Source of the DNA: an uncultured Planctomycetota bacterium
Lineage (GTDB): Bacteria > Planctomycetota > DG-23 > DATKVD01 > CAZVTD01
Length of the DNA stretch: 56,850 nt
Assembly (NCBI GenBank): GCA_964629945.1
Contig: CAZVTD010000001.1
Span: forward strand, 1 to 56,850
Direction: 5' to 3'
In this document: positions 1 through 56,850 of the stretch, piece after piece
Layout: each line of letters opens with the position of its first letter
Position numbering within the stretch: position 1 is the first letter of the stretch
The notes under the pieces: model-generated
Databases searched by the model: none
What the model saw: the letters and a program-made list of their open reading frames with translations, nothing else
Told to the model about the DNA's origin: nothing
Position numbers and translations under genes: made by a program

Positions 1-103
1 GTCCCACTTTCTGTCTGCCGGACCCGTTCTGCTCTTGACCGGGACGCCCCGGACCTCCATAATCCTTCCCGTCATTCGCCTTCCTCTAAGACAGGAGAAA
101 CCC

Positions 104-739
104 ATGTCGTCTCAGCCCGTCTATCGCGGCCGCTATATCGCCATCGGAATGCTCGAGGCCCCCACCGCCCTCTACCGGGTCTCGTCCCGATCCTTCCCCA
201 ACCGACGCATCGACCCGGCCGGTCAGACCGCCCAGGTGGTCCCCACCGAACAGGCCGAATTCAGCGATAATCCCTTCATTTCCTACCGCTGCTATGCCCA
301 GGTCGCCCCGGACACGGTGGTCGTCTCCAATGGGTCCCAGATCGACCAGGTGGTCAGCAAGCTCCGCCGGGGTCTGCCCATGAAGGACGCCCTCATCCTG
401 TCGCTGGCGGTCAACGACTTCGAAGACGACGGCCACGCCACCCCGCGCATCATCGGGGCCCTCCAAGGCTCGACCGGTTACGTGGGTTCCGTCGGGGCCA
501 AGCACGTCGGCGTCTACGCCTTCGACCTCAAGCCGGGCATTTTCATGGAGGTTTCCACCAACGCCGTCCCCTCCACCATCGTGGATTGTCTTGAGGTCCC
601 CAGCGCAAGAAAGCTCTCCGCCGAGGAGCTGGCCGCGGATCTGGCCAGGGGCGAGCACTTCGTGGGCGACCCCCATTTCGTCGCCGGCCTGGCCTGGACG
701 GGCGGAAAACTCGCCATTTACAACCAGGTTGAGCACTGA
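104..739 (+). CDS. purO: IMP cyclohydrolase, archaeal PurO-like family
   Basis: I trimmed ORF 35..739 to the ATG at 104, which is preceded by AGGAGA (93-98). The N-terminus YRGRYIAIGM...ALYRVSSRSFPNR matches the PurO signature from memory. Confidence 0.55.
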   Translation: MSSQPVYRGRYIAIGMLEAPTALYRVSSRSFPNRRIDPAGQTAQVVPTEQAEFSDNPFISYRCYAQVAPDTVVVSNGSQIDQVVSKLRRGLPMKDALILSLAVNDFEDDGHATPRIIGALQGSTGYVGSVGAKHVGVYAFDLKPGIFMEVSTNAVPSTIVDCLEVPSARKLSAEELAADLARGEHFVGDPHFVAGLAWTGGKLAIYNQVEH

Positions 740-798
740 AAAAACGTTCGGCAATCTCTCTTTGTGAACCGACAACCACAACATAAAGGGGAGGCTCC

Positions 799-1782
799 AT
801 GAAAAGCACCATCTGCTGGGGAATCCTTGGCACCGGCTCCATCGCACACAAATTCGCCGAAGGACTCAAGGCGGTTCCCGACGCGACGCTTCTCGCCGTC
901 GGTTCGCGCACCATCGAATCCGCCAACCGTTTCGCCGATGCGTTCGACGCCCCCCATCGTTACCCCTCCTACGAAGCGCTCGCTCATGATTCCGACGTTG
1001 ACGCCATCTATGTCGCCACGCCCCATGTCTTCCACGCCGAAAACACCATTCTCTGTCTGGAGGCTGGAAAAGCGGTCCTTTGTGAGAAGCCCTTCGCCAT
1101 CAACGCCGCACAGGCCCTCTCCATGATCAACACGGCCCGGAGCAAGGGGATATTCCTTATGGAGGCCATGTGGACCCGGTTCCTTCCCGTTCTGGTCAAA
1201 TTCCGGGAACTTCTTGACGAAGGCGCCATCGGCGAGCCTCGAATGCTCTTCGCTGATTTCGGCTTTACGGCACCCGTCAACCCAAAAGCCCGGCTCTTCA
1301 ACCTCACCCTCGGCGGTGGAGCGCTCCTTGACGTCGGTGTCTACCCCATCTCCCTCTCCTCCATGGTCTTCGGAACCCCCGTCCATATCACCAGTTCCGC
1401 ACATCTCGGCTCCACGGGCGTCGATGAGCAGTCCGCTTATCTTCTCACCGGACCCTCCGGGCAACTCAGTCTCCTCTCCAGCGCCATCCGCACACAGACC
1501 ACACACGCAGCAACCCTCATGGGCACCAACGGCATGATTACCATCCGTCCCCCCTGGTGGCGCCCCGTTGCACTTACCCTCTCCCGTCCCGGCAAGTCCG
1601 ACGAAACCTTCAACCTCCCCTTCGAAGCCACCGGGTACAACTGTGAGGCCGCCCACGTCGGCGATTGTCTTCGTGCCGGGAAACTCGAAAGTTCCATCAT
1701 GCCCCTCGACGAGAGCCTTTCCATCATGCGCACTCTTGATGCAATTCGTGCGTCCTGGGGCCTCAAATACCCTGGCGAATGA
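799..1782 (+). CDS. Gfo/Idh/MocA family NAD(P)-dependent oxidoreductase
   Basis: It has an N-terminal Rossmann motif (WGILGTGSIAHKF) and a CEKPFA motif, with a family-typical length of 327 aa. A GGGGAGG RBS precedes the ATG at 799. Confidence 0.85.
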   Translation: MKSTICWGILGTGSIAHKFAEGLKAVPDATLLAVGSRTIESANRFADAFDAPHRYPSYEALAHDSDVDAIYVATPHVFHAENTILCLEAGKAVLCEKPFAINAAQALSMINTARSKGIFLMEAMWTRFLPVLVKFRELLDEGAIGEPRMLFADFGFTAPVNPKARLFNLTLGGGALLDVGVYPISLSSMVFGTPVHITSSAHLGSTGVDEQSAYLLTGPSGQLSLLSSAIRTQTTHAATLMGTNGMITIRPPWWRPVALTLSRPGKSDETFNLPFEATGYNCEAAHVGDCLRAGKLESSIMPLDESLSIMRTLDAIRASWGLKYPGE

Positions 1783-1802
1783 TCCCCTGAAGGAGCCATC
1801 AC

Positions 1803-2774
1803 GTGATGAGTTTCGGCAGCATTCCCGGCATCGACAAGCCCGTTTCCCGTCTCGTCCATGGCACCATCCTGGCCACTTCGAAGGATCTCGCCCACACCTT
1901 CGACGTCCTCGACCAAGTGCTGGAATCCGGCTGCAACGCCTTCGACACCGCGCGCGTCTACGGGGGTGGCGACAACGAAGTTGCCGTCGGCAAGTGGGTT
2001 AACGACCGGGGCGTGCGTGACAAGATCGTCATCATCGGCAAAGGTGCGCACCCGGCTGGCGGACGCAACCGCGTCACCCCTGCCGACATCGACGCCGATG
2101 TCGCCGAGTCGCTGCGATGCTTCGGCTTCTCGCACATGGACCTCTACTTCCTCCATCGGGACGACCCTGCCGTCCCCGTCGGGCCCATCGTCGAATGCCT
2201 CAACGCCCACCTTGCTGCAGGTCGCATTCATGCCTTCGGCGGCTCCAATTGGTCCCACGAACGCATCGGCCAGGCCAACGAATACGCCCGCACTCACAAC
2301 CTCGTCCCCTTCGCGGCATCCAGCCCCAACCTCTCGCTGGCCGTCCAACGCAAGGCCCCGTGGGACGGCTGTGTCTCCATCTCGGGCCAGGCCGGCAAAG
2401 CCGCCCGCGACTGGTACCGTTCCCACAACGTCCCCCTCTTCACCTGGTCCAGCCTCGCCGGCGGCTTCTTCTCCGGTCGCGTGCGCCCCGACAACCTCGA
2501 CACCTTCAAGACCTATCTCGATAAGCTCTGCGTCGAAGTCTATGCCACCGACGAGAACTTCCGTCGGCTTCAACGCGTCCGTGAACTCGCGGAGGAGAAG
2601 AACCTCTCCGTGCCCCAAATCGCACTCGCATGGGTCCTCAATCAGCCCCTCGACCTCTTCGCACTCGTCGCCCCGGCTTCGGGAAAAGAGTGCCAGGACA
2701 ATCTTCACGCCCTCGAAGTACAGCTCTCCTCCGCGGAACGCGATTGGTTGGATCTTAAAACCGGCGTGCGTTAA
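1803..2774 (+). CDS. aldo/keto reductase
   Basis: It carries DTARVYGGGDNE, HRDDP and a C-terminal AKR-like region (LAWVLNQP). An AGGAG RBS lies at 1791-1795. The start is either GTG 1803 or ATG 1806. Confidence 0.85.
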   Translation: MMSFGSIPGIDKPVSRLVHGTILATSKDLAHTFDVLDQVLESGCNAFDTARVYGGGDNEVAVGKWVNDRGVRDKIVIIGKGAHPAGGRNRVTPADIDADVAESLRCFGFSHMDLYFLHRDDPAVPVGPIVECLNAHLAAGRIHAFGGSNWSHERIGQANEYARTHNLVPFAASSPNLSLAVQRKAPWDGCVSISGQAGKAARDWYRSHNVPLFTWSSLAGGFFSGRVRPDNLDTFKTYLDKLCVEVYATDENFRRLQRVRELAEEKNLSVPQIALAWVLNQPLDLFALVAPASGKECQDNLHALEVQLSSAERDWLDLKTGVR

Positions 2775-3928
2775 CTCAGCGTGGACTTAGTGGATGGTTG
2801 CTGTGCCTGGCTGCGCTGGCGGCGCACCACTTCGGCCAATTGCGCAAATCCCTTCTCACTGTGCTCAAAGAACTTCCGGTAGCTCTCGCACAGATAAGTC
2901 GGGTGACGGTCGATTGCCCCGTAAATCACCCGATCCTTCATGCAGCCTCCGTGGCATTGCTTCAGCCAGCGGCAGGTTTCGCACTGCGTGAAGGGGGTGT
3001 CTTTTGAGGCCATGAACCGCTGCATCTTTTGCGTCTCGAAGAACTCCGTCAGCGGGCGCTCTCCGATCCGTCCCAGCTTCCATTCCTCCGCCGCGAAGAA
3101 GTCGCACGGATAGACGTCGCCGTTGTGCTCCACCAGGAGGTAGCTTCCGCATTTTTTCCGGTAGGTGCAGATGTCGTTCTGTCCGTCGACCTGATATCGC
3201 AGCATGCTGTCGAAGTCCCGCACCGAGACCCGTGTCGGTCCGACACGCAGCCACTCGTCGAAGACGTCGCATAGGAACTTCCCGAACCCCTCGGGCGTCA
3301 CCGAAAACTCCGTCAATTTGCCCGTTTCCGGGTCCATTTCCACGCAGGGGATGAACTGAACGTAGCTGAATCCCTGGCCGGCCAGCCATTGGAGGACCTC
3401 TTTGCCGTGCTGCTGGTTCGCCCGACTGACCACCGTCAGGACGTTGAACGCCACGTGGTCGCGTGCGAGCCGTCTGGCGGCACGCATCGTCTCGCGCCAG
3501 CTTCCAGCACCTCCCGGGTGGATGCGCTGCTTGTCGTGCAGGTAAGCCGGTCCGTCGAGGCTCAGGCCCACCAGGAACCGATACTGGGCCAGGAACCGGC
3601 TCCATTCGTCGTCGATGAGCAGGCCATTGGTCTGCAGCGCGTTCCCGATGACCTGTCCCGGTTTTCCGTACTTGCGCTGGAGTTCCACGACGTTCCGGAA
3701 GAAATCGAGTCCCGCGATGGTCGGCTCGCCGCCCTGCCAGCAGAAGACGGCGGGGCTGAACCCGTATTCCAGGAACTCCCGGATCATCGGTTCCAGGACA
3801 TCGTTGTCCATGCGGTGGGACTTCCGGTCGGGGTAGAGTCTGTCCGGCACCTGTCTGTAGAAGCAATAGGAGCAGGCCAGGTTACAGTCGCCGCTCATGG
3901 GCTTGATCAGCAGTTGGAATGACCTCAT
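2771..3928 (-). CDS. anaerobic sulfatase-maturating enzyme (radical SAM/SPASM)
   Basis: It has an N-terminal CNLACSYCFY (CX3CX2C) motif and a Cys-rich SPASM tail (VYPCDFF...CETCRWLKQCHGGC). Its stop overlaps the convergent AKR stop by 4 nt. Confidence 0.85.
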   Translation of the reverse strand: MRSFQLLIKPMSGDCNLACSYCFYRQVPDRLYPDRKSHRMDNDVLEPMIREFLEYGFSPAVFCWQGGEPTIAGLDFFRNVVELQRKYGKPGQVIGNALQTNGLLIDDEWSRFLAQYRFLVGLSLDGPAYLHDKQRIHPGGAGSWRETMRAARRLARDHVAFNVLTVVSRANQQHGKEVLQWLAGQGFSYVQFIPCVEMDPETGKLTEFSVTPEGFGKFLCDVFDEWLRVGPTRVSVRDFDSMLRYQVDGQNDICTYRKKCGSYLLVEHNGDVYPCDFFAAEEWKLGRIGERPLTEFFETQKMQRFMASKDTPFTQCETCRWLKQCHGGCMKDRVIYGAIDRHPTYLCESYRKFFEHSEKGFAQLAEVVRRQRSQAQQPSTKSTLS

Positions 3929-3943
3929 TGGCGGACCGTCACC

Positions 3944-5182
3944 TCAGATCCCGTAGATCCGCTTCGGATTGTCATAGAGCCACGTTTTGAGGACCGCGAG
4001 GGCTCCGTCGGTGTCGATCATCCCCCGGCGGATGCGTGCCGCGAAGACGCGGGAGAGGCTTTCGCGTGCCATTACCCAGTGACCGTAGGTGAGCTCCGCG
4101 TTCCAGTGGTAGTCCGCGCCGAAGCCGATCACCTTGCTGGTCGGGACGAGGTCGAGATATTCGGCGAGTCCGTTTTCGCACATGACCTGGCTGACCAGGG
4201 GCGACCAGCACAGGTTCAGCGACACGTTGGGGAGGTTTTTACCGACGAAGGCCATCTCCCTCACCGCGGGCATTCCCATGTGGAACAGGTCGAAGTGGAT
4301 GTCCGAGAAACGACTGAGCGTTTCGAAGAAGTTCATCACGTACTGGCTGCGGAAATCTCCCCAGACGCCACAGTGCACGGCCACGACCTTTCCCGTCGCG
4401 CGAATCTCGCGCAGGGCCAGTTCATGGAGAAAGCGGTTCATGTAGGGCTGCTCGGTGTCGGTCAGGGTCTCGCCCTGGATGACCCGGGTCAGCAGCCGCT
4501 GCACGACCTGTCGATCATACGGTCCCATGACCACCGCCTGGGTTTTGAACCCGACGACGCCGGCGTCGACCGCGTCCGCGATGAATTTCTCCAACGCTTT
4601 GAGGATCTGCTTCGGGGTCCGCATCGGTCGCCCGGTCGTCTTTTCGTAGTAGTCCAGTTGGTCCCGGGTGTTCAGCCTGGGCAGGTTCACGATCACCCGC
4701 ACGAAGTCGTCGCCGGCGTATCCCTTCCAGTCCACGTTGCAGGCGATTACGCGCTCGATGCCGCACTTCTTCCCCAGGGCTTCCCGGAGGAAACCGGGAC
4801 GGTTGTTCTCGTTCAGCTTTTTGCCGATCTCCTCGAAGTTGGCGTCGGTGACGTCGTCCTGTCCGAACCATTCCTTGAGCGACAGTCTCAGTCCCCGGGC
4901 ATAGGTCCCCCACCGCACAGCAGCCCAATACGGCTTCACCGTCTCCCACTTCTGCCGGGCGGTCAGGGTGTTATCCCACGGGTCGAAGCTTCTGGAAAGT
5001 CCCGCCGAGTAGAGGTCCTGGATCAGATATCCGTGCAAGAGCCAAGCCCAGTCGAACCGCTTGGTCAAACGCTCCTGCTCCGGCTTGATGTGCTCGTGGG
5101 CGTCGATGAGGGTTATCTTGCCCATCGCGTCGAACAACTCCTGCTGCAGCTCATCCAGCTCAATCCGGTCCTTGAACGTCAT
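3944..5182 (-). CDS. amidohydrolase-fold (TIM-barrel metal-dependent hydrolase) family protein
   Basis: LIDAHEHI near the N-terminus is the HxH metal motif. I trimmed the ORF from 5404 to the ATG at 5182, which follows GGAGAGGAAAGGA. It sits 15 nt upstream of the anSME gene, so the two likely form an operon. Confidence 0.6.
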   Translation of the reverse strand: MTFKDRIELDELQQELFDAMGKITLIDAHEHIKPEQERLTKRFDWAWLLHGYLIQDLYSAGLSRSFDPWDNTLTARQKWETVKPYWAAVRWGTYARGLRLSLKEWFGQDDVTDANFEEIGKKLNENNRPGFLREALGKKCGIERVIACNVDWKGYAGDDFVRVIVNLPRLNTRDQLDYYEKTTGRPMRTPKQILKALEKFIADAVDAGVVGFKTQAVVMGPYDRQVVQRLLTRVIQGETLTDTEQPYMNRFLHELALREIRATGKVVAVHCGVWGDFRSQYVMNFFETLSRFSDIHFDLFHMGMPAVREMAFVGKNLPNVSLNLCWSPLVSQVMCENGLAEYLDLVPTSKVIGFGADYHWNAELTYGHWVMARESLSRVFAARIRRGMIDTDGALAVLKTWLYDNPKRIYGI

Positions 5183-5531
5183 GGCGGTTCCTTTCCTCTC
5201 CTGGCGGGCTCTCCGTGGACGGCTCCTCTGTTCCAACGTGCTCCATTGTATGTCTTTTGTCCCCGGCTGTAAGTGAAATTCCCCGTCGAGTCTGCCGTTC
5301 CGTCCCAAGCCCTTGACAAGATGGCCCTTGCAACAACAATGAGGTCGCCTGTGTATCCCCCGTGCTGACGCTACAAAGACCTGTTCCTGAAAACGTTCCT
5401 GCATAACAGTGGAAAATGCGTCTTTCCGACGAGAATTCGCGAGACATGACGCTCATGGGAGTGTTTAATGGGGTTGCGTTGGGCGGAGGACTTCCGGGGA
5501 CGTCTCCACACCTTGCGCGTCACCCCAGAAC

Positions 5532-7679
5532 GTGCCGGAAAACCGGAGTGGAACCGTCTTGACTGATGAGAGGCTGCTTCAAGCTTATATCAACGAGCGG
5601 GACCTGGAAGCGCTCGCCAAGCTGATCCAGAAGCACCGGGAGTCGGTGTTTCGGACGTGTCTGCATTATCTCTGTCATGCGCCGGACGCCGAGGACATTA
5701 CCCAAGAGGTTTTTCTTGCACTGATCGAGAAGGCTGCCGAGATCGACTCCAACGTGGCGGGCTGGCTTCGTGGGTGTGCCGTCCGGAAGTGCGCGCTGCT
5801 GATCCGCTCCCGACAGAATCGACGCAAGCGCGAGAAACAGAACTCTTCGAACGGCATTCACCTGGATTTCGACACGGCGGACGCCGAGGCGCTGGACATC
5901 CTGCAACAATGTCTCGATGATCTCGATCACACCGAACGTGTTCTTCTGGTTCAACACGTGGTTCATGACCGATCCCAACGCACCCTGGCAGAAGGTCTGG
6001 AAATCACCCAGCAGGCGGTGGCCAAACGCATCCACAAGACCCTGGGGAAGCTGCGTCACATGCTCATGGAAAAGGGCGCGGGGCTTTCGGCCGTTTTTGC
6101 ACACGTGGACCTGCTGCGACGCACAGCCCAGTCCGCGATCTGGACTCGCCTGCAAAACTGGCTGGCCAATCCCGGCTCCGGAAACGTTTTCAGCAGCTTG
6201 ACTGCAACGCAGACAACGCTCGAAACACCCAACGGAACTCAGGCGGCCTGCAAACTGGCTGTTTCGGTTCTGGCCCTGACCGCCGCCCTCACCACGCAAG
6301 AGGAGATTCGTCGGGTCAGCTTTACGAACAGGTCCGAGCAGTCCGCCACGTCAGGCCATACCTCTGTGCCAACACAAGTCCGTTTCCGGTCGCCTTCGAC
6401 CGCTTCCTCCTCTGCGCCGCATCTGTCGAACATCCCGTCGGCAGCCTTGGGGACCCGAGGCGTTTCGGAAGTTCGGAGCACGTCCTATGCCGTCCTTCCC
6501 GCCGGGTTGACCGGAACGGGAAGAACGGATCGAGTCCTGACATCATTCCGGAATGACAACCTCCAGACGAGACAGAACCGCCGTCTGGCACTGTCTCCCG
6601 AACGGCTCTCCCCTTCAGCGGGTTTTGAGCAATGGCAGTCGGTTTCCAGACGACGGGGCGGTGATTCAGGGGCATCCGAGTCTTCTCCCCAGCCGACGGA
6701 CGAGAAGATCGTCCTGACGCTTTCCCCAGGTGAGACCGAACGTGCGGAGAAGATGGACGCCGGGGAGGTGAAGGATCAATGGGCACGCCGCCGGGAGATG
6801 TCACGTTATCCCGGTCCCCTGGGTGAGGTGGAAGCGATTGCGGACTTGACCCGGAAAGAGCGTTTCATTTCGAAGGAAGCCCTGGTTCTTGATTTCCGGG
6901 AGGTCTCCTGGAGCGAACCGTGGGGCGCCGTGAGGTTTGACGCGGATGGCGTTTCCGTCGCTCAACCCACCGAGGCTGACGGCTCCTTTTCCCCATCAGA
7001 TCCGCGAAGGGTAAGCGACTTCAGTTCCACAGCATTATCCGTCCAGGTTGTTTCGGCTGCTTTCCAACCGACCTTTCACAGAGAAGACCGCTTGACGGCC
7101 CAAGGTTTCCCGCTGGATTTCCATTTTTCAGAATCAGTGTTTCAGACGAATCGCGACTCGTGGACGTCCGTCTCCGTCTTCCCGATCCGGCCGATCGTGG
7201 ATTCATCAGGAAGAACGACCTCGCTGACGACACAGCTTTTCGGTCATCCCGCACCGCTTCCGGTTGTTCCGGATGCTCCAGTTGTGACCGCGACGTGGGT
7301 GGAAGCGGGGCACTTCGAGCCCGGCCTGGAATCGACGGGGGACCTGCCTGAACTGCAGGAAGCGCCCGACGTTGCGATGGGTGCATGGCAGGATGATCTG
7401 AGCAGCGACCTGCCCGATTATCCAGAACTGGACGTGGACGTGATGGCGGGGGCTGGCGACGAAGCGGAACTGGTCACGCCGGACTTCGCCGCACGCACGA
7501 CGCCGCTGATTGGGCCGCCCGGCGAGTTCGACGGATTCGCCTTCATTCCGCCGCCCGAGATGATGACCTGGGCAGCAAATGCCAGCAGCATTCCTGAGCC
7601 GGCCTCTCTCACGCTGGTTGCTTTCGGCGCCCTGTGGCTTTCGGCAGCGAGAAAGCGCCGTCGTTCAAAAGCAGATTAA
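5532..7679 (+). CDS. ECF-type sigma-70 factor fused to a transmembrane/Ser-Pro-rich region ending in a PEP-CTERM motif
   Basis: Region 2 is DAEDITQEVFLALIEK and region 4 is ERVLLVQHVVHDRSQRTLAEGLEITQQAVAKRIHKTLGKL. A hydrophobic span AACKLAVSVLALTAALTT lies at about 6241-6300. The C-terminus reads IPEPASLTLVAFGALWLSAARKRRRSK. The start is GTG 5532 or TTG 5559. Confidence 0.75.
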   Translation: MPENRSGTVLTDERLLQAYINERDLEALAKLIQKHRESVFRTCLHYLCHAPDAEDITQEVFLALIEKAAEIDSNVAGWLRGCAVRKCALLIRSRQNRRKREKQNSSNGIHLDFDTADAEALDILQQCLDDLDHTERVLLVQHVVHDRSQRTLAEGLEITQQAVAKRIHKTLGKLRHMLMEKGAGLSAVFAHVDLLRRTAQSAIWTRLQNWLANPGSGNVFSSLTATQTTLETPNGTQAACKLAVSVLALTAALTTQEEIRRVSFTNRSEQSATSGHTSVPTQVRFRSPSTASSSAPHLSNIPSAALGTRGVSEVRSTSYAVLPAGLTGTGRTDRVLTSFRNDNLQTRQNRRLALSPERLSPSAGFEQWQSVSRRRGGDSGASESSPQPTDEKIVLTLSPGETERAEKMDAGEVKDQWARRREMSRYPGPLGEVEAIADLTRKERFISKEALVLDFREVSWSEPWGAVRFDADGVSVAQPTEADGSFSPSDPRRVSDFSSTALSVQVVSAAFQPTFHREDRLTAQGFPLDFHFSESVFQTNRDSWTSVSVFPIRPIVDSSGRTTSLTTQLFGHPAPLPVVPDAPVVTATWVEAGHFEPGLESTGDLPELQEAPDVAMGAWQDDLSSDLPDYPELDVDVMAGAGDEAELVTPDFAARTTPLIGPPGEFDGFAFIPPPEMMTWAANASSIPEPASLTLVAFGALWLSAARKRRRSKAD

Positions 7680-7693
7680 CCCTTTCGCATGGA

Positions 7694-10600
7694 TCAGTAA
7701 ACCGCCGCCTGAAACTCCTCCAGGCTCAGTTTCTTGTCATCGTTCTTGTCGATGGAGGCAAACCACGCCTGGGTTTCTCCGAAGCAGGCCTTGAACTCGT
7801 CGTAGTCGAGATATCCGTCCCAGTTTTCGTCCAGACTCTTGAACAGCATTTTGGTCCAGTGTCTCGAAGCCGGGGTAAACAGTCCCTCGTTCGGCATGCC
7901 GGGCATCGTCTGGACGAACTCGTTCGGACTGATGCCGGGCGGTCCCGCCTCGCCGGTGGCGACGGCATCCAACACGCGCGTGCTGTCATAAACCAGGGCG
8001 GACAGCGCACTCGTCAGCGTCAACTGCGTGCTTCCTTCGGCCAAGACCGGCTGGGCATAGGCCCCGGCAGCAAACACGGGCAAGCTGCTTCCGGCCACGC
8101 CTCCGTAATGCACGGTTCCCGTGATGCTCATCGTCCCGCCACAGATGATATCCAGTCCCGTATCCGTCGTCGTCGTGCCGTCGGCCAGCAGGACCAGACC
8201 GGTTTCGCGCAGCAGGGCGGTGATCACACCGCTTCCCGAGACAACGGTCAGGTCGCCCGACACGGTCAGATCGCCGAGAGTGATCGCCCCATCGGCCAGC
8301 AGGTTCAGGTCACCGTCCACCACGGTGAACTTTTCGTTCTGCCCCATTTCGATACTTCCGGCACGGATCGTGATGTCCCCGCCGTCGGTCCCGTTCGTTA
8401 TGGTAGCCACAGCCGAGACCGCCGAGCGTCCCGCCGGGGAGAGGGCCACGTGTCCACCCGCACCGTCGGCGCCTCCGACGCCTGCTCCACCTTCGGCGAT
8501 GATGTCGCCGTGGATTTCCAGCATCGCATCCGGGAAGTAATCCCCATCCACGATTTCTTGCAGTGTCAGCGACGTGGCCGGTTGAAGCGTCACGTCGCCG
8601 GCATCTCCGCCAGCTCCCGCGACCGCGTCACTGCCCGAGGTCGTGATTCCCTCCACCGTAACGCTGCCCTCGGCTGAAGTAAGCCTCACCGTGCCTCCGT
8701 CCAGTCCGGCACCGGCAACCGCGTCGCCGCCGCTCGTGTCGATGTCCCCTTCGAAGATGATGTCTCCTTCGGCATCGACGATGATGTCTCCGCCGGCTTG
8801 TCCGTCCTGTCCTTTGGTGGAGACGTCGCCCGAGAACTGCACGGTCCCGGCGCTGGTGACCGTCAGTCCGCCCAGTGACGTTGTCGCGCCGACATATTCG
8901 TAGCCATAGATGTTTCCGGCGCCTGCATTCAGGGTCAGGGCAAAGGCCCCGTCCAGGGTGTCGACAAACCAGATGCTTCCGTCAGCGATTTCGTCGCTCT
9001 CGCTTCCGAGGTATGCCGAGTTCAGGGCGGTATTGCCCAGGAGCGTCACCGGCGCATCGAAGTAGACCCCACCGGCTGCCGAGATCAGGTACGTGTCCGG
9101 GACGATGGAGCCGTCCAGATGGACACCTGCTTCCGTCCCGTAAACGGCCACATATCCGTCTCCCGTGGACTGGACCAGTCCGAGGATCCGGATGAGGGCG
9201 TCTTCCGGGGCCACGTCCGACACAGTCAGTGTGATGTTTCCGACCGCGGTCAACTGAGCCGCAGCCAAGTCACTCTCAATCACAATGGCATCCACGACGT
9301 CCGTCGTCAGATAGAGGTCGGCCCCCGTGATGGTGAGCGTGCCTCCCGACTCGATGTTCCCCGCCTCGTAGACCAGGACACCTCCCACTCCGTCGTTGTC
9401 CGAATCGGCCGTCAGGGTGATATTATATCCTTCGGTGGTAATCACGTCGCTGCGGATGTAGATGTCGCGCTCCGAGCTCAGGCTGATGTCACTGGCCCGG
9501 ACAATGGCCGTGTTGATGTAGAGGTCCGATATCTCCCCTTCGCTTCCAACCACCAAGATGTCCCCCGCCCCTGCCGTCGGCGCCACGTTCACGGTCACAC
9601 CGTTGATCACCGTAATCGTTCCGCCCGTGCCTGAGCTTGAATCCACACTGGCATTCAGGACCACCGGTCCGGCGGCGACGATGTTGATGTCTCCGCCGTC
9701 CACGACGCCGGTCACACCGGACGTCACCGCCCCATTGACATACAAGGTGCCGCTGCCGGTGTTCGTGTAGTTGATGTAGCCACCCGCAGTCGTCAGGGAA
9801 TCGATGATCGTGTTGCCGGAGCAGGCGTTCTCAAGATTGATTTTTCCGGCACCGGTCACGGCTGCCGACACGTTGGTCGCGCTGATGAAGAAGGAAAGGT
9901 TGTCGTAACCGCTCGGCGGATCGTCCTCCAGGCCCAGCGATTCCAGGTCCAACTGGCCGTAAACGCCGTCGGCACTGTTCAGGTCCACCGTCCACGCCGT
10001 GACCGTCCCGCTCGTCTGGATGAGTGCCCCGGCCGGCGCATTCAACTGGATCGTGTCATCGGCCGTCAGGTTCCCCCCCAGCGTGAGGTTTCCGGCGTTG
10101 GCCGTCATCGTGATGTCATAGGCCGCCTTGAGGGCCGCCGTCGTGCTGATCTCGGCGCCGCTGACCGTCAGGTTTGAAGGACTGGTCGTCGCACCGATCG
10201 GACCGTTGATGGTCACGTTTCCGCTGCCGGCCTGGATGGTGAAGCTGCTGCTGCCGTTCACCGTGCCCTTGAGTGTCACGTCCTGGTCCGCCACGTCGAG
10301 AACCACGTCCAGACCGCTCAGGGTGATGCTGTTCGAGGTGGAGGTGCCCAGGACCAGGTCTCCGTCGGTGCTGAACGTCATTCCATCCAGGGTGACGTTC
10401 CCCCCCAGCGAGGTTCCGTTCGTGTCACCGGTGATGGTCACATCCCCGTCGAAACGGAGGTTCGAACCGTTCAGAGAGGACAGTCCCGAATTGGCCGACA
10501 GGGTATCCTGAAAACGAATGGTGCCGGTCACGCCGCTTTCGACCGTGAGCGCAGGGCCCAGCCCCGAGCCAAGGTTCGTCACCGCCCCCGCAAAGGTCAG

Positions 10601-13600
10601 GCTTCCGCTGCCCGTGCCCGACCGCACGATCACGTTCCTGTCCCCCGCGTCGAACGCATGGAACGTCATACTCGATGCATTCGTGTTGAGCTGCAGCGAG
10701 GAGGTGCCGTTCTCCAGAACCGTCGATCCCGCCACGGTGAATCCGTCGTTCGAGCGAATGGCCGAGCAGGTCGCACCGACGACCAGGTCTCCTTCGATGG
10801 TGGTTCCTGTGTCGCCATTGCCCAGCGTGACCGCGCCGTCGAAACGAACCTGCGAATCGCTCCCCTGCACCAGCAGTCCCGAGGTCGTGGACAGGGCGTC
10901 ACTGAACGTCACCCATCCCGTCACGCCGTCTTCCACGGTAAGTGCCGCGCCCACACCACTGCCAAGATCGGACACGACGCCACCGAACGTGGTCGTGCCC
11001 GTCCCGATGGCCGCCGCCAGGGTCAAGTCATATCCACCCCCGTTCAACGCGCCGAACAGGATATTCCCGCCGGCTGAATTGAGGACCGTGTCCGCGTCCA
11101 GCGTCACCTCTCCATTGAACGTGAAGTTCCCACCCGTCGTCGCGAAGTTCCCGCCCAGTTGGACGGAGGTGCTGGTGTTCGACGTCCAACTGTACGCCGT
11201 GGTGAACTCGTCCAGGTCCGTGGTGCCGTTGATCGTCAAGTCCTTGTCGATGACCACGTCCTCACCATACAGACCCGCCACGGCCCGGAGTTCGTCGCCC
11301 GGCGCCGCCGCCGCGATCGCATCGGCAAAGGAGGTGTAGGCGACGTTCGTGGTCACGTTCTCCACCGCGATCAGCAGGGTTCCGGCGTATGCACCCACCG
11401 CATCATTGGTGAGTGTGCTCCACCAGGGCGAAATCTTGATGGTGGCCGAACCGCCATTGAGTATCTCCGCCCCCTGCGAACCGACGTTCAGCCGGTTCTC
11501 GTCATACGTCGGTCCGTTCACGCTGTCCCAGTAGTTCTCCCGCGCGTCGATCGTGATGGCCAGCGCCGTGTCATCCTCCGCGACCTGGAGGGCATATTCC
11601 GTTCCGGAACCGAACGCATGGAACTTGTTGTGCTGGATGGTGATGGCATCGGAGAAATTGCTCGCGGTCAGCGAGTAATCCGCGTCCGGATCGGTCGAGC
11701 CGTCATCGGAGGTCGCGAAAAAATATATCCCTATGCTCCGGCTGTTGAAATCGTTCTGTTCGATCACGAAATCTTCGCCGATCGAACCGCTGCCGTCCCG
11801 GATGAACTTGATTCCCGGCGAATCGTAATCGTTGAAGGTGTTCCCGCTGATGAGAACGTCCGAGGTGACCTGACTGCCTCCGCCCACCGCGAACTTGATG
11901 CCGGTGTCGAAGGTATTGTTCGTGATGGCGAGATCCGTGGCGTTGCCCATCAGGATGGCCCAGCTTTCCGTGCTGCCATGGGCGTTGAAAATGCTGTGAT
12001 CGATGGTGGTTCCGTCGAAGACCAGGTCGTTCAGGCTCGGATTGAACGTGACGGCCAGGTCGGTGCTGTCATAGTCGAAGGTGCAATACCTGAGGGTCAG
12101 GGCATCCGAACTTCCGGTAACGGATATCCCTTTCTGGGCCGTGCCAAGCGTCGTGTCGATGTCAAAACCGGAGATGGTCACGTCATCGGCGGCAAGGGTG
12201 ATGATCGTGCCTGAAGTGGCCGAGAGGACCGGCGCCGTCCCGCTGGCCCCGGCGGTTCCCGTCGTCCAGGCTTCTGTGGTTCCGTCCGTTTCCACACCGA
12301 TCAGCGAAAGCGACTTGCTGATGGAGAAGTTCTCCGTGTAGCTGTCCGGGAGCACCTTTACCGTGCCGCCCGACGTCACCGCATCGATGGCGTCCTGAAT
12401 GCTCGCCGCGTTGGACATCACCCGCACCGTCTCGGCGCTTCCGGCAACGACGGACCCCGTCGTGCCCAGATCGAGCGGGGCATTGAGATCCACCGAGCCC
12501 GTTCCGCCATCGACGTTGAACGTTACGTTCGCTCCCGTCGCGCCGTTTCCGGTCGTCGAAAGATTGGCGTTGATCAGGATCGACCCGGAACCCGTCTGGG
12601 TCCCGAACCGGTCATTGGCCGTCATCGTGATCGTGCCGCCGCTGGTGGTCACCGGGGCGTCCACGGTAACGTTGTTCCCGGCTCGCATGCTCAGACTGGC
12701 CCCTTCCGTGTTGAGCATCAGGGCGTCGCTCACGGTGATGTTGTTCGTCGCCTGAAGCGCCACGTTTCCCCCCACGTCATCCAGGGTCGAAGGGGCAATC
12801 GTCACGTCGCTCCCGCTGGCCGCTCCGAACGTGCTGACATCCGAGTAACTGCCCCCGCCACCCAGTGCGACGATGATGTTCGCCGGATCGAGCAACAAGG
12901 TCCCCAACCCCTGGCCGCCGGTCAGGGAAATCTGCCCTCCCAGCCCAAGCGTGCCCAACCCGGAAAACTCCGCGAAGCCACCGAAGCCGTCCATGGCTCC
13001 CTTCGCACTCAACGCACCATAAAACCCGGTCTTGTCGTTCGACCACACGATGATCCGGCCGCCATTGCCCGTGTCCGTGGCGTCTGCAACAATTGTCGAA
13101 TCGGGATTGACGAACGTGAGTGACGCGTTGCGTTCCTGCCCTGAACCCTGGTAGCTGCCTCCCAGGAGGATTTCGCCGCCGCCTGCGCTTCCGGAGGCGT
13201 CAATGGAGCCGTGCTCAACCACCACGGTCTCACCCAACATCTTCACCCGTCCACCGACCCCGCCGGCGGATCGGTTCGACACGTCAATCTGTCCCGTGTT
13301 GCGCACCTCGGCGTTACCGCTCAGGGTCACTGATCCACCTTTCGAACGCACCTGGCCGCTGTTCACCACCGCCAGCGAATACACGTCCCCGCAGCTGAAG
13401 ACGACCTCTTCGGCCTCCACCGATCCCTGGTTGGACACCCCGACCCCACCGGTCCCCGACGACACTTGCGAGCCTGCTCCAGTGGACGCGTCCAGGTTAT
13501 CGACGCGGATCTTCACGCCGGAGTCCGTCTTGGCCAGATAGACCTCTTTGCCGGAGCACATCGCCACAAGACCGTTATCCGACACGATGCTGCCGGTGTT

Positions 13601-14110
13601 CAGGACCGTATCACCGACCAGCACCGTTCCGTTGGCGGTGTGGATGTTCCCGTTGTTGATGAGCGCTCCCCCGGACGTCGTGAAGCGGTCGACCCCGCCC
13701 AGAAAGTCCGCGTCGGTGATGTTGCCCGCCGCCGCGAAGAACTGACTGGCATTGATCGTCGCACCGGCGCCGATGACCACTCCGGCGGGGTTGACAAAGT
13801 ACACCTGTCCGTTCGCCTGGATCGAGCCCAGCAGATAGGACGGGTCCCCGCCGATCACCCGGTTGAGGATGCGGGCCTGTTCACTGGGCTGAATGAACCG
13901 GACGGCCTCGTAGGCATCGACGTTGAACTTCATGTAGTTGACGATCGTGTTGTTCGCCGCGTTGATGGTCGTTTGCGAGCCGGATTTGGAAACAGTCGCC
14001 GACCCTTGCACCACCTCGCTGACCTGGATTTCACCCGCCCAGCCCCGGGCGCTCTGAAAAATCACGCTCAGAACCACCAGGATCCGCAGACATGCCCCGC
14101 GACGCTTCAT
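7694..14110 (-). CDS. two-partner-secretion exoprotein (TpsA, filamentous haemagglutinin-like), 2138 aa
   Basis: A signal peptide (MKRRGACLRILVVLSVIFQSARGWA) is followed by a TPS domain (NYMKFNVDAYEAVRFIQPSEQARILNRVIGGDPSYLLGSIQANGQVYFVNPAGVVIG). The rest is long Gly/Thr/Asn-rich beta-helix repeats. I chose the ATG at 14110 because GAGGAG lies 8 nt upstream. Confidence 0.9.
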   Translation of the reverse strand: MKRRGACLRILVVLSVIFQSARGWAGEIQVSEVVQGSATVSKSGSQTTINAANNTIVNYMKFNVDAYEAVRFIQPSEQARILNRVIGGDPSYLLGSIQANGQVYFVNPAGVVIGAGATINASQFFAAAGNITDADFLGGVDRFTTSGGALINNGNIHTANGTVLVGDTVLNTGSIVSDNGLVAMCSGKEVYLAKTDSGVKIRVDNLDASTGAGSQVSSGTGGVGVSNQGSVEAEEVVFSCGDVYSLAVVNSGQVRSKGGSVTLSGNAEVRNTGQIDVSNRSAGGVGGRVKMLGETVVVEHGSIDASGSAGGGEILLGGSYQGSGQERNASLTFVNPDSTIVADATDTGNGGRIIVWSNDKTGFYGALSAKGAMDGFGGFAEFSGLGTLGLGGQISLTGGQGLGTLLLDPANIIVALGGGGSYSDVSTFGAASGSDVTIAPSTLDDVGGNVALQATNNITVSDALMLNTEGASLSMRAGNNVTVDAPVTTSGGTITMTANDRFGTQTGSGSILINANLSTTGNGATGANVTFNVDGGTGSVDLNAPLDLGTTGSVVAGSAETVRVMSNAASIQDAIDAVTSGGTVKVLPDSYTENFSISKSLSLIGVETDGTTEAWTTGTAGASGTAPVLSATSGTIITLAADDVTISGFDIDTTLGTAQKGISVTGSSDALTLRYCTFDYDSTDLAVTFNPSLNDLVFDGTTIDHSIFNAHGSTESWAILMGNATDLAITNNTFDTGIKFAVGGGSQVTSDVLISGNTFNDYDSPGIKFIRDGSGSIGEDFVIEQNDFNSRSIGIYFFATSDDGSTDPDADYSLTASNFSDAITIQHNKFHAFGSGTEYALQVAEDDTALAITIDARENYWDSVNGPTYDENRLNVGSQGAEILNGGSATIKISPWWSTLTNDAVGAYAGTLLIAVENVTTNVAYTSFADAIAAAAPGDELRAVAGLYGEDVVIDKDLTINGTTDLDEFTTAYSWTSNTSTSVQLGGNFATTGGNFTFNGEVTLDADTVLNSAGGNILFGALNGGGYDLTLAAAIGTGTTTFGGVVSDLGSGVGAALTVEDGVTGWVTFSDALSTTSGLLVQGSDSQVRFDGAVTLGNGDTGTTIEGDLVVGATCSAIRSNDGFTVAGSTVLENGTSSLQLNTNASSMTFHAFDAGDRNVIVRSGTGSGSLTFAGAVTNLGSGLGPALTVESGVTGTIRFQDTLSANSGLSSLNGSNLRFDGDVTITGDTNGTSLGGNVTLDGMTFSTDGDLVLGTSTSNSITLSGLDVVLDVADQDVTLKGTVNGSSSFTIQAGSGNVTINGPIGATTSPSNLTVSGAEISTTAALKAAYDITMTANAGNLTLGGNLTADDTIQLNAPAGALIQTSGTVTAWTVDLNSADGVYGQLDLESLGLEDDPPSGYDNLSFFISATNVSAAVTGAGKINLENACSGNTIIDSLTTAGGYINYTNTGSGTLYVNGAVTSGVTGVVDGGDINIVAAGPVVLNASVDSSSGTGGTITVINGVTVNVAPTAGAGDILVVGSEGEISDLYINTAIVRASDISLSSERDIYIRSDVITTEGYNITLTADSDNDGVGGVLVYEAGNIESGGTLTITGADLYLTTDVVDAIVIESDLAAAQLTAVGNITLTVSDVAPEDALIRILGLVQSTGDGYVAVYGTEAGVHLDGSIVPDTYLISAAGGVYFDAPVTLLGNTALNSAYLGSESDEIADGSIWFVDTLDGAFALTLNAGAGNIYGYEYVGATTSLGGLTVTSAGTVQFSGDVSTKGQDGQAGGDIIVDAEGDIIFEGDIDTSGGDAVAGAGLDGGTVRLTSAEGSVTVEGITTSGSDAVAGAGGDAGDVTLQPATSLTLQEIVDGDYFPDAMLEIHGDIIAEGGAGVGGADGAGGHVALSPAGRSAVSAVATITNGTDGGDITIRAGSIEMGQNEKFTVVDGDLNLLADGAITLGDLTVSGDLTVVSGSGVITALLRETGLVLLADGTTTTDTGLDIICGGTMSITGTVHYGGVAGSSLPVFAAGAYAQPVLAEGSTQLTLTSALSALVYDSTRVLDAVATGEAGPPGISPNEFVQTMPGMPNEGLFTPASRHWTKMLFKSLDENWDGYLDYDEFKACFGETQAWFASIDKNDDKKLSLEEFQAAVY

Positions 14111-14183
14111 TTTCCGATCTCCTCGTTGCATAAGCGGTTGGCTCCTTTAATCCTGCAGTTCACCCGTACCCCGGGGAAGCCTG

Positions 14184-16007
14184 CTAGAAATTCACCCCCA
14201 CGGCGAAGTGCACCATTGCATCTCCCTTGTCCACCGATTCCGTGCCATTGTCCATGGACTTGAGGGGAACCCCCACGTCGATCTGAGCAAAGAGGTTCTT
14301 CCTGATCCGGAGATTCAGCCCCACGCCCGCGGACGTCAGCGTCCGGTCCTTCTCGTAGCTGAACGCGTCGTTGTACGTCGTGCGTCCGATATCCACAAAC
14401 GCCTTGGGAACCAGATCCCAGGAGGCGGGCTTATCCTTTGAACGTTTCAGCAGAGGAGCCAGGTGGAAGCGGTATTCCGCGGTCAGAACCACTGCATTGT
14501 CCCCGGCCACAATCCACTGTGGATAGCCGCGAACCGAATACAAGCCGCCCATCGGATACATGAAGCTCGGGGACACCCGGGCGTCCCCGAACACGTATTG
14601 CCCGCGCAGCGAGGCGAAGACCTCGTGTTTGGCCTCCGTGTAGGGGACACTCCAGTCCAGATACGTCGAGTAATCCAAGTTGTACTTCAACGCACACCAG
14701 GTTTTGGACGGCTCGCTCCGCCCCAGAGGCTCCAGGTCTTCCTCGTCGGTCCTGGTTCCACCCAGTTCCAGGATCAGCGACCCGTTCGTAACCGTGCCTC
14801 CGGAACGGTAATCCAGCTGCAGGCCCGCATATCCGAACAGGAAACTTCCTTTGCCTTCCGTGCTGATCAGGTCGTTTTCCGAGGTCACGTGGGTGAACCG
14901 CACGCCGGCCAATCCGTCCAGAAACATCGAGCGTTCCTGCCAGAGAATTCCTTTCAGTTCCCCGCCCACCTGGGTGCTCGTGCCGCTCAGGTCCGTATTG
15001 AACAGTCCGATTTCGGAAGCCATATACTGCGCCCACGAACCATAGAGACGCCCCCGCAGAAGACCCAGATAGGATATTTCCTGGAGGGGACACTCATAGC
15101 TTCCGACCACCTGGTGGACCGAATCGAAGTCCGCCGTCACGTAGTCCAGGGACAGGACATCGTCCCGTCCCGTCACGTCGAAGAGCCGGAAACTGAAACG
15201 TTCCCGCAGTTCTTCCGTTTCTTCCGTTCCCGTGTTATCCAGGCTGAAATAGAACTGCCAGGGCTTCAGTTCGTGCACCACGTAATCCATTTTCACCTCC
15301 CCCGGACGCTCGCCGGGACGGATTTCCGTCTCCACTTGCTTGCTCGGATTGCGATTCAGCCGGGCCAGGTATTCGTCCACCTCCTCGACGTTGACCGGAT
15401 CCCCCTCCTGGACCGGCGATTTCTCGCGGATTGCCTCGTATTTCGACCCGTCCCCGGATTTTTCCTCTCCATCAACGCCCTTGACGACGGTCCCGACCTC
15501 ACCGACAACCCCCTCCGTCACCGTGAAGTAGAGCACCCCACCCGTCTTGCCCGCCAGCAGTTCGTCAATCGCCCGCTTGGTCATGGAGACTCGAACCGCC
15601 CCAAACCCTTCCTCCTGAATGCCTTTCGAGGCAGCTTGCATGACTTCCTGCATCGCCGCCGCCGTCAGGATTGTCAACCGATCCCCGGAAGCCTTTCCAA
15701 TTTCACCCAAAGTCAACGTTTTGCGAGGCAGGTCGGCCCCTTCGCTTTCGGCGTAATACACCTCCGAATTCCGAGCCATTCCCACCGCAAACGTCACTTT
15801 TTGCTCCAATAATTTCCTCTCCGAAACCGTCTTTCCGCTCAATCCCTGAAACCCCACGCCCTTGACGACCACGGGGTCCAGTCCCTTCCCTCCTCCCGAT
15901 TCCTGGGCCCACAACATCCCCTGGGCCAGCAAGATCGCCAAGACCCCCAGAAACCGAATCGGACCAGGACGGTCGCCTATTCCTCCGCAAGCACCGCTTC
16001 CAAGCAT
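14184..16007 (-). CDS. TpsB outer-membrane transporter (ShlB/FhaC/HecB family)
   Basis: It has a signal peptide, a POTRA-like N-terminal part, a beta-barrel with alternating hydrophobic residues, and a terminal ...VHFAVGVNF. An AGGAGG RBS lies 5 nt before the ATG at 16007. It sits directly upstream of tpsA. Confidence 0.8.
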   Translation of the reverse strand: MLGSGACGGIGDRPGPIRFLGVLAILLAQGMLWAQESGGGKGLDPVVVKGVGFQGLSGKTVSERKLLEQKVTFAVGMARNSEVYYAESEGADLPRKTLTLGEIGKASGDRLTILTAAAMQEVMQAASKGIQEEGFGAVRVSMTKRAIDELLAGKTGGVLYFTVTEGVVGEVGTVVKGVDGEEKSGDGSKYEAIREKSPVQEGDPVNVEEVDEYLARLNRNPSKQVETEIRPGERPGEVKMDYVVHELKPWQFYFSLDNTGTEETEELRERFSFRLFDVTGRDDVLSLDYVTADFDSVHQVVGSYECPLQEISYLGLLRGRLYGSWAQYMASEIGLFNTDLSGTSTQVGGELKGILWQERSMFLDGLAGVRFTHVTSENDLISTEGKGSFLFGYAGLQLDYRSGGTVTNGSLILELGGTRTDEEDLEPLGRSEPSKTWCALKYNLDYSTYLDWSVPYTEAKHEVFASLRGQYVFGDARVSPSFMYPMGGLYSVRGYPQWIVAGDNAVVLTAEYRFHLAPLLKRSKDKPASWDLVPKAFVDIGRTTYNDAFSYEKDRTLTSAGVGLNLRIRKNLFAQIDVGVPLKSMDNGTESVDKGDAMVHFAVGVNF

Positions 16008-16258
16008 GCAGACCTCCTATCCCAAACCAGGCACCCCGCTTCGCTCGTCGCTTACGCAGTGGCAGATCGGCGTCGTCCAACAACTCGACACCCTCAGCCG
16101 ACGGCATATCCGCGACGAGTTCATGGATTGACACTCTAGGTTGCAGCGAGACCGGTTTTCACAACCATGCGTGCGATTTTTCTCGAATTGGAGGGGGAGC
16201 ATCCCCGAGGATGATGTCCCTCATTGTCACGACGAGAGTGCTACGGTTGGAGGGCGGA

Positions 16259-18379
16259 TTACAGGCAGGTGTGTTCGCAGGTCCCAGCGGCCCAGTCCAC
16301 ACTGACCCGGTAGAAACGTCCGTTCTGTCCACGCAGGCGCACGGCACGCCGATCGCCGGAAAGCGTTTCGACGACAACGGATGAGGCGTCCTCGGCAAAC
16401 GTGCGCGTCGTCCCGGCATCCACGCCGGCCAGGATGACCGCACCGACGTCGAACAGCGGTTTCATCGTGTCATCGTGGAAGGTTGTTTCCGTCTCGCATC
16501 CCAGGCAGATTTCATCGACATAAAGGCTTCCACCGACGGCCGGGTTGTTCTTGATGTGCACCTGTCGCTCGGCGGGACCCCAGATCGTCAGGGGTCCGTC
16601 CGCATGAATTTTGAGAACCCCCAGGACGTTATCGATGTTGAGCCAGCCTCCTTCGATGTCGTGTCGGCGTTCGGTCCCCGGGCACGAGGGCAGGACGAGT
16701 TTGCCGGCGGCGTGCCAACAGGTCCGCCGGCTTTCGTTGAAGAGGTCGTTGGGCACCTGGAGGAACAGGCCTTTCAGTTCGCGGAGGTATTGCGGATGAT
16801 CGAGCACCGCACGCTGGAAAACCACGACGGTTGCGTCGTCCGGCAGTGCGGCGAAACAGAGATCAACCCGTGCAACCGACCACGTTTCACCCGCGGCCTC
16901 GTGCAGAGGTTTCTCTTCGCCGATGGCGTAGGAGCCACAGGTGATGAAGCCCCCTTCGAAACGTTCGAGCGCAGAACATTTCAGGTCCGCTTTGTGAACC
17001 TGTCCCAGCCCCATGACCCGGCCGGCCAGGTTTGTCCTCCATTCCGCCGTGGAGCTGTCGCCCAGTGGAACGCAGAGCCCCTGGGGTGGTTCAGCCGCCC
17101 GCCAAACCCAAGACGCGGCCCGGTTGGAGCCTCGCTGGAAGGCCGCGTGATGATATTCGTCCGTCCACGAGGCTTTGATCGGAACCTGTTGTCTCTCAGG
17201 AGCCTGGGACCACTGACCGGCAAACTGGCGACGCCAATTGGCCCCCATGGACAGCGAGCAGGCGCGGTCCCCTTCCAGTCTCAACCGGTAAATGGGGGCG
17301 ACCTGTCCCATCTTCGCAAGGCGGGTGCCGAGGAACGATCCGTCCGTGTTGTGCTCCTGTTCCCGGCGCACGAGGTCCAGCCAACCGGTCTCCAGGTTGG
17401 CACCCTCGGCATCGTCAAAGACGTCGCGCGCGAGCAGCCAGACCGGGATGGCATAGTCCTGGCAGTAGCAGTAACGGGCGCGCGTGTCCCCCCCAATGCG
17501 CAGCAGCCGTCCGTCGGGGAAGGTGCACTGCTTCACCAGGCTCCACAGTTCACGGGCGTGTCGATAGAGGGCCGCCGGCCCGGTCAGGCCCCGGGATTTC
17601 AGATCGAAGTGCAGCATCGCGAGGTTCGAGAGCGTGATCACCATGTAGCCGACGTTGAGATAACCGTGATGGTTGCAGGCGTAGCTTTCGAAGAAATTCG
17701 CTCCGATGTGCCAGTCGCGCACCGGCCGGTCGAGGAAACGCTCGTCGCAGTCGGCGTCAGACGGGATCGAGATCGAGTTGATGAGATAGCGGTGTGCGCT
17801 TTCGATCCAACGGTCACGCTGTCCAGCGTCGGGGTACATCGCCGCTGTCCGATAGAGGAGGCACCCGTTCCACATGTTGCTCTCGGGCGCGTTCTTCCCT
17901 TCACTCGAAATCAGTCCCGCCTTCAGCGGCTCCTCCCGAGTCAACCAGTCGGCCTCCGAGGTCAGCATCCGCCGGATCTCTTCCCGATCGTGATCCGTCA
18001 ACAGCAGCTCCAGCAGATTGACGGCGTGCATCATCCGCTCGATCGACTGACTCGCGATCGACGTATGCCGCCACGACTTTCCCGTGTCGCAATGTCCTTC
18101 GTTGCTCACGTGCGCCTGAAGCATGAACCGGAGCATGCTCCGTGCCCTGGTTCCCAGCGCTTCCCTGGACCATCCTACGCGGCGCTCATCCAGTGCGGGG
18201 TCCTGCCAGAGGACCGCCGGGGCGCACATGGCCGTCGCGTGGGCCTGGACGGCCCAGTGATCTTCCGTACCGGCCCCATAGATCACCAGGTCGTCGCTTC
18301 CGGGCAACTTGTGACATTGAACATCGAAGTAGGGGATCCACGTTTCCAGCAGGCGTGCGTAATCACGATAGGCAGGCAT
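16259..18379 (-). CDS. hypothetical 706-aa protein, possibly (alpha/alpha)-toroid plus beta-sandwich (heparinase II/III-like?)
   Basis: It is a long clean ORF with GAGGAG upstream and no signal peptide. An ACNHHGYLNVGY motif in a helical N-terminal half and a beta-rich C-terminal half are reminiscent of polysaccharide lyases or hydrolases. The functional call is weak. Confidence 0.45.
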   Translation of the reverse strand: MPAYRDYARLLETWIPYFDVQCHKLPGSDDLVIYGAGTEDHWAVQAHATAMCAPAVLWQDPALDERRVGWSREALGTRARSMLRFMLQAHVSNEGHCDTGKSWRHTSIASQSIERMMHAVNLLELLLTDHDREEIRRMLTSEADWLTREEPLKAGLISSEGKNAPESNMWNGCLLYRTAAMYPDAGQRDRWIESAHRYLINSISIPSDADCDERFLDRPVRDWHIGANFFESYACNHHGYLNVGYMVITLSNLAMLHFDLKSRGLTGPAALYRHARELWSLVKQCTFPDGRLLRIGGDTRARYCYCQDYAIPVWLLARDVFDDAEGANLETGWLDLVRREQEHNTDGSFLGTRLAKMGQVAPIYRLRLEGDRACSLSMGANWRRQFAGQWSQAPERQQVPIKASWTDEYHHAAFQRGSNRAASWVWRAAEPPQGLCVPLGDSSTAEWRTNLAGRVMGLGQVHKADLKCSALERFEGGFITCGSYAIGEEKPLHEAAGETWSVARVDLCFAALPDDATVVVFQRAVLDHPQYLRELKGLFLQVPNDLFNESRRTCWHAAGKLVLPSCPGTERRHDIEGGWLNIDNVLGVLKIHADGPLTIWGPAERQVHIKNNPAVGGSLYVDEICLGCETETTFHDDTMKPLFDVGAVILAGVDAGTTRTFAEDASSVVVETLSGDRRAVRLRGQNGRFYRVSVDWAAGTCEHTCL

Positions 18380-18634
18380 CGGTCAGGGGTTCTCCTCGTT
18401 CGCCGCTGCAGAAAAGCAATTCATCCGTCGGATTTTTCTACCCGGAAGTTCCTGCCCTGACAAGCGGAAACCTCGTGAGTCGATGACAGACACACCCGGC
18501 GAGACACATGCTCCGAGCCGGGAAAACCCCGAAGCGCCCCCTGTGGCATATCAGCTTCGCCAACCCGAAAAAAATGAGGTTGGCGGCAGCACCGAGCCGA
18601 TGTAGAGCATCCTCGTCTGATGAAGACACGCGAC

Positions 18635-21600
18635 CTACCAGCAGAAGTAGCGGTACGGGTCGTCCCACTGTTCGGGCGTATCGAGGTAGAAGCCGGTCAG
18701 CCAGCGCTGCTCCGGTTTCGCCTTGTCCACCGGACTGTGAAAGCGCTCCAGCAGCGGCGTCGCCGCCGAGACACCCATGTTGCCCAACAGCCGGCTGATC
18801 ATCGTCGCGGAGTTTTTGAACGTCTTCTTGGTGTTCTGCTGGGACGCCTTGTAGGTCCACGGGGCAAGCTGACAGAACACGACGTTTCGATTCTCGCCCT
18901 GTGCCAGCACCCCGTCTCCGATCACCTTCGCACCGGACGCCACCAGCACCATCTGACGGGGCTCCCGACTGTGAACGTTGGCCGGACAGACCCCCGCCAG
19001 GAGCGAACTGGAATCGAACGGCGGGAACCACGCGGCGATGTGCTCGGCCCTGGTCGTCTGCACGCCCATCGTCTGGGCTTGTTTCTCATCCAATCCGATG
19101 GTGAGGACGTGTCCTCCGGCCTTGAGCCAGGCGGCGAACGTGGCATCGGCCGCCAGGGCATCAGCACCGCCCGGCCCCACGACGAGGACCTGATCCGCCT
19201 TGAGCCCGCCCTGATAATCCGTCAGGGCGAGCCCCGTGGACTTGAGGAACGTCTTGCCTGCCGCGTCGCCGGCATAGACGACCGTGCGTGCGGGTGCGGG
19301 TTTCCATTCGGAAACGTACTGCAGGATGTTGCGGACGAGTCTGCGAGCGGCCGGGTCGGACTCGGTGCGTCCGGTGACGTCCATCTGACAGAAGAGGATC
19401 ATCCCGGCGCCTTCGCGGAACTCCATCAGCGGGGCGTATTGCAGGGAGAAGCCGCCGTCGATCACGGGGAGGAAATTTCCGCAGGTGGGCTTCTCGATGA
19501 GGACGGACGCGACGTTGCCCCGATTGCCGCAGCGGTAGATGCGGGTCACGGGGATGCCGGCCCACATGACGACGTTGCCGTATTCGCGATCGTAGTGATC
19601 GTAGGTGAGCTGCGGGGGGTAGAGGGTGGAAGCCCCGGTCCAGTTGAGCAGGTTGACGGAGGAGAGGCCTTCCAGCAGGGGACTGTCGGGGACGCGTGAG
19701 AAGACGTTTCGGAGGCCATACTCCTGGACGCGGAAGCCGAGGCGTTGTTCGAGCACGTCGGAGGTCTGCTCGAAAAGCACGACCCTGAGACCTTCTCGGA
19801 CACGGGAGATGTCGGGTGCGGCGCCGTCGAGGGTGAGGGCGGCTTTTCCGACGATGAGGAGGTCGAACCCGGCCAAATCGGCGTCCGCGTTGACGGACTG
19901 ATACTGGAGCCCGAGTTCCTTGAGGAGGGCGGCCGTCTCACCCTTGGGGTCGAAGAGCGCCGTCTTGACGGCGACGTTGATCGGCGGGATGGGAGCAAGC
20001 ACATCGATGGCGAAGGTGTCGGTCTGGGTCTCGCCGGTGGAGAACTTGACGGTCATGTTGAGGTCGTACGATCCGGGAGTGAGGTTGGCGGGCAGGCTGA
20101 ACTGGAGCGGAATGCGGACCTGGTCGCCGACGGGGACGGGGACCTGCTTGCTGCCGGACTGGGGCCGCGGAAGCACCAGCGTCCACGAGCAGTCGGCGGT
20201 GACAGGCACGCGGGAGGAGTTGATGACGATGACCTGTTTCCGGAAAGACTGGCCGGGCAGGACATTGTGGTCCTTGGAGGTGAATGCGTCGGGCTTGCCG
20301 GCGATATAGGCCAGCAGCGGCATGTTGTTACGGTAGAGCGCTTCGGCAGCCGGGGTCCGTAGCCAGTCGGAATACTCGTAACCGAGCTCGACGCGTCCGC
20401 CGGGTCGACCGGTGAAGTCGGGACTGAGACCCGGACGCTGGAGGTTATCCCAATCGACCTTGAACGGTTTGCTGGAGGCATCGACGTCCTTGCGGCGCTT
20501 CCAGTAGAGCATGTGTTCCTCGGGGGAGAACGCGGAGACGCCCCAGGTGCGGAACGCGCGCCAGTTGTCGGTCAGATACATGTGCACGATGGGCAGCCAC
20601 TCGTCGAAGTCGGTGAGGTCCAGGTTGTGCGGGCAGTCATAGCGGCCCCAGGTCTCTCCGGCGTTGAACTTCTTCGCCTCCCAGCGCAGGTTTTCCTTCT
20701 CGGCGTCACTGATGCGATAGGCGACGTCACCCAGGAACTGTGCGTTCCACTCGGCCATGCAGAACTCCCAGGGCACCTTTGCGGAGCCCCATGCACGCCT
20801 GCCGTTGTACCAGCCGCGGTACATGGTCCAGTCCCACGTGTACGCGGGTCCGTATTCGCAGAGGAAGACGGGTCGGTCGCCCCTGGTGGCCCAGGGCTCG
20901 AACCAGTCGGCCAGTTCCTGCATGGGCGTCCAGTTGGGGTAGAAGTTGGCGGTGAACATGGCGGAGAGGTTCCCGGAGGAGTGATGATAGACGATCCGGG
21001 ACGGGTCGAAGTGCTTGATGATGGCCTCGGCGCGCAGGGCGCGGTCGGCGTTGCCTTGACCGCCTCGCGAACGGTTGGAGTAGGCGTTGCCGATGTTCTC
21101 GGGCTTCGTGGAGCCTTCGTAGCCGGTGGAGTTGTGACTGGTGGCATAGAAGACGACGGAGGGATGGTTCTGCGCGACGCGGACATAGAACTCGGCCTGA
21201 CGGGCATAGCCGTTGGTCTTGTCGGCGTCGGGTGTGTCCCAGTTGTATCCGCCGAAGTGGGGCTGGGTCAGGGCGACGAGAAAGCCCATGTCGTCGGCGG
21301 CGCGCAGGGACTCGGCGAAGGACAGGTGGGACCCCGGATTGCAGCTGTAGTTGCCCCCGAAGACGAAGTTGATTCCAAAGGTTCGGAGCCGTCTGAAGGT
21401 CTCACACGTGGCCTCGTAGGTGGCGGTGGCGGGGGAATGGGCGTTTGACAGGGGCACGGCGCTGAGGAAGACGCGGGAGCCGTTGAGATAGAAGTCGCGT
21501 CCCTCGATCCAGAATTCGCGGAAGCCGAAGCGTTCGGGATGGAAAACATCCAGAGGCTTGCTGGCGGCATCCAGAAGCGACATCTGGACGTTGTAGGTGT

Positions 21601-22522
21601 TCTGGGGAGTGTGGAGGTCCCAGAGCTTGCCGGGCTTCCAGTCGCTGGTGAAGGAGAAACGTCCCTCGACGAGGTCCGCGTCCGTGAACGGGAGACTGGT
21701 GAATTCCTGGACGGGCTTGCCTGCGTCTGTGACGACGGCACGGAGCCGATAGGACTGTCCGGGCTTGAGGGCGTCGAGGGCGGTGCTGAAGGAGATATTC
21801 CATTTGCGGACGGAAGGGTCGATCTTGAGATCGGCGATCCGCGGTCCGGCCGGGGAACCGATGAGGTAGACATCGCCACAGAGACCCCGGTTGCCGATGG
21901 AACGGATTTCCCGGGGCGGGGCGTCGGTATCGTTGTAGGCCAGCAGGACGGAGCCCAGAGGAAGCGCGGTGACGTACAGGGACAGGAGATGTTTGGAGCC
22001 GGGTTCGCACGAGGCGGTGAGGTCGACTTCTCCATAGGGGAAGAGAATCACACCGACGGACTTGCCGTCGATGAAGACGTCGGCCCGTGAGTTGACGTAT
22101 TCGGCGTACAGCACGACGCGTCGGCCGGTCCAGTCCTTCGGGATCTGGATTTCGCGCTGATACCAGGCGAAGTTGACGTCACCGAGCTTGACGTCCTTCC
22201 ACGCGGGGGAAGCGTAGACAGCCTGTGTCTCCCGGGGGCGTTCCGGATCGTGATTGGGAGGCCACGGGCCCGGGACCTTGAAAAAGCCCCAGTTGTCCGT
22301 CGGAACCTTGTTCGCGGTCGCGTCCACCGGCTGCCAGCGCCACAGTCCGTTGATGCAGATGCGTTCTCGTGTGGGTGTCGTCTCGTGCCAGGCCTTGCTC
22401 ATGTCCCAGACGACCTTCACCCCTGCCGACAACTGGGCATCCTCTGCCTGCGCGGAGGCCGGCACAAGCAAGAACACCACGCACATCACCCCAAGGCTCC
22501 ATAACCTCCGCACCATGAACAT
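18635..22522 (-). CDS. secreted GH2-like multidomain protein (1295 aa), paralog 1
   Basis: It has a signal peptide (..VPASAQA), a GH2 sugar-binding-like domain (WYQREIQIPKDWTGRRVVLYAEYVNSRADVFIDGKSVG) and TIM-barrel-like QNHPSVVFYATSHNS. The C-terminus carries Rossmann/GATase1-like modules. An AAGGAG RBS is present. Confidence 0.7.
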   Translation of the reverse strand: MFMVRRLWSLGVMCVVFLLVPASAQAEDAQLSAGVKVVWDMSKAWHETTPTRERICINGLWRWQPVDATANKVPTDNWGFFKVPGPWPPNHDPERPRETQAVYASPAWKDVKLGDVNFAWYQREIQIPKDWTGRRVVLYAEYVNSRADVFIDGKSVGVILFPYGEVDLTASCEPGSKHLLSLYVTALPLGSVLLAYNDTDAPPREIRSIGNRGLCGDVYLIGSPAGPRIADLKIDPSVRKWNISFSTALDALKPGQSYRLRAVVTDAGKPVQEFTSLPFTDADLVEGRFSFTSDWKPGKLWDLHTPQNTYNVQMSLLDAASKPLDVFHPERFGFREFWIEGRDFYLNGSRVFLSAVPLSNAHSPATATYEATCETFRRLRTFGINFVFGGNYSCNPGSHLSFAESLRAADDMGFLVALTQPHFGGYNWDTPDADKTNGYARQAEFYVRVAQNHPSVVFYATSHNSTGYEGSTKPENIGNAYSNRSRGGQGNADRALRAEAIIKHFDPSRIVYHHSSGNLSAMFTANFYPNWTPMQELADWFEPWATRGDRPVFLCEYGPAYTWDWTMYRGWYNGRRAWGSAKVPWEFCMAEWNAQFLGDVAYRISDAEKENLRWEAKKFNAGETWGRYDCPHNLDLTDFDEWLPIVHMYLTDNWRAFRTWGVSAFSPEEHMLYWKRRKDVDASSKPFKVDWDNLQRPGLSPDFTGRPGGRVELGYEYSDWLRTPAAEALYRNNMPLLAYIAGKPDAFTSKDHNVLPGQSFRKQVIVINSSRVPVTADCSWTLVLPRPQSGSKQVPVPVGDQVRIPLQFSLPANLTPGSYDLNMTVKFSTGETQTDTFAIDVLAPIPPINVAVKTALFDPKGETAALLKELGLQYQSVNADADLAGFDLLIVGKAALTLDGAAPDISRVREGLRVVLFEQTSDVLEQRLGFRVQEYGLRNVFSRVPDSPLLEGLSSVNLLNWTGASTLYPPQLTYDHYDREYGNVVMWAGIPVTRIYRCGNRGNVASVLIEKPTCGNFLPVIDGGFSLQYAPLMEFREGAGMILFCQMDVTGRTESDPAARRLVRNILQYVSEWKPAPARTVVYAGDAAGKTFLKSTGLALTDYQGGLKADQVLVVGPGGADALAADATFAAWLKAGGHVLTIGLDEKQAQTMGVQTTRAEHIAAWFPPFDSSSLLAGVCPANVHSREPRQMVLVASGAKVIGDGVLAQGENRNVVFCQLAPWTYKASQQNTKKTFKNSATMISRLLGNMGVSAATPLLERFHSPVDKAKPEQRWLTGFYLDTPEQWDDPYRYFCW

Positions 22523-22612
22523 TGGCCGTCTCCTTGTCCTCGGATACCCCGGGACCCGGCAGGAAGGGACTCAATATCACCACGTGTGCCTGTGGAACAA
22601 CCCATTCGCCTT

Positions 22613-22641
22613 ATTGTGCCTGACCTCGCGTCGCTTGTCAA
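22613..22641 (-). promoter_or_regulatory. candidate sigma-70 promoter, TTGACA-N17-CACAAT
   Basis: The minus strand reads TTGACAagcgacgcgaggtcaggCACAAT, about 85 nt upstream of the ATG at 22522. Confidence 0.4.
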
Positions 22642-22745
22642 CGCGCCGGCCCGGGAACAGAATGTGCCCTCTCTCCATCAGGGGGCCATTGATGGGCATC
22701 TTCGGTGTGACGTTCACATGTCTTCGAGAACCCTAATTCTCTCCC

Positions 22746-22778
22746 GCGTCTTCCCGTCTATCTCCCGAGAATGTTCTC
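22746..22778 (-). repeat. 33-bp element, 29/33 identical to 40517..40549
   Basis: The plus strand reads gcgtcttcccgtctatctcccgagaatgttctc. On the minus strand it encodes ..ENILGR-stop plus 12 nt, the same as the 3' end of the GltB-like gene. Confidence 0.6.
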
Positions 22779-22793
22779 CATCCCGGTCTGCTG

Positions 22794-25700
22794 TTACCAG
22801 CGATAGTAGCGGTATGGGTCGTCGTAATATTCCGGCGCATCCAGATAGAGGCCGTCTGCATATCGCACACACTCGGCGGGCAGATAATCCAGGATGTGCT
22901 CAAGACGCTCCATCTGTCGGGGGTGACGAACCAGAGGCGCAACACCACCGGTCCAGCCGCCGTTGCGCACCTTCAGGGCCAGCAGATTCTGACCGGCTTT
23001 GAGGAGTCCTTCGGGCACTTCGTATATTTTTCCCTCGTTTTTCTTTTCGCTTTTCACCGTCTTGTTGATCAGGGTCCCATTGATATACGTGGTGTCCTCG
23101 TCCTCCACTTCTCCCAGATAGAGCGTTGCGGCTTTGCCGGCCAACGCGTCGGGGACCGTGAAGTTCACCCGATAGAAGACCGCGCCGCCGAACATGACGG
23201 TGTCCTCATACTGATCATCCCAGATTCCGGGGAGTCGGAAGTTCCGCCAGGCATCGGCTTCCTGGGGAACGTAGTCCACGGTGTTCCAGCCCTCGGGTCC
23301 CTGCTCTGCATCCTTGTAGGACTTTCGGCGGACCACGATGCCTTTGGCCGCGGTGGGGATGATCACCTGTTTGCCGTCACACTCGAGCCACAGGGCTTCG
23401 GCCAAATCCCCAACGCCCATGCCTTCGAGTGCGGGCTCGTGAATGCGCTTGGCCATCGGCGTGGAGGAGGCAACACCCATGTTCGCCAGCAGTCGCGAGA
23501 CCAGGATGCTCGCGTTGCGGAAGGTAGGCTTGATGTTGTGGGCGCGGTGATTAAACATCCAAGCCTGCCCGTTCTGGGCTTTGTAATCGAACGTCCACGG
23601 GAGCAGTTGACAGAAAACGACGTTCGCGTCCCTGGCTTTGGCAATGATCCCGTCACCGAGGATTTCGGCCCCTTCGGTGATCAAGGGCAGTTCGCGCGGA
23701 TCACGACTGTAGACGTTGGCCGGTGAAACGCCCGCAAAGGCACTGTCTAGGCCGGGCGCGGCAAAGACACACCCGATGTGCTCGGCCTTGTTCATGGTGA
23801 CCTTGAAGGGCAGGAAGCTGTTGGCCTCGTCCTGATCCAAACCGAACGCCAGCAGACGGCCTCCCGCCTTGAGCCAGGCATCCACCGCCTGCGCCTGTGG
23901 TGCGAGGACCTTGTCCCCGCCCGGCGCGACGATCAGGACCTGGTCGGCTTTCAGGGCGCCGCCGTTGTAGTCACTCACCGTCAGACCGGCGCTTTCCAGG
24001 TGCTTCTTGCCGGCGGGGTCGCCGACGTAGAGGGCCTGTCGTGCGGCCTGCGGCTTATAGGAGGACGCATAGCTCAGAATGTTGCTGACCAGTCTCTCGG
24101 CGGCGGGGTCGTTTTCCGTGCGGGCGGTCACGTCCATCTGACAGAAGAGGATCATTCCTCTGCCGTCGCGACACTCCATGAGCGGTGCGTACTGGAGTCC
24201 GAAACCACCATCCACGATGGACAGGAAGTTCCCGCAGGCGGGCTTCTCCATCAGGAGCGAAGCGACGCTGCCCTGACAGCCGGCACGCCAGGGATGACGA
24301 ACGCTGTATCCGGCCCAATCCAGACGCAGATAGGATCTCGGATTGATGAAGGTTCGCGGGATGAAGGCAGGCAGGATGGTTCCTGCGCCCTGCCAATCAT
24401 GCAGGTTTTCCGAAGCGAGTCCGGCCAGGACGGGATGGTCCGGCACGCGCGCGAAGACGCGACGCAGGACGTATTCCTGTGTCCGGAAGCCCAGTCGTTT
24501 CTCCAGCGTGTCGCGGGACTGCTCGAACACGACGACCTTGAGGCCCTGGGAGACGCGCGAGACGTCCGGTCCCGGACCGTAGGGGGTCAGGGCATTGCGT
24601 CCGACGATGACCAGATCGTAACCGGCCAGGCCTGCATTTGCTTCGACCTTTTCAAAGGCGATGCCCAAGTTCGTCAAAAGCTTGGCGGTTTCGCCTTCGG
24701 GATCGTACAGGGCGATCTTGGCTGCGACAGCGGGTTTCGGTGTCTTGGCCAGCACATTGATGACCAGCGTGTCGGTCTGCGTCTCGCCGGTGTCGAACTT
24801 CGTCGTCAGGGACAGTTCATATGAGCCCGGCTTGATATCGTCGGGCAGCTTGAAGCTGATCGGCTGTCGGGTCTGTTGACCGGTTTCGACCGTAGCGGGG
24901 TCGAGTTCTCCCTTGATGCCGGTGTCGGCGAGTTGCCAGCTGGAGTGTGCCACGGTGGTAACCCGGCTGTTGTTCACGATGATCGCCTGCTTCGCGATCG
25001 TGTCCCCGGGGTGGAAGTTGTGATCTTTGCTGGTGAAGCTTTCGGGCTTGCCCGCCAGCCAGGACAGGAGCGGCCGGTTGTATCGCAGGAAGACCTCTCC
25101 GGAAACCTGGGGAATCCAGTCCTTCTCTTCGAAGGCCAGGTCATAACGAACCCTGGGGCGATAGAAGTCGGCACTGTAGCCGGGCTTCTGGAGGTTGTTC
25201 CAATCGGTTTTGCAGGGGATATCACCGGTGGGAAGTCCGTCGCGCAATTTCCAGAAGCAGTCGAACGGCCATGGCGCAAAGGCGGTCACGCCCCACGTTC
25301 GGAACGCCGGCCAGTTGTCGTGAACGTACATGGCATCGACCACGCGAAGATTGGGGGAATCATTGGGGCGACCGAAGACGGGATAGGAACCCTTGCTCCA
25401 GGTTTTCTTGTTGCGCCAGTTCTCGGCTTCGAAACGGATGTTCGTCTTATCGGGTTCGGGAAGGTCGTAGGCCGCGTCGCCCCGGAACTGGGCTCCCCAC
25501 TCGGGAAAGAAGAACTGAAACAGCATGGCCACACCAAAGATCTGATGACCGTCACGCCAGTTGGACCAGTTTTCGTCGAGGGGGAGGCCATATTCGACCA
25601 GGAAGAGCGGCTTGATTCCCTTCGTGGCCCAGTGCTCGAACCAATCGGAGCGCTCCTGGACGGGAACGAAGTCAAGGTAATTGTTCAGGGTGTACATCTG

Positions 25701-27341
25701 GTTGAGGTTTCCGGAGGAATGATGATAGATCGCCCGCGTCGTGTCGAAGAGATGGATGATCTCTTCGGAGCGTGTGGCGCTCACGGCGGCGTTGTCGGTG
25801 CGCACGCCTGGGGTATTCTCCTTGTCCGGCCAGGGCGACCACACCCCGTCGAGGAGTTCGGGGTTCTGGTCTTCGGAGTATGCGGTGGCGTTGTGGTTAG
25901 CCGAATACATGACCACCGAGGGGTGGTTTTGCGCCACGCGGATGTAAAATTCCATGTCGTGCATGTAGCCGTTGGTTTTTGCGGCATCCTCATTCTTATA
26001 AGGCCAGTTGTAACTGCTGTTGTGGGGCACGGAGAACGACACGAGCATGCCCACGTCGTCGGCGGCTCTCAGGAGTTCCTCATAGGAGAGGTGCACCCCG
26101 GGAAGACAGTCGTAGTTGTGCGTGTAAACGGTGTTGATTCCCGCTTTTCTCAGTCGGCGGAAGCTTTCAGCAGCATGCTCGTAGTCGGCCGCCGCGGTGT
26201 TCATCACCCCATTGTCGAGGAAAATGGCCGGACTGAACACACGCGTTCCGTTGAGGTAGAAATCGCGTCCGTCCAGCCAGAACTCACGGAACCCGAAGCG
26301 CACGGGGCGGAACTCGTCCAGAACACCCGCGTCACCGGCATCCACCAGAGACAGTTTCAGGTCATACTGATTCTCCGGGGTGTTCAGGTCCCACAGCTTT
26401 TCGGGCTTCCATGCCCAGGCAACGGTCACACGGCCGTTGACCACGTCCGCTGCGGTTATGCTCTTCGGATCGAACGTCTTCACGACTTTGTCATGATCGC
26501 TGACGGTCGCGTTGAGTGTGTAGTTTTTCCCCTCGGCAAGATTTCTGACGGCCACGTCCAGTCCGATTTCTCCCTTTCGAACGGAGGTATTGACCTTGAT
26601 GTCGTCGAGGCGTGCGCCGACGGGCGTGCTTGCAAGAAATACGTCACCCAGCAGTCCGCGGTATGGACCGTGTCCCTGATGACGCTTGACAGCATCCTGC
26701 GACAGGTAGCCGTCGAGATCATTGCGCTGGGCATAGCCGTCCACTTTGTCGACCAGCGGCTTGGCGATCACCAGCAGCGAGAGCATCTGCTCCTTTTCGG
26801 GCTGGCATGCCGAGGTAATGTCCACTTCGCCGGACGGGAAGACCATCTCTCCCACGGGTTTGCCGTCGACATAGACGGCAGCGTAGGAGTAGAGGTATTG
26901 GGTTGACAGGACGATGCGCCTTCCTTTCCAGCTTTCGGGGATACTGAACTGGCGCTGATGCCAGGCGACATCGATGGTTTTCAGATCCAGGTCCTGCCAA
27001 CTCGGGTGTCGATAGACCACCAGCGACTCGGTCCGCATCCACAAGGAGGTTCGGAATTGAGGCCAGGGACCGGGGACTTTCAGGTAACCCCAGTTGTCTG
27101 CCGGGACGGTTTCAGGCTTTTTCTTCATGTCCGTGACGGGCTGCCAGCGCCACAGGCCGTTGATGCAGATTTTTTCTCGGCTTGGTGTGGTTTCTCGATA
27201 GGCCTTGTCGAGGCCCCAAACCACCTTAACACCCTCGGGCAATTGGACTTCCGGGTCCACAGGCGCTGGTGTTGTCTCAGTGGCCAAGACAAGCATGCAA
27301 AGCAAAGCAACACACACCCCCTGCGACAAGACTCTCATCAT
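22794..27341 (-). CDS. secreted GH2-like multidomain protein (1515 aa), paralog 2
   Basis: It is colinear with paralog 1 (GVKVVWGLDKAYRETTPSREKICINGLWRWQPV; QNHPSVVMYSANHNATAY; C-terminal DDPYRYYRW). It carries an extra C-terminal galactose-binding-like module (FYRVNFTVPDALAGKAATLYLGEVEDEDTTYINGTLI). Confidence 0.7.
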   Translation of the reverse strand: MMRVLSQGVCVALLCMLVLATETTPAPVDPEVQLPEGVKVVWGLDKAYRETTPSREKICINGLWRWQPVTDMKKKPETVPADNWGYLKVPGPWPQFRTSLWMRTESLVVYRHPSWQDLDLKTIDVAWHQRQFSIPESWKGRRIVLSTQYLYSYAAVYVDGKPVGEMVFPSGEVDITSACQPEKEQMLSLLVIAKPLVDKVDGYAQRNDLDGYLSQDAVKRHQGHGPYRGLLGDVFLASTPVGARLDDIKVNTSVRKGEIGLDVAVRNLAEGKNYTLNATVSDHDKVVKTFDPKSITAADVVNGRVTVAWAWKPEKLWDLNTPENQYDLKLSLVDAGDAGVLDEFRPVRFGFREFWLDGRDFYLNGTRVFSPAIFLDNGVMNTAAADYEHAAESFRRLRKAGINTVYTHNYDCLPGVHLSYEELLRAADDVGMLVSFSVPHNSSYNWPYKNEDAAKTNGYMHDMEFYIRVAQNHPSVVMYSANHNATAYSEDQNPELLDGVWSPWPDKENTPGVRTDNAAVSATRSEEIIHLFDTTRAIYHHSSGNLNQMYTLNNYLDFVPVQERSDWFEHWATKGIKPLFLVEYGLPLDENWSNWRDGHQIFGVAMLFQFFFPEWGAQFRGDAAYDLPEPDKTNIRFEAENWRNKKTWSKGSYPVFGRPNDSPNLRVVDAMYVHDNWPAFRTWGVTAFAPWPFDCFWKLRDGLPTGDIPCKTDWNNLQKPGYSADFYRPRVRYDLAFEEKDWIPQVSGEVFLRYNRPLLSWLAGKPESFTSKDHNFHPGDTIAKQAIIVNNSRVTTVAHSSWQLADTGIKGELDPATVETGQQTRQPISFKLPDDIKPGSYELSLTTKFDTGETQTDTLVINVLAKTPKPAVAAKIALYDPEGETAKLLTNLGIAFEKVEANAGLAGYDLVIVGRNALTPYGPGPDVSRVSQGLKVVVFEQSRDTLEKRLGFRTQEYVLRRVFARVPDHPVLAGLASENLHDWQGAGTILPAFIPRTFINPRSYLRLDWAGYSVRHPWRAGCQGSVASLLMEKPACGNFLSIVDGGFGLQYAPLMECRDGRGMILFCQMDVTARTENDPAAERLVSNILSYASSYKPQAARQALYVGDPAGKKHLESAGLTVSDYNGGALKADQVLIVAPGGDKVLAPQAQAVDAWLKAGGRLLAFGLDQDEANSFLPFKVTMNKAEHIGCVFAAPGLDSAFAGVSPANVYSRDPRELPLITEGAEILGDGIIAKARDANVVFCQLLPWTFDYKAQNGQAWMFNHRAHNIKPTFRNASILVSRLLANMGVASSTPMAKRIHEPALEGMGVGDLAEALWLECDGKQVIIPTAAKGIVVRRKSYKDAEQGPEGWNTVDYVPQEADAWRNFRLPGIWDDQYEDTVMFGGAVFYRVNFTVPDALAGKAATLYLGEVEDEDTTYINGTLINKTVKSEKKNEGKIYEVPEGLLKAGQNLLALKVRNGGWTGGVAPLVRHPRQMERLEHILDYLPAECVRYADGLYLDAPEYYDDPYRYYRW

Positions 27342-27432
27342 ATTTCTCCCTCAGTCATTGGTTTAAAACAGAGCCCTCGACAGGATGCGTCAGGATACAG
27401 CACCATGCAACGCCTAGGTCACCCAGCAACTC

Positions 27433-27461
27433 TTTGTAGCCGAAATCACGTCGTCTGTCAA
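27433..27461 (-). promoter_or_regulatory. candidate sigma-70 promoter, TTGACA-N17-TACAAA
   Basis: The minus strand reads TTGACAgacgacgtgatttcggcTACAAA, about 85 nt upstream of the ATG at 27341. The geometry matches the paralog 1 promoter. Confidence 0.4.
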
Positions 27462-27653
27462 CCAGTCGCCCCTCTTCATGACCCGGGAGGCCCAGGATAT
27501 CTCCCGTGCGACCCGTAACCTGTGGGCTTTGGGCGAGACAAGGCGGTAAAAGACTGTGATAGAGAGCGGGGCATTTCTTTGCCGAAGTAACGCGAGAAAC
27601 GTGGCAGCAGACAGTCACAGGGATTCGCAGCGTGCACGACGCGCCGTGGGCCC

Positions 27654-28790
27654 TCAGCGGTTGAGGTGCACGACCCGGGCCACGGGGAAGCCGTTGAACT
27701 GGGTGGCCGAGGCGATCGAGTAGGCCCCGATGTTTTCGCTGTAGACCCTGTCCCCGATGGCAAGGTCCGGCAGGTTTTCGGCCTGGCTGATGATGTCCAG
27801 GGCGTCACAGGTCGGTCCAAAGACGGTGCAGATCTCAGTCGGTCCCTTGCGGAAGGCCTTCACGGAGTATTGGCAGTGGTCGAAGAGGATGCCGTTGAAG
27901 GTGCCATAAATGCCGTCGTTAAGGTAGTAGCAGGTCCTGCCGTCACGCCGGGCCTTGCCGATGACCTCGGCGACAAGCGTGGCGGCCGTCGCCACCAGGA
28001 AGCGTCCCGGTTCGGCGAGGATTTCGATCTCCGGGGGAAACAGGCGGTCGAGCTCGGAGGTGATGACGCGAGCCAGTTCTCGGAACGGACGCACCTCGTG
28101 ATCGTACCGTGCGGGGAACCCCCCACCGATGTCGATGAGCTTAATCTCGTAGCCGCGCGAGCGGGCCTCATCCAGGACCGCCGCCGCGATGGCCAGGGCC
28201 TGGACGTAGTTGTCGAAATTGGTGCATTGGCTTCCGACATGGAAGCAGAGTCCCTCGACAACGAGCCCGGCGTCGTGCGCCGCGGCGATGAGGTCCACCG
28301 CCTCGCCCGGGGCGGCGCCGAATTTGCTCGATAACTCGACCATCGAACCGGTGTTGGGCACACGGATCCGCAAGGCCAATCCGGCGTGCGGCGCATGCTG
28401 CCGAACCTTCTCGACCTCCGCGAAGTTGTCGTAGGTCACCAGGGGCTTGTACCGGTCAAGTTCCTGCAGGGTGGCCCTGTCCTTGATGGGGTTGGCGTAG
28501 ATGATCTTGTCCCAGATGTAGTCCTGACGCTTTCGGGGGGACAGTCGGCAGATGTGGGCATGGACCAGTTGAAACTCGGCGACGGAAGCCACGTCGAAAC
28601 TGCCCCCCAGACGGTAGAACGTTCGGACGATCTGGGGGTCGGGATTGGCTTTGACGGCGTAATAGGCCTGGACGCGGGGCAGGTGCCGCTTGAACTCGCG
28701 GTAGTTACGCCGCAGCACGTCGTGATCGATCACGAAAAGCGGTGTCCCGTGCGTCCGAGCCAGTTTCTGAAGCGTCGAAACTTTCGGCAT
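27654..28790 (-). CDS. ornithine (Orn/Lys/Arg) decarboxylase, PLP-dependent fold-type III
   Basis: It has YYAVKANP (PLP lysine), DIGGGFP and GPTCDALD motifs. I preferred the ATG at 28790 (GGAAGGAA upstream) over 28820. Confidence 0.85.
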   Translation of the reverse strand: MPKVSTLQKLARTHGTPLFVIDHDVLRRNYREFKRHLPRVQAYYAVKANPDPQIVRTFYRLGGSFDVASVAEFQLVHAHICRLSPRKRQDYIWDKIIYANPIKDRATLQELDRYKPLVTYDNFAEVEKVRQHAPHAGLALRIRVPNTGSMVELSSKFGAAPGEAVDLIAAAHDAGLVVEGLCFHVGSQCTNFDNYVQALAIAAAVLDEARSRGYEIKLIDIGGGFPARYDHEVRPFRELARVITSELDRLFPPEIEILAEPGRFLVATAATLVAEVIGKARRDGRTCYYLNDGIYGTFNGILFDHCQYSVKAFRKGPTEICTVFGPTCDALDIISQAENLPDLAIGDRVYSENIGAYSIASATQFNGFPVARVVHLNR

Positions 28791-28874
28791 GCTCTCTGTT
28801 CCTTCCAACTGCGGGATCATGGCCGCGCAAGGGCAGCCATGATCCCACTATGCCGCTGTTTGCTGAATCACCCT

Positions 28875-30032
28875 CTACAGGTTCTTGTTGTGCTTCCAGT
28901 ACTCCTCGGTCTCCAGCTTCATCAGGGCGGGAAGCCTGTCGTACAGGCGCTTCAGTTTCCGTGGCTTGTGCTTCGCCAGGGCATAATGCGCGAGCATGGG
29001 CAGGGCGACCGTCGAGTCGAGGTAGCAGACGACCGCATCGGGGAGCTGGTTCGGGTCCACCTTGCCCCAACTGACGGCTTCGTGCGGTGTGGCCCCGGAG
29101 AGTCCGCCGGTGTCGGGACGGGCGTCGGTGAACTGGATGAAGTAGTCGTGTCCTGCCTCCTTGATGCGGAGCACCTCCTGGATTTGCGGCTCGGTCTGGA
29201 GCGTAAAGTTCTTGGGTGATCCGCCGCCCACGAGGAGGACGCCGGTCTGCTCACCACGACGCTTCGCCCCGAGGACGATGGCCGTCGTCTCGTTCACGTC
29301 GCGCGAGGGATTGACACGAAGTTTCGAGCCTCGAAGTTCCAGGCCAGCGATGTTCATGCCGATGGTCGAGTCGCCCGGCGACGGACAGAAGCACGGCACC
29401 CCCGCACGGTACGCCGCGGCAAGGACCGAGGCGTCCTTCAAGCCGGCCTGTCGCTCGAACTCGGCGCAATACTTGCCCAGCAGGTAGTGCAGCTCGACCG
29501 TACCCATCTCCTTCTGAAACTCCGGCTGAAGCAGAATCTGCCGCAGCACGTGGTCGGTGGCCATCAACACGTCGTTATAGTCCAGGAGGATGTCGTAGAT
29601 GCGGACCACGCCGCACTTGCGCAGCTCCGGGTCTTTGACGAACGGAGTTCCGCGAAAGAGTGGGAGGTTCATCGCGTGGTGCATGTCGTGGTAGAGGTTC
29701 GCCCCGGTCGCCACGATCCAGTCGACAAACCCGGCCTTGATGAGCGGGACGACTGCTGCGGAGCCAAGGCCCGCAGGCGTCAGTGCTCCGGCCAGACTCA
29801 TGGCCACCGTCGTACGCCCGCCGAGCATCTTCTCGGTAAACAAACGGCAGGCCTCCTGGAGACGTCCCGCGTTGTAGGCCAGGAACGTCCGCTCGACGAG
29901 TTCCACGAGCGGCTCCTTTCCCGTGATGGGGTTGGGCAGAATTCTCTGTCCGCTCAGGAAACGTCCCTTGCCCTTGGAGAATTTGTGGGGGTACTTGCTC
30001 ACGAACTTCTTCGGCAACTGGACCTTGCCCAT
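28875..30032 (-). CDS. deoxyhypusine synthase family protein (bacterial homospermidine-synthase-like)
   Basis: The sequence has a DHS-family look ([14 protein letters not shown]...[11 protein letters not shown]...GGGSPKNF). It lies directly upstream of the decarboxylase. Confidence 0.75.
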
Positions 30033-30489
30033 CGCTTCGCCTTTCTATTCATTAGAATGCAAGTGAAGATCTTGGCTGTCAGCTTCGCCGCCTGAGGACC
30101 GAGGGCGTTTTTACCATGGACCGTCGACGGCCTGCCCGTAAGTCCGTGGCATGATACAAGATGAGCCCCGACTCAGCAATAGGCAATTTCACCCAAGGAC
30201 ATGTTATGCTCAAGACCTGCCGCCCAGGCCCAGATTGTCCCAGTCGCCGAACCAGTAACAGGTCGGATGTCGTTGGCTGGCAGCGTAATAGGCCTGTGAT
30301 GCAACCTGGGGTGACAGAAAACACGCAAGGAGCGCGATGATGGCTCATCGTCGTGTGCTGCAAGTCACGTATTGGCGGATATGCCTTGCCGCTTTCAGCC
30401 GACACCTTATGATGGGCAAACGCCCGTGCCAGCAAGGACCGCCCCACCTCTACGATAGGCAAGGGGTGTTCCCGAAATAGGAGGCGATT

Positions 30490-30505
30490 TGGCACGGGAT
30501 TTGCT
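30490..30505 (+). promoter_or_regulatory. sigma-54 promoter TGGCACgggatTTGCT
   Basis: It matches TGGCAC-N5-TTGCW exactly, 45 nt upstream of the ATG at 30551. Confidence 0.75.
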
Positions 30506-30550
30506 GTATAATTCTGCGGGTGCTGCACGGTGACGATGCAGGAGCAACCA

Positions 30551-31804
30551 ATGAAAAGTGCGTTTCGGCTATATCGACTGCCGATTATCGTGGCCCTCCT
30601 GATGATCGCGGGGCTGACTTTCTGGGCGGTGCAGGCGTATCGTGATATTCTCGCCCGAGAGAAGGAAATGCAAAGACAGTTCACAATGGGAGCCGCCGAA
30701 TCCATCACCGGGACGCTTCAGGCCTTGGAACGCGACGGGAATCTGGATGTCGAACAGGCGCAGCAGGTGCTTGAGAGCATCGTCCGACAGAGGCCCCTGC
30801 GCTTCATCGTTCTGGAACAAGCAGGAAGACGGCTCATCGAGGTCGGAGACGTGCCGAAGAACCTGGTCACCGAAAGCGCGGCCGGCGAGATGGATCTTGA
30901 AGGCGCGTTTGTGTATTGGTCCGAGCTGCATGGACAAAACGAGGGCCGAACCCTGATTCTCGGCTCGGAATTCTCGCGGAATCGGGGCAGAATCCCCCCG
31001 CCGTTGAGGAGTGTGCTCGTCACCGTGTCCGTGGCGTTCCTCTTTGTCGCGGCCAGTCTGGTGGCCTGGATGATGGGCATCCGAAGTCACCTGCTGGCCG
31101 AGCAGCTCATCAACGAGCGTGCACGTCGAGCCCACCTCGAAGAATTGGGGCTTACTGCTGCGGGTCTGGCACATGAGACCAAAAATCCTCTGGGAATCAT
31201 CTCGGGGATCACCGAGCGCGTCCTGGCCGATCAGCGCACCCCCGAGGAGAGCCGCGCCATGCTTGAGCATGTCCTGGACGAGGTGGACAAGGCAACGGCG
31301 CGACTCGGAGACTTCATCGCCTTTGCCCGACCTAACAAGGCCAGAATCAAATCCGTGGACGCTAGGACGGTGTTTCCCAAGGTGGAGGCGGTCCTGCGTC
31401 CCGATTTCGACGAAGCCGGAGTGGCCCTGGAGGTGGATTGTCCCACCCTATCGATTCACGCCGACCGGGAGATGCTGGAGCAGATCCTGGTGAATCTGCT
31501 CTTGAACAGTCTGCACGCCTCTTCGGCAGGCGGTCGAGTGACGGTTCACCTGCAACGACATGGTTCCGCCGCCGTGCTGAAGGTGGAGGACCACGGAGAA
31601 GGCATCCCGGAGAACCTGCTGCCGAACATTTTCAAGCCGTATGTCGTTGGCAATCCCAGTGGACACGGCCTGGGGCTGGCCATCGTCAAGCGCTTCGTCG
31701 AAGAACACGGATGGAACATACAGGTCGTCTCGCGGATTGGCGAGGGGACCGCGGTGACGATCTCGGGGATTGAGGTCTCGGGCTCCCAGGAGGACCTGCA
31801 ATGA
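30551..31804 (+). CDS. sensor histidine kinase (two TM segments, HisKA + HATPase_c)
   Basis: The H-box is LAHETKNPLGII, with N/G boxes NLLLNSLHA and GHGLGLAIV. I chose the ATG at 30551 because AGGAG lies 6 nt upstream and the sigma-54 promoter places the TSS near 30517. Confidence 0.85.
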   Translation: MKSAFRLYRLPIIVALLMIAGLTFWAVQAYRDILAREKEMQRQFTMGAAESITGTLQALERDGNLDVEQAQQVLESIVRQRPLRFIVLEQAGRRLIEVGDVPKNLVTESAAGEMDLEGAFVYWSELHGQNEGRTLILGSEFSRNRGRIPPPLRSVLVTVSVAFLFVAASLVAWMMGIRSHLLAEQLINERARRAHLEELGLTAAGLAHETKNPLGIISGITERVLADQRTPEESRAMLEHVLDEVDKATARLGDFIAFARPNKARIKSVDARTVFPKVEAVLRPDFDEAGVALEVDCPTLSIHADREMLEQILVNLLLNSLHASSAGGRVTVHLQRHGSAAVLKVEDHGEGIPENLLPNIFKPYVVGNPSGHGLGLAIVKRFVEEHGWNIQVVSRIGEGTAVTISGIEVSGSQEDLQ

Positions 31805-33141
31805 GCCGATTCATCCTGGTTGTTGACGACGAGATTCGTTATCGGGAGCTGTATACGCAAACGCTGGCTTCTGCGGGTTTTGAGGTGCTCTCAGCCGCTT
31901 CCGCCGAGGAAGCCCTGACCATCATTGAAGGCAGCAAGGTGGAACTGGTGGTCAGTGACGTCCGTATGCCCGGTGCAGACGGGATCACATTGCTGCGCAT
32001 GACCCGGGACAGACACCCGGATTTGCCGTTCGTCCTGGTGACGGCATATGCCGACGTTCGAGACGCCGTCGGAGCGCTCAAGCTGGGAGCAGTCGACTAC
32101 CTCGCCAAGCCGGTTGATCTGGACGAGCTTCTCGCCACGGTTCGGGACGCCCTTGGCGTCCGGGCCGAAACACCTGGGTTCAGCGTTCCGGTGGAGGCGA
32201 TAAAAGGCATCGTGGCGGAGAGTCCGGAGATGCGCGTCGTTTTCCGGGACGCCTATCGTGTGGCCAAGAGCGACGCCAACGTTCTTCTGATGGGAGAAAG
32301 CGGAACGGGGAAAGACGTCGTGGCGCTTTTCATTCACCGGAACAGTCCTCGTCAGAACAAGCCGATGGTCACGGTGAACTGTGCGGCGGTTCCGGGGACA
32401 CTGCTGGCCAGCGAGTTGTTCGGACACGAGCGGGGTGCTTTCACGGGTGCCGTGGAAAAACGACAGGGAAAATTCCGTGAGGCCGATGGGGGCACCCTGT
32501 TTCTGGACGAGATTGGCGACATGTCGCTTGAACTGCAAGCCGCGCTTTTACGTGCCATAGAGACCGGCCGGATCAGTCCGGTGGGAAGTGACAAGGAGGT
32601 CGAGGTGGACTATCGGCTCCTTGCGGCCACCAACAGGAACCTGCTTGAGGATGTCGCCGCCAAGCGTTTTCGTCAGGATCTGTACTACCGACTGAATGTC
32701 ATCGCCATCGAGATTCCCCCTCTTCGCGAACGGACGGAGGACATTCTGCCGCTGGCACGTCAACTGCTTTCCGGAGGTGACGCGCAAGGGAAGCGACTTT
32801 CGCGGGCCGCGGCCCGGGCGTTGACCGCTTACCCCTGGCCGGGCAATGTGCGCGAGCTGTCCAACGCCATGGAACACGCCCGCCTCCTCTGCCAGACCGA
32901 CGTGGTGCTTCCGGAACATCTTCCCCCCGCGATCCGCGCCGCGATCGCCGCCGCCACGGTCGAAGCCGGGAAGGCGGCTCCGTTTGCGTGCGTGGAACCC
33001 GGCACACTCGAGGAGAGTGAAGTGCTGACCATCCGTCGTGCCCTGGAGCAGACAGGGGGCAATCGAACCCGCGCCGCCGAGATCCTGGGCATCACCCGAC
33101 GCGGGCTCATCTACAAACTGAAGCGGCTTGGAATCGACTGA
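31801..33141 (+). CDS. sigma-54-dependent response regulator (NtrC family bEBP)
   Basis: It has a receiver domain (VVSDVRMPG), an AAA+ Walker A (GESGTGKD), a GAFTGA loop and a C-terminal Fis-type HTH (NRTRAAEILGITRRGL). Its ATG overlaps the kinase stop as ATGA. Confidence 0.9.
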   Translation: MSRFILVVDDEIRYRELYTQTLASAGFEVLSAASAEEALTIIEGSKVELVVSDVRMPGADGITLLRMTRDRHPDLPFVLVTAYADVRDAVGALKLGAVDYLAKPVDLDELLATVRDALGVRAETPGFSVPVEAIKGIVAESPEMRVVFRDAYRVAKSDANVLLMGESGTGKDVVALFIHRNSPRQNKPMVTVNCAAVPGTLLASELFGHERGAFTGAVEKRQGKFREADGGTLFLDEIGDMSLELQAALLRAIETGRISPVGSDKEVEVDYRLLAATNRNLLEDVAAKRFRQDLYYRLNVIAIEIPPLRERTEDILPLARQLLSGGDAQGKRLSRAAARALTAYPWPGNVRELSNAMEHARLLCQTDVVLPEHLPPAIRAAIAAATVEAGKAAPFACVEPGTLEESEVLTIRRALEQTGGNRTRAAEILGITRRGLIYKLKRLGID

Positions 33142-33233
33142 CGCTCCACAATTCTGCCCTCCGAACGCAGCGCCGTGGTCCTACTCCATTCTGCTGTTTC
33201 CATGCACATCTTGTCACTCAATCCCGGCATTCC

Positions 33234-33275
33234 TTTCACGTGAAACAATTTCACGGTCGTCCTCCAGCCGTGAAA
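33234..33275. promoter_or_regulatory. palindromic TTTCACG-type array, candidate enhancer (UAS) for the bEBP
   Basis: TTTCACGTGAAA (33234-33245) is a perfect palindrome, followed by TTTCACGG-N11-CCGTGAAA (33249-33275). The array lies about 100-135 bp upstream of the sigma-54 promoter at 33371. Confidence 0.5.
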
Positions 33276-33370
33276 GCTTTGCACACTCCTGGCGGGCACA
33301 GGTTGCGTGCCGGTCGGCCAAAAAGCAAATTATTATCCCTGGAGCTTCGTCTCCGGATTTCCACCCCGTT

Positions 33371-33386
33371 TGGCATGCGTTTTGCT
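33371..33386 (+). promoter_or_regulatory. sigma-54 promoter TGGCATgcgttTTGCT
   Basis: It has GG-N10-GC spacing and a TTGCT -12 box, about 85 nt upstream of the adaptor gene. Confidence 0.7.
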
Positions 33387-33470
33387 GTAATGCTCTGGTG
33401 CATAAGGCAAATCGAGGCGTGCCGGACAACAGGACCCGGCACGCGTCTGAACATCGTGCGGAGGTGAATG

Positions 33471-34847
33471 ATGAAGCGATGGATCGGCAGAATCGCAACA
33501 GTACTGCTGCTTCTGGCACTCGCAGGCGTCGCCCTCAGCCGGTACTCCCGGTCGAGCAACGGGCAGGTCTCGGCCTTCCAGACCGTCCAGGTGACGCGCG
33601 GCGGGCTCCTGGTTTCGATTGACGCCACGGGGACGTTGGAGCCGGAAGAAGTGGTGGACATCGGAGCACAGGTCGGCGGCCGAATCATCTCTCTTGGTCA
33701 GGACGCGTCCGGCAAGGTTGTGGACTATGGATCAAACGTGGAGGAGAACGCGGTCCTGGCAACCATTGACGACACCCTTTACCAGGCCGACGTGTCCGAA
33801 GCCCAGTCGAAGGTGAAGTCGGCCAAGGCGAGCGTGCAGCGGACGGAGGCGGACGTGAAGCAATTGCAGGCGAAGTTGCTGCAGGCCGAGCGGGATTGGG
33901 CTCGCGCACAGAAGCTCGGACCTTCCGAAGCCCTGGCTCAGGCCACCTACGATTCGTACGAGTCTGCTTATGAAACAGCCAAGGCCAACGTGGACGTCGG
34001 GAAGGCTGCGGTAGTGGAATCGGAAGCCAGTCTGGCCCAGGCGGAAAGCAACCTGTGGCGAGCCCAGCGGAATCTGGGCTACTGCACAATCCTCTCGCCC
34101 GTCAAGGGCGTGATCATCGACCGTCGCGTGAACATCGGCCAGACCGTGAACGCCAGCATGAGCGCACCGAGCCTGTTCCTTATCGCCAAGGACCTGAAGC
34201 GAATGAAGGTGTGGGTCGCCGTGAATGAGGCCGACATCGCCAAGGTTCATTCCGGACAACCGGTAACGTTCACGGTGGACGCGCTTCCCGACGAAATCTT
34301 CGAGGGCGTGGTCGATAAAATCCGACCGAACGCCTCGATGACGCAAAACGTGGTCACCTACACCGTCGAGATCAGCACCGACAACACCGGCGGTCGACTG
34401 TTGCCCTACCTGTCCGCCAACGTAAAGTTCGAGGTCAGTCGGCGTGAGAACGTCCTTCTTGTGCCGAACGCGGCACTGCGCTGGACCCCATCGGTCGAGC
34501 AGGTTGCCCCCGAGTTCCGGAACGAGTCGTCACAGGCCCAGGGTACACCGGACTCGACACCGGCGGACCTGCCGGACGAAACCGCGCCGACGACAGATCA
34601 CGGGCCAGCACAAAAAGGAATTCTATATGTCGTTCAGGGACAGTACGTGCGCCCCCTGCCCGTTCGGATCGGCATCAGCAATGGCGTATACACCGAAGTG
34701 GAAGGTCAAGGGCTCACCGAGGGCATTGAACTTGTAACGGGGATGCAGACAGCAGCCGCGGCGGCCGCGGCTTCAGCCGAGACCAGCAATCCCTTCACCC
34801 CGAAAATGCCCAAGCCCCCGAAAGGCGCCGGTCCGCCCCCGCGGTAA
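33471..34847 (+). CDS. efflux periplasmic adaptor (HlyD/MacA-type membrane fusion protein)
   Basis: It has an N-terminal anchor, a coiled-coil region (AQSKVKSAKASVQRTEADVKQLQAKLLQAE) and barrel domains. GGAGG lies 6 nt before the ATG at 33471; ATG 33468 is also possible. Confidence 0.85.
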   Translation: MKRWIGRIATVLLLLALAGVALSRYSRSSNGQVSAFQTVQVTRGGLLVSIDATGTLEPEEVVDIGAQVGGRIISLGQDASGKVVDYGSNVEENAVLATIDDTLYQADVSEAQSKVKSAKASVQRTEADVKQLQAKLLQAERDWARAQKLGPSEALAQATYDSYESAYETAKANVDVGKAAVVESEASLAQAESNLWRAQRNLGYCTILSPVKGVIIDRRVNIGQTVNASMSAPSLFLIAKDLKRMKVWVAVNEADIAKVHSGQPVTFTVDALPDEIFEGVVDKIRPNASMTQNVVTYTVEISTDNTGGRLLPYLSANVKFEVSRRENVLLVPNAALRWTPSVEQVAPEFRNESSQAQGTPDSTPADLPDETAPTTDHGPAQKGILYVVQGQYVRPLPVRIGISNGVYTEVEGQGLTEGIELVTGMQTAAAAAAASAETSNPFTPKMPKPPKGAGPPPR

Positions 34848-34882
34848 TCCGGTCACATAAGGACGTCTCAACGGAGGACGAT

Positions 34883-35623
34883 GTGGTTATGGAATTCATC
34901 GAGCTGCATGACATCCGCAAGACCTATCACATGGGAAACATCGAGGTCCCGGCACTCCAGGGGGTCTCGGTGAAGGTGGCCCGGGGTGACTTCGTCGCCC
35001 TGATGGGTGCGTCGGGATCGGGAAAGAGCACACTGATGCACATCATGGGCTGTCTGGATCACGCCAGCTCCGGTCAGTACTGGCTGGACGGTGAGGAGAT
35101 TTCATGTCTGTCGGCTGACCGAAGGGCATTGGTGCGGAACCACAAGATCGGCTTCGTCTTCCAGAGCTTCAACCTTCTGCCTCGGACCAGCGCGCTCGAC
35201 AATGTAGCCATGCCCCTGACCTACACGGCTGAGAACCTATCCGATCGGCAGGCCCGACAACGTGCCCGGGAGATGCTGGTCCGCGTGGGACTGGCCGAGC
35301 GACTGCATCACGAGCCTTCACAGTTATCGGGCGGACAGCAGCAGCGTGTTGCCATCGCACGGGCTCTGGTCAACTGTCCACCGCTGCTTCTGGCCGACGA
35401 ACCGACGGGGAATCTCGACTCACGAACCAGCGACGAAATCCTGAACATGGTCCGTCAACTCAACGAAGAGGACGGCATCACCATTATCCTGGTGACGCAC
35501 GAACTGGACGTCGCCGAGAGAGCACGACGGACTATCCACATCCGCGACGGTGTGATCGTCAATGGCGAGCCAGGCACGACTGACATTCCTGCCGGTCTGG
35601 CTGTCGCGGGAGAAACGTCATGA
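34883..35623 (+). CDS. ABC transporter ATP-binding protein (MacB/LolD-type)
   Basis: It has Walker [10 protein letters not shown], signature LSGGQQQR and Walker B LLLADEPT. Confidence 0.9.
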
Positions 35624-36990
35624 AGATCTACCGAACCCTGAAAACCGCTCTGAAGGCATTGCGACGCAATCCGATGCGGGCGGCGTTGACCACGTTGGGC
35701 ATCGTCATCGGAATCGGCGCCGTTATCGCCATGATGGAGATCGGGGAAGGATCATCCTCCCAGTTGCGCAAAACGATCGCCAGCATGGGGGCGAACGTGT
35801 TGCTGGTGATGCCGGGCTCCACGACCAGCAGCGGCGTCAGTCAGGGAAGCGGGAGCACAATCACGTTGACCCCGCGGGATTGCGAGGCGCTTGTCACGGA
35901 GTGTCCCTCGCTGCGCGCGGTGGCCCCGATGGTCCGTGCACGAACGCAGATCGTCTACGGGAACCGTAACTGGGTGCCCAACCAGATGTACGGAACCGGA
36001 CCGGCCTTTCTGGATATCCGTGACTGGACCAACATGTCCGAGGGAGAGGCTTTTTCCGAAAAGGACGTTCTCAATGCGAACCGCGTCTGCCTGCTGGGGC
36101 AGACGATTGCCAGCGAATTGTTCCAGGGCGAGTCGGCGATCGGAAAGGAAATCCGTGTCAACAACGTTCCCTTGCGGGTTGTGGGCGTCCTCGGGCGCAA
36201 GGGAGCCAACATGATGGGCATGGATCAGGACGACGTTCTGATCGCCCCCTGGACCGTCGTCAAATACCGTATCGCCGGCTCGACCCTGTCCTCCTCCAAT
36301 CAGAGCGCCAGCAGCGGCTCCAGCAGTTCGTCGAACACGCTGAGCAGTCTGTACCCCAGCGATCCTCCCGACCTCTACCCCGAACAATCCGAGCAGCAGG
36401 CTCAGAACAACCCCATGCTGGTTCGTTTCACGAGCATCGACTCCATCATGGCGGCGGCACGCAGTGCCGAGCAGATTTCCTCCGCCATGAAGGAGATGAC
36501 GGAAGCGCTTCGCCGACGGCATAATCTCCGCACGGGCCAGGAAGACGACTTCGAGGTGCGCGACATGACCGAAATGACCGACGCCCTCTCCTCCACCACG
36601 ACACTGATGACCAACCTGCTCTTGAGCGTGGCACTGATTTCCCTCGTGGTCGGGGGCGTGGGGATCATGAACATCATGCTGGTGTCCGTGACGGAGCGGA
36701 CTCGTGAGATCGGTCTGCGCATGGCCGTCGGAGCAAGAGGCCGGGACATCCTGCGTCAGTTCCTCATCGAGGCGGTTCTCCTGTGTCTGGTGGGTGGGAT
36801 CATGGGCATCCTGCTGGGTCATGGCGGGTCATTGATGGTGCAGGCTTTTCTGCATTGGCCGGTGGCCACGTCACCGATGGCCATCATCGCGGCGGTGGTG
36901 GTCTCGGCCTCTGTCGGAATCATCTTCGGTTTCTACCCGGCGTGGAAGGCTTCGCGCCTGGATCCCATTGTCGCTTTGCGTTACGAGTGA
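35620..36990 (+). CDS. ABC transporter permease (FtsX/MacB periplasmic-domain type)
   Basis: The layout is an N-terminal TM, a large periplasmic domain and a C-terminal FtsX-like three-TM bundle. Its ATG overlaps the ATPase stop as ATGA. Confidence 0.85.
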   Translation: MKIYRTLKTALKALRRNPMRAALTTLGIVIGIGAVIAMMEIGEGSSSQLRKTIASMGANVLLVMPGSTTSSGVSQGSGSTITLTPRDCEALVTECPSLRAVAPMVRARTQIVYGNRNWVPNQMYGTGPAFLDIRDWTNMSEGEAFSEKDVLNANRVCLLGQTIASELFQGESAIGKEIRVNNVPLRVVGVLGRKGANMMGMDQDDVLIAPWTVVKYRIAGSTLSSSNQSASSGSSSSSNTLSSLYPSDPPDLYPEQSEQQAQNNPMLVRFTSIDSIMAAARSAEQISSAMKEMTEALRRRHNLRTGQEDDFEVRDMTEMTDALSSTTTLMTNLLLSVALISLVVGGVGIMNIMLVSVTERTREIGLRMAVGARGRDILRQFLIEAVLLCLVGGIMGILLGHGGSLMVQAFLHWPVATSPMAIIAAVVVSASVGIIFGFYPAWKASRLDPIVALRYE

Positions 36991-37019
36991 TGTCTTCCGG
37001 GGATGAAAGGAAGTGCAAC

Positions 37020-38425
37020 ATGCGTGGTGCGCATTCACCCGTTCTCAGTGCTCGATTCGCCCTGGTCATCCTGTTCCTGGTTGTCGTCGGTGGCTGCACG
37101 GTCGGACCCGACTTCAAAAACCCGGCAATGGAGGTGCCCGCCGGGTGGTCCAGTCCAACAGCCTTGTCCGGAGACGCTTCCGAGCAGAGCCTGGCTCAAT
37201 GGTGGACCGTGTTTCAGGACCCCGTGTTGACGTCGCTCGTGGAGGAGGCCATCCGGGAAAACCTGGACCTGAAGATTGCCGAATCCCGCATACGCCAGGC
37301 CCGTGCCAGTCGTGCCGTTACGGCGTCTGCACTCGGACCGACCGCCGGTGGATCGGCTTCGCTTCAACACAGTGATTCCGGAGACAGTCAGTACCAGCTT
37401 GGCTTTGACGCGAACTGGGAGATGGATATCTTCGGTGGCGTAAAACGTGAGGTCGAAGCAGCCGATGCCGAACTGCTGGCGACCGTGGAGGATCGACACG
37501 ACGTTCTGGTGACCTTGACTGCTGAGGTGGCCAGGACCTACATCGAACTGCGAACGCACCAGCAAAGAATCGACATCACCCGGAAGAACCTGGAACTGCA
37601 GAAGCACAACGCTGAGCTGATACGGAAGAAGTTCGAGGGGGGCTTTGTCAGCGGATTGGACGTGGCCAGTGCAGACGCCCAGGTGGCCAACACGACGGCA
37701 CAGATTCCTCTGCTCGCCAGACCATCTACGCTCTGAGCGTCTTGCTCGGTCGCAACCCCGGTGCCTTGACCGAAAGGCTCTCAGAAACCGCGGCCATTCC
37801 TGCTTCTCCCCCCGCCGTGCCGATGGGCTTGCCCTCGGATCTCCTGCGCCGGCGTCCGGACATCCGTCGTGCCGAAGCCGACATTCACGCCGCCACCGCG
37901 CGGATCGGTGTGGCCGCCGCGGATCTGTTCCCTAAGTTCAGTTTGGGCGCCTCGCTGGGCTGGAAGTCGGACGAACCCGGCACGCTCCTCAATTCGGCCA
38001 GCCGCTTCTGGTCGTTGGGACCTTCCGTCTCCTGGACCCTGTTTGACGGCGGTCGCTCGCTGTCCCAGGTCGAGGTTCAGAAGGCCCTTGAAGAGCAGTC
38101 CGTCCTGACCTACCGCAAGACCGTTCTGGCAGCCTTGCAGGAGACGGAAGATGCCCTGATCGCATCGAGTAAGGAAGCCGAACATCGCAAGGCCCTGGAG
38201 GAAGCCCTTGCAGCCAATCGCAAAGCGGCCGAGCTGGCGACGAAGCTCTATTCCGAAGGTCAGACCGACTACCTGAACGTTTTGAGCGCTCAGCAGTCTC
38301 TCTATTCCTCCGAGGATGCTCTGGTGCAGAGCACCGCCACCCAGGCTACAGAATTGATTGCCCTGTACAAGGCCCTTGGCGGAGGTTGGCAGGAGCCTTC
38401 ACGCTCTGCTGCTAAGGACGAGTGA
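37020..38425 (+). pseudogene. outer-membrane efflux lipoprotein (NodT/OprM family), interrupted by a -1 frame change near 37700-37742
   Basis: A lipobox (LVVVGGC) and PDFKNP are followed by two half-genes in frames 0 and 2 (ORFs 36783..37736 and 37742..38425). The total length of 1406 nt is not a multiple of 3. The conserved ...QIPLL / QTIYALSVLLGRNPG junction is split across the two frames. Confidence 0.75.
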
Positions 38426-38431
38426 CGCCCA

Positions 38432-38678
38432 AAAAAGCAGTTCCCCATGCACGTGGTGACCGCCTGGCTGGGCAACAGCCCCGACATCGCCAAGAAGCAC
38501 TACCTGCAGTTGACCGGAGAACACTTCCAGAGGGCGGGCAGTGGAAGCCAACGAGAAGACCACGACACACGCCACGTTCGTTCCAATCGACCTGGTGAAC
38601 ACCGGGGACAAACTCCCGGCACCACTCCAACGCCTCATTCAGAAAGTTGCCGGCGGCAAATCAGTCCTGGCAAAATGA
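38432..38678 (+). pseudogene. tyrosine-recombinase (phage integrase) 3'-end remnant, copy 1
   Basis: FPMHVVTAWLGNSPDIAKKHYLQLTGEHFQRA is only the last conserved block of an integrase. It begins 7 nt after the OMF stop. The tail motif DKLPAPLQRLIQKVAGG is in a different frame. Confidence 0.6.
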
Positions 38679-38746
38679 TTCTGACAGCAGCCTACCGTGC
38701 CGCATGAGGTAGTCCTTCGCCAACACAAACCTTGCGCAGATCAGCT

Positions 38747-39838
38747 TCACGTGTCATGTCCCTTCGCAGCCGGACCGGCGTCAGGCATAGTCGGCCGGAC
38801 GGCTGTTGGTCGCTTGGCCCGATATCTCTCGGCCAACAGTCCGTGAAGGTGCTCCTTCTTCTCCCCAGGAAGAAAGGCTGCATCAATGCCATTCCTGGCA
38901 AGCTGGAGCATCTCGTCGGCCGTGAAGGCAAAGACTTCCTGGAGCATCACCAGTTCCTCCGTGAGGTTGCTATTGAAGAACAGCGGATCGTCCGATGAGA
39001 CCGTGACCTTGACGCCCGCATCGAAGAGACGGCGGACCGGGTGAGCCTGGATCGAGTCAACCACCCTCAGGCGATAGTTGCTCGTCGGACACATGTCGAG
39101 GGTGATGACGTGCTCGGCGAGGTAGCGCACCAGCTCCAAATCCTCTGCGGCCCTGGTGCCATGGGCAACCCGCGAGACGCCCAGGCAGCGAATGGCTTCC
39201 CAAACGCTCTCAGGGCCGGCGCCCTCGCCGGCATGGGCCCTCAAGCCAAGGCCAGCCTCGCGTGCCGTTTCAAATGCCCCTGTAAATGCCGAGGCGGCAC
39301 TGGCGGTCTCGTGCTCCAACAGATCCACACCGACCACGCCGTACCCCTTGGCGTCTATGGCCTGCCTGACGAAGCCCTGGACGGTATCGGCCAAATCGCT
39401 ACGGAACAGCCCGACGAGGATGCCGAACTCAAGGGCGCCGTCGGGGACGGCCTCGCGCCAGGCCTCGCTTATCGCGTGAGCGATCTCGCCGATCGGGACG
39501 CGGTGCGAGGCGACAGTCACCTCCACATAGATCACATTCTGGGCCCGAAGATCCTCGAATAGCTCACGAGCGATTCGCCTGTAGGTTTCGGCTGATTTCA
39601 TGACGCATGGCGACGCGGTATCGAGGAAATGGCTCAGGTCCTGGAATCGGTAGCGTTTGTCGTGCCAAAGGCTCTGGTCAAGGCGATACGAAGGCTCATC
39701 ATTTCGCCGCAGCTCCACGTACGTGTCCGGGCGTATCGCCCCTTCCAGATGAAGGTGCATCTCGACCTTCGGGATTGTCAACCCATTGATGCTCACGTGC
39801 TCGTCTCCAGCCGACGCCTCTTGCAGGCCCATATCCAC
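38747..39838 (-). CDS. adenosine/adenine deaminase family protein
   Basis: It has the metal and catalytic motifs VEMHLHLEG, HAGE and SSDDP. The start is GTG 39838 or ATG 39832. Confidence 0.85.
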   Translation of the reverse strand: MDMGLQEASAGDEHVSINGLTIPKVEMHLHLEGAIRPDTYVELRRNDEPSYRLDQSLWHDKRYRFQDLSHFLDTASPCVMKSAETYRRIARELFEDLRAQNVIYVEVTVASHRVPIGEIAHAISEAWREAVPDGALEFGILVGLFRSDLADTVQGFVRQAIDAKGYGVVGVDLLEHETASAASAFTGAFETAREAGLGLRAHAGEGAGPESVWEAIRCLGVSRVAHGTRAAEDLELVRYLAEHVITLDMCPTSNYRLRVVDSIQAHPVRRLFDAGVKVTVSSDDPLFFNSNLTEELVMLQEVFAFTADEMLQLARNGIDAAFLPGEKKEHLHGLLAERYRAKRPTAVRPTMPDAGPAAKGHDT

Positions 39839-39961
39839 CCCCGCTGTGTCACACGTCCCCGCTCCCTCTATAAACTCCCGGTGATGTTCGCGCGTATCCC
39901 CGCCCAGCCCAAGCCACCCCTTGCCGGGCAGGCGATTACTTCTGCCCGTCTGTTATGTGGC

Positions 39962-39990
39962 AAGATAAGACTATCTTGAATCCCCGTCAA
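39962..39990 (-). promoter_or_regulatory. candidate sigma-70 promoter, TTGACG-N17-TATCTT
   Basis: The minus strand reads TTGACGgggattcaagatagtctTATCTT. The -10 box is part of an AAGATA-N4-TATCTT inverted repeat. Confidence 0.3.
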
Positions 39991-40113
39991 GGCCAACGTC
40001 GCTCGAGTAGACAATCGAAAGCGAGTGAGCAGACCCCAGGGAATCCGGGTGCACCGCAGGCGGGCACAAACAGTGCCCACCACTCGTGCCACCGTGACCG
40101 CCTGTGTTGACCC

Positions 40114-40413
40114 GTGTCGCGAGATGTTCGCCCAATGGATCAACCGGGCGTAAAGGTTGAGCCGCGGGTTACAGAGCGACTGCTTCTGGGTGGGGTTTGG
40201 GCAAGGAGGCCACGAAGAAGTGTAGCAGAAAGCGCAGCACTTTTTCGCCGAAGTGGTACAAAAAGCGTAACAGCAGGCGACCGCACCGAGCGTTGGCAAT
40301 TAGCAACCGCTCTCACCGACTCTACCTTGGCTGCGGTGATGAACGCTTGGGACAAGCTGCCAGCATCACTTCAACACCTCATTCAGGAAGTCGCCAACAG
40401 CAGCCCTTCATAG
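40114..40413 (+). pseudogene. integrase 3'-tail remnant, copy 2
   Basis: The tail ..VAESAALFRRSGTKS...NAWDKLPASLQHLIQEVANS parallels copy 1 (DKLPAPLQRLIQKVAGG) and copy 3 at the DNA level. No catalytic domain is present. Confidence 0.5.
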
Positions 40414-40516
40414 CCAGCCACGCCAATGCTCGTCACTCAGGGGCGGATCAAGGACTCTTGACTAGCGTCCCAACATAGACAAGGTCTCCTACCGGTGTCC
40501 GCGTTGAGGAAAGCTG

Positions 40517-40549
40517 GCCTCTTCCCGTCTATCTACCGAGGATGTTTTC
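40517..40549 (-). repeat. 33-bp element, 29/33 identical to 22746..22778
   Basis: The plus strand reads gcctcttcccgtctatctaccgaggatgttttc. It spans the last codons (ENILGR), the stop codon and 12 nt downstream of the GltB-like gene. Confidence 0.6.
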
Positions 40550-42112
40550 GACCTCGGCAGCATCGACGTCCATCATGTAGGTGATGCCGCTGATCTCGGC
40601 GGCTTCACGTGTGAGGGCCGCCAGGTCGTCACGCGACAGGAGGTCGAGAGAGAACTTCCGGTTGCCGGCCATGAGCTGCTTGAGTCCGTGTGACAACCGC
40701 TTGTAGTAGGTGTAAAGACCGAGTGCCCCCGTCGGGATCTTCTCGAAGACGGAATCGCCCAGCTCTTTGCGCAGTCCGCTTGCCGTGATGAAGACGTCGT
40801 CGACCGAATCCCCGAAGCGCTCGATATAGACGGGAAGCTGTCGCTGCTCGATGGCCTGTCCGATTGTTTTGCCCACCATGGCTGCCGCGATGGGTGACCT
40901 GGCCATGGCGATCAGTTTCACATAAGGGGACCCCATCGCGAGCCCCTTGTAGATCTGGTCCTCCAGAATGAAGCCTCCGGCCACCGCCAGCGCGGGCAGT
41001 TTCTCGCCTTTTGCCGCCAGCCGCTCAGCATACCGGTGCAGCAGCGAATGGATCTCCACCGGAGGCATGCCCCATTCGTTCATCATGCGCCAGGGACTCA
41101 TCCCCGTGCCACCACCGGCAGCGTCCACGGTCAGCAGGTCCAGCTTGTAACGGGTTGCGAAAACAAGGGCACGCGCCAGGTCGGCAGGACGATAAGCCCC
41201 CGTCTTGAGAAAGATGTACTTCGCCCCCGCCTTGCGCAGTTCATCCACCCGCTGCGCGAACGATTCCTCCGTAATCATCCCGACACGCGAATGCCGCTCG
41301 AACTCCTTGAACGCCCCGCGCTCAAACGCCTGAATCACGGTCTCATCCGTGGGATCGGGCAGCACAATGTAACCCCGCTTGTGCAGCATCTGGGCCTTCT
41401 TGAGGTCGCGGATCTTGACCTCACCCCCGATGTTCTTGGCGCCCTGCCCCCATTTCATCTCCACGCACTCAACGCCGAGTTCCTGGATGGCGTACTCGTG
41501 CACCTTCAGACGCGTGTCTTCCACGTTGGCCTGAACCACAATCGCCCCCCAGCCGTCACGCTGGTGGTCCTGGTACAGCTTGACACGATGCTTGAGGTCC
41601 ACGGTGTCCACCACGCGCCCATCCTTGATGACCGACTGCGGGTCCATGCCGACCACGTTCTCGCCGATGGTGAGTCCGGTGCCCGAGAGCGCGGAGCCGA
41701 TTGCCAGGCCCTCCCAGTTGATCTTGGCGATGTTGGTCGAGCCGATGCCCGCGATGGTCCAGGGATATCTGAACTTGATGCCCTTGTCGTGCCCGAAACG
41801 GACCTCGAGACTGGCCGCCGGAAAGATGGCCTTGTCACTGTCCGCCTCGATGCCGTGCGCCCCCACCGCGGTTCCCATGATGTTGAAGTGGGAGTAGTCC
41901 ACGGGATAGCGCTTGTCGGCAGCGGTCGTGATGACCCCGAACGGCTGGGGATAGATCACCTCGTGGCCCCGATAGGCCGACTTGCCGATTTCGCACATGC
42001 CGATGCAGCCGTCCACACAGGTCACACACATCCCGGAAGCGGGTACAACCGAGCCCTCGGTGCGATTCTTGGTCAGCGTGGCGGCTGAGGCGTTGACGGT
42101 CGAGAATGACAT
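40529..42112 (-). CDS. FMN-binding glutamate-synthase-family protein (stand-alone GltB central-domain homolog)
   Basis: It has an N-terminal Cys cluster (CVTCVDGCIGMCEIGK) and TIM-barrel motifs (VEMKWGQGAKNIGGE, LLTVDAAGGGTGMSP, LAVAGGF). An AGGAG RBS is present. Confidence 0.8.
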   Translation of the reverse strand: MSFSTVNASAATLTKNRTEGSVVPASGMCVTCVDGCIGMCEIGKSAYRGHEVIYPQPFGVITTAADKRYPVDYSHFNIMGTAVGAHGIEADSDKAIFPAASLEVRFGHDKGIKFRYPWTIAGIGSTNIAKINWEGLAIGSALSGTGLTIGENVVGMDPQSVIKDGRVVDTVDLKHRVKLYQDHQRDGWGAIVVQANVEDTRLKVHEYAIQELGVECVEMKWGQGAKNIGGEVKIRDLKKAQMLHKRGYIVLPDPTDETVIQAFERGAFKEFERHSRVGMITEESFAQRVDELRKAGAKYIFLKTGAYRPADLARALVFATRYKLDLLTVDAAGGGTGMSPWRMMNEWGMPPVEIHSLLHRYAERLAAKGEKLPALAVAGGFILEDQIYKGLAMGSPYVKLIAMARSPIAAAMVGKTIGQAIEQRQLPVYIERFGDSVDDVFITASGLRKELGDSVFEKIPTGALGLYTYYKRLSHGLKQLMAGNRKFSLDLLSRDDLAALTREAAEISGITYMMDVDAAEVENILGR

Positions 42113-42121
42113 TGTGCTCTC

Positions 42122-42811
42122 CTATTCTGCTTTGGTAGATCCGGTCGCCCGGTCAGACGGCGGTTCCCCCGTCTTTGAGCGGGATATCTCGGGCCACTCC
42201 GTTTCGGGACTCAACCGACACGCGTCGGCACAGCCTCCGCAGATGGCCTTTTCGGGTTCGTTATAAGTACAGCGAAGCTGACAAGCTGGACAGATATACA
42301 TGCAGGCCCCACAGAATCGGCACACGTCGGAGCGAACGTCGAACGGGGTCCCGATACTTCTGGTTTCACCACGGCCTCGGAAACCGATAGCCTTCGCCGT
42401 CATCTGCTCCTCGCACATGCGCACACACAGGCCGCACAGGATGCAGTCCTCGTGCTCCTGTCGGAATCGCTGCTGGTTCACCCCATGCGCCGAGGCGAGG
42501 TCCTGAATGGTTTTGGACTGCGGACAGGAAGCCAACAGCAGTTCCAGCACCATCTTGCGGGCACGCAGAACGCGGGGCGACGTCGTCCTCACCTTCAGCC
42601 CCTTTTGGACCGGATAGGTGCAGGAAGAAACCAGCTTCGCCCCCGCTCCTTCGCCGATCTCCATTACACAAAGACGACAGGCGCCATACGGCCTCAAGCC
42701 GTCATCGTGACAAAGAGTGGGCACGCTGTAGCCGTAGAATCTTGCCGCCTCCAGCAGCGTCGTCCCTTCTTCTACGCTTACTTTCACCCCGTTCAACGTG
42801 AACTCGATCAT
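42122..42811 (-). CDS. [2Fe-2S]/[4Fe-4S] ferredoxin-like protein (NuoG / HydA N-terminal-type)
   Basis: The N-terminus MIEFTLNGVKVSVEEGTTLLEAA..VPTLCH..GACRLC is of plant-type 2Fe-2S form. It is followed by CILCGLCVRMC and CRFCGACMYICP cluster motifs. Confidence 0.8.
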   Translation of the reverse strand: MIEFTLNGVKVSVEEGTTLLEAARFYGYSVPTLCHDDGLRPYGACRLCVMEIGEGAGAKLVSSCTYPVQKGLKVRTTSPRVLRARKMVLELLLASCPQSKTIQDLASAHGVNQQRFRQEHEDCILCGLCVRMCEEQMTAKAIGFRGRGETRSIGTPFDVRSDVCRFCGACMYICPACQLRCTYNEPEKAICGGCADACRLSPETEWPEISRSKTGEPPSDRATGSTKAE

Positions 42812-42839
42812 TGCCGTCCTTCCCCGGCCAATTCAGTGC

Positions 42840-44690
42840 TCATCTCACCTCCACGGCGTCGAACTTGCAGACCGTCTTACAGGCCCCGCACTTGGTGCAT
42901 CGAGCGGAATCGATCCCGTGCTGTTTCTTCTTCTCTCCACGGATGGCATCAACGGGGCAGACTTTGACACAGCGACGACAGCCCGTGCAATTCTCATTGA
43001 TGGAATAGGTGATCAGTTCCTTGCAAACTCCGGCCGAACAGTGTTTCCTCTCGATGTGCTGGAGATATTCGTTTCGGAAATATCGCAGCGTGGAAAGCAC
43101 CGGGTTTGGGGAGGTCTGACCCAGGCCGCACATGGCCGTGTCCTTGACCACCGGAGCCAACTCCTCCAGGAGACCCAGGTGCTCGACGGTTCCCTTGCCG
43201 CTCGAAATATCATCAAGGATTTCAAACATGCGCTGCGTGCCCTTTCGGCAGGTGAAGCATTTGCCGCAGGACTCATCCTTGAGGAAATGGGTGAAGTACT
43301 TGGCAATGTCGACCATGCACGTCCGCTCGTCCATGACGATCATGCCGCCCGAGCCCATGATGCTGCCGGCTTTCGACAGGCTCTCGTAGTCAATCGTCAT
43401 GTCAAAACGGTCCGCGGGAATGCGGCCCCCTGAAGGTCCTCCCGTCTGAACCGCCTTGATGGGCACCCCGTCGGACGGACCACCTCCGATGTCATGGACG
43501 ATCTTGTCGATGGTGATCCCCATGGGGACTTCCACCAGCCCGGTGTATTTGATCTTCCCGACCAGGCTGAAGATCTTCGTCCCGGGGCTGTCCTTGGTCC
43601 CAACCCGTCTGAACTCCTGAGCGCCGCGAGTGATGATGACGGGGATGTAGGCCCAGGTCTCGCGGTTATTGATGAGCGTGGGCTTGCCCTGAATGCCTTT
43701 CTCCACCGGGAAAGGCGGCCGCTGACGCGGCTCCCCGCTCCTCCCCTCCACCGAATGGATAAGAGCGGTCTCTTCCCCGCAGACAAATGCACCGGCGCCC
43801 CTCACCAACTGGAGGTCGAAGGAGAATCCCGTTCCCAGAATGTCCGCTCCGAGGAGTCCCAGTTCACGGGCTTGGCGCAGGGCAACGTTCAAATTTCTTA
43901 CCGCCAGGGGATACTCGTCGCGAACATAGAGGACACCCTCGGCAGCCCCCGTGGCGTAGGCGCCGATGAGCATGCCTTCGATGATGCCGTGCGGATTGCC
44001 CTCCAGAAGGCTTCGGTCCATATACGCGCCAGGGTCGCCTTCGTCGCCGTTGCATACCAGGTACTTTGGACCTGATTTCTTCTGCCCGGCCAGCATCTCC
44101 CATTTCGTCCCAGTGGGAAAGCCGGCTCCGCCGCGACCGCGCAGACCTGACGCCTTTACCTCTGCCAGCACCTTCTGGGGCTCGTCCTGGTCCAGGACCT
44201 TGGCGATTCCCGAATACCCCCCCTGTTCGATGTACGTGTGAATCCGGATGGGATCCACCCTCTCGTTGCAGCTCATCAGCGTGCGCACCTGGTCTCTGAA
44301 AAAGGGCAGTTCGGACTGCTTTCTCCCCCTGGACCCCGTCACCGGATCAACGTAAAGCAGGTCCTCAACGACGTCGCCCGCTGCCGCCGCAATGACGATA
44401 CGCTCCACATCCTTGACGTTGACCTTCGGGTAGAAAATGCCTTCCGGCTCCACCAGGATGGAGGGCTCCATCTGACAGAACCCGTGACACCCGGTCACCC
44501 GAAGCGAAACCCGTTTCGTGAGCTTGTGTCGAAGGAGTTCCTTCTTCGCGGCACGGATGAGAGCGTTGGCGCCGCTGGCCTGTCCACACGTGCCGGCTGG
44601 AATCACGAGGGTGGATGTCCGTCCGGCATGCCCTTCGACGAGACGCAACCTCAGAGCATCCAGATCCTCAATGCTGGTCAGCCTGCCCAT
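42840..44690 (-). CDS. NuoF/HydB/HndC-like NAD(P)H-binding flavoprotein with extra Fe-S domains
   Basis: It has GRGGAGFPTGTKWE (FMN/NADH site) and ESCGKCFTCRKGT (N3 cluster). There is an N-terminal thioredoxin-like 2Fe-2S domain (TGCHGFCQMEP) and a C-terminal 2x[4Fe-4S] domain (CTGCRRCVKVCP, CTKCGACKTVC). Confidence 0.85.
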   Translation of the reverse strand: MGRLTSIEDLDALRLRLVEGHAGRTSTLVIPAGTCGQASGANALIRAAKKELLRHKLTKRVSLRVTGCHGFCQMEPSILVEPEGIFYPKVNVKDVERIVIAAAAGDVVEDLLYVDPVTGSRGRKQSELPFFRDQVRTLMSCNERVDPIRIHTYIEQGGYSGIAKVLDQDEPQKVLAEVKASGLRGRGGAGFPTGTKWEMLAGQKKSGPKYLVCNGDEGDPGAYMDRSLLEGNPHGIIEGMLIGAYATGAAEGVLYVRDEYPLAVRNLNVALRQARELGLLGADILGTGFSFDLQLVRGAGAFVCGEETALIHSVEGRSGEPRQRPPFPVEKGIQGKPTLINNRETWAYIPVIITRGAQEFRRVGTKDSPGTKIFSLVGKIKYTGLVEVPMGITIDKIVHDIGGGPSDGVPIKAVQTGGPSGGRIPADRFDMTIDYESLSKAGSIMGSGGMIVMDERTCMVDIAKYFTHFLKDESCGKCFTCRKGTQRMFEILDDISSGKGTVEHLGLLEELAPVVKDTAMCGLGQTSPNPVLSTLRYFRNEYLQHIERKHCSAGVCKELITYSINENCTGCRRCVKVCPVDAIRGEKKKQHGIDSARCTKCGACKTVCKFDAVEVR

Positions 44691-44705
44691 GTGGCAAATC
44701 CTGTT

Positions 44706-45602
44706 CTAAGCCCTGGCGGCTTTCGTCCGTGAAAGCTCTCGGCCGGAAAGCAGGTCCGCGGAGTCCCGACCGATGTCAAGCATATGTCCGTTGCACCCGT
44801 AACGAGCGCAGAGACGAAGTGCACAGTCCTCGCCCATCCACAACACGGCCGTGGAAGAACCGCATTCCGGACAGGACCCGTCCCGAAGCACGCTGTGCCG
44901 GCAATGCGGACAACTCAGATCCAGAACCGTCCCCTCCGGAACCGTGAGACTCGATTCCCGACGAGGATCCCCATACCGCGCGCAACACCAGAGATCTGCA
45001 CGACCTCCGTCAAGGGAAGTCTCCAGGTGAATCGAAGGATGCCCGCCGATAGGCCGCTTCGGGTCCATGAGAGATACCCCGCACGAGGGGCACGTCACGT
45101 CGACCTCGAAAGTCACCCCGGTCGGGTCCACGTCCGACCTGTCCCGTCCATTGCGGAATTTATCAACAATCTCCGTCACCTTCGCGCCGTCCACCTGGGA
45201 GAAGCAGTGCTGGTCCACCATGACGATCGGACCCAGAGCGCACGCTCCCAGACAATTCACCGTCTCCAGTGTGAACTGCCCGTCCGCCGTGGTTTCGCCG
45301 GGCTGAATGCCCAGAACGCGTGCGAGCCCGTCCCGGACGCCCCCGGCACCCCGAACGTGACAAGCCGTGCCCAGGCAGACACGCACCAGGTGCTTGCCCC
45401 GAGGCTTCAGGCTGAACGCCTTGAAGAATGTCGCCACGGCATAGACGTCCACCAGAGACCGACCGGTTCCTTCGGCAACCTTCTCCAACACCTCACGCGG
45501 AAGATATCCGTATGCCGACTGGACTTCCTGAAGAATGCCGATGAGGCCGCCGTGATCGTTCCGGTGCTTGCTCAGTATCTCATCGATCGTTTGCGGAATC
45601 AT
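44706..45602 (-). CDS. NuoE/HndA-like [2Fe-2S] protein with a ~145-aa Cys-rich C-terminal extension
   Basis: The NuoE core is VRVCLGTACHVRG..VNCLGACALGP. I trimmed the start to the ATG at 45602 (GGAG upstream). The tail contains CPSC, CPHC, CPEC and two CARYG motifs. Confidence 0.8.
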   Translation of the reverse strand: MIPQTIDEILSKHRNDHGGLIGILQEVQSAYGYLPREVLEKVAEGTGRSLVDVYAVATFFKAFSLKPRGKHLVRVCLGTACHVRGAGGVRDGLARVLGIQPGETTADGQFTLETVNCLGACALGPIVMVDQHCFSQVDGAKVTEIVDKFRNGRDRSDVDPTGVTFEVDVTCPSCGVSLMDPKRPIGGHPSIHLETSLDGGRADLWCCARYGDPRRESSLTVPEGTVLDLSCPHCRHSVLRDGSCPECGSSTAVLWMGEDCALRLCARYGCNGHMLDIGRDSADLLSGRELSRTKAARA

Positions 45603-45656
45603 ACCCGACTCCAGGCTTCTGACGCTTTCAGACGAGGGCGGACCGCACCACACCGA

Positions 45657-45947
45657 CTACTGGTACTCCTCGCAATGCCACACGCCGCTCTCCGGTTTGA
45701 GGAAGGTACAGCTGTCGAAGTTGGTGCAGTTCGCGCACAGACCTTTGATGTTGGACGCAAGACCGGGAACGGGATTCCCCCGAGCCCGGGTCTTGGGACG
45801 TGCCTGACGACCTGCTGCAACCGCCGCCATCACACACTCATATTCCTCACACTGAAGGACCGGTTGTTTAGAACCTTTCGGGTACGTGCAGGCGGCAGCG
45901 TGCCTGCAGTTCAAACATAGCCCGCGATATCCAGTGCTTTCTTCCAC
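45657..45947 (-). CDS. small Cys-rich protein with two GLCxNCx5C...CEEY repeats (function unknown)
   Basis: The repeats are GLCLNCRHAAACTYPKGSKQPVLQCEEYE and GLCANCTNFDSCTFLKPESGVWHCEEYQ. I re-set the start to GTG 45947, with GGAGG 7 nt upstream. The ATG at 46082 lies upstream of the predicted sigma-54 promoter. Confidence 0.6.
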   Translation of the reverse strand: MEESTGYRGLCLNCRHAAACTYPKGSKQPVLQCEEYECVMAAVAAGRQARPKTRARGNPVPGLASNIKGLCANCTNFDSCTFLKPESGVWHCEEYQ

Positions 45948-46026
45948 AGGTTCGCCTCCGATAGATCGCAATGCTTCGGTTCTTATGCGGGGCTTGTCGA
46001 AGCCCGCCGCTGTCGCACGTACAGTA

Positions 46027-46042
46027 AGCAAATGGCGTTCCG
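46027..46042 (-). promoter_or_regulatory. candidate sigma-54 promoter cGGAACgccatTTGCT
   Basis: The minus strand reads CGGAACGCCATTTGCT, with correct GG-N10-GC spacing and a TTGCT -12 box. It lies downstream of the bEBP gene and about 80 nt upstream of GTG 45947. Confidence 0.5.
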
Positions 46043-46212
46043 AAACCCGGATCTCGGTCCTCTGAAAGAGAGAAGTGAACAACCCGGAAGGGAAAAGGAT
46101 TCCGCAAGGTCATTTCTAACAAGGAGTTACAGCGAGGGTCACGTCTTCAGTCTCTGCAGGGAATCGCCGGACCAAACAGGAAGGACATACAGCCGGACCG
46201 GGGAATAACGCC

Positions 46213-46237
46213 CCGGTGGGGAAATCGACCCCACCGG
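46213..46237 (-). terminator. 9-bp GC-rich hairpin just after the bEBP stop (weak intrinsic terminator or bEBP site)
   Basis: CCGGTGGGG-aaatcga-CCCCACCGG begins 5 nt after the stop at 46243. The downstream T-tract is poor (GTTATT). Confidence 0.35.
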
Positions 46238-46242
46238 TGGGC

Positions 46243-47592
46243 TCATTCCGAAGAGACCTCTTCTCCAAGCCATTTCCGGAGCGTCTTCCGATCGATGCCG
46301 AGGATGCGGGCTGCCTGGGTCTTGTTGCCGCCGACGCTGGCCAGCACGTTGCGCACGTGTTCCGTCTGCACCTCGACCAGTGTGCGGTCAAGACCCGTTC
46401 GACGCAGTGCCGAGAAGCGCATCAGGGACGGAAGATCGGGAACATCCACGATATCCCCTTCACTCATCAGGACCAGACGATGCATGACGTTCTGCAGTTC
46501 CCTGACGTTCCCCGGCCAGGGGTAGCTCCTCAGGACCTGCAGGGCCTTGTCCGAAAACTTTGGCACCGGCCTGCCCAATTCCCGAGCGAACTGCGCCGCG
46601 AAGTGACGGGTCAGAAGAAGAATGTCATCACCCCTGTCACGCAGGGCCGGGAGAGTGATTGCAATGACGTTCAACCGGTAGAAGAGATCTTCCCGGAAAA
46701 GGTCTTTCTTCACCAGCTCCACCAGATCTCGATTGGTCGCGGCCAGGATTCTGACGTCCACTTTTCTCGCCCGAGTCGTTCCGACCATGCAGACTTCCTT
46801 GTCTTCCAGCACCCGCAGTAGTTTGGCCTGCATGGCCGCACTCGTGTCTCCCACCTCGTCGAAAAAGAGCGTCCCTCCGTCTGCCGTCTGAAAGAAGCCG
46901 GCTCGGGATTCCGTGGCCCCCGTGAACGCACCTTTCACGTGTCCGAACAGTTCGCTCTCCAGGAGCGACTCCGGAATTCCCGCACAGTTCACCGGAACAA
47001 ACGGGGCCGAGGCGCGCAAGCTGTTGTAGTGAATGGCGCGTGCGACGACCTCTTTGCCCGTTCCGCTCTCTCCCGACAACAGCACCGTGACATCGGTCTG
47101 GGCCGCCTTGGAAATCGCGCGCAGCGTCTCACGCATGATCTTCGATTCGCAGACGAGACCATAGCGGTTCTCCGCGGCCAGGTCCGTGCTCGGACGACCA
47201 GCCCGCCTCATGTGCAGCTTCTCCAGTGCTCTTCGTACCCCGGCAAGAAGCTCCTCGTCGGTGAACGGTTTCCGCAGATACTCCTCGGCCCCGGCCTTGA
47301 CCGCATCCACGGCCCCCTCCACCGTGGCATAGCCGGTGATCATCATGACCTCGGTGTCTCTGCAGTTCTCACGGACGTGCCTGACCAGCTCAAGCCCGCT
47401 GACTCTCGGCATCTTCAGGTCCGTGATGACCAGGTCCACCGGCGTCTTCTCCAGGATCCCGATGGCCTCGGCGACGCTGGGAGCAGTGAACACCCGATAG
47501 CCCACGGACTCCAAATTCCTTTGCAGCACCTCCACGGTATCCGGGGCATCATCCACCACCAGAACGGATTCTCTGCTTGCCGCAGCGTTCAT
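46243..47592 (-). CDS. sigma-54-dependent response regulator (NtrC family bEBP)
   Basis: It has a receiver domain (LVITDLKMPRVSG), GESGTGKE, GAFTGA and a Fis-type HTH (NKTQAARILGIDRKTL). The ATG at 47592 lies 1 nt after the kinase stop. Confidence 0.9.
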   Translation of the reverse strand: MNAAASRESVLVVDDAPDTVEVLQRNLESVGYRVFTAPSVAEAIGILEKTPVDLVITDLKMPRVSGLELVRHVRENCRDTEVMMITGYATVEGAVDAVKAGAEEYLRKPFTDEELLAGVRRALEKLHMRRAGRPSTDLAAENRYGLVCESKIMRETLRAISKAAQTDVTVLLSGESGTGKEVVARAIHYNSLRASAPFVPVNCAGIPESLLESELFGHVKGAFTGATESRAGFFQTADGGTLFFDEVGDTSAAMQAKLLRVLEDKEVCMVGTTRARKVDVRILAATNRDLVELVKKDLFREDLFYRLNVIAITLPALRDRGDDILLLTRHFAAQFARELGRPVPKFSDKALQVLRSYPWPGNVRELQNVMHRLVLMSEGDIVDVPDLPSLMRFSALRRTGLDRTLVEVQTEHVRNVLASVGGNKTQAARILGIDRKTLRKWLGEEVSSE

Positions 47593-47593
47593 C

Positions 47594-49168
47594 TCAGCCC
47601 GTCTCCTCTCCGGCTGGCCCGCCGTCCACGGGCAGCCTGATCTCAAACCGCGTGCCTCGTCCAACCTCGCTCTCCACGTGGATCAGCCCGCCGTGCGACG
47701 TGACGATGCCGTGCACCACCGGAAGTCCAAGACCGGTCCCCTCGCCGATGTCCTTCGTGGTAAAGAAGGGCACGAAGATCTGTTTCACAGTCTCCGGACT
47801 CATCCCGACGCCCGTGTCTTCGATCACGAGGAAAACGTCTTCTCCCGACGTCCGCGTCTCCACCTTCAGCTTGCCACCCTCGGGCATGGCCTGGATGGCG
47901 TTGACCACCAGGTTCACCAGCACCTGCGTCAGCAGCGCCGCGTCGCCTACCATGTCAGGCAACCCCGGCAACAAGGAACGCTGGACCTCAATTCCCGCTT
48001 TGACACAGCGCGCTTCCAGGAAGTAGAGTCCTTCTTCAATGACCGTGTTCAGGTTGATCGACGTCTTTTTCGATGGCACCTGGCGTGCGAAGACGAGCAG
48101 TTTGCTGATGATCTCCCGGGCGTGGACCGCTGCCCGTTCGATTTTGCCGAGGTCATGACCGGCCTGCTCCGGCAAGCCGGAACTCTTCTTGGCCAGTTGA
48201 GCGAAGCCGAGGATATTGCCGAGCGGCTCGTTCAACTCGTGTGCGACGCCCGCTGCCAGCTGCCCGATGGTCGCCAGCCGGTCGGCGTGCATGAGCTGCT
48301 CCTGCAACTGCGACCTCTCCACTTGGGTCTGACGCCTCTCAACGATGAACCCTACCTGTCGAGCCACCGCGTCGATGAGATGCCGTTCTTCTCTCAGAAA
48401 CGGACCTTCGTCACGCTCCGGCTTTGCCTCGGGATAGGCAACCTCCACGGAACCCCTTGACTGCCCTTTGACCAGGATGCCGGCTCGCTGCGTCTGCTCA
48501 CTTCCCAACCAGCTTCCGGTCGAATACTCCTGCCCGTCCAGCAGAATCCGTGCTATTGCGTCGGGATACTGCCAGGCCGGGGGAAGCAGTGCGACGATGC
48601 GCCGCATCATGTCTTCCAGAGAAATTCCGGGCGTTTCCGTGACCTGCGCTATCCCGTAGAGACACGTCAGCTCCTTGACGCGTTCCCGGAGCGCAGCGTG
48701 CGAGCGTTGACCGACTAATGCCGTCGCCAGCGCCTGGGCAACGTCCTCATAGCAGCCCCGCTCGGTCTTTGTCGGTCCCCCGCTTCTTCGCCAGGTCAGG
48801 AACAGGGTCCCAATTCTCATCTGTCCCACCGCCAGAGGAAGGATGACCCGTAGTCTCCCTGATTCCTCAGAAGCTCCGGAGGGAACCGGCGAGATGCTCT
48901 CTTCGACTGGCTTTTTGAACTTCGTGACTTCAAGACAAGGCGGGCCTTCACCGTTCCCTCTCGAACGGTATTGAGTGATGTGGTTCCCGTCCATGACCTG
49001 GAGCTCGACCTCTTCGCACCCCGAGAAGCCCATGAGTATGCCCGCAACCTCAGAGGCATATTCCGCTTCAGGCAGTCCGGAAAGCGCCTGTTCCAGGATG
49101 CGGCGCGACAACACCCGGAACTCTTCCTGCGAATGACCCGTCTGGACACACTTCACGGCATCCCTCAC
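47594..49168 (-). CDS. cytoplasmic GAF-domain sensor histidine kinase
   Basis: No TM segment is seen. GAF-like N-terminal modules are followed by an H-box (VAHELNEPLGNILGF) and HATPase motifs (NLVVNAIQA, GTGLGLPVV). The start is GTG 49168. Confidence 0.85.
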   Translation of the reverse strand: MRDAVKCVQTGHSQEEFRVLSRRILEQALSGLPEAEYASEVAGILMGFSGCEEVELQVMDGNHITQYRSRGNGEGPPCLEVTKFKKPVEESISPVPSGASEESGRLRVILPLAVGQMRIGTLFLTWRRSGGPTKTERGCYEDVAQALATALVGQRSHAALRERVKELTCLYGIAQVTETPGISLEDMMRRIVALLPPAWQYPDAIARILLDGQEYSTGSWLGSEQTQRAGILVKGQSRGSVEVAYPEAKPERDEGPFLREERHLIDAVARQVGFIVERRQTQVERSQLQEQLMHADRLATIGQLAAGVAHELNEPLGNILGFAQLAKKSSGLPEQAGHDLGKIERAAVHAREIISKLLVFARQVPSKKTSINLNTVIEEGLYFLEARCVKAGIEVQRSLLPGLPDMVGDAALLTQVLVNLVVNAIQAMPEGGKLKVETRTSGEDVFLVIEDTGVGMSPETVKQIFVPFFTTKDIGEGTGLGLPVVHGIVTSHGGLIHVESEVGRGTRFEIRLPVDGGPAGEETG

Positions 49169-49182
49169 AAAAGCAGGAGCAA

Positions 49183-49434
49183 ATGGCGGATGAACACGAT
49201 GATGCAGACATGCTACCGACGACTCCGGCGGTTGGCAACTCAGAATCCAGGGCCCCCCAGAGTGCGTTCAATGCGCTGCATATGTCATCGTTCGTCGAGC
49301 CAGGAGCAGCAAAGCCGAGAACAGACGTAGCAAAAAGTGCAGCATTTTCTCGCCAAAACGTCGCAAAAAACGCAAAAATACACAGCCAAACCGAGCGTTT
49401 TGGAGTGGAACCGAGTACAAGAGAAAAGGCGTAA
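49183..49434 (+). pseudogene. integrase 3'-tail remnant, copy 3
   Basis: It contains ..AVGNSESRAPQ.. (a decayed WLGNS block) and KSAAFSRQNVAKNAK.. The stretch from 49327 is about 75% identical by eye to 40222-40300 of copy 2. Confidence 0.45.
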
Positions 49435-49453
49435 CCCCAAACGGGGTTACGCC
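49428..49453. terminator. perfect 11-bp stem / 4-nt loop hairpin (terminator-like)
   Basis: The sequence is GGCGTAACCCC-aaac-GGGGTTACGCC. An A-tract lies on the left, giving TTTTCTC after the stem on the minus strand. TTAT lies on the right. Confidence 0.5.
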
Positions 49454-49514
49454 TTATGCCACTCCAGAACTTCAAAGGCGTTCAATGCGAAAACGCCTCT
49501 ACATATAAAAGTAC

Positions 49515-49600
49515 CCCCACGGGGAATCGAACAATCGCGTTTTCGGGCCCAAAAACGCCGATTTTCGAGGATGGCGTAGCAGAAAGCGGTACACTTTCTC
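49515..49600 (+). repeat. direct repeat A (~86 bp) upstream of fic; decayed integrase-tail/att-like sequence
   Basis: The sequence is cccccacggggaatcgaacaatcgcgttttcgggcccaaaaacgccgattttcgagg..gcgtagcagaaagcggtacactttctc. It is about 80% identical by eye to 51457-51543. Confidence 0.6.
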
Positions 49601-49774
49601 CCTATCCCCTTGCAGCAACATGTGTTAGCGTTCTTGCCACCCGTTATCCGACGTCCTTCCGTAACGCATTCCACAACAAATGCCGCATCTATAACGAAAT
49701 CCACTGCGAAGTAACGGTTTTCCCTCCACATGGCAGCCATCGAGGCCGATAAATCGCGCATATAACACTTTCTC

Positions 49775-49802
49775 TTGACAACAGGCCCCCTGTAACGATA
49801 AT
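49775..49802 (+). promoter_or_regulatory. sigma-70 promoter TTGACA-N16-GATAAT for fic
   Basis: TTGACA lies at 49775-49780 and GATAAT at 49797-49802. GTAACG motifs sit at 49661, 49711, 49792 and 49812 around it. Confidence 0.6.
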
Positions 49803-49837
49803 TCTCCGGGCGTAACGGTTCTTTCAGGAGAAACGCC

Positions 49838-51373
49838 GTGTCTAACAATTCTAAGCCCAGTGGACCCACTGGCAGACCCGCAGGCTATGCCGCCCTTATA
49901 CGGCGATATGATCTGCGGGTCATTCCCAACTGGCATGAGTCTGTGGTCGGTTCGTCCGGCTCCCGACAAACCCACCAGGATGGCCTGCGCATCCGTGAGC
50001 TCTTTCCAGCATCCTATTGGCCTGGGGATGGTCTTGGTGACCAGTTGGAATTCGCGCTGAAATACGATGGCATCAACCTGTCAATTCTAGCCCTGCTCTT
50101 CCAGAAGATCAACCTACAGGAACTGACTGACTACATCCGCTCGAAGCCAACCGGATGGAACGCCAGGAGGATCTGGTATCTCTATGAGTTCCTGACAAGG
50201 AAACGCCTGGAGCTCGATGACCTGATCCAGGGCAACTACGTCGACCTTCTCGATGTAAAGTCATACTACACCGCGAAACCGCGAAGGGTGCGCCGTCAGC
50301 GCATTAACGACAACCTTCTTCAGGGACCGGACTTCTGTCCTGTCGTTCGCCGCACGGCACGATTGGAAGAGTTCGTCAAATCCGATCTTCGGGCGAAGTG
50401 CCTTGACCTGGTCGAGTCCTATCCAGAGGACGTTCTCAATCGGGCCCTGAGTTACCTCTATACCAAGGAGACCAGGTCCTCCTATGAAATCGAGCACGTG
50501 CCCACTGACACATCAAGGACCGAGCGCTTCGTGACTCTGCTGCGTCAAGCAGAGAAGGATGACTTCCTTGGCAGAGAATCCCTGGTTGCCCTTCAGAACC
50601 AGATCGTCGACGAGCGTTTCAGGGACCGGGATTACCGGAAGAGTCAGAACTATGTTGGAGAAGCTGTGCAGTGGCAGAGAGAGCGAGTGCACTTCGTCTC
50701 CCCTAAGCCGGAAGACTTGGCAAGCCTGATGGAAGGGCTGCTCGCAATTCACGAACGGATGGTCGAGAGCGATGTCGATCCCGTCATTCACGCTGCCATT
50801 GTGGCCTTCGGGTTTGTGTTCATTCACCCGTTCGAGGACGGGAACGGGCGAATCCACCGGTTCCTCATCCACAACATCCTGTCCAGAAGGGGATTCACTC
50901 CGAAAGGGGTCATGTTCCCCGTGTCGGCGGCGATGCTGAACGGCCGGGCGGCCTATGATGCGGCGCTGGAAGCGTTTTCCAGACCGCTGTTGCGTCTGGT
51001 GGACTACACGCTCGATGATGTTGGCCAGATGACCGTCCACGGCGAGACAGCGGAATACTATCGCTACATCGACCTGACGACCCAGGCCGAGGCGTTGTTC
51101 GACTTCATAGCCAGAACCATTGAGACGGACCTTGTCAACGAACTGGAGTTCCTGCGGAGCTACGATGGTGCGAAGAAGGCCATCCCTGAGATCGTGGACC
51201 TGCCGGATAGGCTTCTCGACCTGTTCATCAGGTTCTGTCTGCAAAACAAAGGGGAGCTGTCAGCTGGAAAGCGAGCCAGGTTCTTCGCCAGCCTGACCGA
51301 TGCCGAAATTCAGAAGATGGAGCGTGCACTTCAGGAGGCCTTCCACCTCACAACTCCGGATGCACTTGGATAG
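49838..51373 (+). CDS. Fic family protein (AMPylase/adenylyltransferase fold)
   Basis: The core motif is HPFEDGNGRIHRF. The start is GTG 49838, with AGGAGA 7 nt upstream. Confidence 0.9.
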   Translation: MSNNSKPSGPTGRPAGYAALIRRYDLRVIPNWHESVVGSSGSRQTHQDGLRIRELFPASYWPGDGLGDQLEFALKYDGINLSILALLFQKINLQELTDYIRSKPTGWNARRIWYLYEFLTRKRLELDDLIQGNYVDLLDVKSYYTAKPRRVRRQRINDNLLQGPDFCPVVRRTARLEEFVKSDLRAKCLDLVESYPEDVLNRALSYLYTKETRSSYEIEHVPTDTSRTERFVTLLRQAEKDDFLGRESLVALQNQIVDERFRDRDYRKSQNYVGEAVQWQRERVHFVSPKPEDLASLMEGLLAIHERMVESDVDPVIHAAIVAFGFVFIHPFEDGNGRIHRFLIHNILSRRGFTPKGVMFPVSAAMLNGRAAYDAALEAFSRPLLRLVDYTLDDVGQMTVHGETAEYYRYIDLTTQAEALFDFIARTIETDLVNELEFLRSYDGAKKAIPEIVDLPDRLLDLFIRFCLQNKGELSAGKRARFFASLTDAEIQKMERALQEAFHLTTPDALG

Positions 51374-51456
51374 TCACTGGATCGGGGCAGAACGTAACTT
51401 GGTACGACTCCATGCGAGTCGGTGCCACGCAGTTCCCCTTGGTGCAACTCTCTCAC

Positions 51457-51543
51457 AGCCACGAGGGACCGAACGATCGCCTTTTCGGGCCCAAGAACGC
51501 CGATTTCGGAGACCAGCGTAGCAGGAAACGTATCACTTTCTTC
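51457..51543 (+). repeat. direct repeat B (~87 bp) downstream of fic
   Basis: The sequence is cagccacgagggaccgaacgatcgccttttcgggcccaagaacgccgatttcggag..gcgtagcaggaaacgtatcactttctt. It is the partner of repeat A. Confidence 0.6.
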
Positions 51544-51612
51544 TGCCCACGATTCAGCCACCGTTATGGCCGTTTGCCTCAATCTCCACGCAGTTCTCCG
51601 ATGCGCAATGCT

Positions 51613-51660
51613 GGAGGTCGCAGGTTCAAAGCGGAGGCAGGATTCGAACCTGCGACCTCC
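51613..51660. repeat. 15-bp perfect inverted repeat GGAGGTCGCAGGTTC / GAACCTGCGACCTCC with an 18-nt spacer
   Basis: The arms lie at 51613-51627 and 51646-51660. The right arm is part of the tRNA fragment, and the left arm is an inverted copy of its variable/T-stem region. Confidence 0.7.
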
Positions 51661-51670
51661 GGGTTATGAG
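51630..51670 (-). other. tRNA-Met/Ile2(CAU)-like 3' half (att-site-type fragment, not a functional tRNA)
   Basis: The minus strand reads CTCATAA-CCCGG-AGGTC-GCAGG-TTCGAAT-CCTGC-CTCCGCT. These are the anticodon loop, 3' anticodon stem, variable loop, complete T-arm and 3' acceptor strand. No matching 5' half lies upstream. Confidence 0.65.
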
Positions 51671-51706
51671 TGTCCGAAAGCTGATTCCTGCTGTCATCTG
51701 AACCGA

Positions 51707-52123
51707 TCACGGCAGCTTTCGTTTCGCTCTTTTCGGTTTCGCGTCGAAGAGCTTCAGCACCTTCTCGCGAAGATACCGCTGAACGAAAGAGTTCATGGTG
51801 CCGTCGGGATAGAGCACCCGGTTGCCGATGAGCAGCTCCAGTTTTCTGTCAAACAGGCGGTCATAGACAACCGACTTCGCAATGAGTTCCTCTCGCGAGT
51901 ACTGGGCGTTCTTCCACAACCATTGCCATACCTCGCTTTCGGTATCGGTGGTTAATGGGCTGAGCTTGGAGATTCTACGAACGGTGATGTTGGACCAGGC
52001 CAGTACGATCTTGGTCAGTGCTTCATCCTCACCCACGACCAGGACGGTCTCCGGCTTCTCGTTCTTCTTGAACCATTCCAACTTTTCGTCAAACAGGTCG
52101 TTCTCCAAAGCACTTCTCCTCAT
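51707..52123 (-). CDS. hypothetical 138-aa protein with a basic C-terminal tail (KPKRAKRKLP)
   Basis: This clean ORF is the last gene of the four-gene minus-strand operon, 13 nt after the DUF523 stop. I recognise no family. Confidence 0.55.
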   Translation of the reverse strand: MRRSALENDLFDEKLEWFKKNEKPETVLVVGEDEALTKIVLAWSNITVRRISKLSPLTTDTESEVWQWLWKNAQYSREELIAKSVVYDRLFDRKLELLIGNRVLYPDGTMNSFVQRYLREKVLKLFDAKPKRAKRKLP

Positions 52124-52136
52124 TGACGGGGCCGAT

Positions 52137-52613
52137 TCAGGGGACTCTTATCACTCTTATGCCCGCACGACGGAGCACCTCGCCGGTCACTCCCTCACGG
52201 TCACAGGACGGACTGCCACCCTTTAGATACGCGCGACGGGCTCCCACGATCCTCGCAATCTCAAGCGTGTAATTTGCACCGTCCACATGAAAGTCAGTCA
52301 CGTCACGGCCGTTCTCGGGTGCGATGATACGTAACCCTTCGTCCAAGACCTGTGCCCCGGTTCCGCCGGCGAGAGTCTCGCCTGTCCGAGGTGTGGGCAT
52401 GCCGCCCAACTGTTCGGGGCAAACAGGCACCAATACGTACTTCTTCTTGAGTTGGCGGATGAGCTTGTCCCGCCTCTTTGCCCGGCGGCCATGCCAGCGA
52501 CAAGGCACCCCCAGGAAACAGGCACTGATCAAAATGGGCTCCAACAGAGGACGAGCCTCTCCATCGGCAAAGAGGGTTCCGGTTGCAGGTTTCATGTCGG
52601 CAGTCCTCTTCAT
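52137..52613 (-). CDS. DUF523 / TudS-like [4Fe-4S] protein (thiouracil desulfidase family)
   Basis: ISACFLGVPCRWHG and VPVCPEQLGG supply the three family Cys residues. An alternative start is ATG 52595 (GAGGA upstream). Confidence 0.7.
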   Translation of the reverse strand: MKRTADMKPATGTLFADGEARPLLEPILISACFLGVPCRWHGRRAKRRDKLIRQLKKKYVLVPVCPEQLGGMPTPRTGETLAGGTGAQVLDEGLRIIAPENGRDVTDFHVDGANYTLEIARIVGARRAYLKGGSPSCDREGVTGEVLRRAGIRVIRVP

Positions 52614-52622
52614 GTCGTATGA

Positions 52623-53795
52623 TTACAAGACACAATTACACCGTCCCAAGCGGTCCTCCAACCGCACGGCTTTCCAGACCTCGGGCTCCTCCAGACAGAG
52701 AGCCAGTTCAATATCAGGACACATCTCCCGCGCAGCCCGAATGAGTCGGTCGTATATCGCGATGCGTATTTCCGAAGCGTATCGCATCCTTCCGTCGTCG
52801 GATTTGATCGAATCCCCAATTCGCTCCGAAATGGGGTTTCGTCTGGAAAGCTTGCGTTCCATGAGTTGCCGGGCGCCTTTGTAGATGCAGATCCCCCCGA
52901 ACGTGAGTCGCGAGAGCGAGACCGTCTCAAGAAGTTTTCGAACGAAGCGCACGTAATACGTCTCCCAGCCCTCCATGGGGATCACGGGCATGATAACTGC
53001 ACGGACCGGGTAACCTAGGTCGGCACATTGCCGCATGGCCTCGATGCGTTCCTCGACCAATGGCACGTTTTCCTCGAAGGCTTCGGCGATCTCCGGCGGA
53101 TTCAGGCTCCATGAGAGAATGGTCTGCCCGCCGTGTTCCAGATCAAGCAGCCTCTCAACGTGGTTGCTCTTGGTGAGCAGAACCTGCCGGGCATAGGGAT
53201 GTCTTGCGAAAAACGGGACAATCGCTGTCGAGTAAGCGGTAAGCGGATCGAGCGCGAGGGAGTCCTGAAGCTTGCCTAGGTAGAAAGCCGTGGGCTCAGC
53301 CAACCGACGGGCTATTGTATCAATCTTGGTTATCATCTCAGGAAGGTTGACGTAGACCTTGACCGTCGGAGAGAACCAGACGCCCTGCGTCCCGGCAAGA
53401 TAGCAGTACTTGCAGCCGAAGGGACAATACCCATAGGGTGAAAAATGCCAGTAGTTCGGACAGGTGTTCCCCTCTTCTTGGCTGAAGCGCACCGAGTCTC
53501 CCAGCTCTCCGAACACCAGCGTGCGCTTGCCGATCCTGTGACGGGCCAGAGGGTCCGCTTCACCAAGTTCAATTCGATTGTGAGGCGTGTCCGGGCAATC
53601 CACCTTGTCGGCCTCCGGGTAGAGTCGGACAATACCTTCGACAAACGAACGCCGTTCAGGCGTGCTGAGACTGCCCTTGGCGAAGTAGATACGCTCGACC
53701 TGGAAGTGATCCGGACAGGCTGGCTGATACTCCGTGGGCAGAGAGCACCAGCCGCCGGAATCAAAAGGAAAGGCGTTCTGTCCCACGCTTTCCAT
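52623..53795 (-). CDS. spore-photoproduct-lyase-family radical SAM protein (SplB-like)
   Basis: The radical SAM cluster is CPFGCKYCYL (CX3CX2C), in a ~390-aa SPL-like layout. The ATG lies 2 nt after the methyltransferase stop. Confidence 0.65.
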   Translation of the reverse strand: MESVGQNAFPFDSGGWCSLPTEYQPACPDHFQVERIYFAKGSLSTPERRSFVEGIVRLYPEADKVDCPDTPHNRIELGEADPLARHRIGKRTLVFGELGDSVRFSQEEGNTCPNYWHFSPYGYCPFGCKYCYLAGTQGVWFSPTVKVYVNLPEMITKIDTIARRLAEPTAFYLGKLQDSLALDPLTAYSTAIVPFFARHPYARQVLLTKSNHVERLLDLEHGGQTILSWSLNPPEIAEAFEENVPLVEERIEAMRQCADLGYPVRAVIMPVIPMEGWETYYVRFVRKLLETVSLSRLTFGGICIYKGARQLMERKLSRRNPISERIGDSIKSDDGRMRYASEIRIAIYDRLIRAAREMCPDIELALCLEEPEVWKAVRLEDRLGRCNCVL

Positions 53796-53797
53796 AT

Positions 53798-55069
53798 TTA
53801 CGCCCTCGTTCCGGATTCCATGGCACCTCGCTCACGCACTTTGATTGCCCCTGGACAACGCATTGCTTTCAGGCCAGTTAATGCCTCCCATCGACGGACA
53901 ATCAGGTCACAGTATGCCGGAACTCTCTCCATGAGAAAAGCCCTTCGTCCTGTCTGCTCCGCTGCAATGAGCGTGGTTCCTGACCCCCCGAAAGGTTCAA
54001 GCACAGATTCTCCGGGGCGAGTGTAGGCTTGAAGGCAACGATAAGGTATCTCCACCGGACAAATCGCCGGGTGACCATGTTTCTCTCTTTGACCGGTGAT
54101 CGGCGGGATCTGCCAGACATTCGTCTGATAATCCGACATGTATTCCATCCCCTCACGGCTCATTTGCGGCATCTTCCCGGCCTTCTGAAAAACCAGAAGC
54201 GCCTCCCACTGAAACGCAGGATAGTAATACCGATTTCGCCGAATGTGGCAATTCCTCGGAATCGAGAAGTTGGCCCCGCTCTTCACCCACATGATGGTAT
54301 CCAGATAGCGTAGCCCAGCCTGCCCCAGGAAACACGAGTGCCGGCTGACATGATCGTGCCCCGTGCTGCTCCCGCTTCCGATATTCCATACAAGAACGGC
54401 TCCCGCCTTCATGCGATCTCGACAGTTCTCCGCAACAACCAACATGTCGTTGAGGTAGCTGTCGTAGTCATCCCAATGAGAGTACTCCCTCTGGTTGAAG
54501 TAAGGAGGACCAGCAAATACATTGTCAACAGGCGGCCCTTCTGTCAACAGTTCTATCCATTCAGGATCCTTGGAATCGCCGCAAAGAAGTCGGTGATTTC
54601 CGAGTATCCACAGATCGCCGGTTTCGGCCTGAACGTCATCGTCGAATGCGGGCAGCGCGTCCTCGTCGCTGGAATCGCAACCAAAAAGCGTGCGCAGGTC
54701 TTCCTCGCTGAACCCCAGATCCTTGAGATTTACATCTTCCTTCAACAAGTCCTCCAGAGATCTCTTGAGTTTGGGGAGGTCCCAATCCGCAATCTCGGCG
54801 GTCTTGTTGTCTGCTATGGCAAATGCCCGCTGCTGGGTGTCAGTCATCTCAATCATGATGACCGGAACCGTCTTCATCTCCAGCCTCTGAGCCGCTTTCC
54901 AACGAGTATGCCCTGCGATGATGGTGCCGTTCTGATCGCACAGAATGGGAACGTTGAATCCAAAGCTTTGAATGCTTTGCACGACTGCATCTATGGCCCC
55001 ATCGTTTAGACGCGGGTTGTCTTCCCAGGGCCTCAACCTTGAGACCTCCATCTCTTGGACTTGGAGCAT
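53798..55069 (-). CDS. ParB-like nuclease domain fused to an N4/N6 DNA methyltransferase (beta-class)
   Basis: The ParB-N part is VSRLRPWEDNPRLND..IIAGHTRWKAA. The methyltransferase part has HRLLCGDS, motif IV as FAGPPYF and motif I as EPFGGSGTT. I chose the ATG at 55069 (GGGAG upstream), which lies downstream of the predicted TSS. Confidence 0.85.
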   Translation of the reverse strand: MLQVQEMEVSRLRPWEDNPRLNDGAIDAVVQSIQSFGFNVPILCDQNGTIIAGHTRWKAAQRLEMKTVPVIMIEMTDTQQRAFAIADNKTAEIADWDLPKLKRSLEDLLKEDVNLKDLGFSEEDLRTLFGCDSSDEDALPAFDDDVQAETGDLWILGNHRLLCGDSKDPEWIELLTEGPPVDNVFAGPPYFNQREYSHWDDYDSYLNDMLVVAENCRDRMKAGAVLVWNIGSGSSTGHDHVSRHSCFLGQAGLRYLDTIMWVKSGANFSIPRNCHIRRNRYYYPAFQWEALLVFQKAGKMPQMSREGMEYMSDYQTNVWQIPPITGQREKHGHPAICPVEIPYRCLQAYTRPGESVLEPFGGSGTTLIAAEQTGRRAFLMERVPAYCDLIVRRWEALTGLKAMRCPGAIKVRERGAMESGTRA

Positions 55070-55172
55070 CCCTAACTCCCATTTAACAAAGAACTTATGT
55101 TGACGATACATCCCCGATTGCCTATGAGGCGCTCGGCACGGAGATCGACAGAGACAGTCCCCGCACCAGTAC

Positions 55173-55200
55173 AGTGTAGCACGCATTACAGGATTGTCAA
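55173..55200 (-). promoter_or_regulatory. sigma-70 promoter TTGACA-N16-TACACT for the methyltransferase operon
   Basis: The minus strand reads TTGACAatcctgtaatgcgtgcTACACT. It sits in an AT-richer divergent intergenic region. Confidence 0.5.
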
Positions 55201-55282
55201 TCAGAGGCAGAAAAATAACCTATCAGTCATTCTGTCTGTGAGGGACGCTTTTTGCTCCTCCAAGACAAGTTTCATGAAGAGC

Positions 55283-55312
55283 TTGCACAACAGGTCAGCC
55301 ATCTGGTAGGAT
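55283..55312 (+). promoter_or_regulatory. candidate sigma-70 promoter TTGCAC-N18-TAGGAT
   Basis: It lies on the plus strand upstream of the second radical SAM gene. Confidence 0.35.
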
Positions 55313-55394
55313 CCAAATTGGTAAAGCTCTCTTCACGTCAGAAGGCTTATGCGAATCGTGATCGAGAGGCCGTAGGCACCTATACCTGTTTCCG

Positions 55395-56114
55395 GTGCCA
55401 CTCCGTATCTTAGGGAGTATGCCACTCAGGAACGTGCGAGGCCGGTCTATGCCCCAGGAAGACAAGGCGCCCTGCGCTAACATCGAGTTCGAGGATCGGC
55501 GGGCGACGATCTTGTCCGGATCCGATCTGAATTGTCTCCACGACGTATCCACCATCAACATCACGCGCGGCTGCGCGCACCGCTGTATCTACTGCTATGG
55601 CCAGGGATACTCCAGTTACCCTGGAGCGGGCCGGGTTGTGTTTTACCGGAACCTTGCGCAGAAACTCGAAGCAGAACTCTCGCGCAAACGAAAGAAGCCC
55701 GTCCGGGTCTACTTCAGCCCGTCCTGCGATGCGTTCCAACCGCTGGATGCAGTGCAGGACGCGACCTATGAGATCATGGGCATCCTGCTTGCCCGGAAGG
55801 TTTCGATTGCCTTTCTGACAAAGGGACGAGTCGGCGAGAGATTCCTGACGCTCTTCCGCGAACACTCGGGATCGGTTCACGCCCAGATCGGCGTGACCAC
55901 GCTCGATACCGCCATCGCGGGGAGACTGGAGCCGGGGGCAGCAACGCCCGCTGACAGGCTTGCCAACGTGCGAGCACTGACACAGGCAGGCGTGCCGGTT
56001 ATGGCTCGCCTCGACCCGCTGATCCCGTACCTGACAGACTCATCCGAGAACCTCAAGCCCCTCTTCGAGGAGATTGTCAAGGCGGGAGTGAAGTCGCTGG
56101 CGGTGCAGCCATAG
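55395..56114 (+). pseudogene. radical SAM protein (COG1533 / DNA-repair-photolyase-like), 3'-truncated
   Basis: It has a GCAHRCIYCY cluster. Good coding continues to ..EEIVKAGVKSLAVQP-stop, where it runs into the antisense fucosidase remnant. The start is uncertain (GTG 55395, ATG 55419 or ATG 55449). Confidence 0.6.
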
Positions 56115-56850
56115 ATGGCGCGCCCGTGCAGGCGCATCCACTCGCCGATGCCGTGCAGACGTTCGACAGCGCGTGGGTCGAACTGGCCACGCGCGTTCGG
56201 GCCCACGTTGAGCAGCAGGTTGCCGCCCTTCGACACTGTGTCGATGAGCATCTGTACCAGCATTTCGACGGACTTCCAGGTGTACTCGTCGCGGTAGTAG
56301 CCCCAGGAGCCGCTGAACGTCTGACAGGCCTCCCAGACTACTGGCTTGCCATCGACATGGAGCCAGCCGCGCGGCTGATACTGCTCCGGCGTTCGGATGT
56401 CGCCGCCGATCTCAAGGCGATCGTTGACGATGATGCCGGGCTGGAGGCCGCGGACCATCTTGATCAGTGCTTCCGAGTCCCAGTCATCCTTGCCCTTGCC
56501 CTTGGACCAGCCCCAGTCGCTCTTCGAGTACGAGAAGTCGAACCACATGATGCTGATGTCGCCGAACTGGGTGAGGAGCTCGCGCGTCTGGCCGTGGAGG
56601 TAGGCGCGGTACTTCGCTATGTCGCGGTTCTTGTTCGCCTCGCGATACTCGAGGTTGTCGCGCATAGGGTGCAAGCCGTCGACGACGAACTCGGGGTGAT
56701 GCCAGTCGATCACGGAGTGGTAGAAGCCGACTCGTAGACCCTCATTGCGGAAGGCGTCGTCCATCGGATGCAGCAGGTCGCGCTTGGCCGGGGTGGTCGT
56801 GGCCTTGTAGTCGGTGAGAGCGCTGTCCCAGAGGCAGAAGCCGTCGTGGT
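56106..56850 (-). pseudogene. GH29 alpha-L-fucosidase fragment (5' end beyond the window, 3' part missing)
   Basis: Minus-strand translation from the window edge reads HDGFCLWDS..LRVGFYHSVIDW..GGNLLLNVGPNARG..HGRAIYGCTA. Genuine-looking coding stops near 56106-56112. The in-frame continuation to 55877 is antisense to the radical SAM gene. Confidence 0.7.

Follow-up and report, generated by a model that had tools for sequence, protein, structure and literature searches.

Canonical ECF sigma factors work with a separate single-pass anti-sigma factor such as RseA, RsiW, RsiV, or RsiP, and regulated intramembrane proteolysis controls them: the sigma factor stays membrane-bound, and a periplasmic cut followed by an intramembrane one sets it free. 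In the case of RsiP, signal peptidase is the site-1 protease (PMC8844934). Other ECF sigma factors carry a membrane span of their own. IutY of Pseudomonas putida (ECF243) is a sigma factor fused to a membrane span, and it is released proteolytically by Prc and RseP (PMC8999054). Proteolytic release was also proposed for ECF48, ECF52, and ECF53 (PMC8999054). In proteins of the IutY/ECF52 type, the C-terminal part is periplasmic and activation consists of the proteolytic removal of this extension (PMC8999054).

A further form of ECF sigma factor is of the PVC type. Proteins of this type (ECF57-like proteins and the duplicated planctomycete clusters) consist of sigma regions 2 and 4, a linker of ~50-60 aa, one hydrophobic helix at about residues 200-260, and a long unrelated extension, and they have no separate anti-sigma gene (PMC7671368). 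The duplicated sigma2-sigma4 modules capture flanking coding or non-coding DNA as extensions (Pinto & da Fonseca 2020, PMC7671368), and 46 of 205 planctomycete extensions were put down to captured non-coding DNA (PMC7671368). PEP-CTERM proteins end in a PEP motif, a helix, and a basic cluster, a signal that is normally found on exported surface proteins. Haft 2006 characterizes them as lacking homologues, being rich in Ser/Thr, and being encoded in single-gene units behind long intergenic regions (PMC1569441). About 97% of them have a cleavable N-terminal signal peptide and no further membrane span ahead of the tail (PMC1569441).

The planctomycete gene described here shares features with each of these systems. 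Like PVC-type proteins, its product has sigma regions 2 and 4, a linker, one helix, and a long extension, and no separate anti-sigma gene accompanies it. However, its PEP-CTERM end occurs in no reported or inspected member of that type, and its helix is much weaker. Of the two cysteines described for ECF57 it retains one (C43), the region-4 position being Q. With IutY, SCO4117 (ECF52), and ECF48/53 it shares an N-terminal ECF sigma domain, a putative span, and a C-terminal part. Those proteins, however, have defined periplasmic domains as well as a recognizable anti-sigma module of the FecR-like or ZAS kind, neither of which was detected here, and the present protein ends in a second helix, which bears a sorting signal. 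Like PEP-CTERM substrates, the gene is a single-gene unit behind a long intergenic region and has an orphan Ser/Thr-rich passenger with the C-terminal signal, but 237 aa of cytoplasmic sigma domain plus linker precede an internal helix, a cleavable N-terminal signal peptide is lacking, and the Pfam score is below the gathering threshold (GA). By analogy with the RseA, RsiW, RsiV, and RsiP systems, the sigma domain would be membrane-held until successive periplasmic and intramembrane cuts. Unlike in those systems, it is covalently joined to its tether and has no recognizable anti-sigma domain.

A single intact gene

The 57-kb window, the whole stretch of DNA analyzed (56,850 nucleotides), contains at positions 5532-7679 of the + strand a single ORF of 715 aa, exactly as described in the original prediction. 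It starts with GTG. If translation began at the TTG of codon 10 instead, the product would have 706 aa, and this version, in which the later start was called, is listed from a GEM catalogue entry. The ORF is monocistronic because the neighboring genes on both sides lie on the - strand; these flanking - strand genes are an amidohydrolase-like gene and TpsA/TpsB. No anti-sigma gene adjoins it among these flanking genes.

Is the ORF one gene or two? At least five contigs that were assembled independently, taken from four JGI samples plus NCBI, carry it whole. The nucleotide sequence was identical in contigs of JGI samples 3300021561, 3300023203, and 3300020812, and the copy in sample 3300023207 differed from these by a single non-synonymous SNP (G642V). 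The assembly of the same ORF from four JGI samples excludes an assembly-specific frameshift. All assemblies with the ORF evidently come from one clonal population. As there is no orthologue and G642V is the sole population variant, there is no handle on purifying selection.

The reading frame itself was also informative. At ~60% GC, ~3.2% of random codons are stops, and 430 stop-free codons would arise by chance with a probability of ~1e-6. In other words, the open frame is more than chance. When codon usage was scored in windows of 80 codons, frame 0 came out ahead of the other two forward frames every time. The score was near zero across aa 240-560, and in the final ~150 codons it was 0.14-0.27 compared to 0.19 in the sigma part. 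No alternative forward-frame ORF of at least 60 aa was present between 6202 and 7159, and no start followed by a signal-peptide candidate was found inside the extension in any frame. Antisense and alternative-frame ORFs beneath the extension gave zero family matches, and no meaningful direct, inverted, or tandem repeats that could be insertion scars were found within or flanking the gene.

These observations bear on the suspicion that a stop or frameshift separates a normal ECF sigma gene from a downstream gene for a PEP-CTERM protein, the two being fused by a sequencing or assembly indel. A frameshifted gene does occur elsewhere in the window, and in one clonal population a real mutation would be common to all assemblies. 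Nevertheless, no frameshift was found in the five assemblies, in relatives one ORF encodes the sigma domain, linker, and helix together, and frame 0 scores best along the whole length. There is also no other forward-frame ORF of at least 60 aa from 6202 to 7159 and no start with a signal-peptide candidate in the extension. A fusion of two genes by frameshift was rejected because the samples agree, because the codon scores favor one frame, and because alternative-frame ORFs are lacking, and we regard an artefact as very improbable. The gene is a real, intact, chimeric single gene.

The upstream region is a 349-bp divergent intergenic region in which three sigma-70-type sites were found compared to 0.5 expected. 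One of them is a promoter-like site, TTGACA-16-AACAAT, at 5313-5340 (+ strand), which is a consensus match only, at 10 of 12 positions. No ECF-type or sigma-54 (-24/-12) promoter was recognized upstream of the gene. An ECF-type promoter common to the gene and the neighboring operons was considered and rejected, the dyad search giving chance-level matches only; the sole recurring element in these regions was a housekeeping-like TTGACA-N17/18-ACAAT. Control by sigma-54, as in proteobacterial PEP-CTERM genes, was likewise rejected. There is no -24/-12 site, and the two sigma-54 (NtrC-type) two-component systems of the window score below the PrsK/PrsR cutoffs. The window has no rRNA, tRNA, or Rfam markers. 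A frameshifted TolC-like gene lies on the same contig, so this genome is not free of decaying genes or of assembly errors.

The sigma core and its relatives

The ECF sigma core spans aa 26-178 (5607-6065, + strand); within it, region 2 covers aa 31-95 and region 4 covers aa 122-178. The TIGR02937 sigma70-ECF model matched aa 26-178 with 69.7 bits (cutoff 42.9), and Pfam Sigma70_r2 matched aa 31-95 with 36.8 bits (GA 24). Sigma70_r4 matched aa 127-176 with 23.3 bits, slightly below its GA of 24.1, and r4_2 reached 20.7 against 25.7. The matches to regions 2 and 4 are only 26 residues apart, and no match to Sigma70_r1 or Sigma70_r3 was found in the protein at E<=1. Thus the N-terminus carries regions 2 and 4 as originally proposed, without regions 1.1 and 3, which together with the TIGR02937 score places the protein among the ECF (group 4) sigma-70 factors. 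Every NCBIfam ECF subfamily model scored far under its cutoff. The nearest solved structure to the sigma core is SigW (5wuq).

A linker of ~55 aa (aa 179-237; 6066-6242, + strand) leads from region 4 to the first hydrophobic helix. Its length and position are the same as in related sigma-helix-extension proteins, A190, A202, and L211 are conserved in the alignments, and tblastn matches reach aa 202-225, that is, into the linker. The protein had been proposed to be a sigma/anti-sigma-like fusion. This part was not supported: no Pfam or NCBIfam match to an anti-sigma domain (ASD, FecR, ZAS/zf-HC2, or RskA) was found in aa 179-260. As no anti-sigma domain was found in the linker, inhibition would have to come from tethering alone.

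The sigma-linker-helix module recurs in proteins of Planctomycetota, Hydrogenedentota, and Poribacteria, each with an unrelated C-terminal extension. It was found in one ORF in P0002-P0004, P0010-P0012, L002, L003, L004, L009, L018, and L033, and in all of them the helix lies 195-265 residues from the start. The closest relatives are L002 (Planctomycetota, 32% identity over aa 2-202), L003 and L004 (both Hydrogenedentota), and P0011, which covers 94% of aa 1-260. Relatives in general reach only 25-32% identity. Judged from the best sigma matches, the source is probably PVC-related. Full-length and sigma-part protein searches and scans of genome and metagenome contigs found no orthologue and no protein with the same architecture. 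None of the ~170 related ECF proteins inspected (6 from protein searches, 80 genome loci, and 80 metagenome loci) has a PEP-CTERM tail.

The original remark that no characterized example was known agrees with the database search, which returned no second example, and no paper was found that connects PEP-CTERM or exosortase with regulation by ECF or anti-sigma factors. The claim of novelty stands for the combination of a sigma factor with PEP-CTERM, for which no precedent was found, but not for the membrane tether, as membrane-tethered ECF sigma factors are known (IutY, ECF48/52/53, and many PVC-type proteins). The combination appears to be without precedent, but it was seen in a single bacterial population.

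PEP-CTERM tail, extension, and predicted topology

The protein ends in a PEP-CTERM signal (7587-7679, + strand; TIGR02595, PF07589). The segment IPEPASLTLVAFGALWLSAARKRRRSK covers aa 686-712 and ends three residues before the stop; it comprises IPEP, the helix ASLTLVAFGALWLSAA, and the basic RKRRRSK, which is followed by AD and the stop. The PEP motif, hydrophobic helix, and basic cluster all lie at the extreme C-terminus, as the PEP-CTERM motif is defined. TIGR02595, with a cutoff of 16, gave 17.2 bits when the query was aa 191-715 (525 aa) and 21.6 bits when it was the C-terminal 46 aa. PF07589 gave 16.2 bits, under its GA of 20.7. The tail was originally called textbook. Its motif is complete, TIGR02595 is above cutoff, and the non-self matches are PEP-CTERM tails, but the Pfam model falls short. 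The concern that neither a sigma nor a PEP-CTERM HMM would match significantly was not borne out, as both HMMs matched.

PEP-CTERM proteins normally have a cleavable N-terminal signal peptide, and this protein departs from that norm because its N-terminus is a cytoplasmic sigma domain. The sole export-signal candidate in the protein is the internal helix at aa 238-256. A regex search of all six-frame ORFs of the window found no second real PEP-CTERM tail. No exosortase gene or PEP-CTERM paralogue turned up in the 57-kb window, and none in the additional 4.4 kb that L001 covers; the window has no site-2 protease or Prc gene.

Between the two helices lies an orphan extension (aa 257-685; 6300-7586, + strand) with no family match, homologue, or confident predicted structure. 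Its aa 261-380 have a basic character with much Ser, Thr, and Arg, its aa 580-685 are acidic and Pro-rich, and the composition in between is mixed. The earlier description of this part as Ser/Pro/acidic low-complexity sequence was right about the compositional bias, but the extension is not truly low-complexity (40-residue entropy 3.54 bits vs 3.77 in reference proteins). A word-indexed search of 5.8 billion clusters returned no homologues of the extension other than PEP-CTERM tails. In an exhaustive phmmer search of 1.84 billion representative proteins, the only non-self matches were the PEP-CTERM tails P0008 and P0009. There was no Pfam match and no PDB match in the extension. The AF2 model from the single sequence, which is weak evidence, had a mean pLDDT of 39 and values of 25-45 in the extension, with no fold there. 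The near-zero codon signal and the lack of an AF2 fold in the middle suggest that aa 240-560 may be young or unconstrained.

The putative signal-anchor, helix 1 (aa 238-256, AACKLAVSVLALTAALTTQ; 6243-6299, + strand), is weakly hydrophobic. The segment AACKLAVSVLALTAALTT (aa 238-255) is the most hydrophobic of the whole protein, helix 1 aligns with the membrane spans of relatives, and the AF2 single-sequence model predicts a helix at 233-265. The Kyte-Doolittle 19-residue mean is 1.42, compared to 1.79-2.54 in the equivalent helix of 12 relatives, and the crude Hessa-scale sum is +5.4 compared to -2.0 to +2.8 in the relatives (n=12). The 12-residue core (LAVSVLALTAAL) resembles the h-region of a signal peptide. 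Stable membrane insertion is uncertain because helix 1 is less hydrophobic than its counterpart in all 12 relatives. Thus the hydrophobic helix that had been predicted after the sigma domain is there, but as a membrane span it is marginal.

The charge asymmetry of the tail, with E before the helix and +6 after it, forces an N-out/C-in orientation. A tail so oriented needs exactly one prior membrane crossing, for which helix 1 is the sole candidate. The predicted topology is self-consistent, with the sigma domain inside, helix 1 running outward, the PEP-CTERM helix running inward, and the +6 tail in the cytoplasm.

Proposed origin and release, and their meaning

How did such a protein arise? 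The best explanation, to which we give an even chance, is capture: the protein would be a PVC-type sigma-linker-helix ECF whose extension is a captured PEP-CTERM passenger together with its sorting tail. A duplicated sigma-linker-helix module may have landed within a PEP-CTERM protein gene, or directly upstream of one, and taken over its 3' part. No donor PEP-CTERM gene of the captured part was identified. Capture is supported because the intact ORF has both end domains in one frame, because relatives that share the module bear unrelated extensions, because capture of flanking DNA by planctomycete modules is published (PMC7671368), and because the extension matches the PEP-CTERM hallmarks of Haft 2006 (PMC1569441). 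An acquisition of this kind also fits the orphan nature of the extension. The capture and tethering reading is weakened because helix 1 is weak and no anti-sigma domain was found in the linker, because the codon signal of aa 240-560 is near zero, and because there is no orthologue and the window has no site-2 protease, Prc, or exosortase.

The mechanism proposed for the captured form builds on the domain order and on a charge distribution that fits the topology. The sigma domain would be cytoplasmic, and helix 1 would serve as a signal-anchor exporting the ~430-aa extension. The PEP-CTERM helix would then re-enter the membrane with RKRRRSK inside, and the resulting hairpin would hold the sigma domain at the inner membrane. 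By analogy with IutY and ECF52, RNA polymerase would be bound only after proteolysis in or near helix 1, a site-1 cut being followed by an RseP-type site-2 protease. The tail would form a second anchor, and it would be a plausible exosortase substrate if the organism has an exosortase. On this analogy the tethered sigma factor is probably released by proteolysis, whereas a selected regulatory role of tail processing is less likely.

A stronger version of the last point is that the protein is a selected exosortase-coupled sensor. An exosortase would cleave at the PEP motif and transfer or free the periplasmic end. Its flux would make what remains of the protein susceptible, or resistant, to a site-1 cut near helix 1, with site-2 cleavage following, and sigma release would thereby report PEP-CTERM/EPS export capacity. 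We consider this reading unlikely. The genuine PEP-CTERM signal at the C-terminus, the topology that puts PEP at the periplasmic face, and the lack of a separate anti-sigma gene are consistent with it, and periplasmic processing enzymes serve as site-1 cutters elsewhere (Prc on IutY, PMC8999054, and signal peptidase on RsiP, PMC8844934). However, the protein is a singleton, no tail of this kind was seen among the ~170 inspected relatives, and the architecture is conserved in no orthologue. The window has no exosortase or other PEP-CTERM gene, its two sigma-54 two-component systems are not PrsK/PrsR, and helix 1 is weak. Fortuitous capture as published (PMC7671368) accounts for the architecture without selection, and such a chimera can arise without a selected coupling. 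For the link between exosortase and transcription suggested in the original prediction, the analysis found no support beyond the domain order: the window lacks an exosortase, and neither an orthologue nor another example of the fusion was found.

The opposite reading, of similarly low probability, is that the chimera is young and effectively neutral or decaying, a recent accident in which the extension and tail are functionless. The sigma part may then be inactive, or it may behave as a normal member of its class irrespective of the tail. Were helix 1 not inserted, the whole protein would be cytoplasmic and the PEP motif would never meet an exosortase. The orphan extension, the weak codon bias of aa 240-560, a helix 1 that is degraded relative to all relatives, a region 4 below the Pfam gathering thresholds, and a sole polymorphism that is non-synonymous all point this way, as do the frameshifted TolC-like gene and the 46 of 205 extensions derived from non-coding DNA (PMC7671368). 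Against neutrality, 430 stop-free codons (~1e-6) are not expected unless the frame is now or was recently under selection, codon usage is good over the last ~150 codons, the PEP-CTERM motif is complete in all features, and the sigma core is above the TIGR02937 cutoff.

Much less probable is a polyprotein-like arrangement. Helix 1 would be an internal cleavable signal peptide, with K241, the h-region LAVSVLALTAAL, and the small residues T250 and A252. Signal peptidase would split a PEP-CTERM surface protein from the sigma domain with a short hydrophobic stub, and a site-2 protease would clear the stub, making sigma release stoichiometric with passenger export. RseP degrades remnant signal peptides, which would suit the last step. 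The length and hydrophobicity of helix 1 fit an h-region and not a stable anchor, ~97% of PEP-CTERM proteins carry a signal peptide that can be cleaved off (PMC1569441), and signal peptidase is the site-1 protease of RsiP (PMC8844934). However, an internal signal sequence behind a folded 235-aa domain is unusual, and helix 1 aligns with the uncleaved anchors of relatives.

What would the captured form mean for the biology of these bacteria? As a singleton seen in one uncultured population, the finding carries limited weight. To our knowledge, the mechanism of exosortase and the way cells sense the state of PEP-CTERM/EPS export are largely unknown. If the tail is processed, the protein would be a natural reporter in which sigma release is a read-out of exosortase action, and it would represent a new type of input for ECF signalling. 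It seems rather improbable that the fusion was selected as a one-component sensor whose proteolytic release is gated by an exosortase acting on the periplasmic tail of the sigma factor itself, coupling transcription directly to the flux or capacity of PEP-CTERM/exopolysaccharide surface assembly; if true, it would be the first case of a sigma factor serving as the substrate of a sorting enzyme. In the more mundane case, the gene is a clean, datable example of a PVC-type sigma module recruiting a foreign C-terminal part that includes a complete sorting signal, and it indicates that a PEP-CTERM signal can land on a protein with a cytoplasmic N-terminal domain.

The sigma core, the extension and the PEP-CTERM tail

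The ORF at 5532-7679 (+) was found in the window just as the original prediction described it, with a GTG start and a length of 715 aa. HMM scans recognised an ECF sigma core at aa 26-178 (TIGR02937, 69.7 bits vs a cutoff of 42.9), whose nearest relative of solved structure is SigW. The predicted N-terminal sigma regions 2 and 4 were recovered, region 2 clearly (Pfam Sigma70_r2, 36.8 bits vs 24) and region 4 marginally (23.3 bits vs 24.1). At its C-terminus the protein has IPEPASLTLVAFGALWLSAARKRRRSK, after which come only AD and the stop codon. The PEP-CTERM model TIGR02595 scored above its cutoff of 16 (17.2 bits within aa 191-715, and 21.6 bits when the final 46 aa were scanned), and PF07589 (Pfam) reached 16.2 bits, under its gathering score of 20.7. 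Independent support for the predicted PEP-CTERM tail came from an exhaustive search of aa 191-715 against 1.84 billion representative proteins, in which nothing matched apart from the protein itself and the tails of two PEP-CTERM proteins with several units (such as AIPEPATLSVLALGALGLAARRRRQ). In each of these two database proteins from outside the window (P0008 and P0009, ~1,300 aa) there are two or three full PEP-CTERM units, and a new signal peptide directly follows each unit. Either gene callers have read through tandem PEP-CTERM genes, or the proteins are true multi-unit precursors.

The middle ~430 aa had been described as low-complexity sequence. Its composition is indeed biased, with a basic stretch rich in Ser, Thr, and Arg (aa 261-380) and an acidic one rich in Pro (aa 580-685), but it is not truly low-complexity (mean 40-residue entropy of 3.54 bits vs 3.77 for reference proteins). 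AlphaFold without an alignment gave no confident structure for this extension.

Does the ORF represent one gene or two? The identical 2,148-nt ORF, together with identical upstream DNA, is present in contigs of JGI samples 3300021561, 3300023203, and 3300020812. A single non-synonymous substitution (G642V) sets apart a 43.8-kb contig of sample 3300023207, and an entry in the GEM catalogue has the same protein with the start called later. All of these assemblies come from one nearly clonal population, and within it the ORF is intact across samples. In all 80-codon windows, frame 0 outscored the other two forward frames in codon usage; this signal, near zero at aa 240-560, was strong over the sigma part (0.19) and the final 150 codons (0.14-0.27). 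No other forward-frame ORF of at least 60 aa was found between 6202 and 7159, and the extension contained no start-plus-signal-peptide candidate. Furthermore, we calculate a chance probability of ~1e-6 for 430 open codons at 60% GC. The identity across samples, the codon scores, the missing alternative ORF, and the improbability of such an open frame led, with the limit that a single near-clonal population was sampled, to the rejection of an assembly-specific frameshift fusion, and two genes joined by error are a highly improbable source of this ORF.

Relatives of the N-terminal module

C-terminal extensions are the second commonest mode of ECF regulation (PMC7826278), and fusions of a sigma factor with a membrane-spanning anti-sigma part are already known (PMC8999054). 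In Planctomycetes, duplicated sigma2-sigma4 modules gain unrelated extensions via insertion beside or into other sequences; 159 of 205 extensions were similar to other genes, and the 46 without a homologue were ascribed to captured non-coding DNA (PMC7671368).

Searches of 5.8 billion clusters with full-length, sigma-only, and extension-only queries yielded no orthologue, only the protein itself and sigma factors at 25-36% identity. The same N-terminal layout, consisting of a sigma2-sigma4 core, a linker of ~50-60 aa, a single hydrophobic helix located at residue 195-265, and a long extension particular to each protein, occurs in database proteins P0002-P0004 and P0010-P0012. It also occurs at loci among the best genome matches, namely L002 (a 1,187-aa protein of a Planctomycetota MAG), L003 and L004 (Hydrogenedentota), L009, and L018 and L033 (Poribacteria). 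Homology spans the linker up to aa 202-225 (tblastn), and P0011 aligns over 94% of aa 1-260. Because the layout is shared and homology runs through the linker, the sigma-linker-helix part is a recurring module. The PEP-CTERM tail was absent from all relatives inspected (six proteins, 80 genome loci, and 80 metagenome loci). A database check for the same architecture found no second case, making the combination of a sigma factor and a PEP-CTERM tail a singleton.

Gene neighbourhood and other features of the window

The sigma gene is monocistronic. A 349-bp spacer containing a sigma-70-like promoter match (5313-5340) separates it from a divergent upstream amidohydrolase-like gene. From downstream, a two-partner secretion pair (7694-16007 (-)) converges on it, and the facing stop codons are separated by 14 bp. 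The N-terminal TPS domain of TpsA (2,145 aa) is accompanied by NosD-like beta-helix repeats and, at the C-terminus, by a pair of EF hands; TpsB (607 aa) is of the ShlB/Omp85 type. Upstream of this pair, a 706-aa ORF (16259-18379 (-)) had no Pfam or NCBIfam match. There was no separate anti-sigma gene at the locus, and neither an exosortase nor a further PEP-CTERM tail was present in the 57-kb window or the extra 4.4 kb of L001, a contig with the same locus. The two sigma-54 two-component systems of the window are generic NtrC-type and not PrsK/PrsR, their regulators scoring under the PrsK/PrsR cutoffs, and no sigma-54 site precedes the sigma gene.

A perfect sigma-54 -24/-12 site (TGGCACGGGATTTGCT, 30490-30505 (+)) lies 25 nt upstream of a gene pair for a histidine kinase and an NtrC-type regulator (30530-33141), and a one-mismatch site (33371-33386 (+)) precedes an HlyD-MacB(ABC)-FtsX-OEP efflux operon at 33468. 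These sites suggest an efflux module under sigma-54 control that is autoregulated. The final gene of the operon, encoding a TolC/NodT-type outer-membrane efflux lipoprotein (36783-38425 (+)), is split by a frameshift near 37700-37745, where frame 0 stops at ...AQIPLLARPSTL* and the sequence resumes in frame 2 as ARQTIYALSVLLGRNPGAL...; the gene is a pseudogene, or else the frameshift is an indel from the assembly. The region at ~49000-56850 has a lower GC content (0.54-0.57 vs 0.59-0.65 elsewhere in the window) and could be mobile or of foreign origin. Its genes include one for a protein with a Fic domain (49838-51373), one for a radical SAM protein resembling spore photoproduct lyase (52623-53795), and one for a ParB-like/DNA-methyltransferase fusion (53798-55186). 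Two glycoside hydrolase-like proteins of the GH2 family, both very large (1,295 and 1,515 aa), and an anaerobic sulfatase maturase (TIGR03942, 407 bits), jointly at 18635-27341 (-) and 2771-3928 (-), fit an anaerobic, sulfated-polysaccharide-degrading lifestyle as in PVC-group bacteria.

Proposed origin and membrane topology of the fusion

The most economical account is that the protein is a chimera, in which a PVC-type sigma-linker-helix module would have acquired the passenger region and the sorting tail of a gene for a PEP-CTERM protein. PEP-CTERM proteins are typically orphan and rich in Ser/Thr, their genes stand singly with a long intergenic region upstream, and ~97% of the proteins have an N-terminal signal peptide (PMC1569441). 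The charge asymmetry of the tail would force the tail helix into an N-out/C-in orientation, which should place the 430 aa before it in the periplasm. Helix 1 (~aa 238-256) would be the sole possible first membrane crossing, and the resulting hairpin would tether the sigma part to the inner membrane. If IutY and ECF52 are a guide, the sigma factor would need proteolysis in or near helix 1 to be freed. Prc and RseP free IutY, one of the known fusions of a sigma factor with a membrane-spanning anti-sigma part, and like behaviour is predicted for ECF48/52/53 (PMC8999054).

The observation behind the original prediction is confirmed, and its interpretation is borne out in part. The segments of highest hydrophobicity in the protein are aa 236-256 and the tail helix, but helix 1 is clearly weaker than in 12 of 12 relatives measured (KD 1.42 vs 1.79-2.54). 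A sigma/anti-sigma-like fusion had also been proposed; HMM scans detected no anti-sigma domain in the protein. Together with the low-confidence structure of the extension, these two points are the main weaknesses of the tethering model. Coupling of exosortase activity to transcription is possible but unlikely; its basis is domain order only, and the architecture is a singleton. In the literature searched, no paper connects exosortases or PEP-CTERM signals to the control of ECF or anti-sigma factors. A weakly coding middle part, the weak helix 1, and the lack of any sign of conservation would also suit a young fusion that is neutral or decaying, a reading to which we give a small share of the probability. 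The 12-residue core of helix 1 resembles a signal-peptide h-region. A polyprotein-like variant, in which signal peptidase cuts after helix 1, is conceivable though quite improbable; signal peptidase serves as the site-1 protease for RsiP (PMC8844934). Under the favoured chimera account, the protein belongs among the known ECF sigma factors that are tethered to the membrane and carry a captured extension, and unlike the others it would join a full PEP-CTERM sorting signal to a cytoplasmic N-terminal domain.

Follow-up and report, generated by a model that had tools for sequence, protein, structure and literature searches.

We analysed a window of 56,850 nucleotides from a metagenome-assembled genome (MAG; 87% complete, 497 contigs) of an uncultured Planctomycetota bacterium. 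Downstream of an OMF gene, the window carries on its minus strand an adenosine deaminase gene (38747–39838; PF00962, E=2e-71) and a redox operon (40529–49168; GltS-like, Fe-S, NuoF-like and NuoE-like products by Pfam), which is accompanied by a sigma-54 response regulator and a histidine kinase. These are followed by a plus-strand Fic-domain gene of 511 aa (49838–51373; PF02661), whose product matches the PADLOC candidate defence family PDC-S24 over its full length (E=4e-187) and also SoFic. A minus-strand four-gene cassette (51707–55219; Pfam, PADLOC MTase_II) encodes a 138-aa protein, a DUF523/2-thiouracil desulfurase, an SPL-like radical SAM protein and a fusion of ParB-N with an N6/N4 DNA methylase. 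At ∼56.1 kb, a truncated radical-SAM ORF (55395–56114, plus strand) meets a 3'-truncated GH29 fucosidase gene on the minus strand (PF01120), and this junction is the probable right edge of a foreign block. The region also contains repeats that are real, far beyond chance, and fall into three different kinds of thing. The deaminase gene lies between the repeats named copies 1 and 2, the redox operon between copies 2 and 3, and fic is the sole gene between units A and B.

Copy 1 (38435–38678, plus strand) is the 5'-truncated 3' end of a tyrosine integrase gene of the short-tail type. Its catalytic Tyr block (38435–38554) encodes KQFPMHVVTAWLGNSPDIAKKHYLQLTGEHFQRA and, after one frameshift, an AW..LP-type tail (38592–38675) reads LVNTGDKLPAPLQRLIQKVAGG.. 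up to a stop codon ending at 38678. The first-pass annotation had taken this copy for a C-terminal recombinase block, which was borne out: it matched the profile of the family's C-terminal catalytic block (E=1e-17), was 93% identical over 100 nt to C50:14097-14196 (blastn), and matched P0001 and int50 in two frames (tblastn). The C50 gene encodes the only intact integrase of the clade in the MAG (416 aa, short-tail type) and is accompanied by an ImmA/XRE regulatory pair. Copy 1 indeed lies directly 3' of the OMF stop codon, with a gap of ∼10 nt in place of the claimed 7 nt. The tail said to be common to copies 1 and 2 was recovered (66 nt at 77%, or 59 nt at 80%, E=6e-8), and the peptides common to the two are real by alignment.

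Copy 2 (40100–40413, start approximate, plus strand) is a decayed, stop-ridden integrase 3' end with four parts. The first, an X block (∼40100–40221) whose origin is uncertain, gave no significant match to the family's catalytic block; it is followed by two arm motifs (40222–40245 and 40255–40275), a linker, and tail codons (40318–40413) that read LAAVMNAWDKLPASLQHLIQEVANSSPS before a stop and can be aligned with the family tails. It matched C62:9394-9655 (71% identical over 284 nt, E=3e-37) and C62:4278-4456 (74% over 182 nt, E=2e-21). Copy 3 (49319–49454, plus strand) is what is left of the tail of a tRNA-Glu-type integrase, decayed and stop-ridden; an arm motif lies at 49327–49350 and a hairpin with a 12-bp stem at 49427–49454. 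It reads ..QKVQHFLAK..RRNPKRGYALCHS.. with stop codons inside, matched the tails of P0042, P0004, P0009 and P0097 (tblastn), and is ∼76% identical to C62:4236-4357 (blastn, E=8e-19). Both copy 3 and the remnant C62-3 can be aligned to the family tails, with stops in frame, for as much as 99 aa, and the alignment of C62-3 continues through the tRNA (TPTGTRTPVPRLRT). The homology of copy 3 is confined to 49319–49454, and the part of the interval first assigned to it that lies at 49183–49318 is unrelated; the DKLP tail it was thought to keep is not there, and only the arm-motif and pre-core part remains. The pieces do come from one integrase family and lie in one orientation at module borders, as had been proposed, and no catalytic integrase is left in the window (no PF00589 match on C1).

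A non-coding block of ∼200 nt is common to copy 2, copy 3 and two remnants on C62, the latter adjoining an intact tRNA-Glu(CUC) gene. Copies of this block are 69–76% identical to each other, compared to only 36–54% to working integrases. As the block was already non-coding in the shared remnants, copying of a dead remnant is favoured over independent insertions, and copy 2, copy 3 and the two C62 remnants are best read as copies of one dead tail rather than as independent decays.

Repeats A and B are real as well (83 nt at 80%; profile E=1e-27 and 1e-24). They had been described as decayed gene copies; instead, they are P'-type att units, in which a tRNA-Glu 3' end lies beside a conserved arm of ∼60 nt. 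Unit A begins GTACCCCCACGGGGAATCGAAC, and 21 of 22 nt match, in reverse complement, the tRNA-Glu(CTC) 3' end at C62:4091-4164. This att core (49511–49532, minus strand; tRNA-Glu(CUC), one mismatch) spans acceptor strand, T stem and T loop without a tRNA body, and its breakpoint, between TCGAAC and AATCG, is that of the intact attP in L019 and L006. Beside the core lies a core-proximal P arm (49455–49510, plus strand), and over the 53 nt from 49473 to 49525, which extend into the core, the identity to the C62 stretch adjoining tRNA-Glu is 100%. The P' arm of A (49533–49599, plus strand) holds an imperfect palindrome (49534–49562) and the arm motif GTAGCAGAAAGCGGTACACTTTCT (49576–49599), past which the homology to the other units stops sharply. 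A spacing of 43 nt separates the core, which ends at 49532, from the motif, which starts at 49576; this spacing is 42 nt in L008 and ∼45 nt, read by eye, in L006. Unit B (51459–51541, plus strand) consists of a degenerate tRNA-Glu core (51459–51474) and a P' arm with palindrome (51476–51504) and motif (51518–51541). No AW..LP codons follow A or B.

Together with two full copies on C55, A and B form a four-copy family of core+P' units (nhmmer, E 1e-24 to 1e-27), with sharp ends in all four and different genes after each. No P arm or integrase tail was found to the left of B, and no P arm or integrase trace to the left of either C55 unit, which simple accretion with random decay does not predict. 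No core+P' unit was found to the left of copy 3, so that deaminase and redox 'elements' have no demonstrable left ends. Beyond unit B, half of a tRNA-Met(CAU)-like gene stands alone (51613–51670, minus strand; the 3' half, anticodon loop to acceptor end, read from the sequence). It is joined to an inverted duplicate of its T-arm region and weakly matched the tRNA-Met on C91 (blastn); an element of another class probably left it as an att scar. ARAGORN found no tRNA gene in the window.

The GTAGCA core pointed out in the first-pass annotation stands: GTAGCARRAARYG occurs four times in the window, always on the plus strand, against 0.02 expected. Both arms carry the motif, in two different reading frames. 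In L006, both contain GGTGCAGAATCCGGTGCA, which reads VQNPVQ in one arm and GAESGA in the second; in L008, AATCCGACGTA is on both and reads TQNPTY and DVESDV. It is kept as DNA and not as protein, and we infer that this motif of ∼20 nt, GTAGCAGAAAGCG, is a putative arm-type site that the integrase may bind.

It is difficult to reconcile these results with a source other than mobile elements. A regulatory or REP-like repeat of the host, a family of small RNAs or an assembly artefact is very improbable and appears largely refuted already by the homology comparisons, given the protein-level homology to integrase tails and the near-identity to a tRNA 3' end. Copy 2 does form an open frame of 99 codons, the units hold a dyad and a small hairpin, and the MAG is fragmented. 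However, the frame is not kept in C62-2, Rfam gave no matches, and the copies are confined to three contigs, one of them adjoining tRNA-Glu. The repeats are only 70–86% alike, too divergent for mis-joins, and an independent Logan contig reproduces 49504–51665 exactly.

In intact relatives, the integrase reading frame passes through attP. Their integrases overlap tRNA-Glu(CTC) in five loci (L005, L008, L025, L026 and L027), and peptides from the tRNA T-arm stand at the end of 107 of the 120 best homologues (loose regular expression); the closest intact members of the clade insert at the tRNA-Glu(CUC) 3' end. L008 has its attL core 5.4 kb upstream of the integrase gene, followed by the motif and then by DLAHLIANWPSLPNHIKRQILDFL with a stop codon. 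Joining the attR and attL sides at the core gives one open frame with this same end. The long-form ORFs P0097, P0052, P0080 and P0048 run through the tRNA-like core peptide to an AW..LP tail at the end, and these tails align with those of int50, P0001, copy 1, copy 2 and C62-2. Among integrated relatives, L008 is the only one in which an AW..LP tail was found at the element's far end; L025–L027 showed no attL within 10 kb. As the cargo is upstream of the integrase in intact relatives, the cargo of each remnant would precede it and not follow it as originally annotated.

We therefore consider the region to be a composite scar of integrative elements from one Planctomycetota tyrosine-integrase clade, with a probability of roughly 0.7. 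In this clade, the integrase frame passes attP without stopping before it. Upstream of the core lies the tail past ..KHYLQ.T.EHF.RA with one or two motifs of ∼20 nt, then comes the 22-nt tRNA core; downstream, on the P' side, there is another motif copy and, in many relatives, the codons of the conserved C-terminal AW..LP helix. In the proposed mechanism, integration would split this arrangement. The tRNA-side end would keep the catalytic gene, its tail now reading into the tRNA, and the far end would receive the core and the P' motif, together with the AW..LP codons in members that have them. Because the ORF would be split at the core, every insertion would leave integrase-3'-like DNA at both ends in one orientation. 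Copies 1, 2 and 3 would then be three truncated or decayed integrase 3' ends, and A and B a pair of att units of the core+P' kind. A complete attP-like junction would be formed by copy 3 with the P arm, the core and the P' arm of A, as would be expected when a second element inserts into the attR of a first. A later deletion would have taken away all catalytic parts, leaving the window unable to move anything by itself. The number and the order of the insertions are likewise deduced.

The single hotspot of the first-pass annotation can be named as the tRNA-Glu(CUC) 3' end, the target of the closest intact relatives and of the C62 array; the tRNA gene, however, is absent from the window, and on the right the island stops at a truncated fucosidase gene, so that the window is not demonstrably the hotspot itself. 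The missing tRNA-Glu gene and this right end weigh against the composite-scar reading, as do the host-like composition of the redox operon, the one non-coding block that copy 2 has in common with C62-2 and C62-3, and the far-end AW..LP codons, missing after A and B and confined to one integrated relative.

In an unlikely alternative, the insertions were not stacked: copy 3, P arm, core and the P' arm of A would be the never-recombined attP of a single composite element, now dead. The whole 49–56 kb block would have come or rearranged as one piece, and copies 1 and 2 would be older scars with no relation to it. This is consistent with L006, L019 and L020, which are intact with the integrase in a P-core-P' state, no tRNA and genes on both sides, with the uniformly low GC from 49 to 56 kb, and with the lack of tRNA-Glu and a right border that is a deletion scar. 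On the other hand, unit B and the tRNA-Met half-site inside the block argue for more than one acquisition, and the pairing of a type 2 remnant, cargo and a type 3 remnant with P arm recurs at the C62 tRNA-Glu with different cargo.

Composition separates the two halves of the region. GC is lower in the fic/methyltransferase half, as claimed, though the contrast is smaller than had been stated (0.54–0.57 from 49 kb to the window end against 0.59–0.64 elsewhere). The right half (49.2–56.1 kb) is compositionally foreign, at the 91st–96th percentile of tetranucleotide distance, and the four-gene cassette has low GC and an atypical tetranucleotide composition. Repeated integration and decay is supported for this low-GC half with Fic and the ParB-methylase cassette. 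The deaminase gene and the redox operon are not low in GC; the former is mildly atypical (75th–84th percentile) and the latter (40.5–48 kb) host-typical (17th–55th percentile). The best relative of the GltS-like protein, at 79% identity, is from another class, against 48–56% within the same order or class. The proposal that the deaminase and redox genes are stacked cargo was not borne out by this native-like composition, and their arrival as cargo is putative. No close relative genome able to show the empty site was found.

Cargo on C62, C55 and the window is mostly of the defence type (Hachiman, STAND NTPase, TIR protein and Fic/PDC-S24): Hachiman and a STAND NTPase in the C62 modules, and TIR+AAA, an ion channel and TCAD9/HD/GNAT proteins in those of C55. 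This cargo brings in a further reading, unlikely as the principal explanation and compatible with the composite scar, that of a CIME- or integron-like cassette array served in trans. The 83-nt units would be working recombination sites, each heading a small integrase-free module, mostly a single defence system, and an integrase elsewhere (the C50 gene or an incoming element) would capture, excise or shuffle the modules. The four units are 77–86% alike with sharp boundaries and unrelated cargo directly after each, three of the four lack an integrase or P-arm trace on the left, and the modules are short and defence-rich, the one between A and B consisting of Fic/PDC-S24 only. C50 offers an intact family integrase with its ImmA/XRE pair; the 53 nt of P arm and core identical between the window and C62, next to sequence at ∼76%, fit functional constraint or recent exchange; and CIME accretion is a described process (PMC5704250; PMC3146451). 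Yet the core of B is degenerate, the units show no significant fold (single-strand z-scores −0.04 to −2.3), the cargo genes, unlike integron cassettes, occupy both strands and have promoters of their own, and the C50 integrase is of the short-tail type. Searches of 185,579 species genomes and JGI metagenomes did not find the core+P' unit.

On the composite-scar reading, the locus is a genomic-island scar of a known kind, formed by tandem accretion with CIMEs, with a family-level twist. In Dehalococcoides, ssrA-specific islands stand in tandem at a small-RNA gene, bounded by direct repeats of its 3' end; some lack integration genes and are proposed to be cis-mobilizable, and in one case the repeat is reported to be embedded in the integrase gene (McMurdie et al. 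2011, PMC3146451). Here too, several islands are stacked at one small-RNA gene, bounded by T-loop-region repeats with extra conserved bases beside them, and some are without integration genes. The Dehalococcoides islands use the serine recombinase DsiB and a tmRNA target, whereas a tyrosine recombinase and tRNA-Glu are involved here; in addition, the arm here has a motif common to the integrase tail, and the target gene is missing from the window. Accretion of ICEs and IMEs, as outlined from Pavlovic 2004 and Bellanger 2011 in one review, proceeds by site-specific insertion, decay to an integrase-free att-flanked element (CIME) and new insertion in an att site (PMC5704250). This three-step scheme, as there outlined, applies here, and the Fic module, with A and B on its two sides, qualifies as a CIME, its mobility as such being putative; no conjugation or mobilisation genes were seen in our region, and three of the four units are without the P-side half att site. 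The Asn tDNAs of Klebsiella pneumoniae are described as a landing site used repeatedly by different islands (PMC4891358), much as tRNA-Glu would be here; those arrays keep intact integrases and stand beside the tRNA gene, whereas the window has neither. Repeated short arm-type sites on both arms, away from the core and in direct orientation, are a feature of the lambda attP. The putative sites of this clade are arranged in the same way; unlike in lambda, those on the P arm lie inside coding sequence, and the frames in which the two arms are read differ. Although ordinary in kind, the scar shows that the integrase gene of this group runs through its own insertion site. SSV-type 'suicidal' integrases likewise have the recombination site in their own reading frame, a trait exclusive to archaea according to a review (PMC8371274), and in both cases the integrase gene is split on integration, so that its 3' part ends up at the opposite end of the inserted element. 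In the SSV type the split destroys the enzyme, whereas here only the non-catalytic AW..LP tail is severed and replaced by tRNA-encoded residues, and the catalytic Tyr remains on the integrase side.

A PF00589 search of the whole contig C1, which is the window, gave no match, and a complete catalytic domain (R-H-R-(H/W) plus the Tyr nucleophile) is not present. Copy 1 (38435-38678) retains only the last ∼37 integrase residues, including the ..KHY.. block. It encodes ..FPMHVVTAWLGNSPDIAKKHYLQLTGEHFQRA (E=1e-17 with the profile of the family C-terminal block), and it is 93% identical over 100 nt to the intact 416-aa integrase of contig C50 from the same MAG. Past one frameshift it reads LVNTGDKLPAPLQRLIQKVAGG.. 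up to a stop codon, and this is the same C-terminus as that of the C50 protein (..IMNAWDKLPASLQRLIHEVAAGSPAK, stop). Copy 2 (about 40100-40413) ends in LAAVMNAWDKLPASLQHLIQEVANSSPS and a stop codon; it is 71% identical over 284 nt to another contig of the MAG, C62:9394-9655 (E=3e-37). The homology of copy 3 (49319-49454) matches C62:4236-4357 (E=8e-19). The family profile and tblastn against integrases found no catalytic residues in copies 2 and 3. For copies 1 and 2, the tails can be aligned to those of the C50 integrase and of the homologous integrase P0001, and copy 3 and its C62 counterpart align with family tails. The first-pass annotation had described decayed repeats of an integrase 3' end and no remaining catalytic integrase. 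That the repeats are real, and that the window has no catalytic integrase left, was borne out by the missing PF00589 match, by the homology of copies 1-3, by the 80% identity between the repeats A and B over 83 nt, and by the GTAGCARRAARYG core, which occurs four times, always on the + strand, against 0.02 expected. For copy 3, the proposed tail is homologous from 49319 only, and the earlier part of its span had to be dropped.

A gene map of 35-57 kb was built on Pfam matches. It opens with a MacB-type permease, followed by the OMF gene of this efflux operon. This gene falls into two parts in different reading frames (36783-37736 and 37742-38425), each with a PF02321 match. It lies directly upstream of the truncated copy 1, and its split reflects either a frameshift that made it a pseudogene or an error of assembly. 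An adenosine deaminase gene (- strand) lies between copies 1 and 2. Between copies 2 and 3 is a GltS-like/Fe-S/NuoF-like/NuoE-like redox operon with a sigma-54 response regulator and a histidine kinase, all on the - strand. Copy 3 is followed by unit A, fic (+), unit B, a tRNA-Met half-site and a four-gene cassette on the - strand (ParB-methylase, SPL-like radical SAM, DUF523 and an unknown protein). At the right end, a truncated radical-SAM ORF (+, 55395-56120) stops abruptly at the start of a 3'-truncated GH29 fucosidase gene (-); this tail-to-tail deletion scar is probably the right edge of the low-GC block. The tRNA-Met(CAU)-like half-site, just downstream of the methylase cassette (51613-51670, - strand), comprises the 3' half from anticodon loop to acceptor end. 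This half is joined directly to 15 nt of its own variable-loop and T-arm region in inverted orientation, and probably represents an att scar left by another class of integrase.

Units A (about 49511-49599) and B (51459-51541) have two relatives on contig C55, and a profile made from the four units returned exactly these four (E=1e-24 to 1e-27). After the copy 3 counterpart on C62 come a hairpin, a ∼55-nt spacer and, on the opposite strand, an intact tRNA-Glu(CTC) gene. The spacer is also present in the window, where it runs into GTACCCCCACGGGGAATCGAAC, which is 21 of the 22 nt of the tRNA-Glu(CTC) 3' end (the core). In unit A the tRNA sequence ends after the core, and a conserved stretch of 60 nt with an imperfect palindrome and the GTAGCA motif follows. 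The mutual homology of the four units stops after this motif, and the core of unit B is a degenerate copy of the tRNA-Glu 3' end. A direct repeat of the target tRNA 3' end, the mark of a tRNA-targeting element, is thus found at the borders. As both A and B carry the tRNA core with the conserved 60-nt arm, they are att units composed of a core and a downstream (P') arm, and not the decayed gene copies for which they had been taken. Copy 3, the spacer, the core and the arm of unit A together make up a complete P-core-P' site. ARAGORN found no intact target tRNA in the window; the intact tRNA-Glu gene with the same P arm is on C62.

To the left of three of the four core+P' units, there is no integrase-like sequence. 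Examined as RNA or single-stranded DNA structures, the units had no Rfam or tRNA matches and three of the four folded no better than shuffled sequences, unit A being the exception (z=-2.3). Exact-pattern scans for the att unit and the P arm elsewhere gave two chance matches in genome contigs and none in metagenome contigs, and no variant contigs were found. Copy 2 was also considered as a tRNA-Glu-type attL and rejected, as its motif alone matches the unit profile (E=0.11) and it has no core.

Copy 2 and the two C62 remnants (C62-2, the counterpart of copy 2, hereafter type-2, and C62-3, the counterpart of copy 3, type-3) have a common block of ∼200 nt. In this block they are 69–76% identical to one another and 36–54% identical to working genes, and they derive from a single tail that was already dead. 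About 100 nt of the block (X) have no significant likeness to any integrase. Tested as a decayed catalytic block, X gave a profile E of about 1-3, and tblastn against all ten integrases of the genome returned nothing; hallmark positions (P..W.N..LQ..F) partly line up by eye, at the 36–54% nucleotide identity to working genes that is near noise. The order of type-2 remnant, cargo, type-3 remnant, P arm and core is the same in the window and at the C62 tRNA-Glu locus, the cargo being the redox operon and two-component system in the former and a STAND NTPase in the latter. Moreover, 53 nt of P arm and core (window 49473-49525; C62 about 4172-4224) are 100% identical, and the adjoining integrase-tail remnants are only ∼76% identical. 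At 76% identity, the chance of such a stretch is about 5e-7. This means that the stretch is under strong functional constraint or has recently undergone conversion or recombination.

The contents of these two contigs are as follows. C62 carries, at 4091-12438, tRNA-Glu(CTC), the P arm, the type-3 remnant, a gene for a 1555-aa STAND/NACHT NTPase (PDC-M54A-like) and the type-2 remnant; beyond the latter are an assembly gap and a Hachiman HamA/HamB pair. In the C55 region (897-13000), the units at 7162-7251 and 12909-12996 bracket GNAT, TCAD9/4TM-effector, HD and FGase genes, and genes for a pentapeptide-repeat ion channel, a 1416-aa AAA protein and a TIR protein come after them.

We compared these remnants with the family of the C50 integrase, for which 1,973 of the 8,000 candidates scored were significant homologues; the named relatives are labelled Planctomycetes or Phycisphaerales. 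After ..HYLQ.T.EHF.(K/R)A, the homologue tails have xQNxxQ or KSAAESAAL-type repeats and an ..ALCGS.. stretch, and most of the 120 best ones end in a reverse-complement reading of a tRNA T arm, such as PPRGLEPLSPG or TPTGTRTPVSRMRT. Such T-arm-derived ends were present, by a loose pattern, in 107 of the 120 best homologues, and overlap of the integrase gene with tRNA-Glu(CTC) was confirmed at five fetched loci. Longer forms (P0097, P0052, P0080 and P0048) traverse the core peptide and end in ..DP.LA.V..AW..LP......I.., and these ends align with the tails of the C50 integrase and of copies 1 and 2. The decisive locus is L008, on a 2.4-Mb contig. Its integrase reads into tRNA-Glu, and 5.4 kb upstream there is another core, after which come the motif and the codons DLAHLIANWPSLPNHIKRQILDFL.. 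up to a stop. With the two ends joined at the core, the frame is continuous, so that integration severs a conserved C-terminal tail and leaves it at the element's far end. The ORFs of L006 and L019 span P-core-P'. At L025-L027, a search of the 10 kb upstream found neither an attL nor an AW..LP tail, and L008 is the sole integrated case found. The core lies ∼75–80 codons downstream of the ..HY.. Tyr block, and the integrated form retains the whole catalytic domain. An attP inside the integrase reading frame is found in relatives, and the window holds only its decayed equivalent.

The C50 locus (11324-14344) has the MAG's only intact integrase of this clade, a short-tail form whose ORF contains no tRNA core. 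Upstream of this integrase lies a pair of an ImmA/IrrE peptidase and an XRE repressor. A second integrase (C38, 13611-14561; 502 aa), of another clade, has the C-terminus ..GGRGGSRTHT.. that reads into tRNA-Leu; the overlap of integrase ORF and tRNA in this MAG is therefore not confined to the tRNA-Glu clade.

The two arms around the core also carry a repeated motif. In L006, the 18-mer GGTGCAGAATCCGGTGCA flanks the core to either side and encodes VQNPVQ in one arm and GAESGA in the other. The two arms of L008 have the 11-mer AATCCGACGTA in common (TQNPTY versus DVESDV). In the window family, where the motif is written GTAGCAGAAAGCG..CAC, the P-arm motif of C62-3, GTAGCAGAAAGCGTAGCACTTTCT, and the P'-arm motif of unit A, GTAGCAGAAAGCGGTACACTTTCT, have two differences. 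The motif is conserved as DNA in L006, L008 and the window family. A motif kept in both arms whatever the frame may be an arm-type binding site of the integrase.

In the intact relatives, cargo lies upstream of xis and int. The cargo of each remnant would accordingly be at its left and would not follow it, as the first-pass annotation had proposed. Foreignness was measured as the percentile of tetranucleotide distance. The 48-56 kb region is atypical (91st–96th percentile, GC 0.55–0.57), the deaminase area (37.5-42 kb) is intermediate (75th–84th) and the redox operon (40.5-48 kb) is typical (17th–55th). The GltS-like subunit of this operon (40529-42112) is 79% identical to a protein of a genome from a different class (G019:C92), compared to 48–56% for genomes of its own order or class, and the NuoE/NuoF/Fe-S/GltS gene order is partly shared with that other genome. 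These similarities suggest a possible lateral transfer of the operon. Fic is alone between units A and B, which are spaced 1942 nt start to start, and it matches the PADLOC defence candidate PDC-S24 over its full length (E=4e-187). The cargoes of C62 (Hachiman HamA/HamB, STAND NTPase) and C55 (TIR, 1416-aa AAA, ion channel, TCAD9, HD and GNAT proteins) are also of defence type. The sole other contig with the fic gene, a Logan contig from run SRR8165484, is an identical 2162-nt piece of the window.

The MAG has 3.2 Mb in 497 contigs (estimated 87% complete), and no relative at the genus or family level was found among 199,900 species genomes. No empty site was found in relatives, and the DNA of copy 2 had no other match among these species. 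The common dead tail, the repeated pair of remnants, the units with no integrase to their left and the 53-nt identity do not fit simple insertion and decay. With these observations, two other readings are possible: that the units are still usable sites serviced in trans, as in the CIME model, or that 49-56 kb arrived as a single composite.

We put at only about one in five the probability of a broader reading, in which the tRNA-Glu integrases swap their tails and the orphan core+P' units are landing pads of a trans-serviced array of single defence modules that have no integrases. As attP lies within the reading frame, the enzyme would have different tails in the two states, ending in the AW..LP helix in the free element and in tRNA-derived residues in the integrated one. 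If true, the integrating and the resident enzyme would have a built-in difference.

The results mark 49-56 kb, C55 and C62 as belonging to a tRNA-Glu-linked system of defence-gene islands. For the deaminase and the redox operon, import should not be assumed until more evidence is at hand. Integrase C-termini that stand alone in Planctomycetota genomes are not necessarily pseudogenes of independent events, because the design of this clade puts integrase 3' DNA at both ends of every insertion. The signature of tRNA core, arm motif and AW..LP tail could be used by annotators to find island borders. Tail exchange at the level of the family is the part worth pursuing.

Among known systems, the integron is not matched: the window has no integrase, its cargo is on both strands, and three of the four units are not folded beyond shuffled sequences. 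The nearest described cases are the tandem ssrA islands of Dehalococcoides and the accretion of ICEs and CIMEs (PMC3146451, PMC5704250). The ssrA islands have direct repeats of the T-loop region with extra conserved flanking bases; some of their modules have no integrases, and one repeat lies inside a recombinase gene (PMC3146451). The Fic module likewise is an integrase-less segment with att sites in direct orientation on both sides, as in a CIME. A 2021 review calls the att-inside-ORF trait of SSV-type integrases exclusive to archaea (PMC8371274). The design of the relatives in this Planctomycetota clade recalls that trait, but here the non-catalytic tail alone is cut off and the catalytic parts are not separated. 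If the tail exchange is functional, bacteria would have a non-suicidal equivalent of the SSV design of archaea, and an att site within an integrase gene would not be restricted to archaea. The window itself adds a further case to a kind of scar that is already known.

Follow-up and report, generated by a model that had tools for sequence, protein, structure and literature searches.

What enzyme could be specified by a gene cluster in which a NuoE/NuoF-type electron-input module stands next to a protein resembling the FMN domain of glutamate synthase? This question is raised by a locus in the window, the whole stretch of 56,850 nucleotides from an uncultured Planctomycetota bacterium that was analysed here. 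As described in the initial annotation, and as borne out by open reading frames together with Pfam and NCBIfam domains, seven genes are aligned on the minus strand in the order of sensor kinase, bEBP, Cys-rich protein, NuoE-like, NuoF-like, ferredoxin-like (Fd) and GltB-like subunits (Table 1). The last five constitute an operon, the intergenic gaps of which are 54, 15, 28 and 9 nt. The cassette is probably a self-contained regulon, consisting of a regulatory part and an enzyme part.

Table 1. Genes and regulatory elements of the locus, in window coordinates.
Feature	Position	Strand	Evidence or remark
Sensor histidine kinase, cytoplasmic	47594..49168	-	Pfam: HisKA 1.4e-11, HATPase_c 6e-27
NtrC-family sigma-54 bEBP, response regulator	46243..47592	-	Pfam: Sigma54_activat 4.6e-69, Response_reg 2e-28, HTH_8 1e-9
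Two overlapping copies of palindrome GGGG-N7-CCCC, GGTGGGGTCGATTTCCCCACC and ACCGGGGCGTTATTCCCCGGT	46197..46235	-	predicted activator binding site
Sigma-54 -24/-12 promoter, CGGAACGCCATTTGCT	46027..46042	-	80 nt upstream of first operon gene
Cys-rich protein, 96 aa	45657..45947	-	first operon gene; GTG start, GGAGG 7 nt upstream
BfuC/HydC/NuoE-like [2Fe-2S] subunit, 298 aa	44706..45602	-	PF01257 1.2e-47
BfuB/HydB-type NADH-binding FMN subunit (NuoF-like), 616 aa	42840..44690	-	Pfam
Small BfuA (NuoG/HydA N-terminal domain; Fd), 229 aa	42122..42811	-	Pfam: Fer2_4 2e-18, Fer4_7
Divergent GltB FMN-domain protein (GltB-like), 527 aa	40529..42112	-	PF01645 37 bits

The same gene order was found in loci of other phyla. 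The cassette, from the kinase to the GltB-like gene, is present in at least 80 species genomes of at least 12 phyla, including Planctomycetota, Zixibacteria, Ignavibacteria/Bacteroidota, Acidobacteriota, Desulfobacterota, Verrucomicrobiota, Spirochaetota, Latescibacterota and others. Across phyla, the identity to the window proteins is 76-82% for the GltB-like protein, 70-83% for Fd and 59-72% for NuoF. The initial annotation had proposed a survey of the five-gene order; because dozens of loci in unrelated phyla repeat it, the arrangement is far beyond chance. Its assignment of the operon to an accessory module was not upheld, since the GC content of the operon (0.60-0.61) is the same as that of the remainder of the window and no flanking mobility genes were detected in the window.

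This recurrence also bears on the possibility that the locus encodes two unrelated neighbouring enzymes, one being a BfuABC module with some other partner and the other a stand-alone GltB-like enzyme that depends on ferredoxin, of the type found in a sister subfamily. The sister proteins do appear to work without NuoEF genes nearby, but in all of the roughly 78 loci for which the flanks suffice, the Fd gene is located immediately 5' of the GltB-like gene, NuoF lies upstream of both wherever the locus extends far enough, and the NuoEF-linked GltB-like proteins form a separate and tightly conserved clade. No hydrogenase, FDH or WOR was seen as an alternative catalytic partner in the window locus or in the related loci, in agreement with the earlier statement that the window locus includes no hydrogenase or FDH subunit. 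We regard the two-enzyme organization as highly improbable.

The NuoF-like subunit is composed of an N-terminal Trx-like domain, Complex1_51K, NADH_4Fe-4S (carrying a [4Fe-4S] cluster) and, at the C-terminus, a ferredoxin-like domain with 2x[4Fe-4S]. Full-length alignments were obtained with 7t2r_B (689 bits), 7q4v_B, 8a6t_B, NfnB 9n5u_B (655 bits) and WorB 9mqx_B, and the ligands are present for clusters B1, B2 (C, S, H, C, C), B3 and B4. At the N-terminal cluster, B5, only three of the four Cys are found, one ligand being absent from the window protein as well as from most relatives. For the NuoE-like subunit, the best PDB match is the bifurcating HydC 8a6t_C (2.8e-44); C76, C81, C117 and C121 are invariant among relatives, and a family-specific C-terminal extension of about 130 aa contains eight Cys and one His that are each at least 90% conserved (C171, C174, C231, C234, C244, C247, C265, C270 and H273). 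The 229-aa BfuA-like protein, best matched by WorA 9mqx_A (1.6e-38, residues 2-191), contains sites for [2Fe-2S], two [4Fe-4S] and an extra invariant 4-Cys site, without a His-ligated cluster. Judged from these sequences, the three subunits represent a HydABC/Bfu-type module, and its best solved relatives are proven bifurcating enzymes. The earlier reading as a NuoEF plus NuoG-N-type electron-input or bifurcation module is thus in agreement with the PDB matches to HydB/NfnB/WorB, HydC and WorA, and the profile searches suggested there confirmed the matches to PF01645, PF01257, Complex1_51K and Fer2_4 among the operon proteins.

The first gene of the operon encodes the 96-aa protein with two CX2CX5CX(11-12)C-EEY repeats, of which eight Cys are invariant (C11, C14, C20, C33, C71, C74, C80 and C92). 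It is kept at the same position in 38 loci, and all its homologues are small stand-alone proteins. No match was found in Pfam or NCBIfam; we predict it to be a metal- or Fe-S-binding partner.

Does this module couple two electron donors, or does it serve for simple input of NADH? The 2-oxoglutarate/glutamate couple has a higher potential than NADH, and therefore NADH alone is thermodynamically enough under standard conditions. The same complex acting on the same substrate could then be an ordinary NADH- and ammonia-dependent glutamate synthase without energy coupling, the NuoEF module doing no more than feeding in electrons from NADH, its role in NAD-dependent formate dehydrogenases and in Hox hydrogenases, with the extra Fe-S domains only relaying electrons. 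The missing B5 ligand fits with such an enzyme. In addition, NuoF is fused to a GltD domain in 43 of the 61 complete relatives, where GltD stands in place of the ferredoxin-binding domain; since most relatives are without that domain, ferredoxin cannot be essential to the chemistry of the family. The window NuoF, however, retains all the features that distinguish bifurcating HydB from the non-bifurcating NuoF, HoxF and FdsB, namely the domain at the N-terminus, a B2 site with His and Cys ligands, and the 2x[4Fe-4S] domain at the C-terminus. The solved proteins closest to it all belong to bifurcating enzymes, with 650-690 bits against 383 or less for non-bifurcating FDH and NuoF, and there is a Bfu enzyme that is active with zinc at B5 (PMC12018979). 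An enzyme without coupling is, on balance, rather doubtful.

The 527-aa protein is a very divergent relative of the GltB FMN/synthase domain. PF01645 gives a weak match limited to residues 279-400 (37 bits against the cut-off of 20.4), and the protein's likeness to true GltB is remote, with a profile E-value of 0.13 and an hhalign value of about 1e-4 over only about 80 residues. No match was found among PDB sequences, and no NCBIfam model names the protein. The AF2 model (pLDDT 85) shows the FMN TIM barrel fold, for which Foldseek placed alpha-hydroxy-acid oxidases and IDI-2 above GltB. The motifs K-x2-QGAK, R246, LPDP, K303, GGGTGMSP and AGGF are, however, colinear with IKVAQGAK, AKLR, SPPP, VKL, DGGTGASP and DGGL of E. 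coli GltB, and the aligned active-site residues are invariant in both the NuoEF-linked and the stand-alone sister subfamilies. The initial annotation was right in calling the protein a GltB homolog without the glutaminase domain, as indicated by profiles and alignments, but the match is to the FMN/synthase domain and not to the central domain of GltS. Likewise, the expected FMN and substrate motifs do align, while the CX5CX4C [3Fe-4S] ligands of GltB are absent and an N-terminal CX2CX3CX3C motif with invariant C29, C32, C36 and C40 is present instead.

Such divergence leads us to consider another substrate for the GltB-like subunit, for instance a different 2-oxo acid or imine, a glutamate substituted at its nitrogen or an acceptor that is not an amino acid, in which case the operon would be a catabolic, detoxifying or redox-balancing system rather than one for ammonium assimilation. 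Besides the distance from canonical GltB and the lack of a naming NCBIfam model, the family carries an insertion of about 19 residues after LPDP and an invariant Glu for Gln978 of the GltB GGQ motif; the latter and the missing [3Fe-4S] ligands imply that the substrate could differ. A dedicated sensor with an unclassified domain is unexpected for general nitrogen control, and the next gene in the window encodes adenosine deaminase, but this neighbour is not conserved in related loci. The counterparts of Q, K and R in the 2-oxoglutarate site of GltS are invariant in the family, and the genomic context points to glutamate, 2-oxoglutarate and ammonia, as described below. A different substrate is therefore considered unlikely.

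GltD is the natural partner of GltB, and the statement in the initial annotation that GltD is missing holds for the window but not for the NuoF fusions of most relatives. Of 80 loci, 10 have a GDH gene next to the cluster, and in 8 of these the two share a strand. The sister subfamily ('FMN-binding glutamate synthase family proteins', P0271-P0390) is 47% identical and shares the length, the N-terminal 4-Cys motif and the active-site residues. Its members are encoded alone, with neither NuoEF/Fd nor a sigma-54 two-component system, beside genes for GS, Amt-PII or Amt-PII-GS-NrpR, GAF-ANTAR, GDH, HisHF or class-II GATase; GDH lies directly 3' in at least 9 loci. The GltB-like family is thus linked to nitrogen-assimilation genes. 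The earlier glutamate-synthase-like reading agrees with the fusions, the adjacent GDH and the sister loci, and the enzyme probably makes glutamate from ammonia.

Based on these observations, we propose, with about an even chance of being correct, that the operon specifies an amidotransferase-less, ammonia-dependent glutamate synthase driven by NADH and ferredoxin, under the control of the kinase, bEBP and sigma-54. The five genes would give one multi-subunit iron-sulfur flavoenzyme, in which the HydBC/BfuBC-type core oxidises NADH at the NuoF FMN and reduced ferredoxin most likely also donates electrons, at the C-terminal 2x[4Fe-4S] domain of NuoF. Electrons would then pass through the small WorA-like BfuA to the N-terminal 4-Cys cluster of the GltB-type FMN subunit, which would reduce 2-iminoglutarate, formed from 2-oxoglutarate and free ammonia, to L-glutamate. 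The driving force may be supplied by NADH plus ferredoxin in the window and by NADH plus NAD(P)H via the fused GltD in most relatives. We infer the assembly into one complex, the substrate and the direction of reaction, as well as the NADH-ferredoxin coupling (confurcation). Against the proposed enzyme, the potential of the 2-oxoglutarate/glutamate couple lies far above those of the third substrates that Bfu enzymes usually have. An ammonia-dependent enzyme without glutaminase also looks redundant beside GDH, which again counts against it.

Among known systems, the tungsten aldehyde oxidoreductase-Bfu complex WorABCSL of Acetomicrobium mobile (PDB 9MQX; PMC12318220) likewise combines a BfuBC core with a small BfuA. 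WorA (247 aa) is without the His-ligated A3 cluster, has a C-terminal Cys4 site and feeds a separate catalytic subunit (PMC12318220); it is the best solved match of the window 229-aa protein, WorB and WorC being also strong matches. The catalytic part differs: in WorABCSL, aldehydes (E' ~ -580 mV) are oxidised by a tungstopterin WorSL pair (PMC12318220), in contrast to the single GltB-type FMN/4-Cys protein of the window, where the NuoE-like Cys-rich extension and the 8-Cys small protein are extra. The Bfu-type transhydrogenase NfnABC/Stn (Sporomusa ovata, Thermococcus sibiricus) consists of a BfuBC core and a GltD/NfnL-type FAD plus 2x[4Fe-4S] NADPH module, of the same kind as in the GltD-carrying relatives but not in the window. 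In NfnABC the GltD-like domain lies inside BfuA and is the third-substrate site, whereas in the relatives it is at the C-terminus of BfuB, in addition to the GltB-like subunit. HydABC of Thermotoga maritima, Acetobacterium woodii and Thermoanaerobacter kivui provides full-length homologues of the window NuoF-like (HydB, 595-678 bits) and NuoE-like (HydC, 119-155 bits) proteins; in the window, the H-cluster domain is absent and BfuA is cut down to its N-terminal Fe-S domain. With GltBD (Azospirillum brasilense, E. coli) and ferredoxin-GltS, the cluster shares the FMN 'synthase' motifs (QGAK, R, PxP, K, DGGTGASP, DGG), the transfer of electrons to FMN by Fe-S clusters and, in most relatives, GltD as a partner. 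It differs in the lack of Ntn glutaminase, central and GXGXG domains (527 aa versus about 1500 aa), in the NuoEF/HydBC-type electron input and in a barely detectable sequence relationship. Neither the literature searched nor the published survey of the Bfu family, with its supplement, yielded a characterised complex of the same composition, in agreement with the initial description of its composition as undescribed; this combination, spread over many bacterial phyla, thus appears without a description in the literature searched.

As to regulation, the two-component pair, the promoter and the upstream site are all conserved, in support of dedicated sensor and sigma-54 control. The bEBP has the architecture of REC, AAA+ (Sigma54_activat) with the GAFTGA loop, and HTH_8; it falls under the NCBIfam cut-offs for AtoC, NtrC and ZraR, and its identity across phyla is 60-71%. 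The 9-bp stem noted earlier as a hairpin is real and is formed by the first copy of the palindrome, but as one of two tandem copies conserved across phyla it is more likely an activator binding site than a terminator. Of 37 related loci, 20 carry the motif cCGGGGA-N5-TCCCCGg at a distance of 100-210 nt upstream from the -24 element, whereas shuffled sequences gave 0.8 on average and never more than 4. A strong TGGCAC-N5-TTGC is located at the equivalent place in most of 41 related loci, 36 of which score at least 12.5 of 15.5. The window copy of this promoter, cGGaAC-N5-TTGCt, is imperfect with two mismatches, and its match, judged within the window alone, is not above chance expectation. The phosphorylated activator would bind the two dyads about 155-195 nt upstream of the promoter and switch on the operon.

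The cytoplasmic kinase, which would phosphorylate this activator, has two sensor domains ahead of HisKA and HATPase_c, the N-terminal one GAF-like and the second, of about 125 aa, unclassified (residues 158-283; window 48320-48697). The kinase assignment was confirmed, while the GAF label stands on a full-length yet sub-threshold GAF_2 match (E=0.057) and a weak precomputed GAF match in one homologue. Homologues 42-63% identical are encoded directly 5' of the bEBP gene in about 45 loci. The kinase presumably responds to a signal, our guess being 2-oxoglutarate or nitrogen status. The second sensor domain is also found at the head of PPDK_N proteins adjoining the cluster in other loci.

The seven genes found at 40529-49168 are all aligned in the same direction on the minus strand, with the structural genes separated by intergenic gaps of 9-54 nt (54, 15, 28 and 9 nt in order of transcription), in agreement with the gene order, strand and spacing of the initial annotation. 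Scanning of the operon for terminators and sigma-70 promoters detected none above chance, and the support for co-transcription thus comes from the gaps and the synteny.

Features of the sigma-54-associated operon and of the remaining window
Feature	Coordinates	Strand	Remarks
Kinase	47594-49168	-	HisKA and HATPase_c
Activator	46243-47592	-	REC, Sigma54_activat, AAA_lid_14 and HTH_8; GAFTGA in the AAA+ domain
96-aa Cys-rich ORF	45657-45947	-	GTG start, GGAGG 7 nt upstream
NuoE-like, 298 aa	44706-45602	-	ATG behind GGAG; PF01257 (1e-47)
NuoF-like, 616 aa	42840-44690	-	Complex1_51K, NADH_4Fe-4S, C-terminal 4Fe-4S pair; N-terminus resembles thioredoxin-like ferredoxin
Ferredoxin-like, 229 aa	42122-42811	-	Fer2_4 and dicluster domain
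GltB-like, 527 aa	40529-42112	-	PF01645
690-nt gap	39839-40528		Between GltB-like gene and next gene; only ORF 39868-40299, 143 aa
Adenosine/AMP deaminase	38747-39838	-	Downstream, same strand as the operon
Second sigma-54 unit	30490-36990	+	Perfect TGGCACGGGATTTGC (30490-30504) ahead of kinase/bEBP pair (30530-33141)
MacAB-type efflux operon		+	Within the second sigma-54 unit; TGGCATGCGTTTTGC (33371-33385) ahead; genes for membrane-fusion protein, ABC ATPase and FtsX permease
Fic-domain gene	49838-51373	+	In lower-GC stretch
Spore-photoproduct-lyase-like radical SAM gene	52623-53795	-	In lower-GC stretch
ParB-N/N6_N4 DNA methylase fusion	53798-55186	-	In lower-GC stretch
Two-partner secretion pair	7694-16007	-	TPS-domain exoprotein (2145 aa, EF-hands at the C-terminus) and ShlB/FhaC-type transporter
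Two very large GH2-related proteins	18635-22522 and 22794-27341		Near the two-partner secretion pair

The GltB-like protein has thousands of relatives, the best 120 of which are 79-96% identical. For a species-level survey, one genome per species was used; of the matching loci, at least 80 in number, the best 80 are 76-81% identical. In tblastn comparison of the best 80, the suggested co-occurrence was confirmed, the same gene order recurring wherever the related contig was long enough, with identities of 42-63% for the kinase, 60-71% for the activator, 31-45% for the Cys-rich protein, 43-58% for NuoE, 59-72% for NuoF, 70-83% for the ferredoxin-like protein and 76-82% for the GltB-like protein. 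These loci belong to Planctomycetota (Phycisphaerae, Pirellulales, Sedimentisphaerales), Verrucomicrobiota, Zixibacteria, Latescibacterota, Marinimicrobia, Ignavibacteria, Melioribacteraceae, Chlorobiaceae, other Bacteroidota, Acidobacteriota, Spirochaetales, Desulfobacterota (Syntrophorhabdus, Syntrophobacterales), Myxococcales, Eisenbacteria and Coatesbacteria. Conservation of the cassette is far beyond chance. The genes could still encode two separate enzymes, one for electron input and one built on the GltB-like barrel, a possibility disfavoured by the invariant adjacency and the 9-nt gap. The activator is 65% identical between phyla, which speaks for an earlier horizontal spread of the cassette, sensor included, as one unit. 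The proposal that the operon stands on an accessory module was not borne out, because its GC content (0.60-0.61) equals the window average and no mobile or accessory mark was found in this genome.

The NuoF-like subunit, which matched Complex1_51K at 1e-44 and NADH_4Fe-4S at 4e-30, was compared end to end with solved structures. The best matches were enzymes shown to bifurcate (595-689 bits), including the NiFe-HydB of A. mobile (7t2r_B, 689 bits), HydB 7q4v_B (678), HydB 8a6t_B (672), NfnB 9n5u_B (655), WorB 9mqx_B (653) and T. maritima HydB 7p5h_B (595), whereas non-bifurcating formate dehydrogenase beta subunits and NuoF, which are devoid of both terminal domains, gave at most 383 bits. The electron-input module is predicted to be of the bifurcating type, that of the Bfu/HydABC family. 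Of the Fe-S sites B1 to B5 of BfuB, the family's NuoF-like subunit, the B1 [4Fe-4S] ligands are present (ESCGKC...C and MCGLGQ align with 7t2r_B). The C-terminal 2x[4Fe-4S] domain (B3, B4), which is the ferredoxin site of BfuB (Schut et al. 2022, PMC9304861), retains all its cysteines (CTGCRRCVKVCP...CTKCGACKTVC), with Fer4 matches over residues 565-614. The ligands of B2 are Cys and His, the His being absent from non-bifurcating homologues (Schut et al. 2022, PMC9304861). On checking against the ligand list of that paper, positions C438, C476, H525, C531 and C536 of A. mobile HydB were found to be occupied by C, S, H, C and C, respectively, within 'YLQHIERKHCSAGVC'; the C476 position is Thr in two-thirds of BfuB (PMC9304861).

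The B5 [2Fe-2S] cluster of BfuB is held by four Cys in the N-terminal thioredoxin-like domain (PMC9304861). This domain is present in the window protein with three Cys (C35, C68, C72), the first ligand being Pro and the second being shifted by one residue ('VIPAGTCGQ' versus canonical 'VICAGTACQ'). The pattern suggests that the B5 cluster is altered or lost in most members, and the three-Cys site weakens the Bfu assignment; in one active bifurcating Nfn-Bfu enzyme, B5 holds zinc (PMC12018979). The NuoEF module could be a plain NADH input with no coupling, a reading favoured by the missing B5 ligand, by the positive acceptor couple and by the lack of a ferredoxin domain in the majority of relatives; against it stand the bit scores with bifurcating enzymes, the Cys/His B2 site and the C-terminal 2x[4Fe-4S] domain of the window protein, and the Bfu-type module is preferred here. 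Over residues 29-72, two N-terminal types exist among the related loci in other genomes (given L numbers): a majority type 'AGTCGQASG' with three Cys and a minority type 'CAGTACQASG' with four, the latter at L007, L042, L048, L074 and L075.

The NuoE-like subunit has its best match in PDB with HydC (8a6t_C, 2.8e-44). Its four cysteines of the C1 [2Fe-2S] cluster (C76, C81, C117, C121) are invariant, and a family-specific extension of about 130 aa adds eight conserved Cys and one conserved His. The best PDB match of the 229-aa protein, the BfuA counterpart, is WorA (9mqx_A, 1.6e-38), the small BfuA of a tungsten aldehyde oxidoreductase complex. WorA is without the His-ligated cluster, has a Cys4 site at its end and serves as the docking partner of a separate catalytic subunit. 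Like WorA, the 229-aa protein contains [2Fe-2S] ligands, two ferredoxin-type [4Fe-4S] motifs and invariant C177, C181, C191 and C194. For the 96-aa ORF, no family was found in Pfam or NCBIfam, and a homologue search yielded 14 small stand-alone proteins with no informative fusion. Two relatives encode this small 8-Cys protein a second time, downstream of the GltB-like gene: L016 (12252-12554) and L048 (12481-12771).

The GltB-like protein matched PF01645 with 37.1 bits (cut-off, 20.4) over residues 279-400 only; a precomputed PF01645 match exists in all its relatives, and NCBIfam includes no model for it. In sequence and profile searches against PDB, where de novo TIM barrels outranked GltB, no chain matched by sequence and the family profile reached GltB only at E=0.13; hhalign of residues 320-398 with E. 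coli GltB gave about 1e-4. By sequence, the protein is only remotely related to GltB. After an earlier AlphaFold model (29 sequences, about 80% identical) was discarded for its pLDDT of 54, an AF2 model based on 84 sequences of two subfamilies (pLDDT 85.4) yielded an FMN TIM barrel. The top Foldseek matches were lactate monooxygenase, glycolate oxidase, flavocytochrome b2 and IDI-2 (E about 1e-11, TM 0.43-0.47), GltB being absent among the top 50, so that the nearest solved folds to this model appear to be alpha-hydroxy-acid oxidases and IDI-2, not GltB.

Global hhalign against the FMN domain of E. coli GltB was unsuccessful, and local alignments alone were informative. The local and pairwise alignments are colinear and meet the synthase-site motifs of GltS, pairing (GltB-like first, E. 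coli GltB second) ECVEMKWGQGAK with DVIQIKVAQGAK, MKWGQGAK with IKVAQGAK, LHKR with AKLR, LPDP with SPPP, FLKT with SVKL, DLLTVDAAGGGTGMSP with DLITIAGYDGGTGASP, GGGTGMSP with DGGTGASP, and VAGGF with VDGGL. The counterparts (Q223, K226 and R246) of what we take to be the 2-oxoglutarate-site residues of GltS, Q969 and K972 (of QGAK) and R992 about 20 residues further on, are invariant in the 84 sequences of both subfamilies. The protein differs from GltB in having Glu231 in place of the Gln of GGQ, an insertion of about 19 residues, and no counterpart of the CX5CX4C [3Fe-4S] site (E. coli C1102/C1108/C1113, after strand beta-8), in place of which stands an invariant N-terminal C29-x2-C32-x3-C36-x3-C40. 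Regarding cofactor ligands, therefore, the FMN/2-oxoglutarate motifs align, but the [3Fe-4S] cysteines are absent and a different four-Cys motif is present. The 527-aa protein consists of the FMN barrel only, without Ntn glutaminase, central or GXGXG domains, and no GATase or GXGXG gene was detected within the operon or the related loci, in line with the lack of a glutaminase domain noted before. Given how far the protein lies from GltB, and its Glu in the place of Gln, its substrate could instead be a different oxo acid or imine; on the other side stand the invariant Q223, K226 and R246 and the genomic neighbours of the family, and 2-oxoglutarate is retained as the predicted substrate. Two other identities were rejected: N-methylglutamate synthase, for which MgsA- or MgsB-like genes are missing, and a dihydropyrimidine-dehydrogenase-like enzyme, since the barrel has GltB motifs, not DHODH motifs.

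Relatives of the cassette provide a further line of evidence. At L007 and most other loci, the C-terminal 2x[4Fe-4S] domain of NuoF is replaced by a Fer4_20 plus Pyr_redox_2 module of GltD/NfnL type, giving a NuoF of 1080 aa; among 61 complete NuoF genes, 43 are such GltD-type fusions and about 15 are of the window-like short form. Since GltB naturally has GltD as its reductase, the fusions independently support an enzyme of glutamate-synthase type. A GdhA-type glutamate dehydrogenase (GDH) gene adjoins the cluster at 10 of the 80 loci (same strand in 8), which mostly have no kinase/activator gene nearby. Flanking, same-strand GDH genes are found at L055 (5263-6636 and 11795-13054), L035, L040, L049, L059 and L073; an operonic GDH together with an apparently ammonia-dependent synthase-like enzyme might, for one, form a substrate cycle with the effect of a transhydrogenase.

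Across 1.84 billion cluster representatives, searched exhaustively, the GltB-like family is compact, with 168 at E<=1e-30. Within it, a second tight subfamily, about 47% identical and with the same N-terminal Cys motif as the window protein, is encoded by a stand-alone gene, the neighbours of which are nitrogen-assimilation genes. Four of its loci were inspected singly, followed by 80 metagenome loci (L093-L172). The gene adjoins glutamine synthetase (GS) in an Archaeoglobus MAG, is located beside Amt-PII-GATase-NadE-GS-regulator-NrpR in another organism, and lies beside GAF-ANTAR, with GDH nearby, in Desulfosarcina. In the 80 metagenome loci, the neighbours include GDH (14 loci; directly downstream in at least nine, within 200 nt in nine, and 33-57 nt downstream in at least seven), NrpR-like regulator (16), GAF-ANTAR (7), Amt (4), class-II (GltB-type) glutaminase (4), HisF (20) and HisH (7). 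By these neighbour genes, the family is tied to the metabolism of glutamate, 2-oxoglutarate and ammonia. The hisF gene is often located 16-56 nt upstream of the stand-alone gene (e.g. L148 3313-4700, L114 3076-4463); hisH encodes a glutaminase subunit.

The regulatory pair has a complete NtrC-type make-up, including REC, AAA+ with a GAFTGA loop, a Fis-type HTH and a HisKA/HATPase partner kinase. Compared with NtrBC, AtoSC and ZraSR, every NCBIfam equivalog score of the pair fell under its cut-off (AtoC 425/714, NtrC 416/559, AtoS 223/646). The sensor, initially annotated as a GAF kinase, is a HisKA/HATPase_c kinase, but GAF is the weakest part of that description: GAF_2 matched over its full profile length at E=0.057, and a homologous kinase has a weak precomputed GAF match.

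The sigma-54 -24/-12 element in the window, CGGAACGCCATTTGCT (46027-46042, minus strand), departs from the consensus at two positions and by itself is ordinary for the window. Its position is kept in most of 41 related loci: TGGCAC-N5-TTGC between the activator and Cys-rich genes scored at least 12.5 of 15.5 in 36 of them (for instance, TGGCACGATTATTGCT and TGGCACGGCAGTTGCT). As to the hairpin described upstream, folding gave the stem, of 9 bp, at 46213-46237. By k-mer and dyad counts, GGGG-N7-CCCC is the commonest dyad in the upstream regions, and 20 of 37 loci have the extended palindrome cCGGGGA-N5-TCCCCGg at a distance of 100-210 nt upstream from the -24 element (shuffles: mean 0.8 loci, maximum 4). 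Since the window contains two copies, 46215-46235 and 46197-46217, spaced 18 nt apart, we read the hairpin as the predicted tandem binding site of the activator; the reading as a terminator was rejected, the dyad being conserved and present twice.

An unclassified sensor domain of about 125 aa occupies kinase residues 158-283 (KELxCLY...WQYP...GPFL). The same type of domain heads proteins of 900-1000 aa with PPDK_N (PEP-synthase-like), encoded directly downstream of the GltB-like gene at L075 (11627-14584), L025, L071, L077, L080 and L084, and further downstream at L063. In the stand-alone subfamily, a REC-PPDK_N protein occupies the equivalent place at 5 loci (e.g. L103 9822-12788). The recurrence of the domain suggests a ligand shared between the kinase and the PPDK_N proteins.

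The most likely scheme is as follows. The kinase would sense a cytoplasmic signal and activate the NtrC-family regulator, which would bind the tandem dyads and open the sigma-54 promoter. In NifA, 2-oxoglutarate is bound by a domain of GAF type, and from the GAF-like domain of the kinase our guess for the signal is nitrogen status. The products would assemble into a Bfu-type complex, in which NADH enters at the NuoF FMN and reduced ferredoxin at the B3/B4 domain; mid-potential electrons would leave via B1 and the BfuA clusters toward the GltB-like subunit, with its N-terminal cluster and FMN, where 2-iminoglutarate formed from 2-oxoglutarate and free ammonia would be reduced. By our estimate, the 2-oxoglutarate plus NH4+/glutamate couple lies at about -0.12 to -0.16 V under standard conditions, and at roughly -0.3 V or lower when ammonium is micromolar and the glutamate pool large. 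That value is near or beyond the cellular NADH couple. Ferredoxin, or NADPH in the GltD form, would keep amination favourable and spare the ATP that GS consumes. The opposite direction, glutamate oxidation driving ferredoxin reduction, was rejected as thermodynamically implausible.

Taken as a whole, these considerations allow a tentative proposal, which we hold to be rather doubtful in its full extent: the operon would encode an electron-confurcating glutamate synthase, pooling NADH and reduced ferredoxin (NADPH if fused to GltD) and aminating 2-oxoglutarate with free ammonia at ammonium concentrations too low for NADH- or NADPH-dependent GDH, controlled by its own 2-oxoglutarate/nitrogen-sensing two-component system and spread horizontally over more than 12 phyla. 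Such an enzyme would represent an ATP-free alternative to GS-GOGAT for anaerobes. It would also be the first to bring an amino-acid-forming third reaction to the Bfu enzymes and a NuoEF-type input to the glutamate synthases.

The partners listed in the Bfu survey are hydrogenase, FDH, Nfn, F420, Wor, Bam, CODH, Por, Mbh, Nuo and rubrerythrin, with 18 of 57 clades given there without assignment, and in its text and one supplementary file glutamate synthase is never mentioned (PMC9304861). No GltB-type partner is described in the Wor-Bfu paper (PMC12318220), and the Nfn-Bfu paper refers to glutamate synthase solely in tracing the evolutionary origin of the NfnL-like domain (PMC12018979). In the literature searched, with subscription journals thinly covered, no GltB-type partner of a Bfu module was found, which agrees with the undescribed composition claimed at the outset. 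Within this coverage, we rate two things as new: the catalytic partner of the Bfu complex and the reductase of the glutamate-synthase-type enzyme. Should the prediction prove right, the Bfu family, an active field, would gain a new third reaction, and the glutamate synthases, a textbook class, a new architecture. Nitrogen assimilation would also have to be reconstructed differently for Planctomycetota, Zixibacteria, Ignavibacteria, Acidobacteriota, Desulfobacterota and many candidate phyla, whose genomes at present carry separate labels for these genes ('NuoF', 'NuoE', 'FMN-binding glutamate synthase family protein'). The cassette (sensor, activator, promoter, upstream site and five structural genes) is compact and highly conserved, and is thus testable by heterologous expression, and the NuoF variants with ferredoxin or GltD domains offer a natural comparison for the low-potential branch of Bfu enzymes.

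In the remaining window, Rfam and tRNA scans were empty. The 690-nt gap behind the GltB-like gene contains no Pfam ORF, no Rfam match and no repeat of the window, and blastx and blastn detected no relative beyond contigs of the same organism. The adenosine/AMP deaminase gene that follows is present in 4 of 4 contigs of this organism and in none of the 80 related loci, and is therefore probably outside the system. A stretch of lower GC content (0.55-0.57), starting upstream of the kinase and extending from 49838 to 55186, could be a small island.

Follow-up and report, generated by a model that had tools for sequence, protein, structure and literature searches.

Our results indicate that four tightly packed genes of an uncultured Planctomycetota bacterium (g1 to g4; Table 1) constitute a real, previously undescribed cassette, acting most likely on damaged or modified DNA. 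The genes lie in a stretch of 56,850 nucleotides (contig CAZVTD010000001.1) analysed here as a whole and hereafter referred to as the window. The core of the cassette consists of a ParB domain, a methyltransferase (MTase)-like domain, a radical SAM enzyme of the spore photoproduct lyase (SPL) superfamily, and g4, a new protein family that is a marker of the cassette. A first-pass annotation of the window had proposed that these genes had not been described as a unit, and no description of the cassette as such was found in the literature searched.

Organization and recurrence of the cassette

The annotated arrangement of four minus-strand genes separated by gaps of 2, 9 and 13 nt agrees exactly with the ORF coordinates. 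The promoter falls within the long g1 ORF, and therefore the true start of g1 is most likely the ATG at 55069, which has GGGAG ahead of it; this start was also picked by gene callers on identical metagenome contigs.

Table 1. Features of the cassette region, in window positions.
Feature	Position	Strand	Description	Basis
18-bp inverted repeat	51613-51660	.	T-arm region of the tRNA fragment and its inverted copy; hairpin downstream of g4	
tRNA-Met 3' half	51630-51670	-	Spans anticodon loop through acceptor stem; att-type remnant lying 37 nt past the 3' end of g4	
g4	51707-52123	-	138 aa, ends KPKRAKRKLP	ORF list
g3	52137-52613	-	158 aa, DUF523/TudS-like Fe-S protein	ORF list, PF04463
g2	52623-53795	-	390 aa, contains CPFGCKYCYL, SPL-like radical SAM enzyme	ORF list, PF20903
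g1	53798-55069	-	423 aa, ParB_N + beta-class N6/N4 MTase-like fusion	ORF and start choice
Long g1 ORF	53798-55186	-		ORF list
LexA-type box	55090-55103	-	TCAACATAAGTTCT, one-mismatch GAAC-N4-GTTC, ~20 nt upstream of g1 RBS	
Sigma-70-like promoter	55173-55200	-	TTGACA-16-(TG)TACACT, 10/12 positions match	
Divergent radical SAM gene	55395-56114	+	PA0069/Rv2578c type; truncated here, gene sequence running to 56105 (break)	
Contig-specific break	56105-56141	.	Not in sibling contigs	

The cassette was found in more than 50 bacterial species of at least 8 phyla, its loci belonging to Chloroflexota, Planctomycetota, Myxococcota, Thermodesulfobacteriota, Hydrogenedentota, Poribacteria, Gemmatimonadota and Fibrobacterota. 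In 43 of 52 loci, g4 has a radical SAM gene of the SPL superfamily beside it, and in 35 of them a ParB_N domain. A blind reverse search started from g2 homologues agreed with this picture, recovering the ParB-MTase gene upstream and g4 downstream. The proposal of a conserved four-gene unit thus stands for ParB, the MTase-like domain, the radical SAM enzyme and g4; DUF523, present in 9 of about 27 loci having an SPL-type gene, is an optional accessory outside the core. The radical SAM component comes as one or two enzymes of the SPL/COG1533 superfamily; the optional Fe-S accessories include DUF523/TudS-like as well as PAPS-reductase/ferredoxin-like proteins. In a second architecture the components are separate genes, namely c7, a PA0069-type radical SAM gene, ParB and g4; c7 carries the motif VDVGAGSG, and its AF2 model best matches class-I SAM MTases.

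A lack of synteny in other genomes would have pointed to genes brought together by chance in a decayed prophage or island and sharing no function. The region does have a G+C content of 0.54-0.57, below the ~0.61 of the rest of the window, and it holds a tRNA scar, repeats and a truncated gene. Nevertheless, dozens of species from many phyla have the same gene set in the same order and with tight spacing, their proteins being 50-70% identical, and the cassette was absent from viral contigs (IMG/VR); this explanation, of negligible probability, is refuted by the synteny data. The phage-type link suggested in the first-pass annotation likewise found no support, as the nearest flanking genes are mostly housekeeping ones rather than prophage or defence islands, and defence genes were rare among the 90 nearest flanking ORFs.

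A second COG1533-type radical SAM gene diverging from the operon had also been annotated; it was confirmed and assigned to the PA0069/Rv2578c type, matching NF033668 and NF038135 with scores under the equivalog cut-offs. At other loci a gene of this type stands in line with g4. The abrupt breakpoint that interrupts it in the window exists, yet it is missing from 100% identical sibling contigs, in which the gene is complete (328 aa), and therefore it is not an element boundary but an artefact or rearrangement of the window contig. Past the break, the window continues with an alpha-L-fucosidase fragment, whereas the sibling contigs carry on with the radical SAM gene and, after it, FGase, HD and TCAD9 genes.

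Protein features and possible activities

Profile searches matched g1 to ParB_N (5e-11) and N6_N4_Mtase (2e-30), in line with the annotated ParB-methyltransferase fusion. The ParB boxes NPR, GHTRWKAA and ADNK are kept and MTase motif I is intact (FGGSGTT); the canonical catalytic motif, however, is not retained, motif IV being GPPY instead of (D/N/S)PP(Y/F). The architecture is shared with phage and plasmid ParB-DNA methyltransferase fusions, with full-length matches to PHROG 498 (1.9e-89) and to PADLOC MTase_II PDLC03229 (3.4e-63). Unlike those fusions, the g4-linked clade displays GPPY, GPPC, SPPR or APPC as motif IV, always has the radical SAM gene as the next gene after ParB-MTase, and was not found on viral contigs.

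The assignment of g2 to the SPL-like family holds: it matches SPL PF20903 at 1.7e-31, aligns with the SPL of G. thermodenitrificans over ~290 residues (3.5e-27), and bears the cluster motif C124-x3-C128-x2-C131 in a Y-C-Y arrangement. Orthology to SPL was ruled out, since g2 scores 123 bits against TIGR04070 (cut-off, 400) and has an invariant lysine, Lys175, at the position of the SPL catalytic cysteine. Thus SplB (TIGR04070; PDB 4FHC) and g2 have in common PF20903, the CxxxCxxC motif and the flanking Tyr-Cys-Tyr, and both are presumably DNA-directed 5'-dA radical enzymes. They differ in that g2 presents the lysine in place of the H-donor cysteine, five further cysteines invariant in its clade (C112, C303, C367, C386 and C388) and, at its C-terminus, an extension whose last residues are CNC(V/L); moreover, it is encoded in an operon with ParB/MTase and g4, and the cassette hosts are non-spore-formers.

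As had been annotated, g3 (152-158 aa) belongs with the DUF523/TudS-like proteins, matching the 2-thiouracil desulfurase family PF04463 at 1.4e-22. In common with TudS/RudS (PDB 6Z92; E 2.6e-10), it retains the three cluster cysteines, the CPE glutamate and the SPSC serines of the active site, but it lacks a DUF1722 partner and is encoded as an optional member of a DNA-directed cassette. According to what Jamontas is said to have reported in 2024, DUF523 proteins (RudS) act on tRNA s4U. Together with the preserved TudS active site, the action of DUF523 proteins on thiouracil and the tRNA genes adjacent to many loci, this raises the idea of a cassette acting on tRNA or other RNA. On this view the targets would be thiolated or cross-linked tRNA bases, removed or repaired by DUF523 (RudS-like) and the radical SAM enzymes, and proximity to tRNA genes would itself have a functional meaning. 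We consider it highly improbable, given that most cassettes have no DUF523, that the ParB_N and N6/N4 MTase folds are DNA-directed, and that the adjacent tRNAs are of at least 11 different identities, with direct repeats of tRNA halves that indicate integration and not co-function.

The g4 family comprises ~550 clusters of proteins of 133-138 aa with the invariant motifs W..W.WLW and NR.LYPDGT.N..QRYLR and a basic tail (KPKR..K). The annotation of g4 as a protein of no recognisable family was borne out, as it had no match in Pfam, NCBIfam, PHROG or PADLOC, and a fold search with a confident AF2 model gave none either. It is a probable winged-helix protein, and weak fold hints together with fusions suggest that it may bind DNA.

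ParB-partnered systems that modify DNA bases or the DNA backbone include DndB with DndACDE and DpdB with DpdA. Furthermore, a phage thymine dioxygenase needs a ParB-like protein to act (ParB-5mYOX; PMC13229309). In all of these, as in the cassette, a unit of the ParB N-terminal (NTP-binding) fold is encoded with a DNA-altering enzyme; the partner is a dioxygenase, PP-loop or TGT enzyme in the known systems and a radical SAM lyase-like enzyme in the cassette, which in addition has a fourth protein, g4, and an SOS-type operator. A role in DNA base modification (epigenetic or hypermodification) or defence is possible, if rather unlikely: ParB would load the complex on DNA, the MTase-like domain and the radical SAM enzyme would jointly install an unusual mark, possibly one containing sulfur or carbon, and g4 would read or target it, for self/non-self discrimination, anti-restriction or defence. 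Such ParB-like partners are typical of DNA modification systems, the SAM-binding motif I of g1 is intact, and the five extra invariant cysteines of g2 suggest that it carries a further metal or Fe-S site of the auxiliary kind known from radical SAM enzymes that insert sulfur. Consistent with this are a cassette variant combining ParB with a PAPS-reductase/4Fe-4S (DndC/IbrA-like) protein and DUF523, the mobility of the cassette, which R-M systems share, and conflict-type genes nearby, i.e., Fic (PDC-S24) in the window, TCAD9/HD on its sibling contigs, an AbiEii-like gene inside the L040 islet, DndB-like and type IIG R-M genes at L064, and TOTE at L008. Conversely, the only PADLOC hits of the cassette are to generic MTase models, the catalytic MTase motif is non-canonical, the conserved set has no nuclease or other effector gene, an SOS-type repressor box on the promoter would be unusual for constitutive self-marking, and both the rarity of flanking defence genes and the absence from viral contigs weigh against it.

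Association with tRNA genes

The tRNA-fragment att scar reported in the first-pass annotation corresponds to the 3' half of a tRNA-Met, and ARAGORN detected no complete tRNA in the window; the same tRNA-Met 3'-half sequence flanks g4 at L001. The hairpin 3' of g4 is strong and has no T-run (-41.9 kcal/mol for a 112-nt stretch, z = -2.9). Across loci, cassettes adjoin tRNA genes (P=4e-16), with an adjacent tRNA gene in 22 of 52, and T-arm motifs show an eightfold enrichment in the 1 kb next to the cassette ends. Two loci have the cassette enclosed, with no integrase inside, by perfect tRNA-half direct repeats of 45-47 nt: in the 3.7-kb islet of L002 it is the sole content, and in the 4.4-kb islet of L040 one extra gene is present. 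The proposed mobility of the module is therefore supported by these repeats and by the T-arm enrichment, and the cassette can be described as an islet of 3-5 kb at the 3' ends of tRNA genes, usually without an integrase.

Cis-mobilisable elements (CIMEs) and integrase-less tRNA islets are a known element class, with which the cassette shares att-type tRNA 3'-half direct repeats, the lack of an internal recombinase and an arrangement in tandem with further islets (L002, L001 and the window). Its cargo, however, recurs in many phyla, which is unexpected for random decay products. One could propose that the genes themselves serve the maintenance or mobility of such islets, through stabilisation (addiction), control of excision and integration, or circle replication, with g4 as a directionality or att-binding factor. 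The minimal content of the L002 and L040 islets and the T-arm enrichment fit this idea, as do the 3' end of g4 abutting the att side, its C-terminal remnants beside tRNAs in L051 and L055, the circularly permuted gene order of some loci, the presence of g4 at both ends of L039, the scarcity of tyrosine recombinases (4 of 56 loci) and the SOS control common among mobile elements. We regard it as improbable, as no cassette protein resembles a recombinase, transposase or replication initiator, radical SAM/Fe-S enzymes have no known role in DNA mobility, the second repeat was undetected in most loci, and direct repeats of 45-47 nt are characteristic of the action of a conventional integrase, possibly supplied in trans.

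Regulatory sequences and proposed function

The annotated promoter is present and aptly positioned, ~105 nt upstream of the g1 start codon, but it lacks statistical significance, with 2 promoter-type sites observed in a scan of 5 kb versus 1.9 expected. In many hosts, a GAAC/GTAC-N4-GTTC box overlaps the cassette promoter; at least 15 independent cassettes, with both architectures represented, have the operator AG[TCA]ACA..TGTTCT 0-14 nt past the -10 hexamer, and its AT-spacer form occurs nowhere else in 960 kb of loci. This box matches the published Gram-positive LexA motif GAAC-N4-GTTC (PMC3323433, PMC9578287). The cassette of L061 has the intact box AGAACATAAGTTCT, and the intact-box sequence AGnACAnnTGTTCT is a putative target of host LexA. 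The window copy is degenerate and not significant alone (~0.25 expected by chance), and is probably a decayed version of the operator intact in related cassettes. Because the box-bearing cassettes occur mainly in Chloroflexota hosts and the window copy is degenerate and insignificant, SOS control of the window operon is putative. The box may instead serve a cassette-encoded regulator such as g4.

Two of the radical SAM genes described above, the divergent one of the window and the one found in the second architecture, belong to the PA0069/Rv2578c group (COG1533, 'DNA repair photolyase'). For Rv2578c, LexA ChIP-seq shows a peak and induction depends on RecA (PMC3381160), and PA0069 is listed among the 15 SOS genes of Pseudomonas aeruginosa (bioRxiv 10.1101/2022.03.14.484287, citing Cirz 2006); on these sources, LexA control of both genes parallels the LexA-type box of many cassettes. 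PA0069 and Rv2578c are stand-alone chromosomal genes, whereas the cassette enzyme has ParB, an MTase-fold protein and g4 as partners and travels in a tRNA-associated islet.

Several observations sit uneasily with a role in DNA damage. PA0069 and Rv2578c operate without ParB, MTase or g4, and simple repair leaves these partners unexplained; the pairing of ParB with a SAM enzyme usually marks a DNA modification system; the Fic and TCAD9/HD genes here, and the AbiE, DndB-like, type IIG R-M and TOTE genes elsewhere, hint at a conflict setting; and in the dark, anoxic habitats of the hosts photoproducts are an unlikely kind of lesion.

With an operator of SOS type on the cassette, and PA0069 and Rv2578c being published SOS genes, a DNA-damage response appears favoured over defence or anti-restriction. 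In such a response, the box would be an operator of host LexA, so that DNA damage would switch the cassette on. The ParB domain would load the complex on DNA, as suggested by the ParB partners of other DNA base-modifying enzymes, and the MTase-like domain, with its canonical catalytic motif lost, may bind SAM and either recognise a base or flip it out, rather than methylate an exocyclic amine. The SPL-like enzyme would attack a DNA base lesion other than the spore photoproduct, cleaving or rearranging an abnormal bond there by means of a 5'-deoxyadenosyl radical, the probable winged-helix protein g4, which has a basic tail, would bind DNA as a targeting or regulatory subunit, and DUF523, where present, would remove or handle a sulfur-bearing base.

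A precedent is imuA-imuB-dnaE2, which Erill et al. are said to have described in 2006 as a LexA-regulated SOS mutagenesis cassette spread horizontally across phyla. Both would be multigene, damage-related cassettes under LexA with a wide horizontal dispersal; their proteins are unrelated, and the present cassette differs in being att-flanked at tRNA genes and in its Fe-S/radical chemistry. Taken together, our preferred but tentative explanation is that these genes may constitute a horizontally mobile, damage-inducible cassette processing DNA lesions.

The operon in the window and its recurrence in other genomes

The minus-strand genes near the end of the window belong to a conserved, mobile cassette of four functions, whose promoters are overlapped by a palindromic box. 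The four ORFs lie exactly where the first-pass annotation had placed them and are separated by the same gaps of 2, 9 and 13 nt; they encode a fusion of ParB_N with an N6/N4 methyltransferase (MTase)-like domain (g1), a radical SAM enzyme resembling spore photoproduct lyase, SPL (g2), a DUF523/TudS-like protein (g3) and the hallmark protein of the cassette (g4), and a further radical SAM gene diverges from them.

Coordinates of the cassette and adjoining features in the window
Feature	Position	Strand	Description
g4	51707-52123	-	138 aa; ORF call
g3	52137-52613	-	158 aa; Pfam 2-thiouracil desulfurase (DUF523)
g2	52623-53795	-	390 aa; Pfam SPL (PF20903) and Radical_SAM
g1	53798-55186	-	ORF; Pfam ParB_N and N6_N4_Mtase
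Divergent radical SAM gene	from 55395	+	PA0069/Rv2578c-type; cut short in the window
tRNA-Met 3' half	51630-51670		from the anticodon loop onward; 37 nt downstream of g4
Promoter-like site	55200-55173		TTGACA-16-TACACT; within the long g1 ORF

Relatives of the 138-aa g4 query numbered 533 in a 90%-identity database and 552 among 50%-identity representatives (E<1e-3), and scanning one genome per species for g4 yielded 56 loci, from phyla that include Chloroflexota/Dehalococcoidia, Planctomycetota, Myxococcota, Thermodesulfobacteriota, Hydrogenedentota, Poribacteria, Gemmatimonadota, Fibrobacterota and Bacillota. Two copies (loci L021 and L040) are present in a cultured isolate, Desulfatibacillum alkenivorans DSM 16219; these copies of the g4 + ParB-MTase cassette have diverged, and in one of them DUF1848 replaces the SPL-like gene.

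Cassette architectures were defined by tblastn and iterative profile searches over all ORFs of the loci. Architecture A, that of the window, runs ParB-MTase, SPL-like radical SAM, an optional DUF523 and g4; architecture B comprises c7 (a protein of about 540 aa), a PA0069-type radical SAM protein, a ParB_N protein and g4; architecture C, a ParB_N and PAPS-reductase/4Fe-4S protein, DUF523 and g4; and architecture D, g4 followed by ParB-MTase and DUF1848 (L040), or g4 and then a radical SAM protein of 250 aa. Among the 52 loci with a g4 ORF, the cassette includes an SPL-superfamily radical SAM gene in 43 and a ParB_N domain in 35; in 9 loci, the window counted, the SPL type comes with DUF523, and SPL-type and PA0069-type genes co-occur in the window, L006, L024 and L043. 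The c7 protein has no Pfam match, and its profile retrieved nothing significant among PDB sequences. It displays a VDVGAGSG motif, and its AF2 model (pLDDT 85.7) matched mostly class-I SAM methyltransferases, although the matches were weak (E 2e-3 at best, with probabilities reaching 0.98); therefore, architecture B probably distributes the same set of four functions over separate genes.

A reverse test was also performed, starting from g2, for which homologues were chosen blind and their neighbourhoods inspected. There are 1972 relatives of g2 (E<1e-10), the top 120 all being 62-72% identical, and the blind picks recovered an upstream ParB-MTase and a downstream g4 homologue at two independent places, plus one decayed remnant. 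Because the architectures recur and the reverse test retrieves the same partners, the four genes are syntenic beyond this genome, as expected for the conserved unit that had been proposed, and a chance juxtaposition is excluded. The combination was not found described in the literature searched, in agreement with its earlier designation as an undescribed unit. It is akin to other cassettes in which ParB is partnered with DNA-acting enzymes, but its radical-SAM core and its manner of spreading are unusual, and its g4 subunit is new.

Several loci depart from these arrangements. In L039 (3-4340) and L028, the cassette both begins and ends with g4 (g4, ParB-MTase, SPL, DUF523, g4), the two copies having diverged to 52% and 46% identity to the query, and g4 comes first in L016, L040 and L049; these orders look like circular permutation or tandem arrays. 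Intact copies of g4 and of the SPL-like gene occur in L013, L015, L035, L038, L042, L045, L049, L050 and L063, where splitting or shortening of the ParB-MTase gene is common; sequencing frameshifts may account for this in some assemblies, or the MTase-like part could be dispensable. In L005 (6464-8765), the SPL-like gene is preceded by dnaN, which encodes the beta-clamp, and by an ORF of 298 aa with a LexA-type box in front of it; this ORF has no Pfam match and may substitute for ParB-MTase.

Features of the cassette proteins

The assignment of g2 to the SPL family held up, with 109.8 bits against PF20903 (cut-off 27), C124, C128 and C131 lining up with the CxxxCxxC cluster cysteines of SPL. 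Likewise, about 290 residues align with the SPL of Geobacillus thermodenitrificans (E 3.5e-27), and both the CxxxCxxC and the Tyr-Cys-Tyr arrangement are kept. However, SPL orthology was rejected, as g2 scores only 123.3 bits against TIGR04070 (cut-off 400) and 60 against TIGR03886 (cut-off 437), and the position of the catalytic H-atom donor cysteine (C140 in G. thermodenitrificans, C141 in Bacillus subtilis) is occupied by Lys175, within a GKLQD motif, according to alignment to the position mutated in 4FHE/4FHG. This lysine is invariant among 34 members of the g2 clade. Five further cysteines are also invariant (C112, C303, C367, C386 and C388), therefore suggesting an additional metal or Fe-S site. 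SPL itself mends 5-thyminyl-5,6-dihydrothymine in spore DNA; the hosts of the cassette (Chloroflexota, Planctomycetota and others) are not known to form spores.

The long g1 ORF contains ParB_N (residues 42-127), with conserved NPR, GHTRWKAA and ADNK boxes, and N6_N4_Mtase (PF01555; residues 220-430), in which motif IV precedes motif I, GPPY lying ahead of FGGSGTT as in the beta class. Motif I, EPFGGSGTT, which binds SAM, is conserved in all nine g4-linked sequences examined; by contrast, motif IV reads GPPY in six and GPPC, SPPR and APPC in one each, instead of the (D/N/S)PP(Y/F/W) of beta-class enzymes. Thus, the domain content and motif I of the proposed ParB/beta-class methyltransferase fusion were supported and its canonical catalytic motif was not, which makes canonical amino-methylation by this clade doubtful. 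Judged by its sequences, g1 represents an MTase clade without the canonical catalytic motif that retains the SAM-binding motif. For g3 (80.7 bits against PF04463, gathering score 34.7), all three TudS-type cluster cysteines noted previously are kept, and the segments SAC(F/L)LG, CPE and GSPSC align with TudS (6Z92) at the three [4Fe-4S] cysteines and the catalytic Glu and Ser. TudS/DUF523 proteins are thiouracil/s4U desulfidases, and g3 would be a candidate for this activity.

The g4 product, previously described as belonging to no recognisable family, is indeed blank in Pfam, NCBIfam, PADLOC and PHROGs. In the assembly index it is found as a 133-aa form, the difference from 138 aa lying in the start codon chosen. 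Its relatives are nearly all 130-140 aa in length; Trp residues are invariant among them, and they have in common the block NR.LYPDGT.N..QRYLR and a tail of basic residues. Structure prediction, which had been advised for this protein, gave a confident AF2 model (pLDDT 88, pTM 0.80) whose C-terminal half follows the secondary-structure order of a winged helix; Foldseek returned no significant match in PDB or BFVD (best E 3 and 0.7), MarR-like proteins being among the weak matches, and the g4 profile retrieved nothing from PDB sequences. In rare fusions, g4 is joined to a C-terminal TPR array or to a phage zinc-finger DNA-binding domain; TPR fusions were seen in proteins P0135, P0142, P0144 and P0158, and in L048 (2355-4301). 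L001 (2430-4232) has a tRNA-Met-bounded island in which DUF523-g4 is accompanied by a TPR protein of 600 aa and by one of 1788 aa without Pfam match. Tentatively, g4 may be a DNA-binding adaptor or regulator. Both g4 and c7 are unannotated families, and g4, whose confident model matches no known fold, defines a new one with some 550 clusters at the 50% identity level.

The divergent gene, as truncated in the window, scores 108.7 bits against the PA0069/Rv2578c family NF033668 (cut-off 360) and 95.3 against NF038135 (cut-off 430), so that its predicted kinship to PA0069 and Rv2578c is at family level only.

tRNA-bounded islets and the promoter operator

The first-pass annotation had regarded the module as mobile, and several lines of evidence agree. 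tRNA genes of at least eleven different identities directly adjoin the cassette in many loci, and the paired-stem T-arm motif is concentrated around cassette ends, with 27 occurrences in the 93 kb lying no more than 1 kb from them versus 18 in the remaining 503 kb (Poisson P 4e-16; 22 of 52 loci). In L002, a tRNA-Pro and a 45-nt copy of its own 3' half (100% identity) bound exactly ParB-MTase, the SPL-like gene and g4 (3.7 kb); in L040, from D. alkenivorans, a tRNA-Ala and a 47-nt repeat (100%) bound g4, ParB-MTase, DUF1848 and an AbiEii-like gene; and neither islet contains an integrase. The tRNA-Met half of the window is found on both sides of the island in L001, a tRNA-Gly half follows g4 in L009, and only the g4 3' end is left beside a tRNA in L051 and L055. 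Four of the 56 loci contain tyrosine recombinases, which in L009 and L010 are located outside the tRNA-derived repeat or fragment delimiting the module. Non-cassette ORFs closest to the cassettes, 90 in all, represent 115 Pfam families, none in more than three loci; among them are two integrases, a pair of IS200 transposases and a small number of defence matches. Given the tRNA-half repeats, the scarcity of recombinases and the diverse flanks, the cassette is best described as a self-contained islet that lacks an integrase and occupies tRNA integration hot spots, presumably moved in trans.

Two other accounts of the module's context were discarded: a phage-borne origin, as no g4 relative was found on viral contigs of IMG/VR, and joint travel of the histidine-kinase and response-regulator genes found beside several cassettes, since their 25-48% identity reflects generic superfamily similarity. 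In L002 (10889-16048), a third tRNA-Pro half copy closes a second integrase-less islet, whose sole contents are a sensor kinase of 989 aa and a response regulator. Directly downstream of g4 in L008 (5323-8064) is a fusion of a TOTE conflict-system AEP primase with a helicase (PF22548, 5e-95). Of the anti-phage defence models in PADLOC-DB 2.0, only the generic MTase_II/oMTase ones match g1; g2, g3, g4 and the divergent gene have no match.

In the window, G+C drops from ~0.61 to ~0.55 from 49 kb onward. The tRNA-fragment scar proposed earlier was located as a single tRNA-Met half; no whole tRNA occurs in the window, and Rfam (E-value threshold 1) gave no match across 48000-56850. An inverted copy of the T-arm region precedes the fragment (51613-51660), both forming an 18-bp hairpin directly 3' of g4; the 112-nt stretch folds at -41.9 kcal/mol (z = -2.9) and has no T-run, hence it is no classical terminator. 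The abrupt breakpoint, formerly taken as an element boundary, did not withstand comparison with four metagenome contigs that match the window at 99.7-100% identity from 49487 to 56105 or 56141. In these contigs the divergent gene has its full length of 328 aa or, in L057, is divided between two ORFs, and FGase, HD and TCAD9 genes come after it, whereas in the window (56105-56850) the truncated radical SAM gene is joined to an N-terminally truncated alpha-L-fucosidase fragment that makes up the last 700 nt. Because the identical contigs do not have this junction, it is probably a misjoin (an assembly chimera at the contig end) or a strain-specific rearrangement. In the sibling contig L058 (565-4119), past the break, the divergent gene is adjoined by three ORFs that may form a separate NTP-dependent conflict system: one encodes 769 aa with weak similarity to TCAD9, one has an HD domain, and one is small and P-loop-like. 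On the other side, a Fic gene (49838-51373) matching the PADLOC candidate system PDC-S24 over its full length (3.8e-187) is bracketed by an imperfect 83-90-nt direct repeat, whose copies at 49517-49599 and 51459-51541 are 80% identical and have no further counterpart in the window, and looks like a separate 1.9-kb islet inserted beside the cassette; the siblings L058 and L060 stop just ahead of the left repeat.

Upstream of the cassettes, a motif of the form AG[TCA]ACA[TC]N[TA]GTTCT lies 0-14 nt past a good -10 hexamer. It was first spotted by eye in upstream sequences and then tested with patterns; a k-mer search for common upstream words (k=9) found nothing. On the coding strand before the first cassette gene, the operator occurs in L005, L006, L012, L015, L018, L022, L032, L035, L037, L038, L050, L052, L053, L061/62 and L064/65, i.e., intact in at least 15 related cassettes of architectures A and B alike, with near-matches in L017 and L043. 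The hosts that could be named are nearly all Chloroflexota, and complete genomes of this phylum with the cassette include OY969814.1, OZ252215.1 and OY969567.1. Its AT-spacer form is found nowhere else in 960 kb of fetched loci, and a looser pattern is enriched upstream (P=1e-6). The cyanobacterial LexA box is GTAC-N4-GTWC, and the Dehalococcoides LexA motif, from work by Fernandez de Henestrosa in 2002, is reportedly of the GAAC-N4-GTTC type. The latter is also the Gram-positive LexA box (PMC3323433, PMC9578287), and the operator motif is the same, which suggests that the cassette may be under SOS control.

The window copy, TCAACATAAGTTCT (55090-55103), shares the spacer and right half of the L061 box and has a mutated left half; such a one-mismatch core is expected about 0.25 times by chance and is not significant alone. 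Elsewhere in the window, GAAC-N4-GTTC has 2 matches versus 1.4 expected, both in coding sequence. Regarding the single TTGACA-N16-TACACT promoter proposed for the operon, the site is real, but 5 kb hold 2 such sites versus 1.9 expected by chance. Since this site falls inside the long g1 ORF, the true start of g1 is most likely ATG 55069, behind GGGAG, predicting a protein of 423 aa, the length picked by gene callers on the identical contigs.

Candidate functions of the cassette

We infer that DNA is the substrate of the cassette. The processing of DNA lesions is the reading we favor, at somewhat less than an even chance, because four points fit it: the operator upstream of the cassettes, the SOS regulation of PA0069 and Rv2578c, the SPL-type fold and the housekeeping flanks. 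Rv2578c/dhaA displays a LexA ChIP-seq peak and RecA-dependent induction (PMC3381160), and PA0069 is counted as one of 15 SOS genes in Pseudomonas aeruginosa (bioRxiv 10.1101/2022.03.14.484287). A DNA modification or defence system is a doubtful but tangible alternative, favored by the pairing of ParB with a SAM enzyme, for which a ParB-dependent phage thymine dioxygenase is an experimental precedent (PMC13229309), as well as by the extra cysteines of g2, the PAPS-reductase variant and the conflict-type neighbours at some loci. A role in maintaining the element itself is improbable, and an RNA-directed role very improbable, both being less likely than lesion processing or modification/defence.

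Within the lesion-processing reading, a more specific proposal, which we consider unlikely in its entirety, is a new radical-SAM DNA repair pathway found mainly in anaerobes. In it, a ParB-type NTP clamp, together with a base-flipping MTase-fold domain whose catalysis has been re-purposed, would hand a non-photoproduct lesion to the SPL-like lyase, which would hold an auxiliary metal site; g4 would be a DNA- or lesion-binding subunit, and the whole pathway would be SOS-induced and spread across phyla as an integrase-less tRNA islet. If true, this pathway would also account for PA0069 and Rv2578c, two SOS genes whose function has long been unexplained.

The cassette constitutes a compact cargo recurring as integrase-less, att-flanked tRNA islets in at least eight phyla, and D. 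alkenivorans DSM 16219, a cultured carrier with two copies, is a possible experimental host. COG1533 'SplB-like' radical SAM genes are widespread, and are members of the SOS regulon in P. aeruginosa and Mycobacterium tuberculosis. The cassette supplies such genes with conserved partners (ParB, an MTase-fold protein and the new 133-aa g4-type protein) and with a testable regulatory signal, and therefore makes the question of COG1533 function experimentally approachable.
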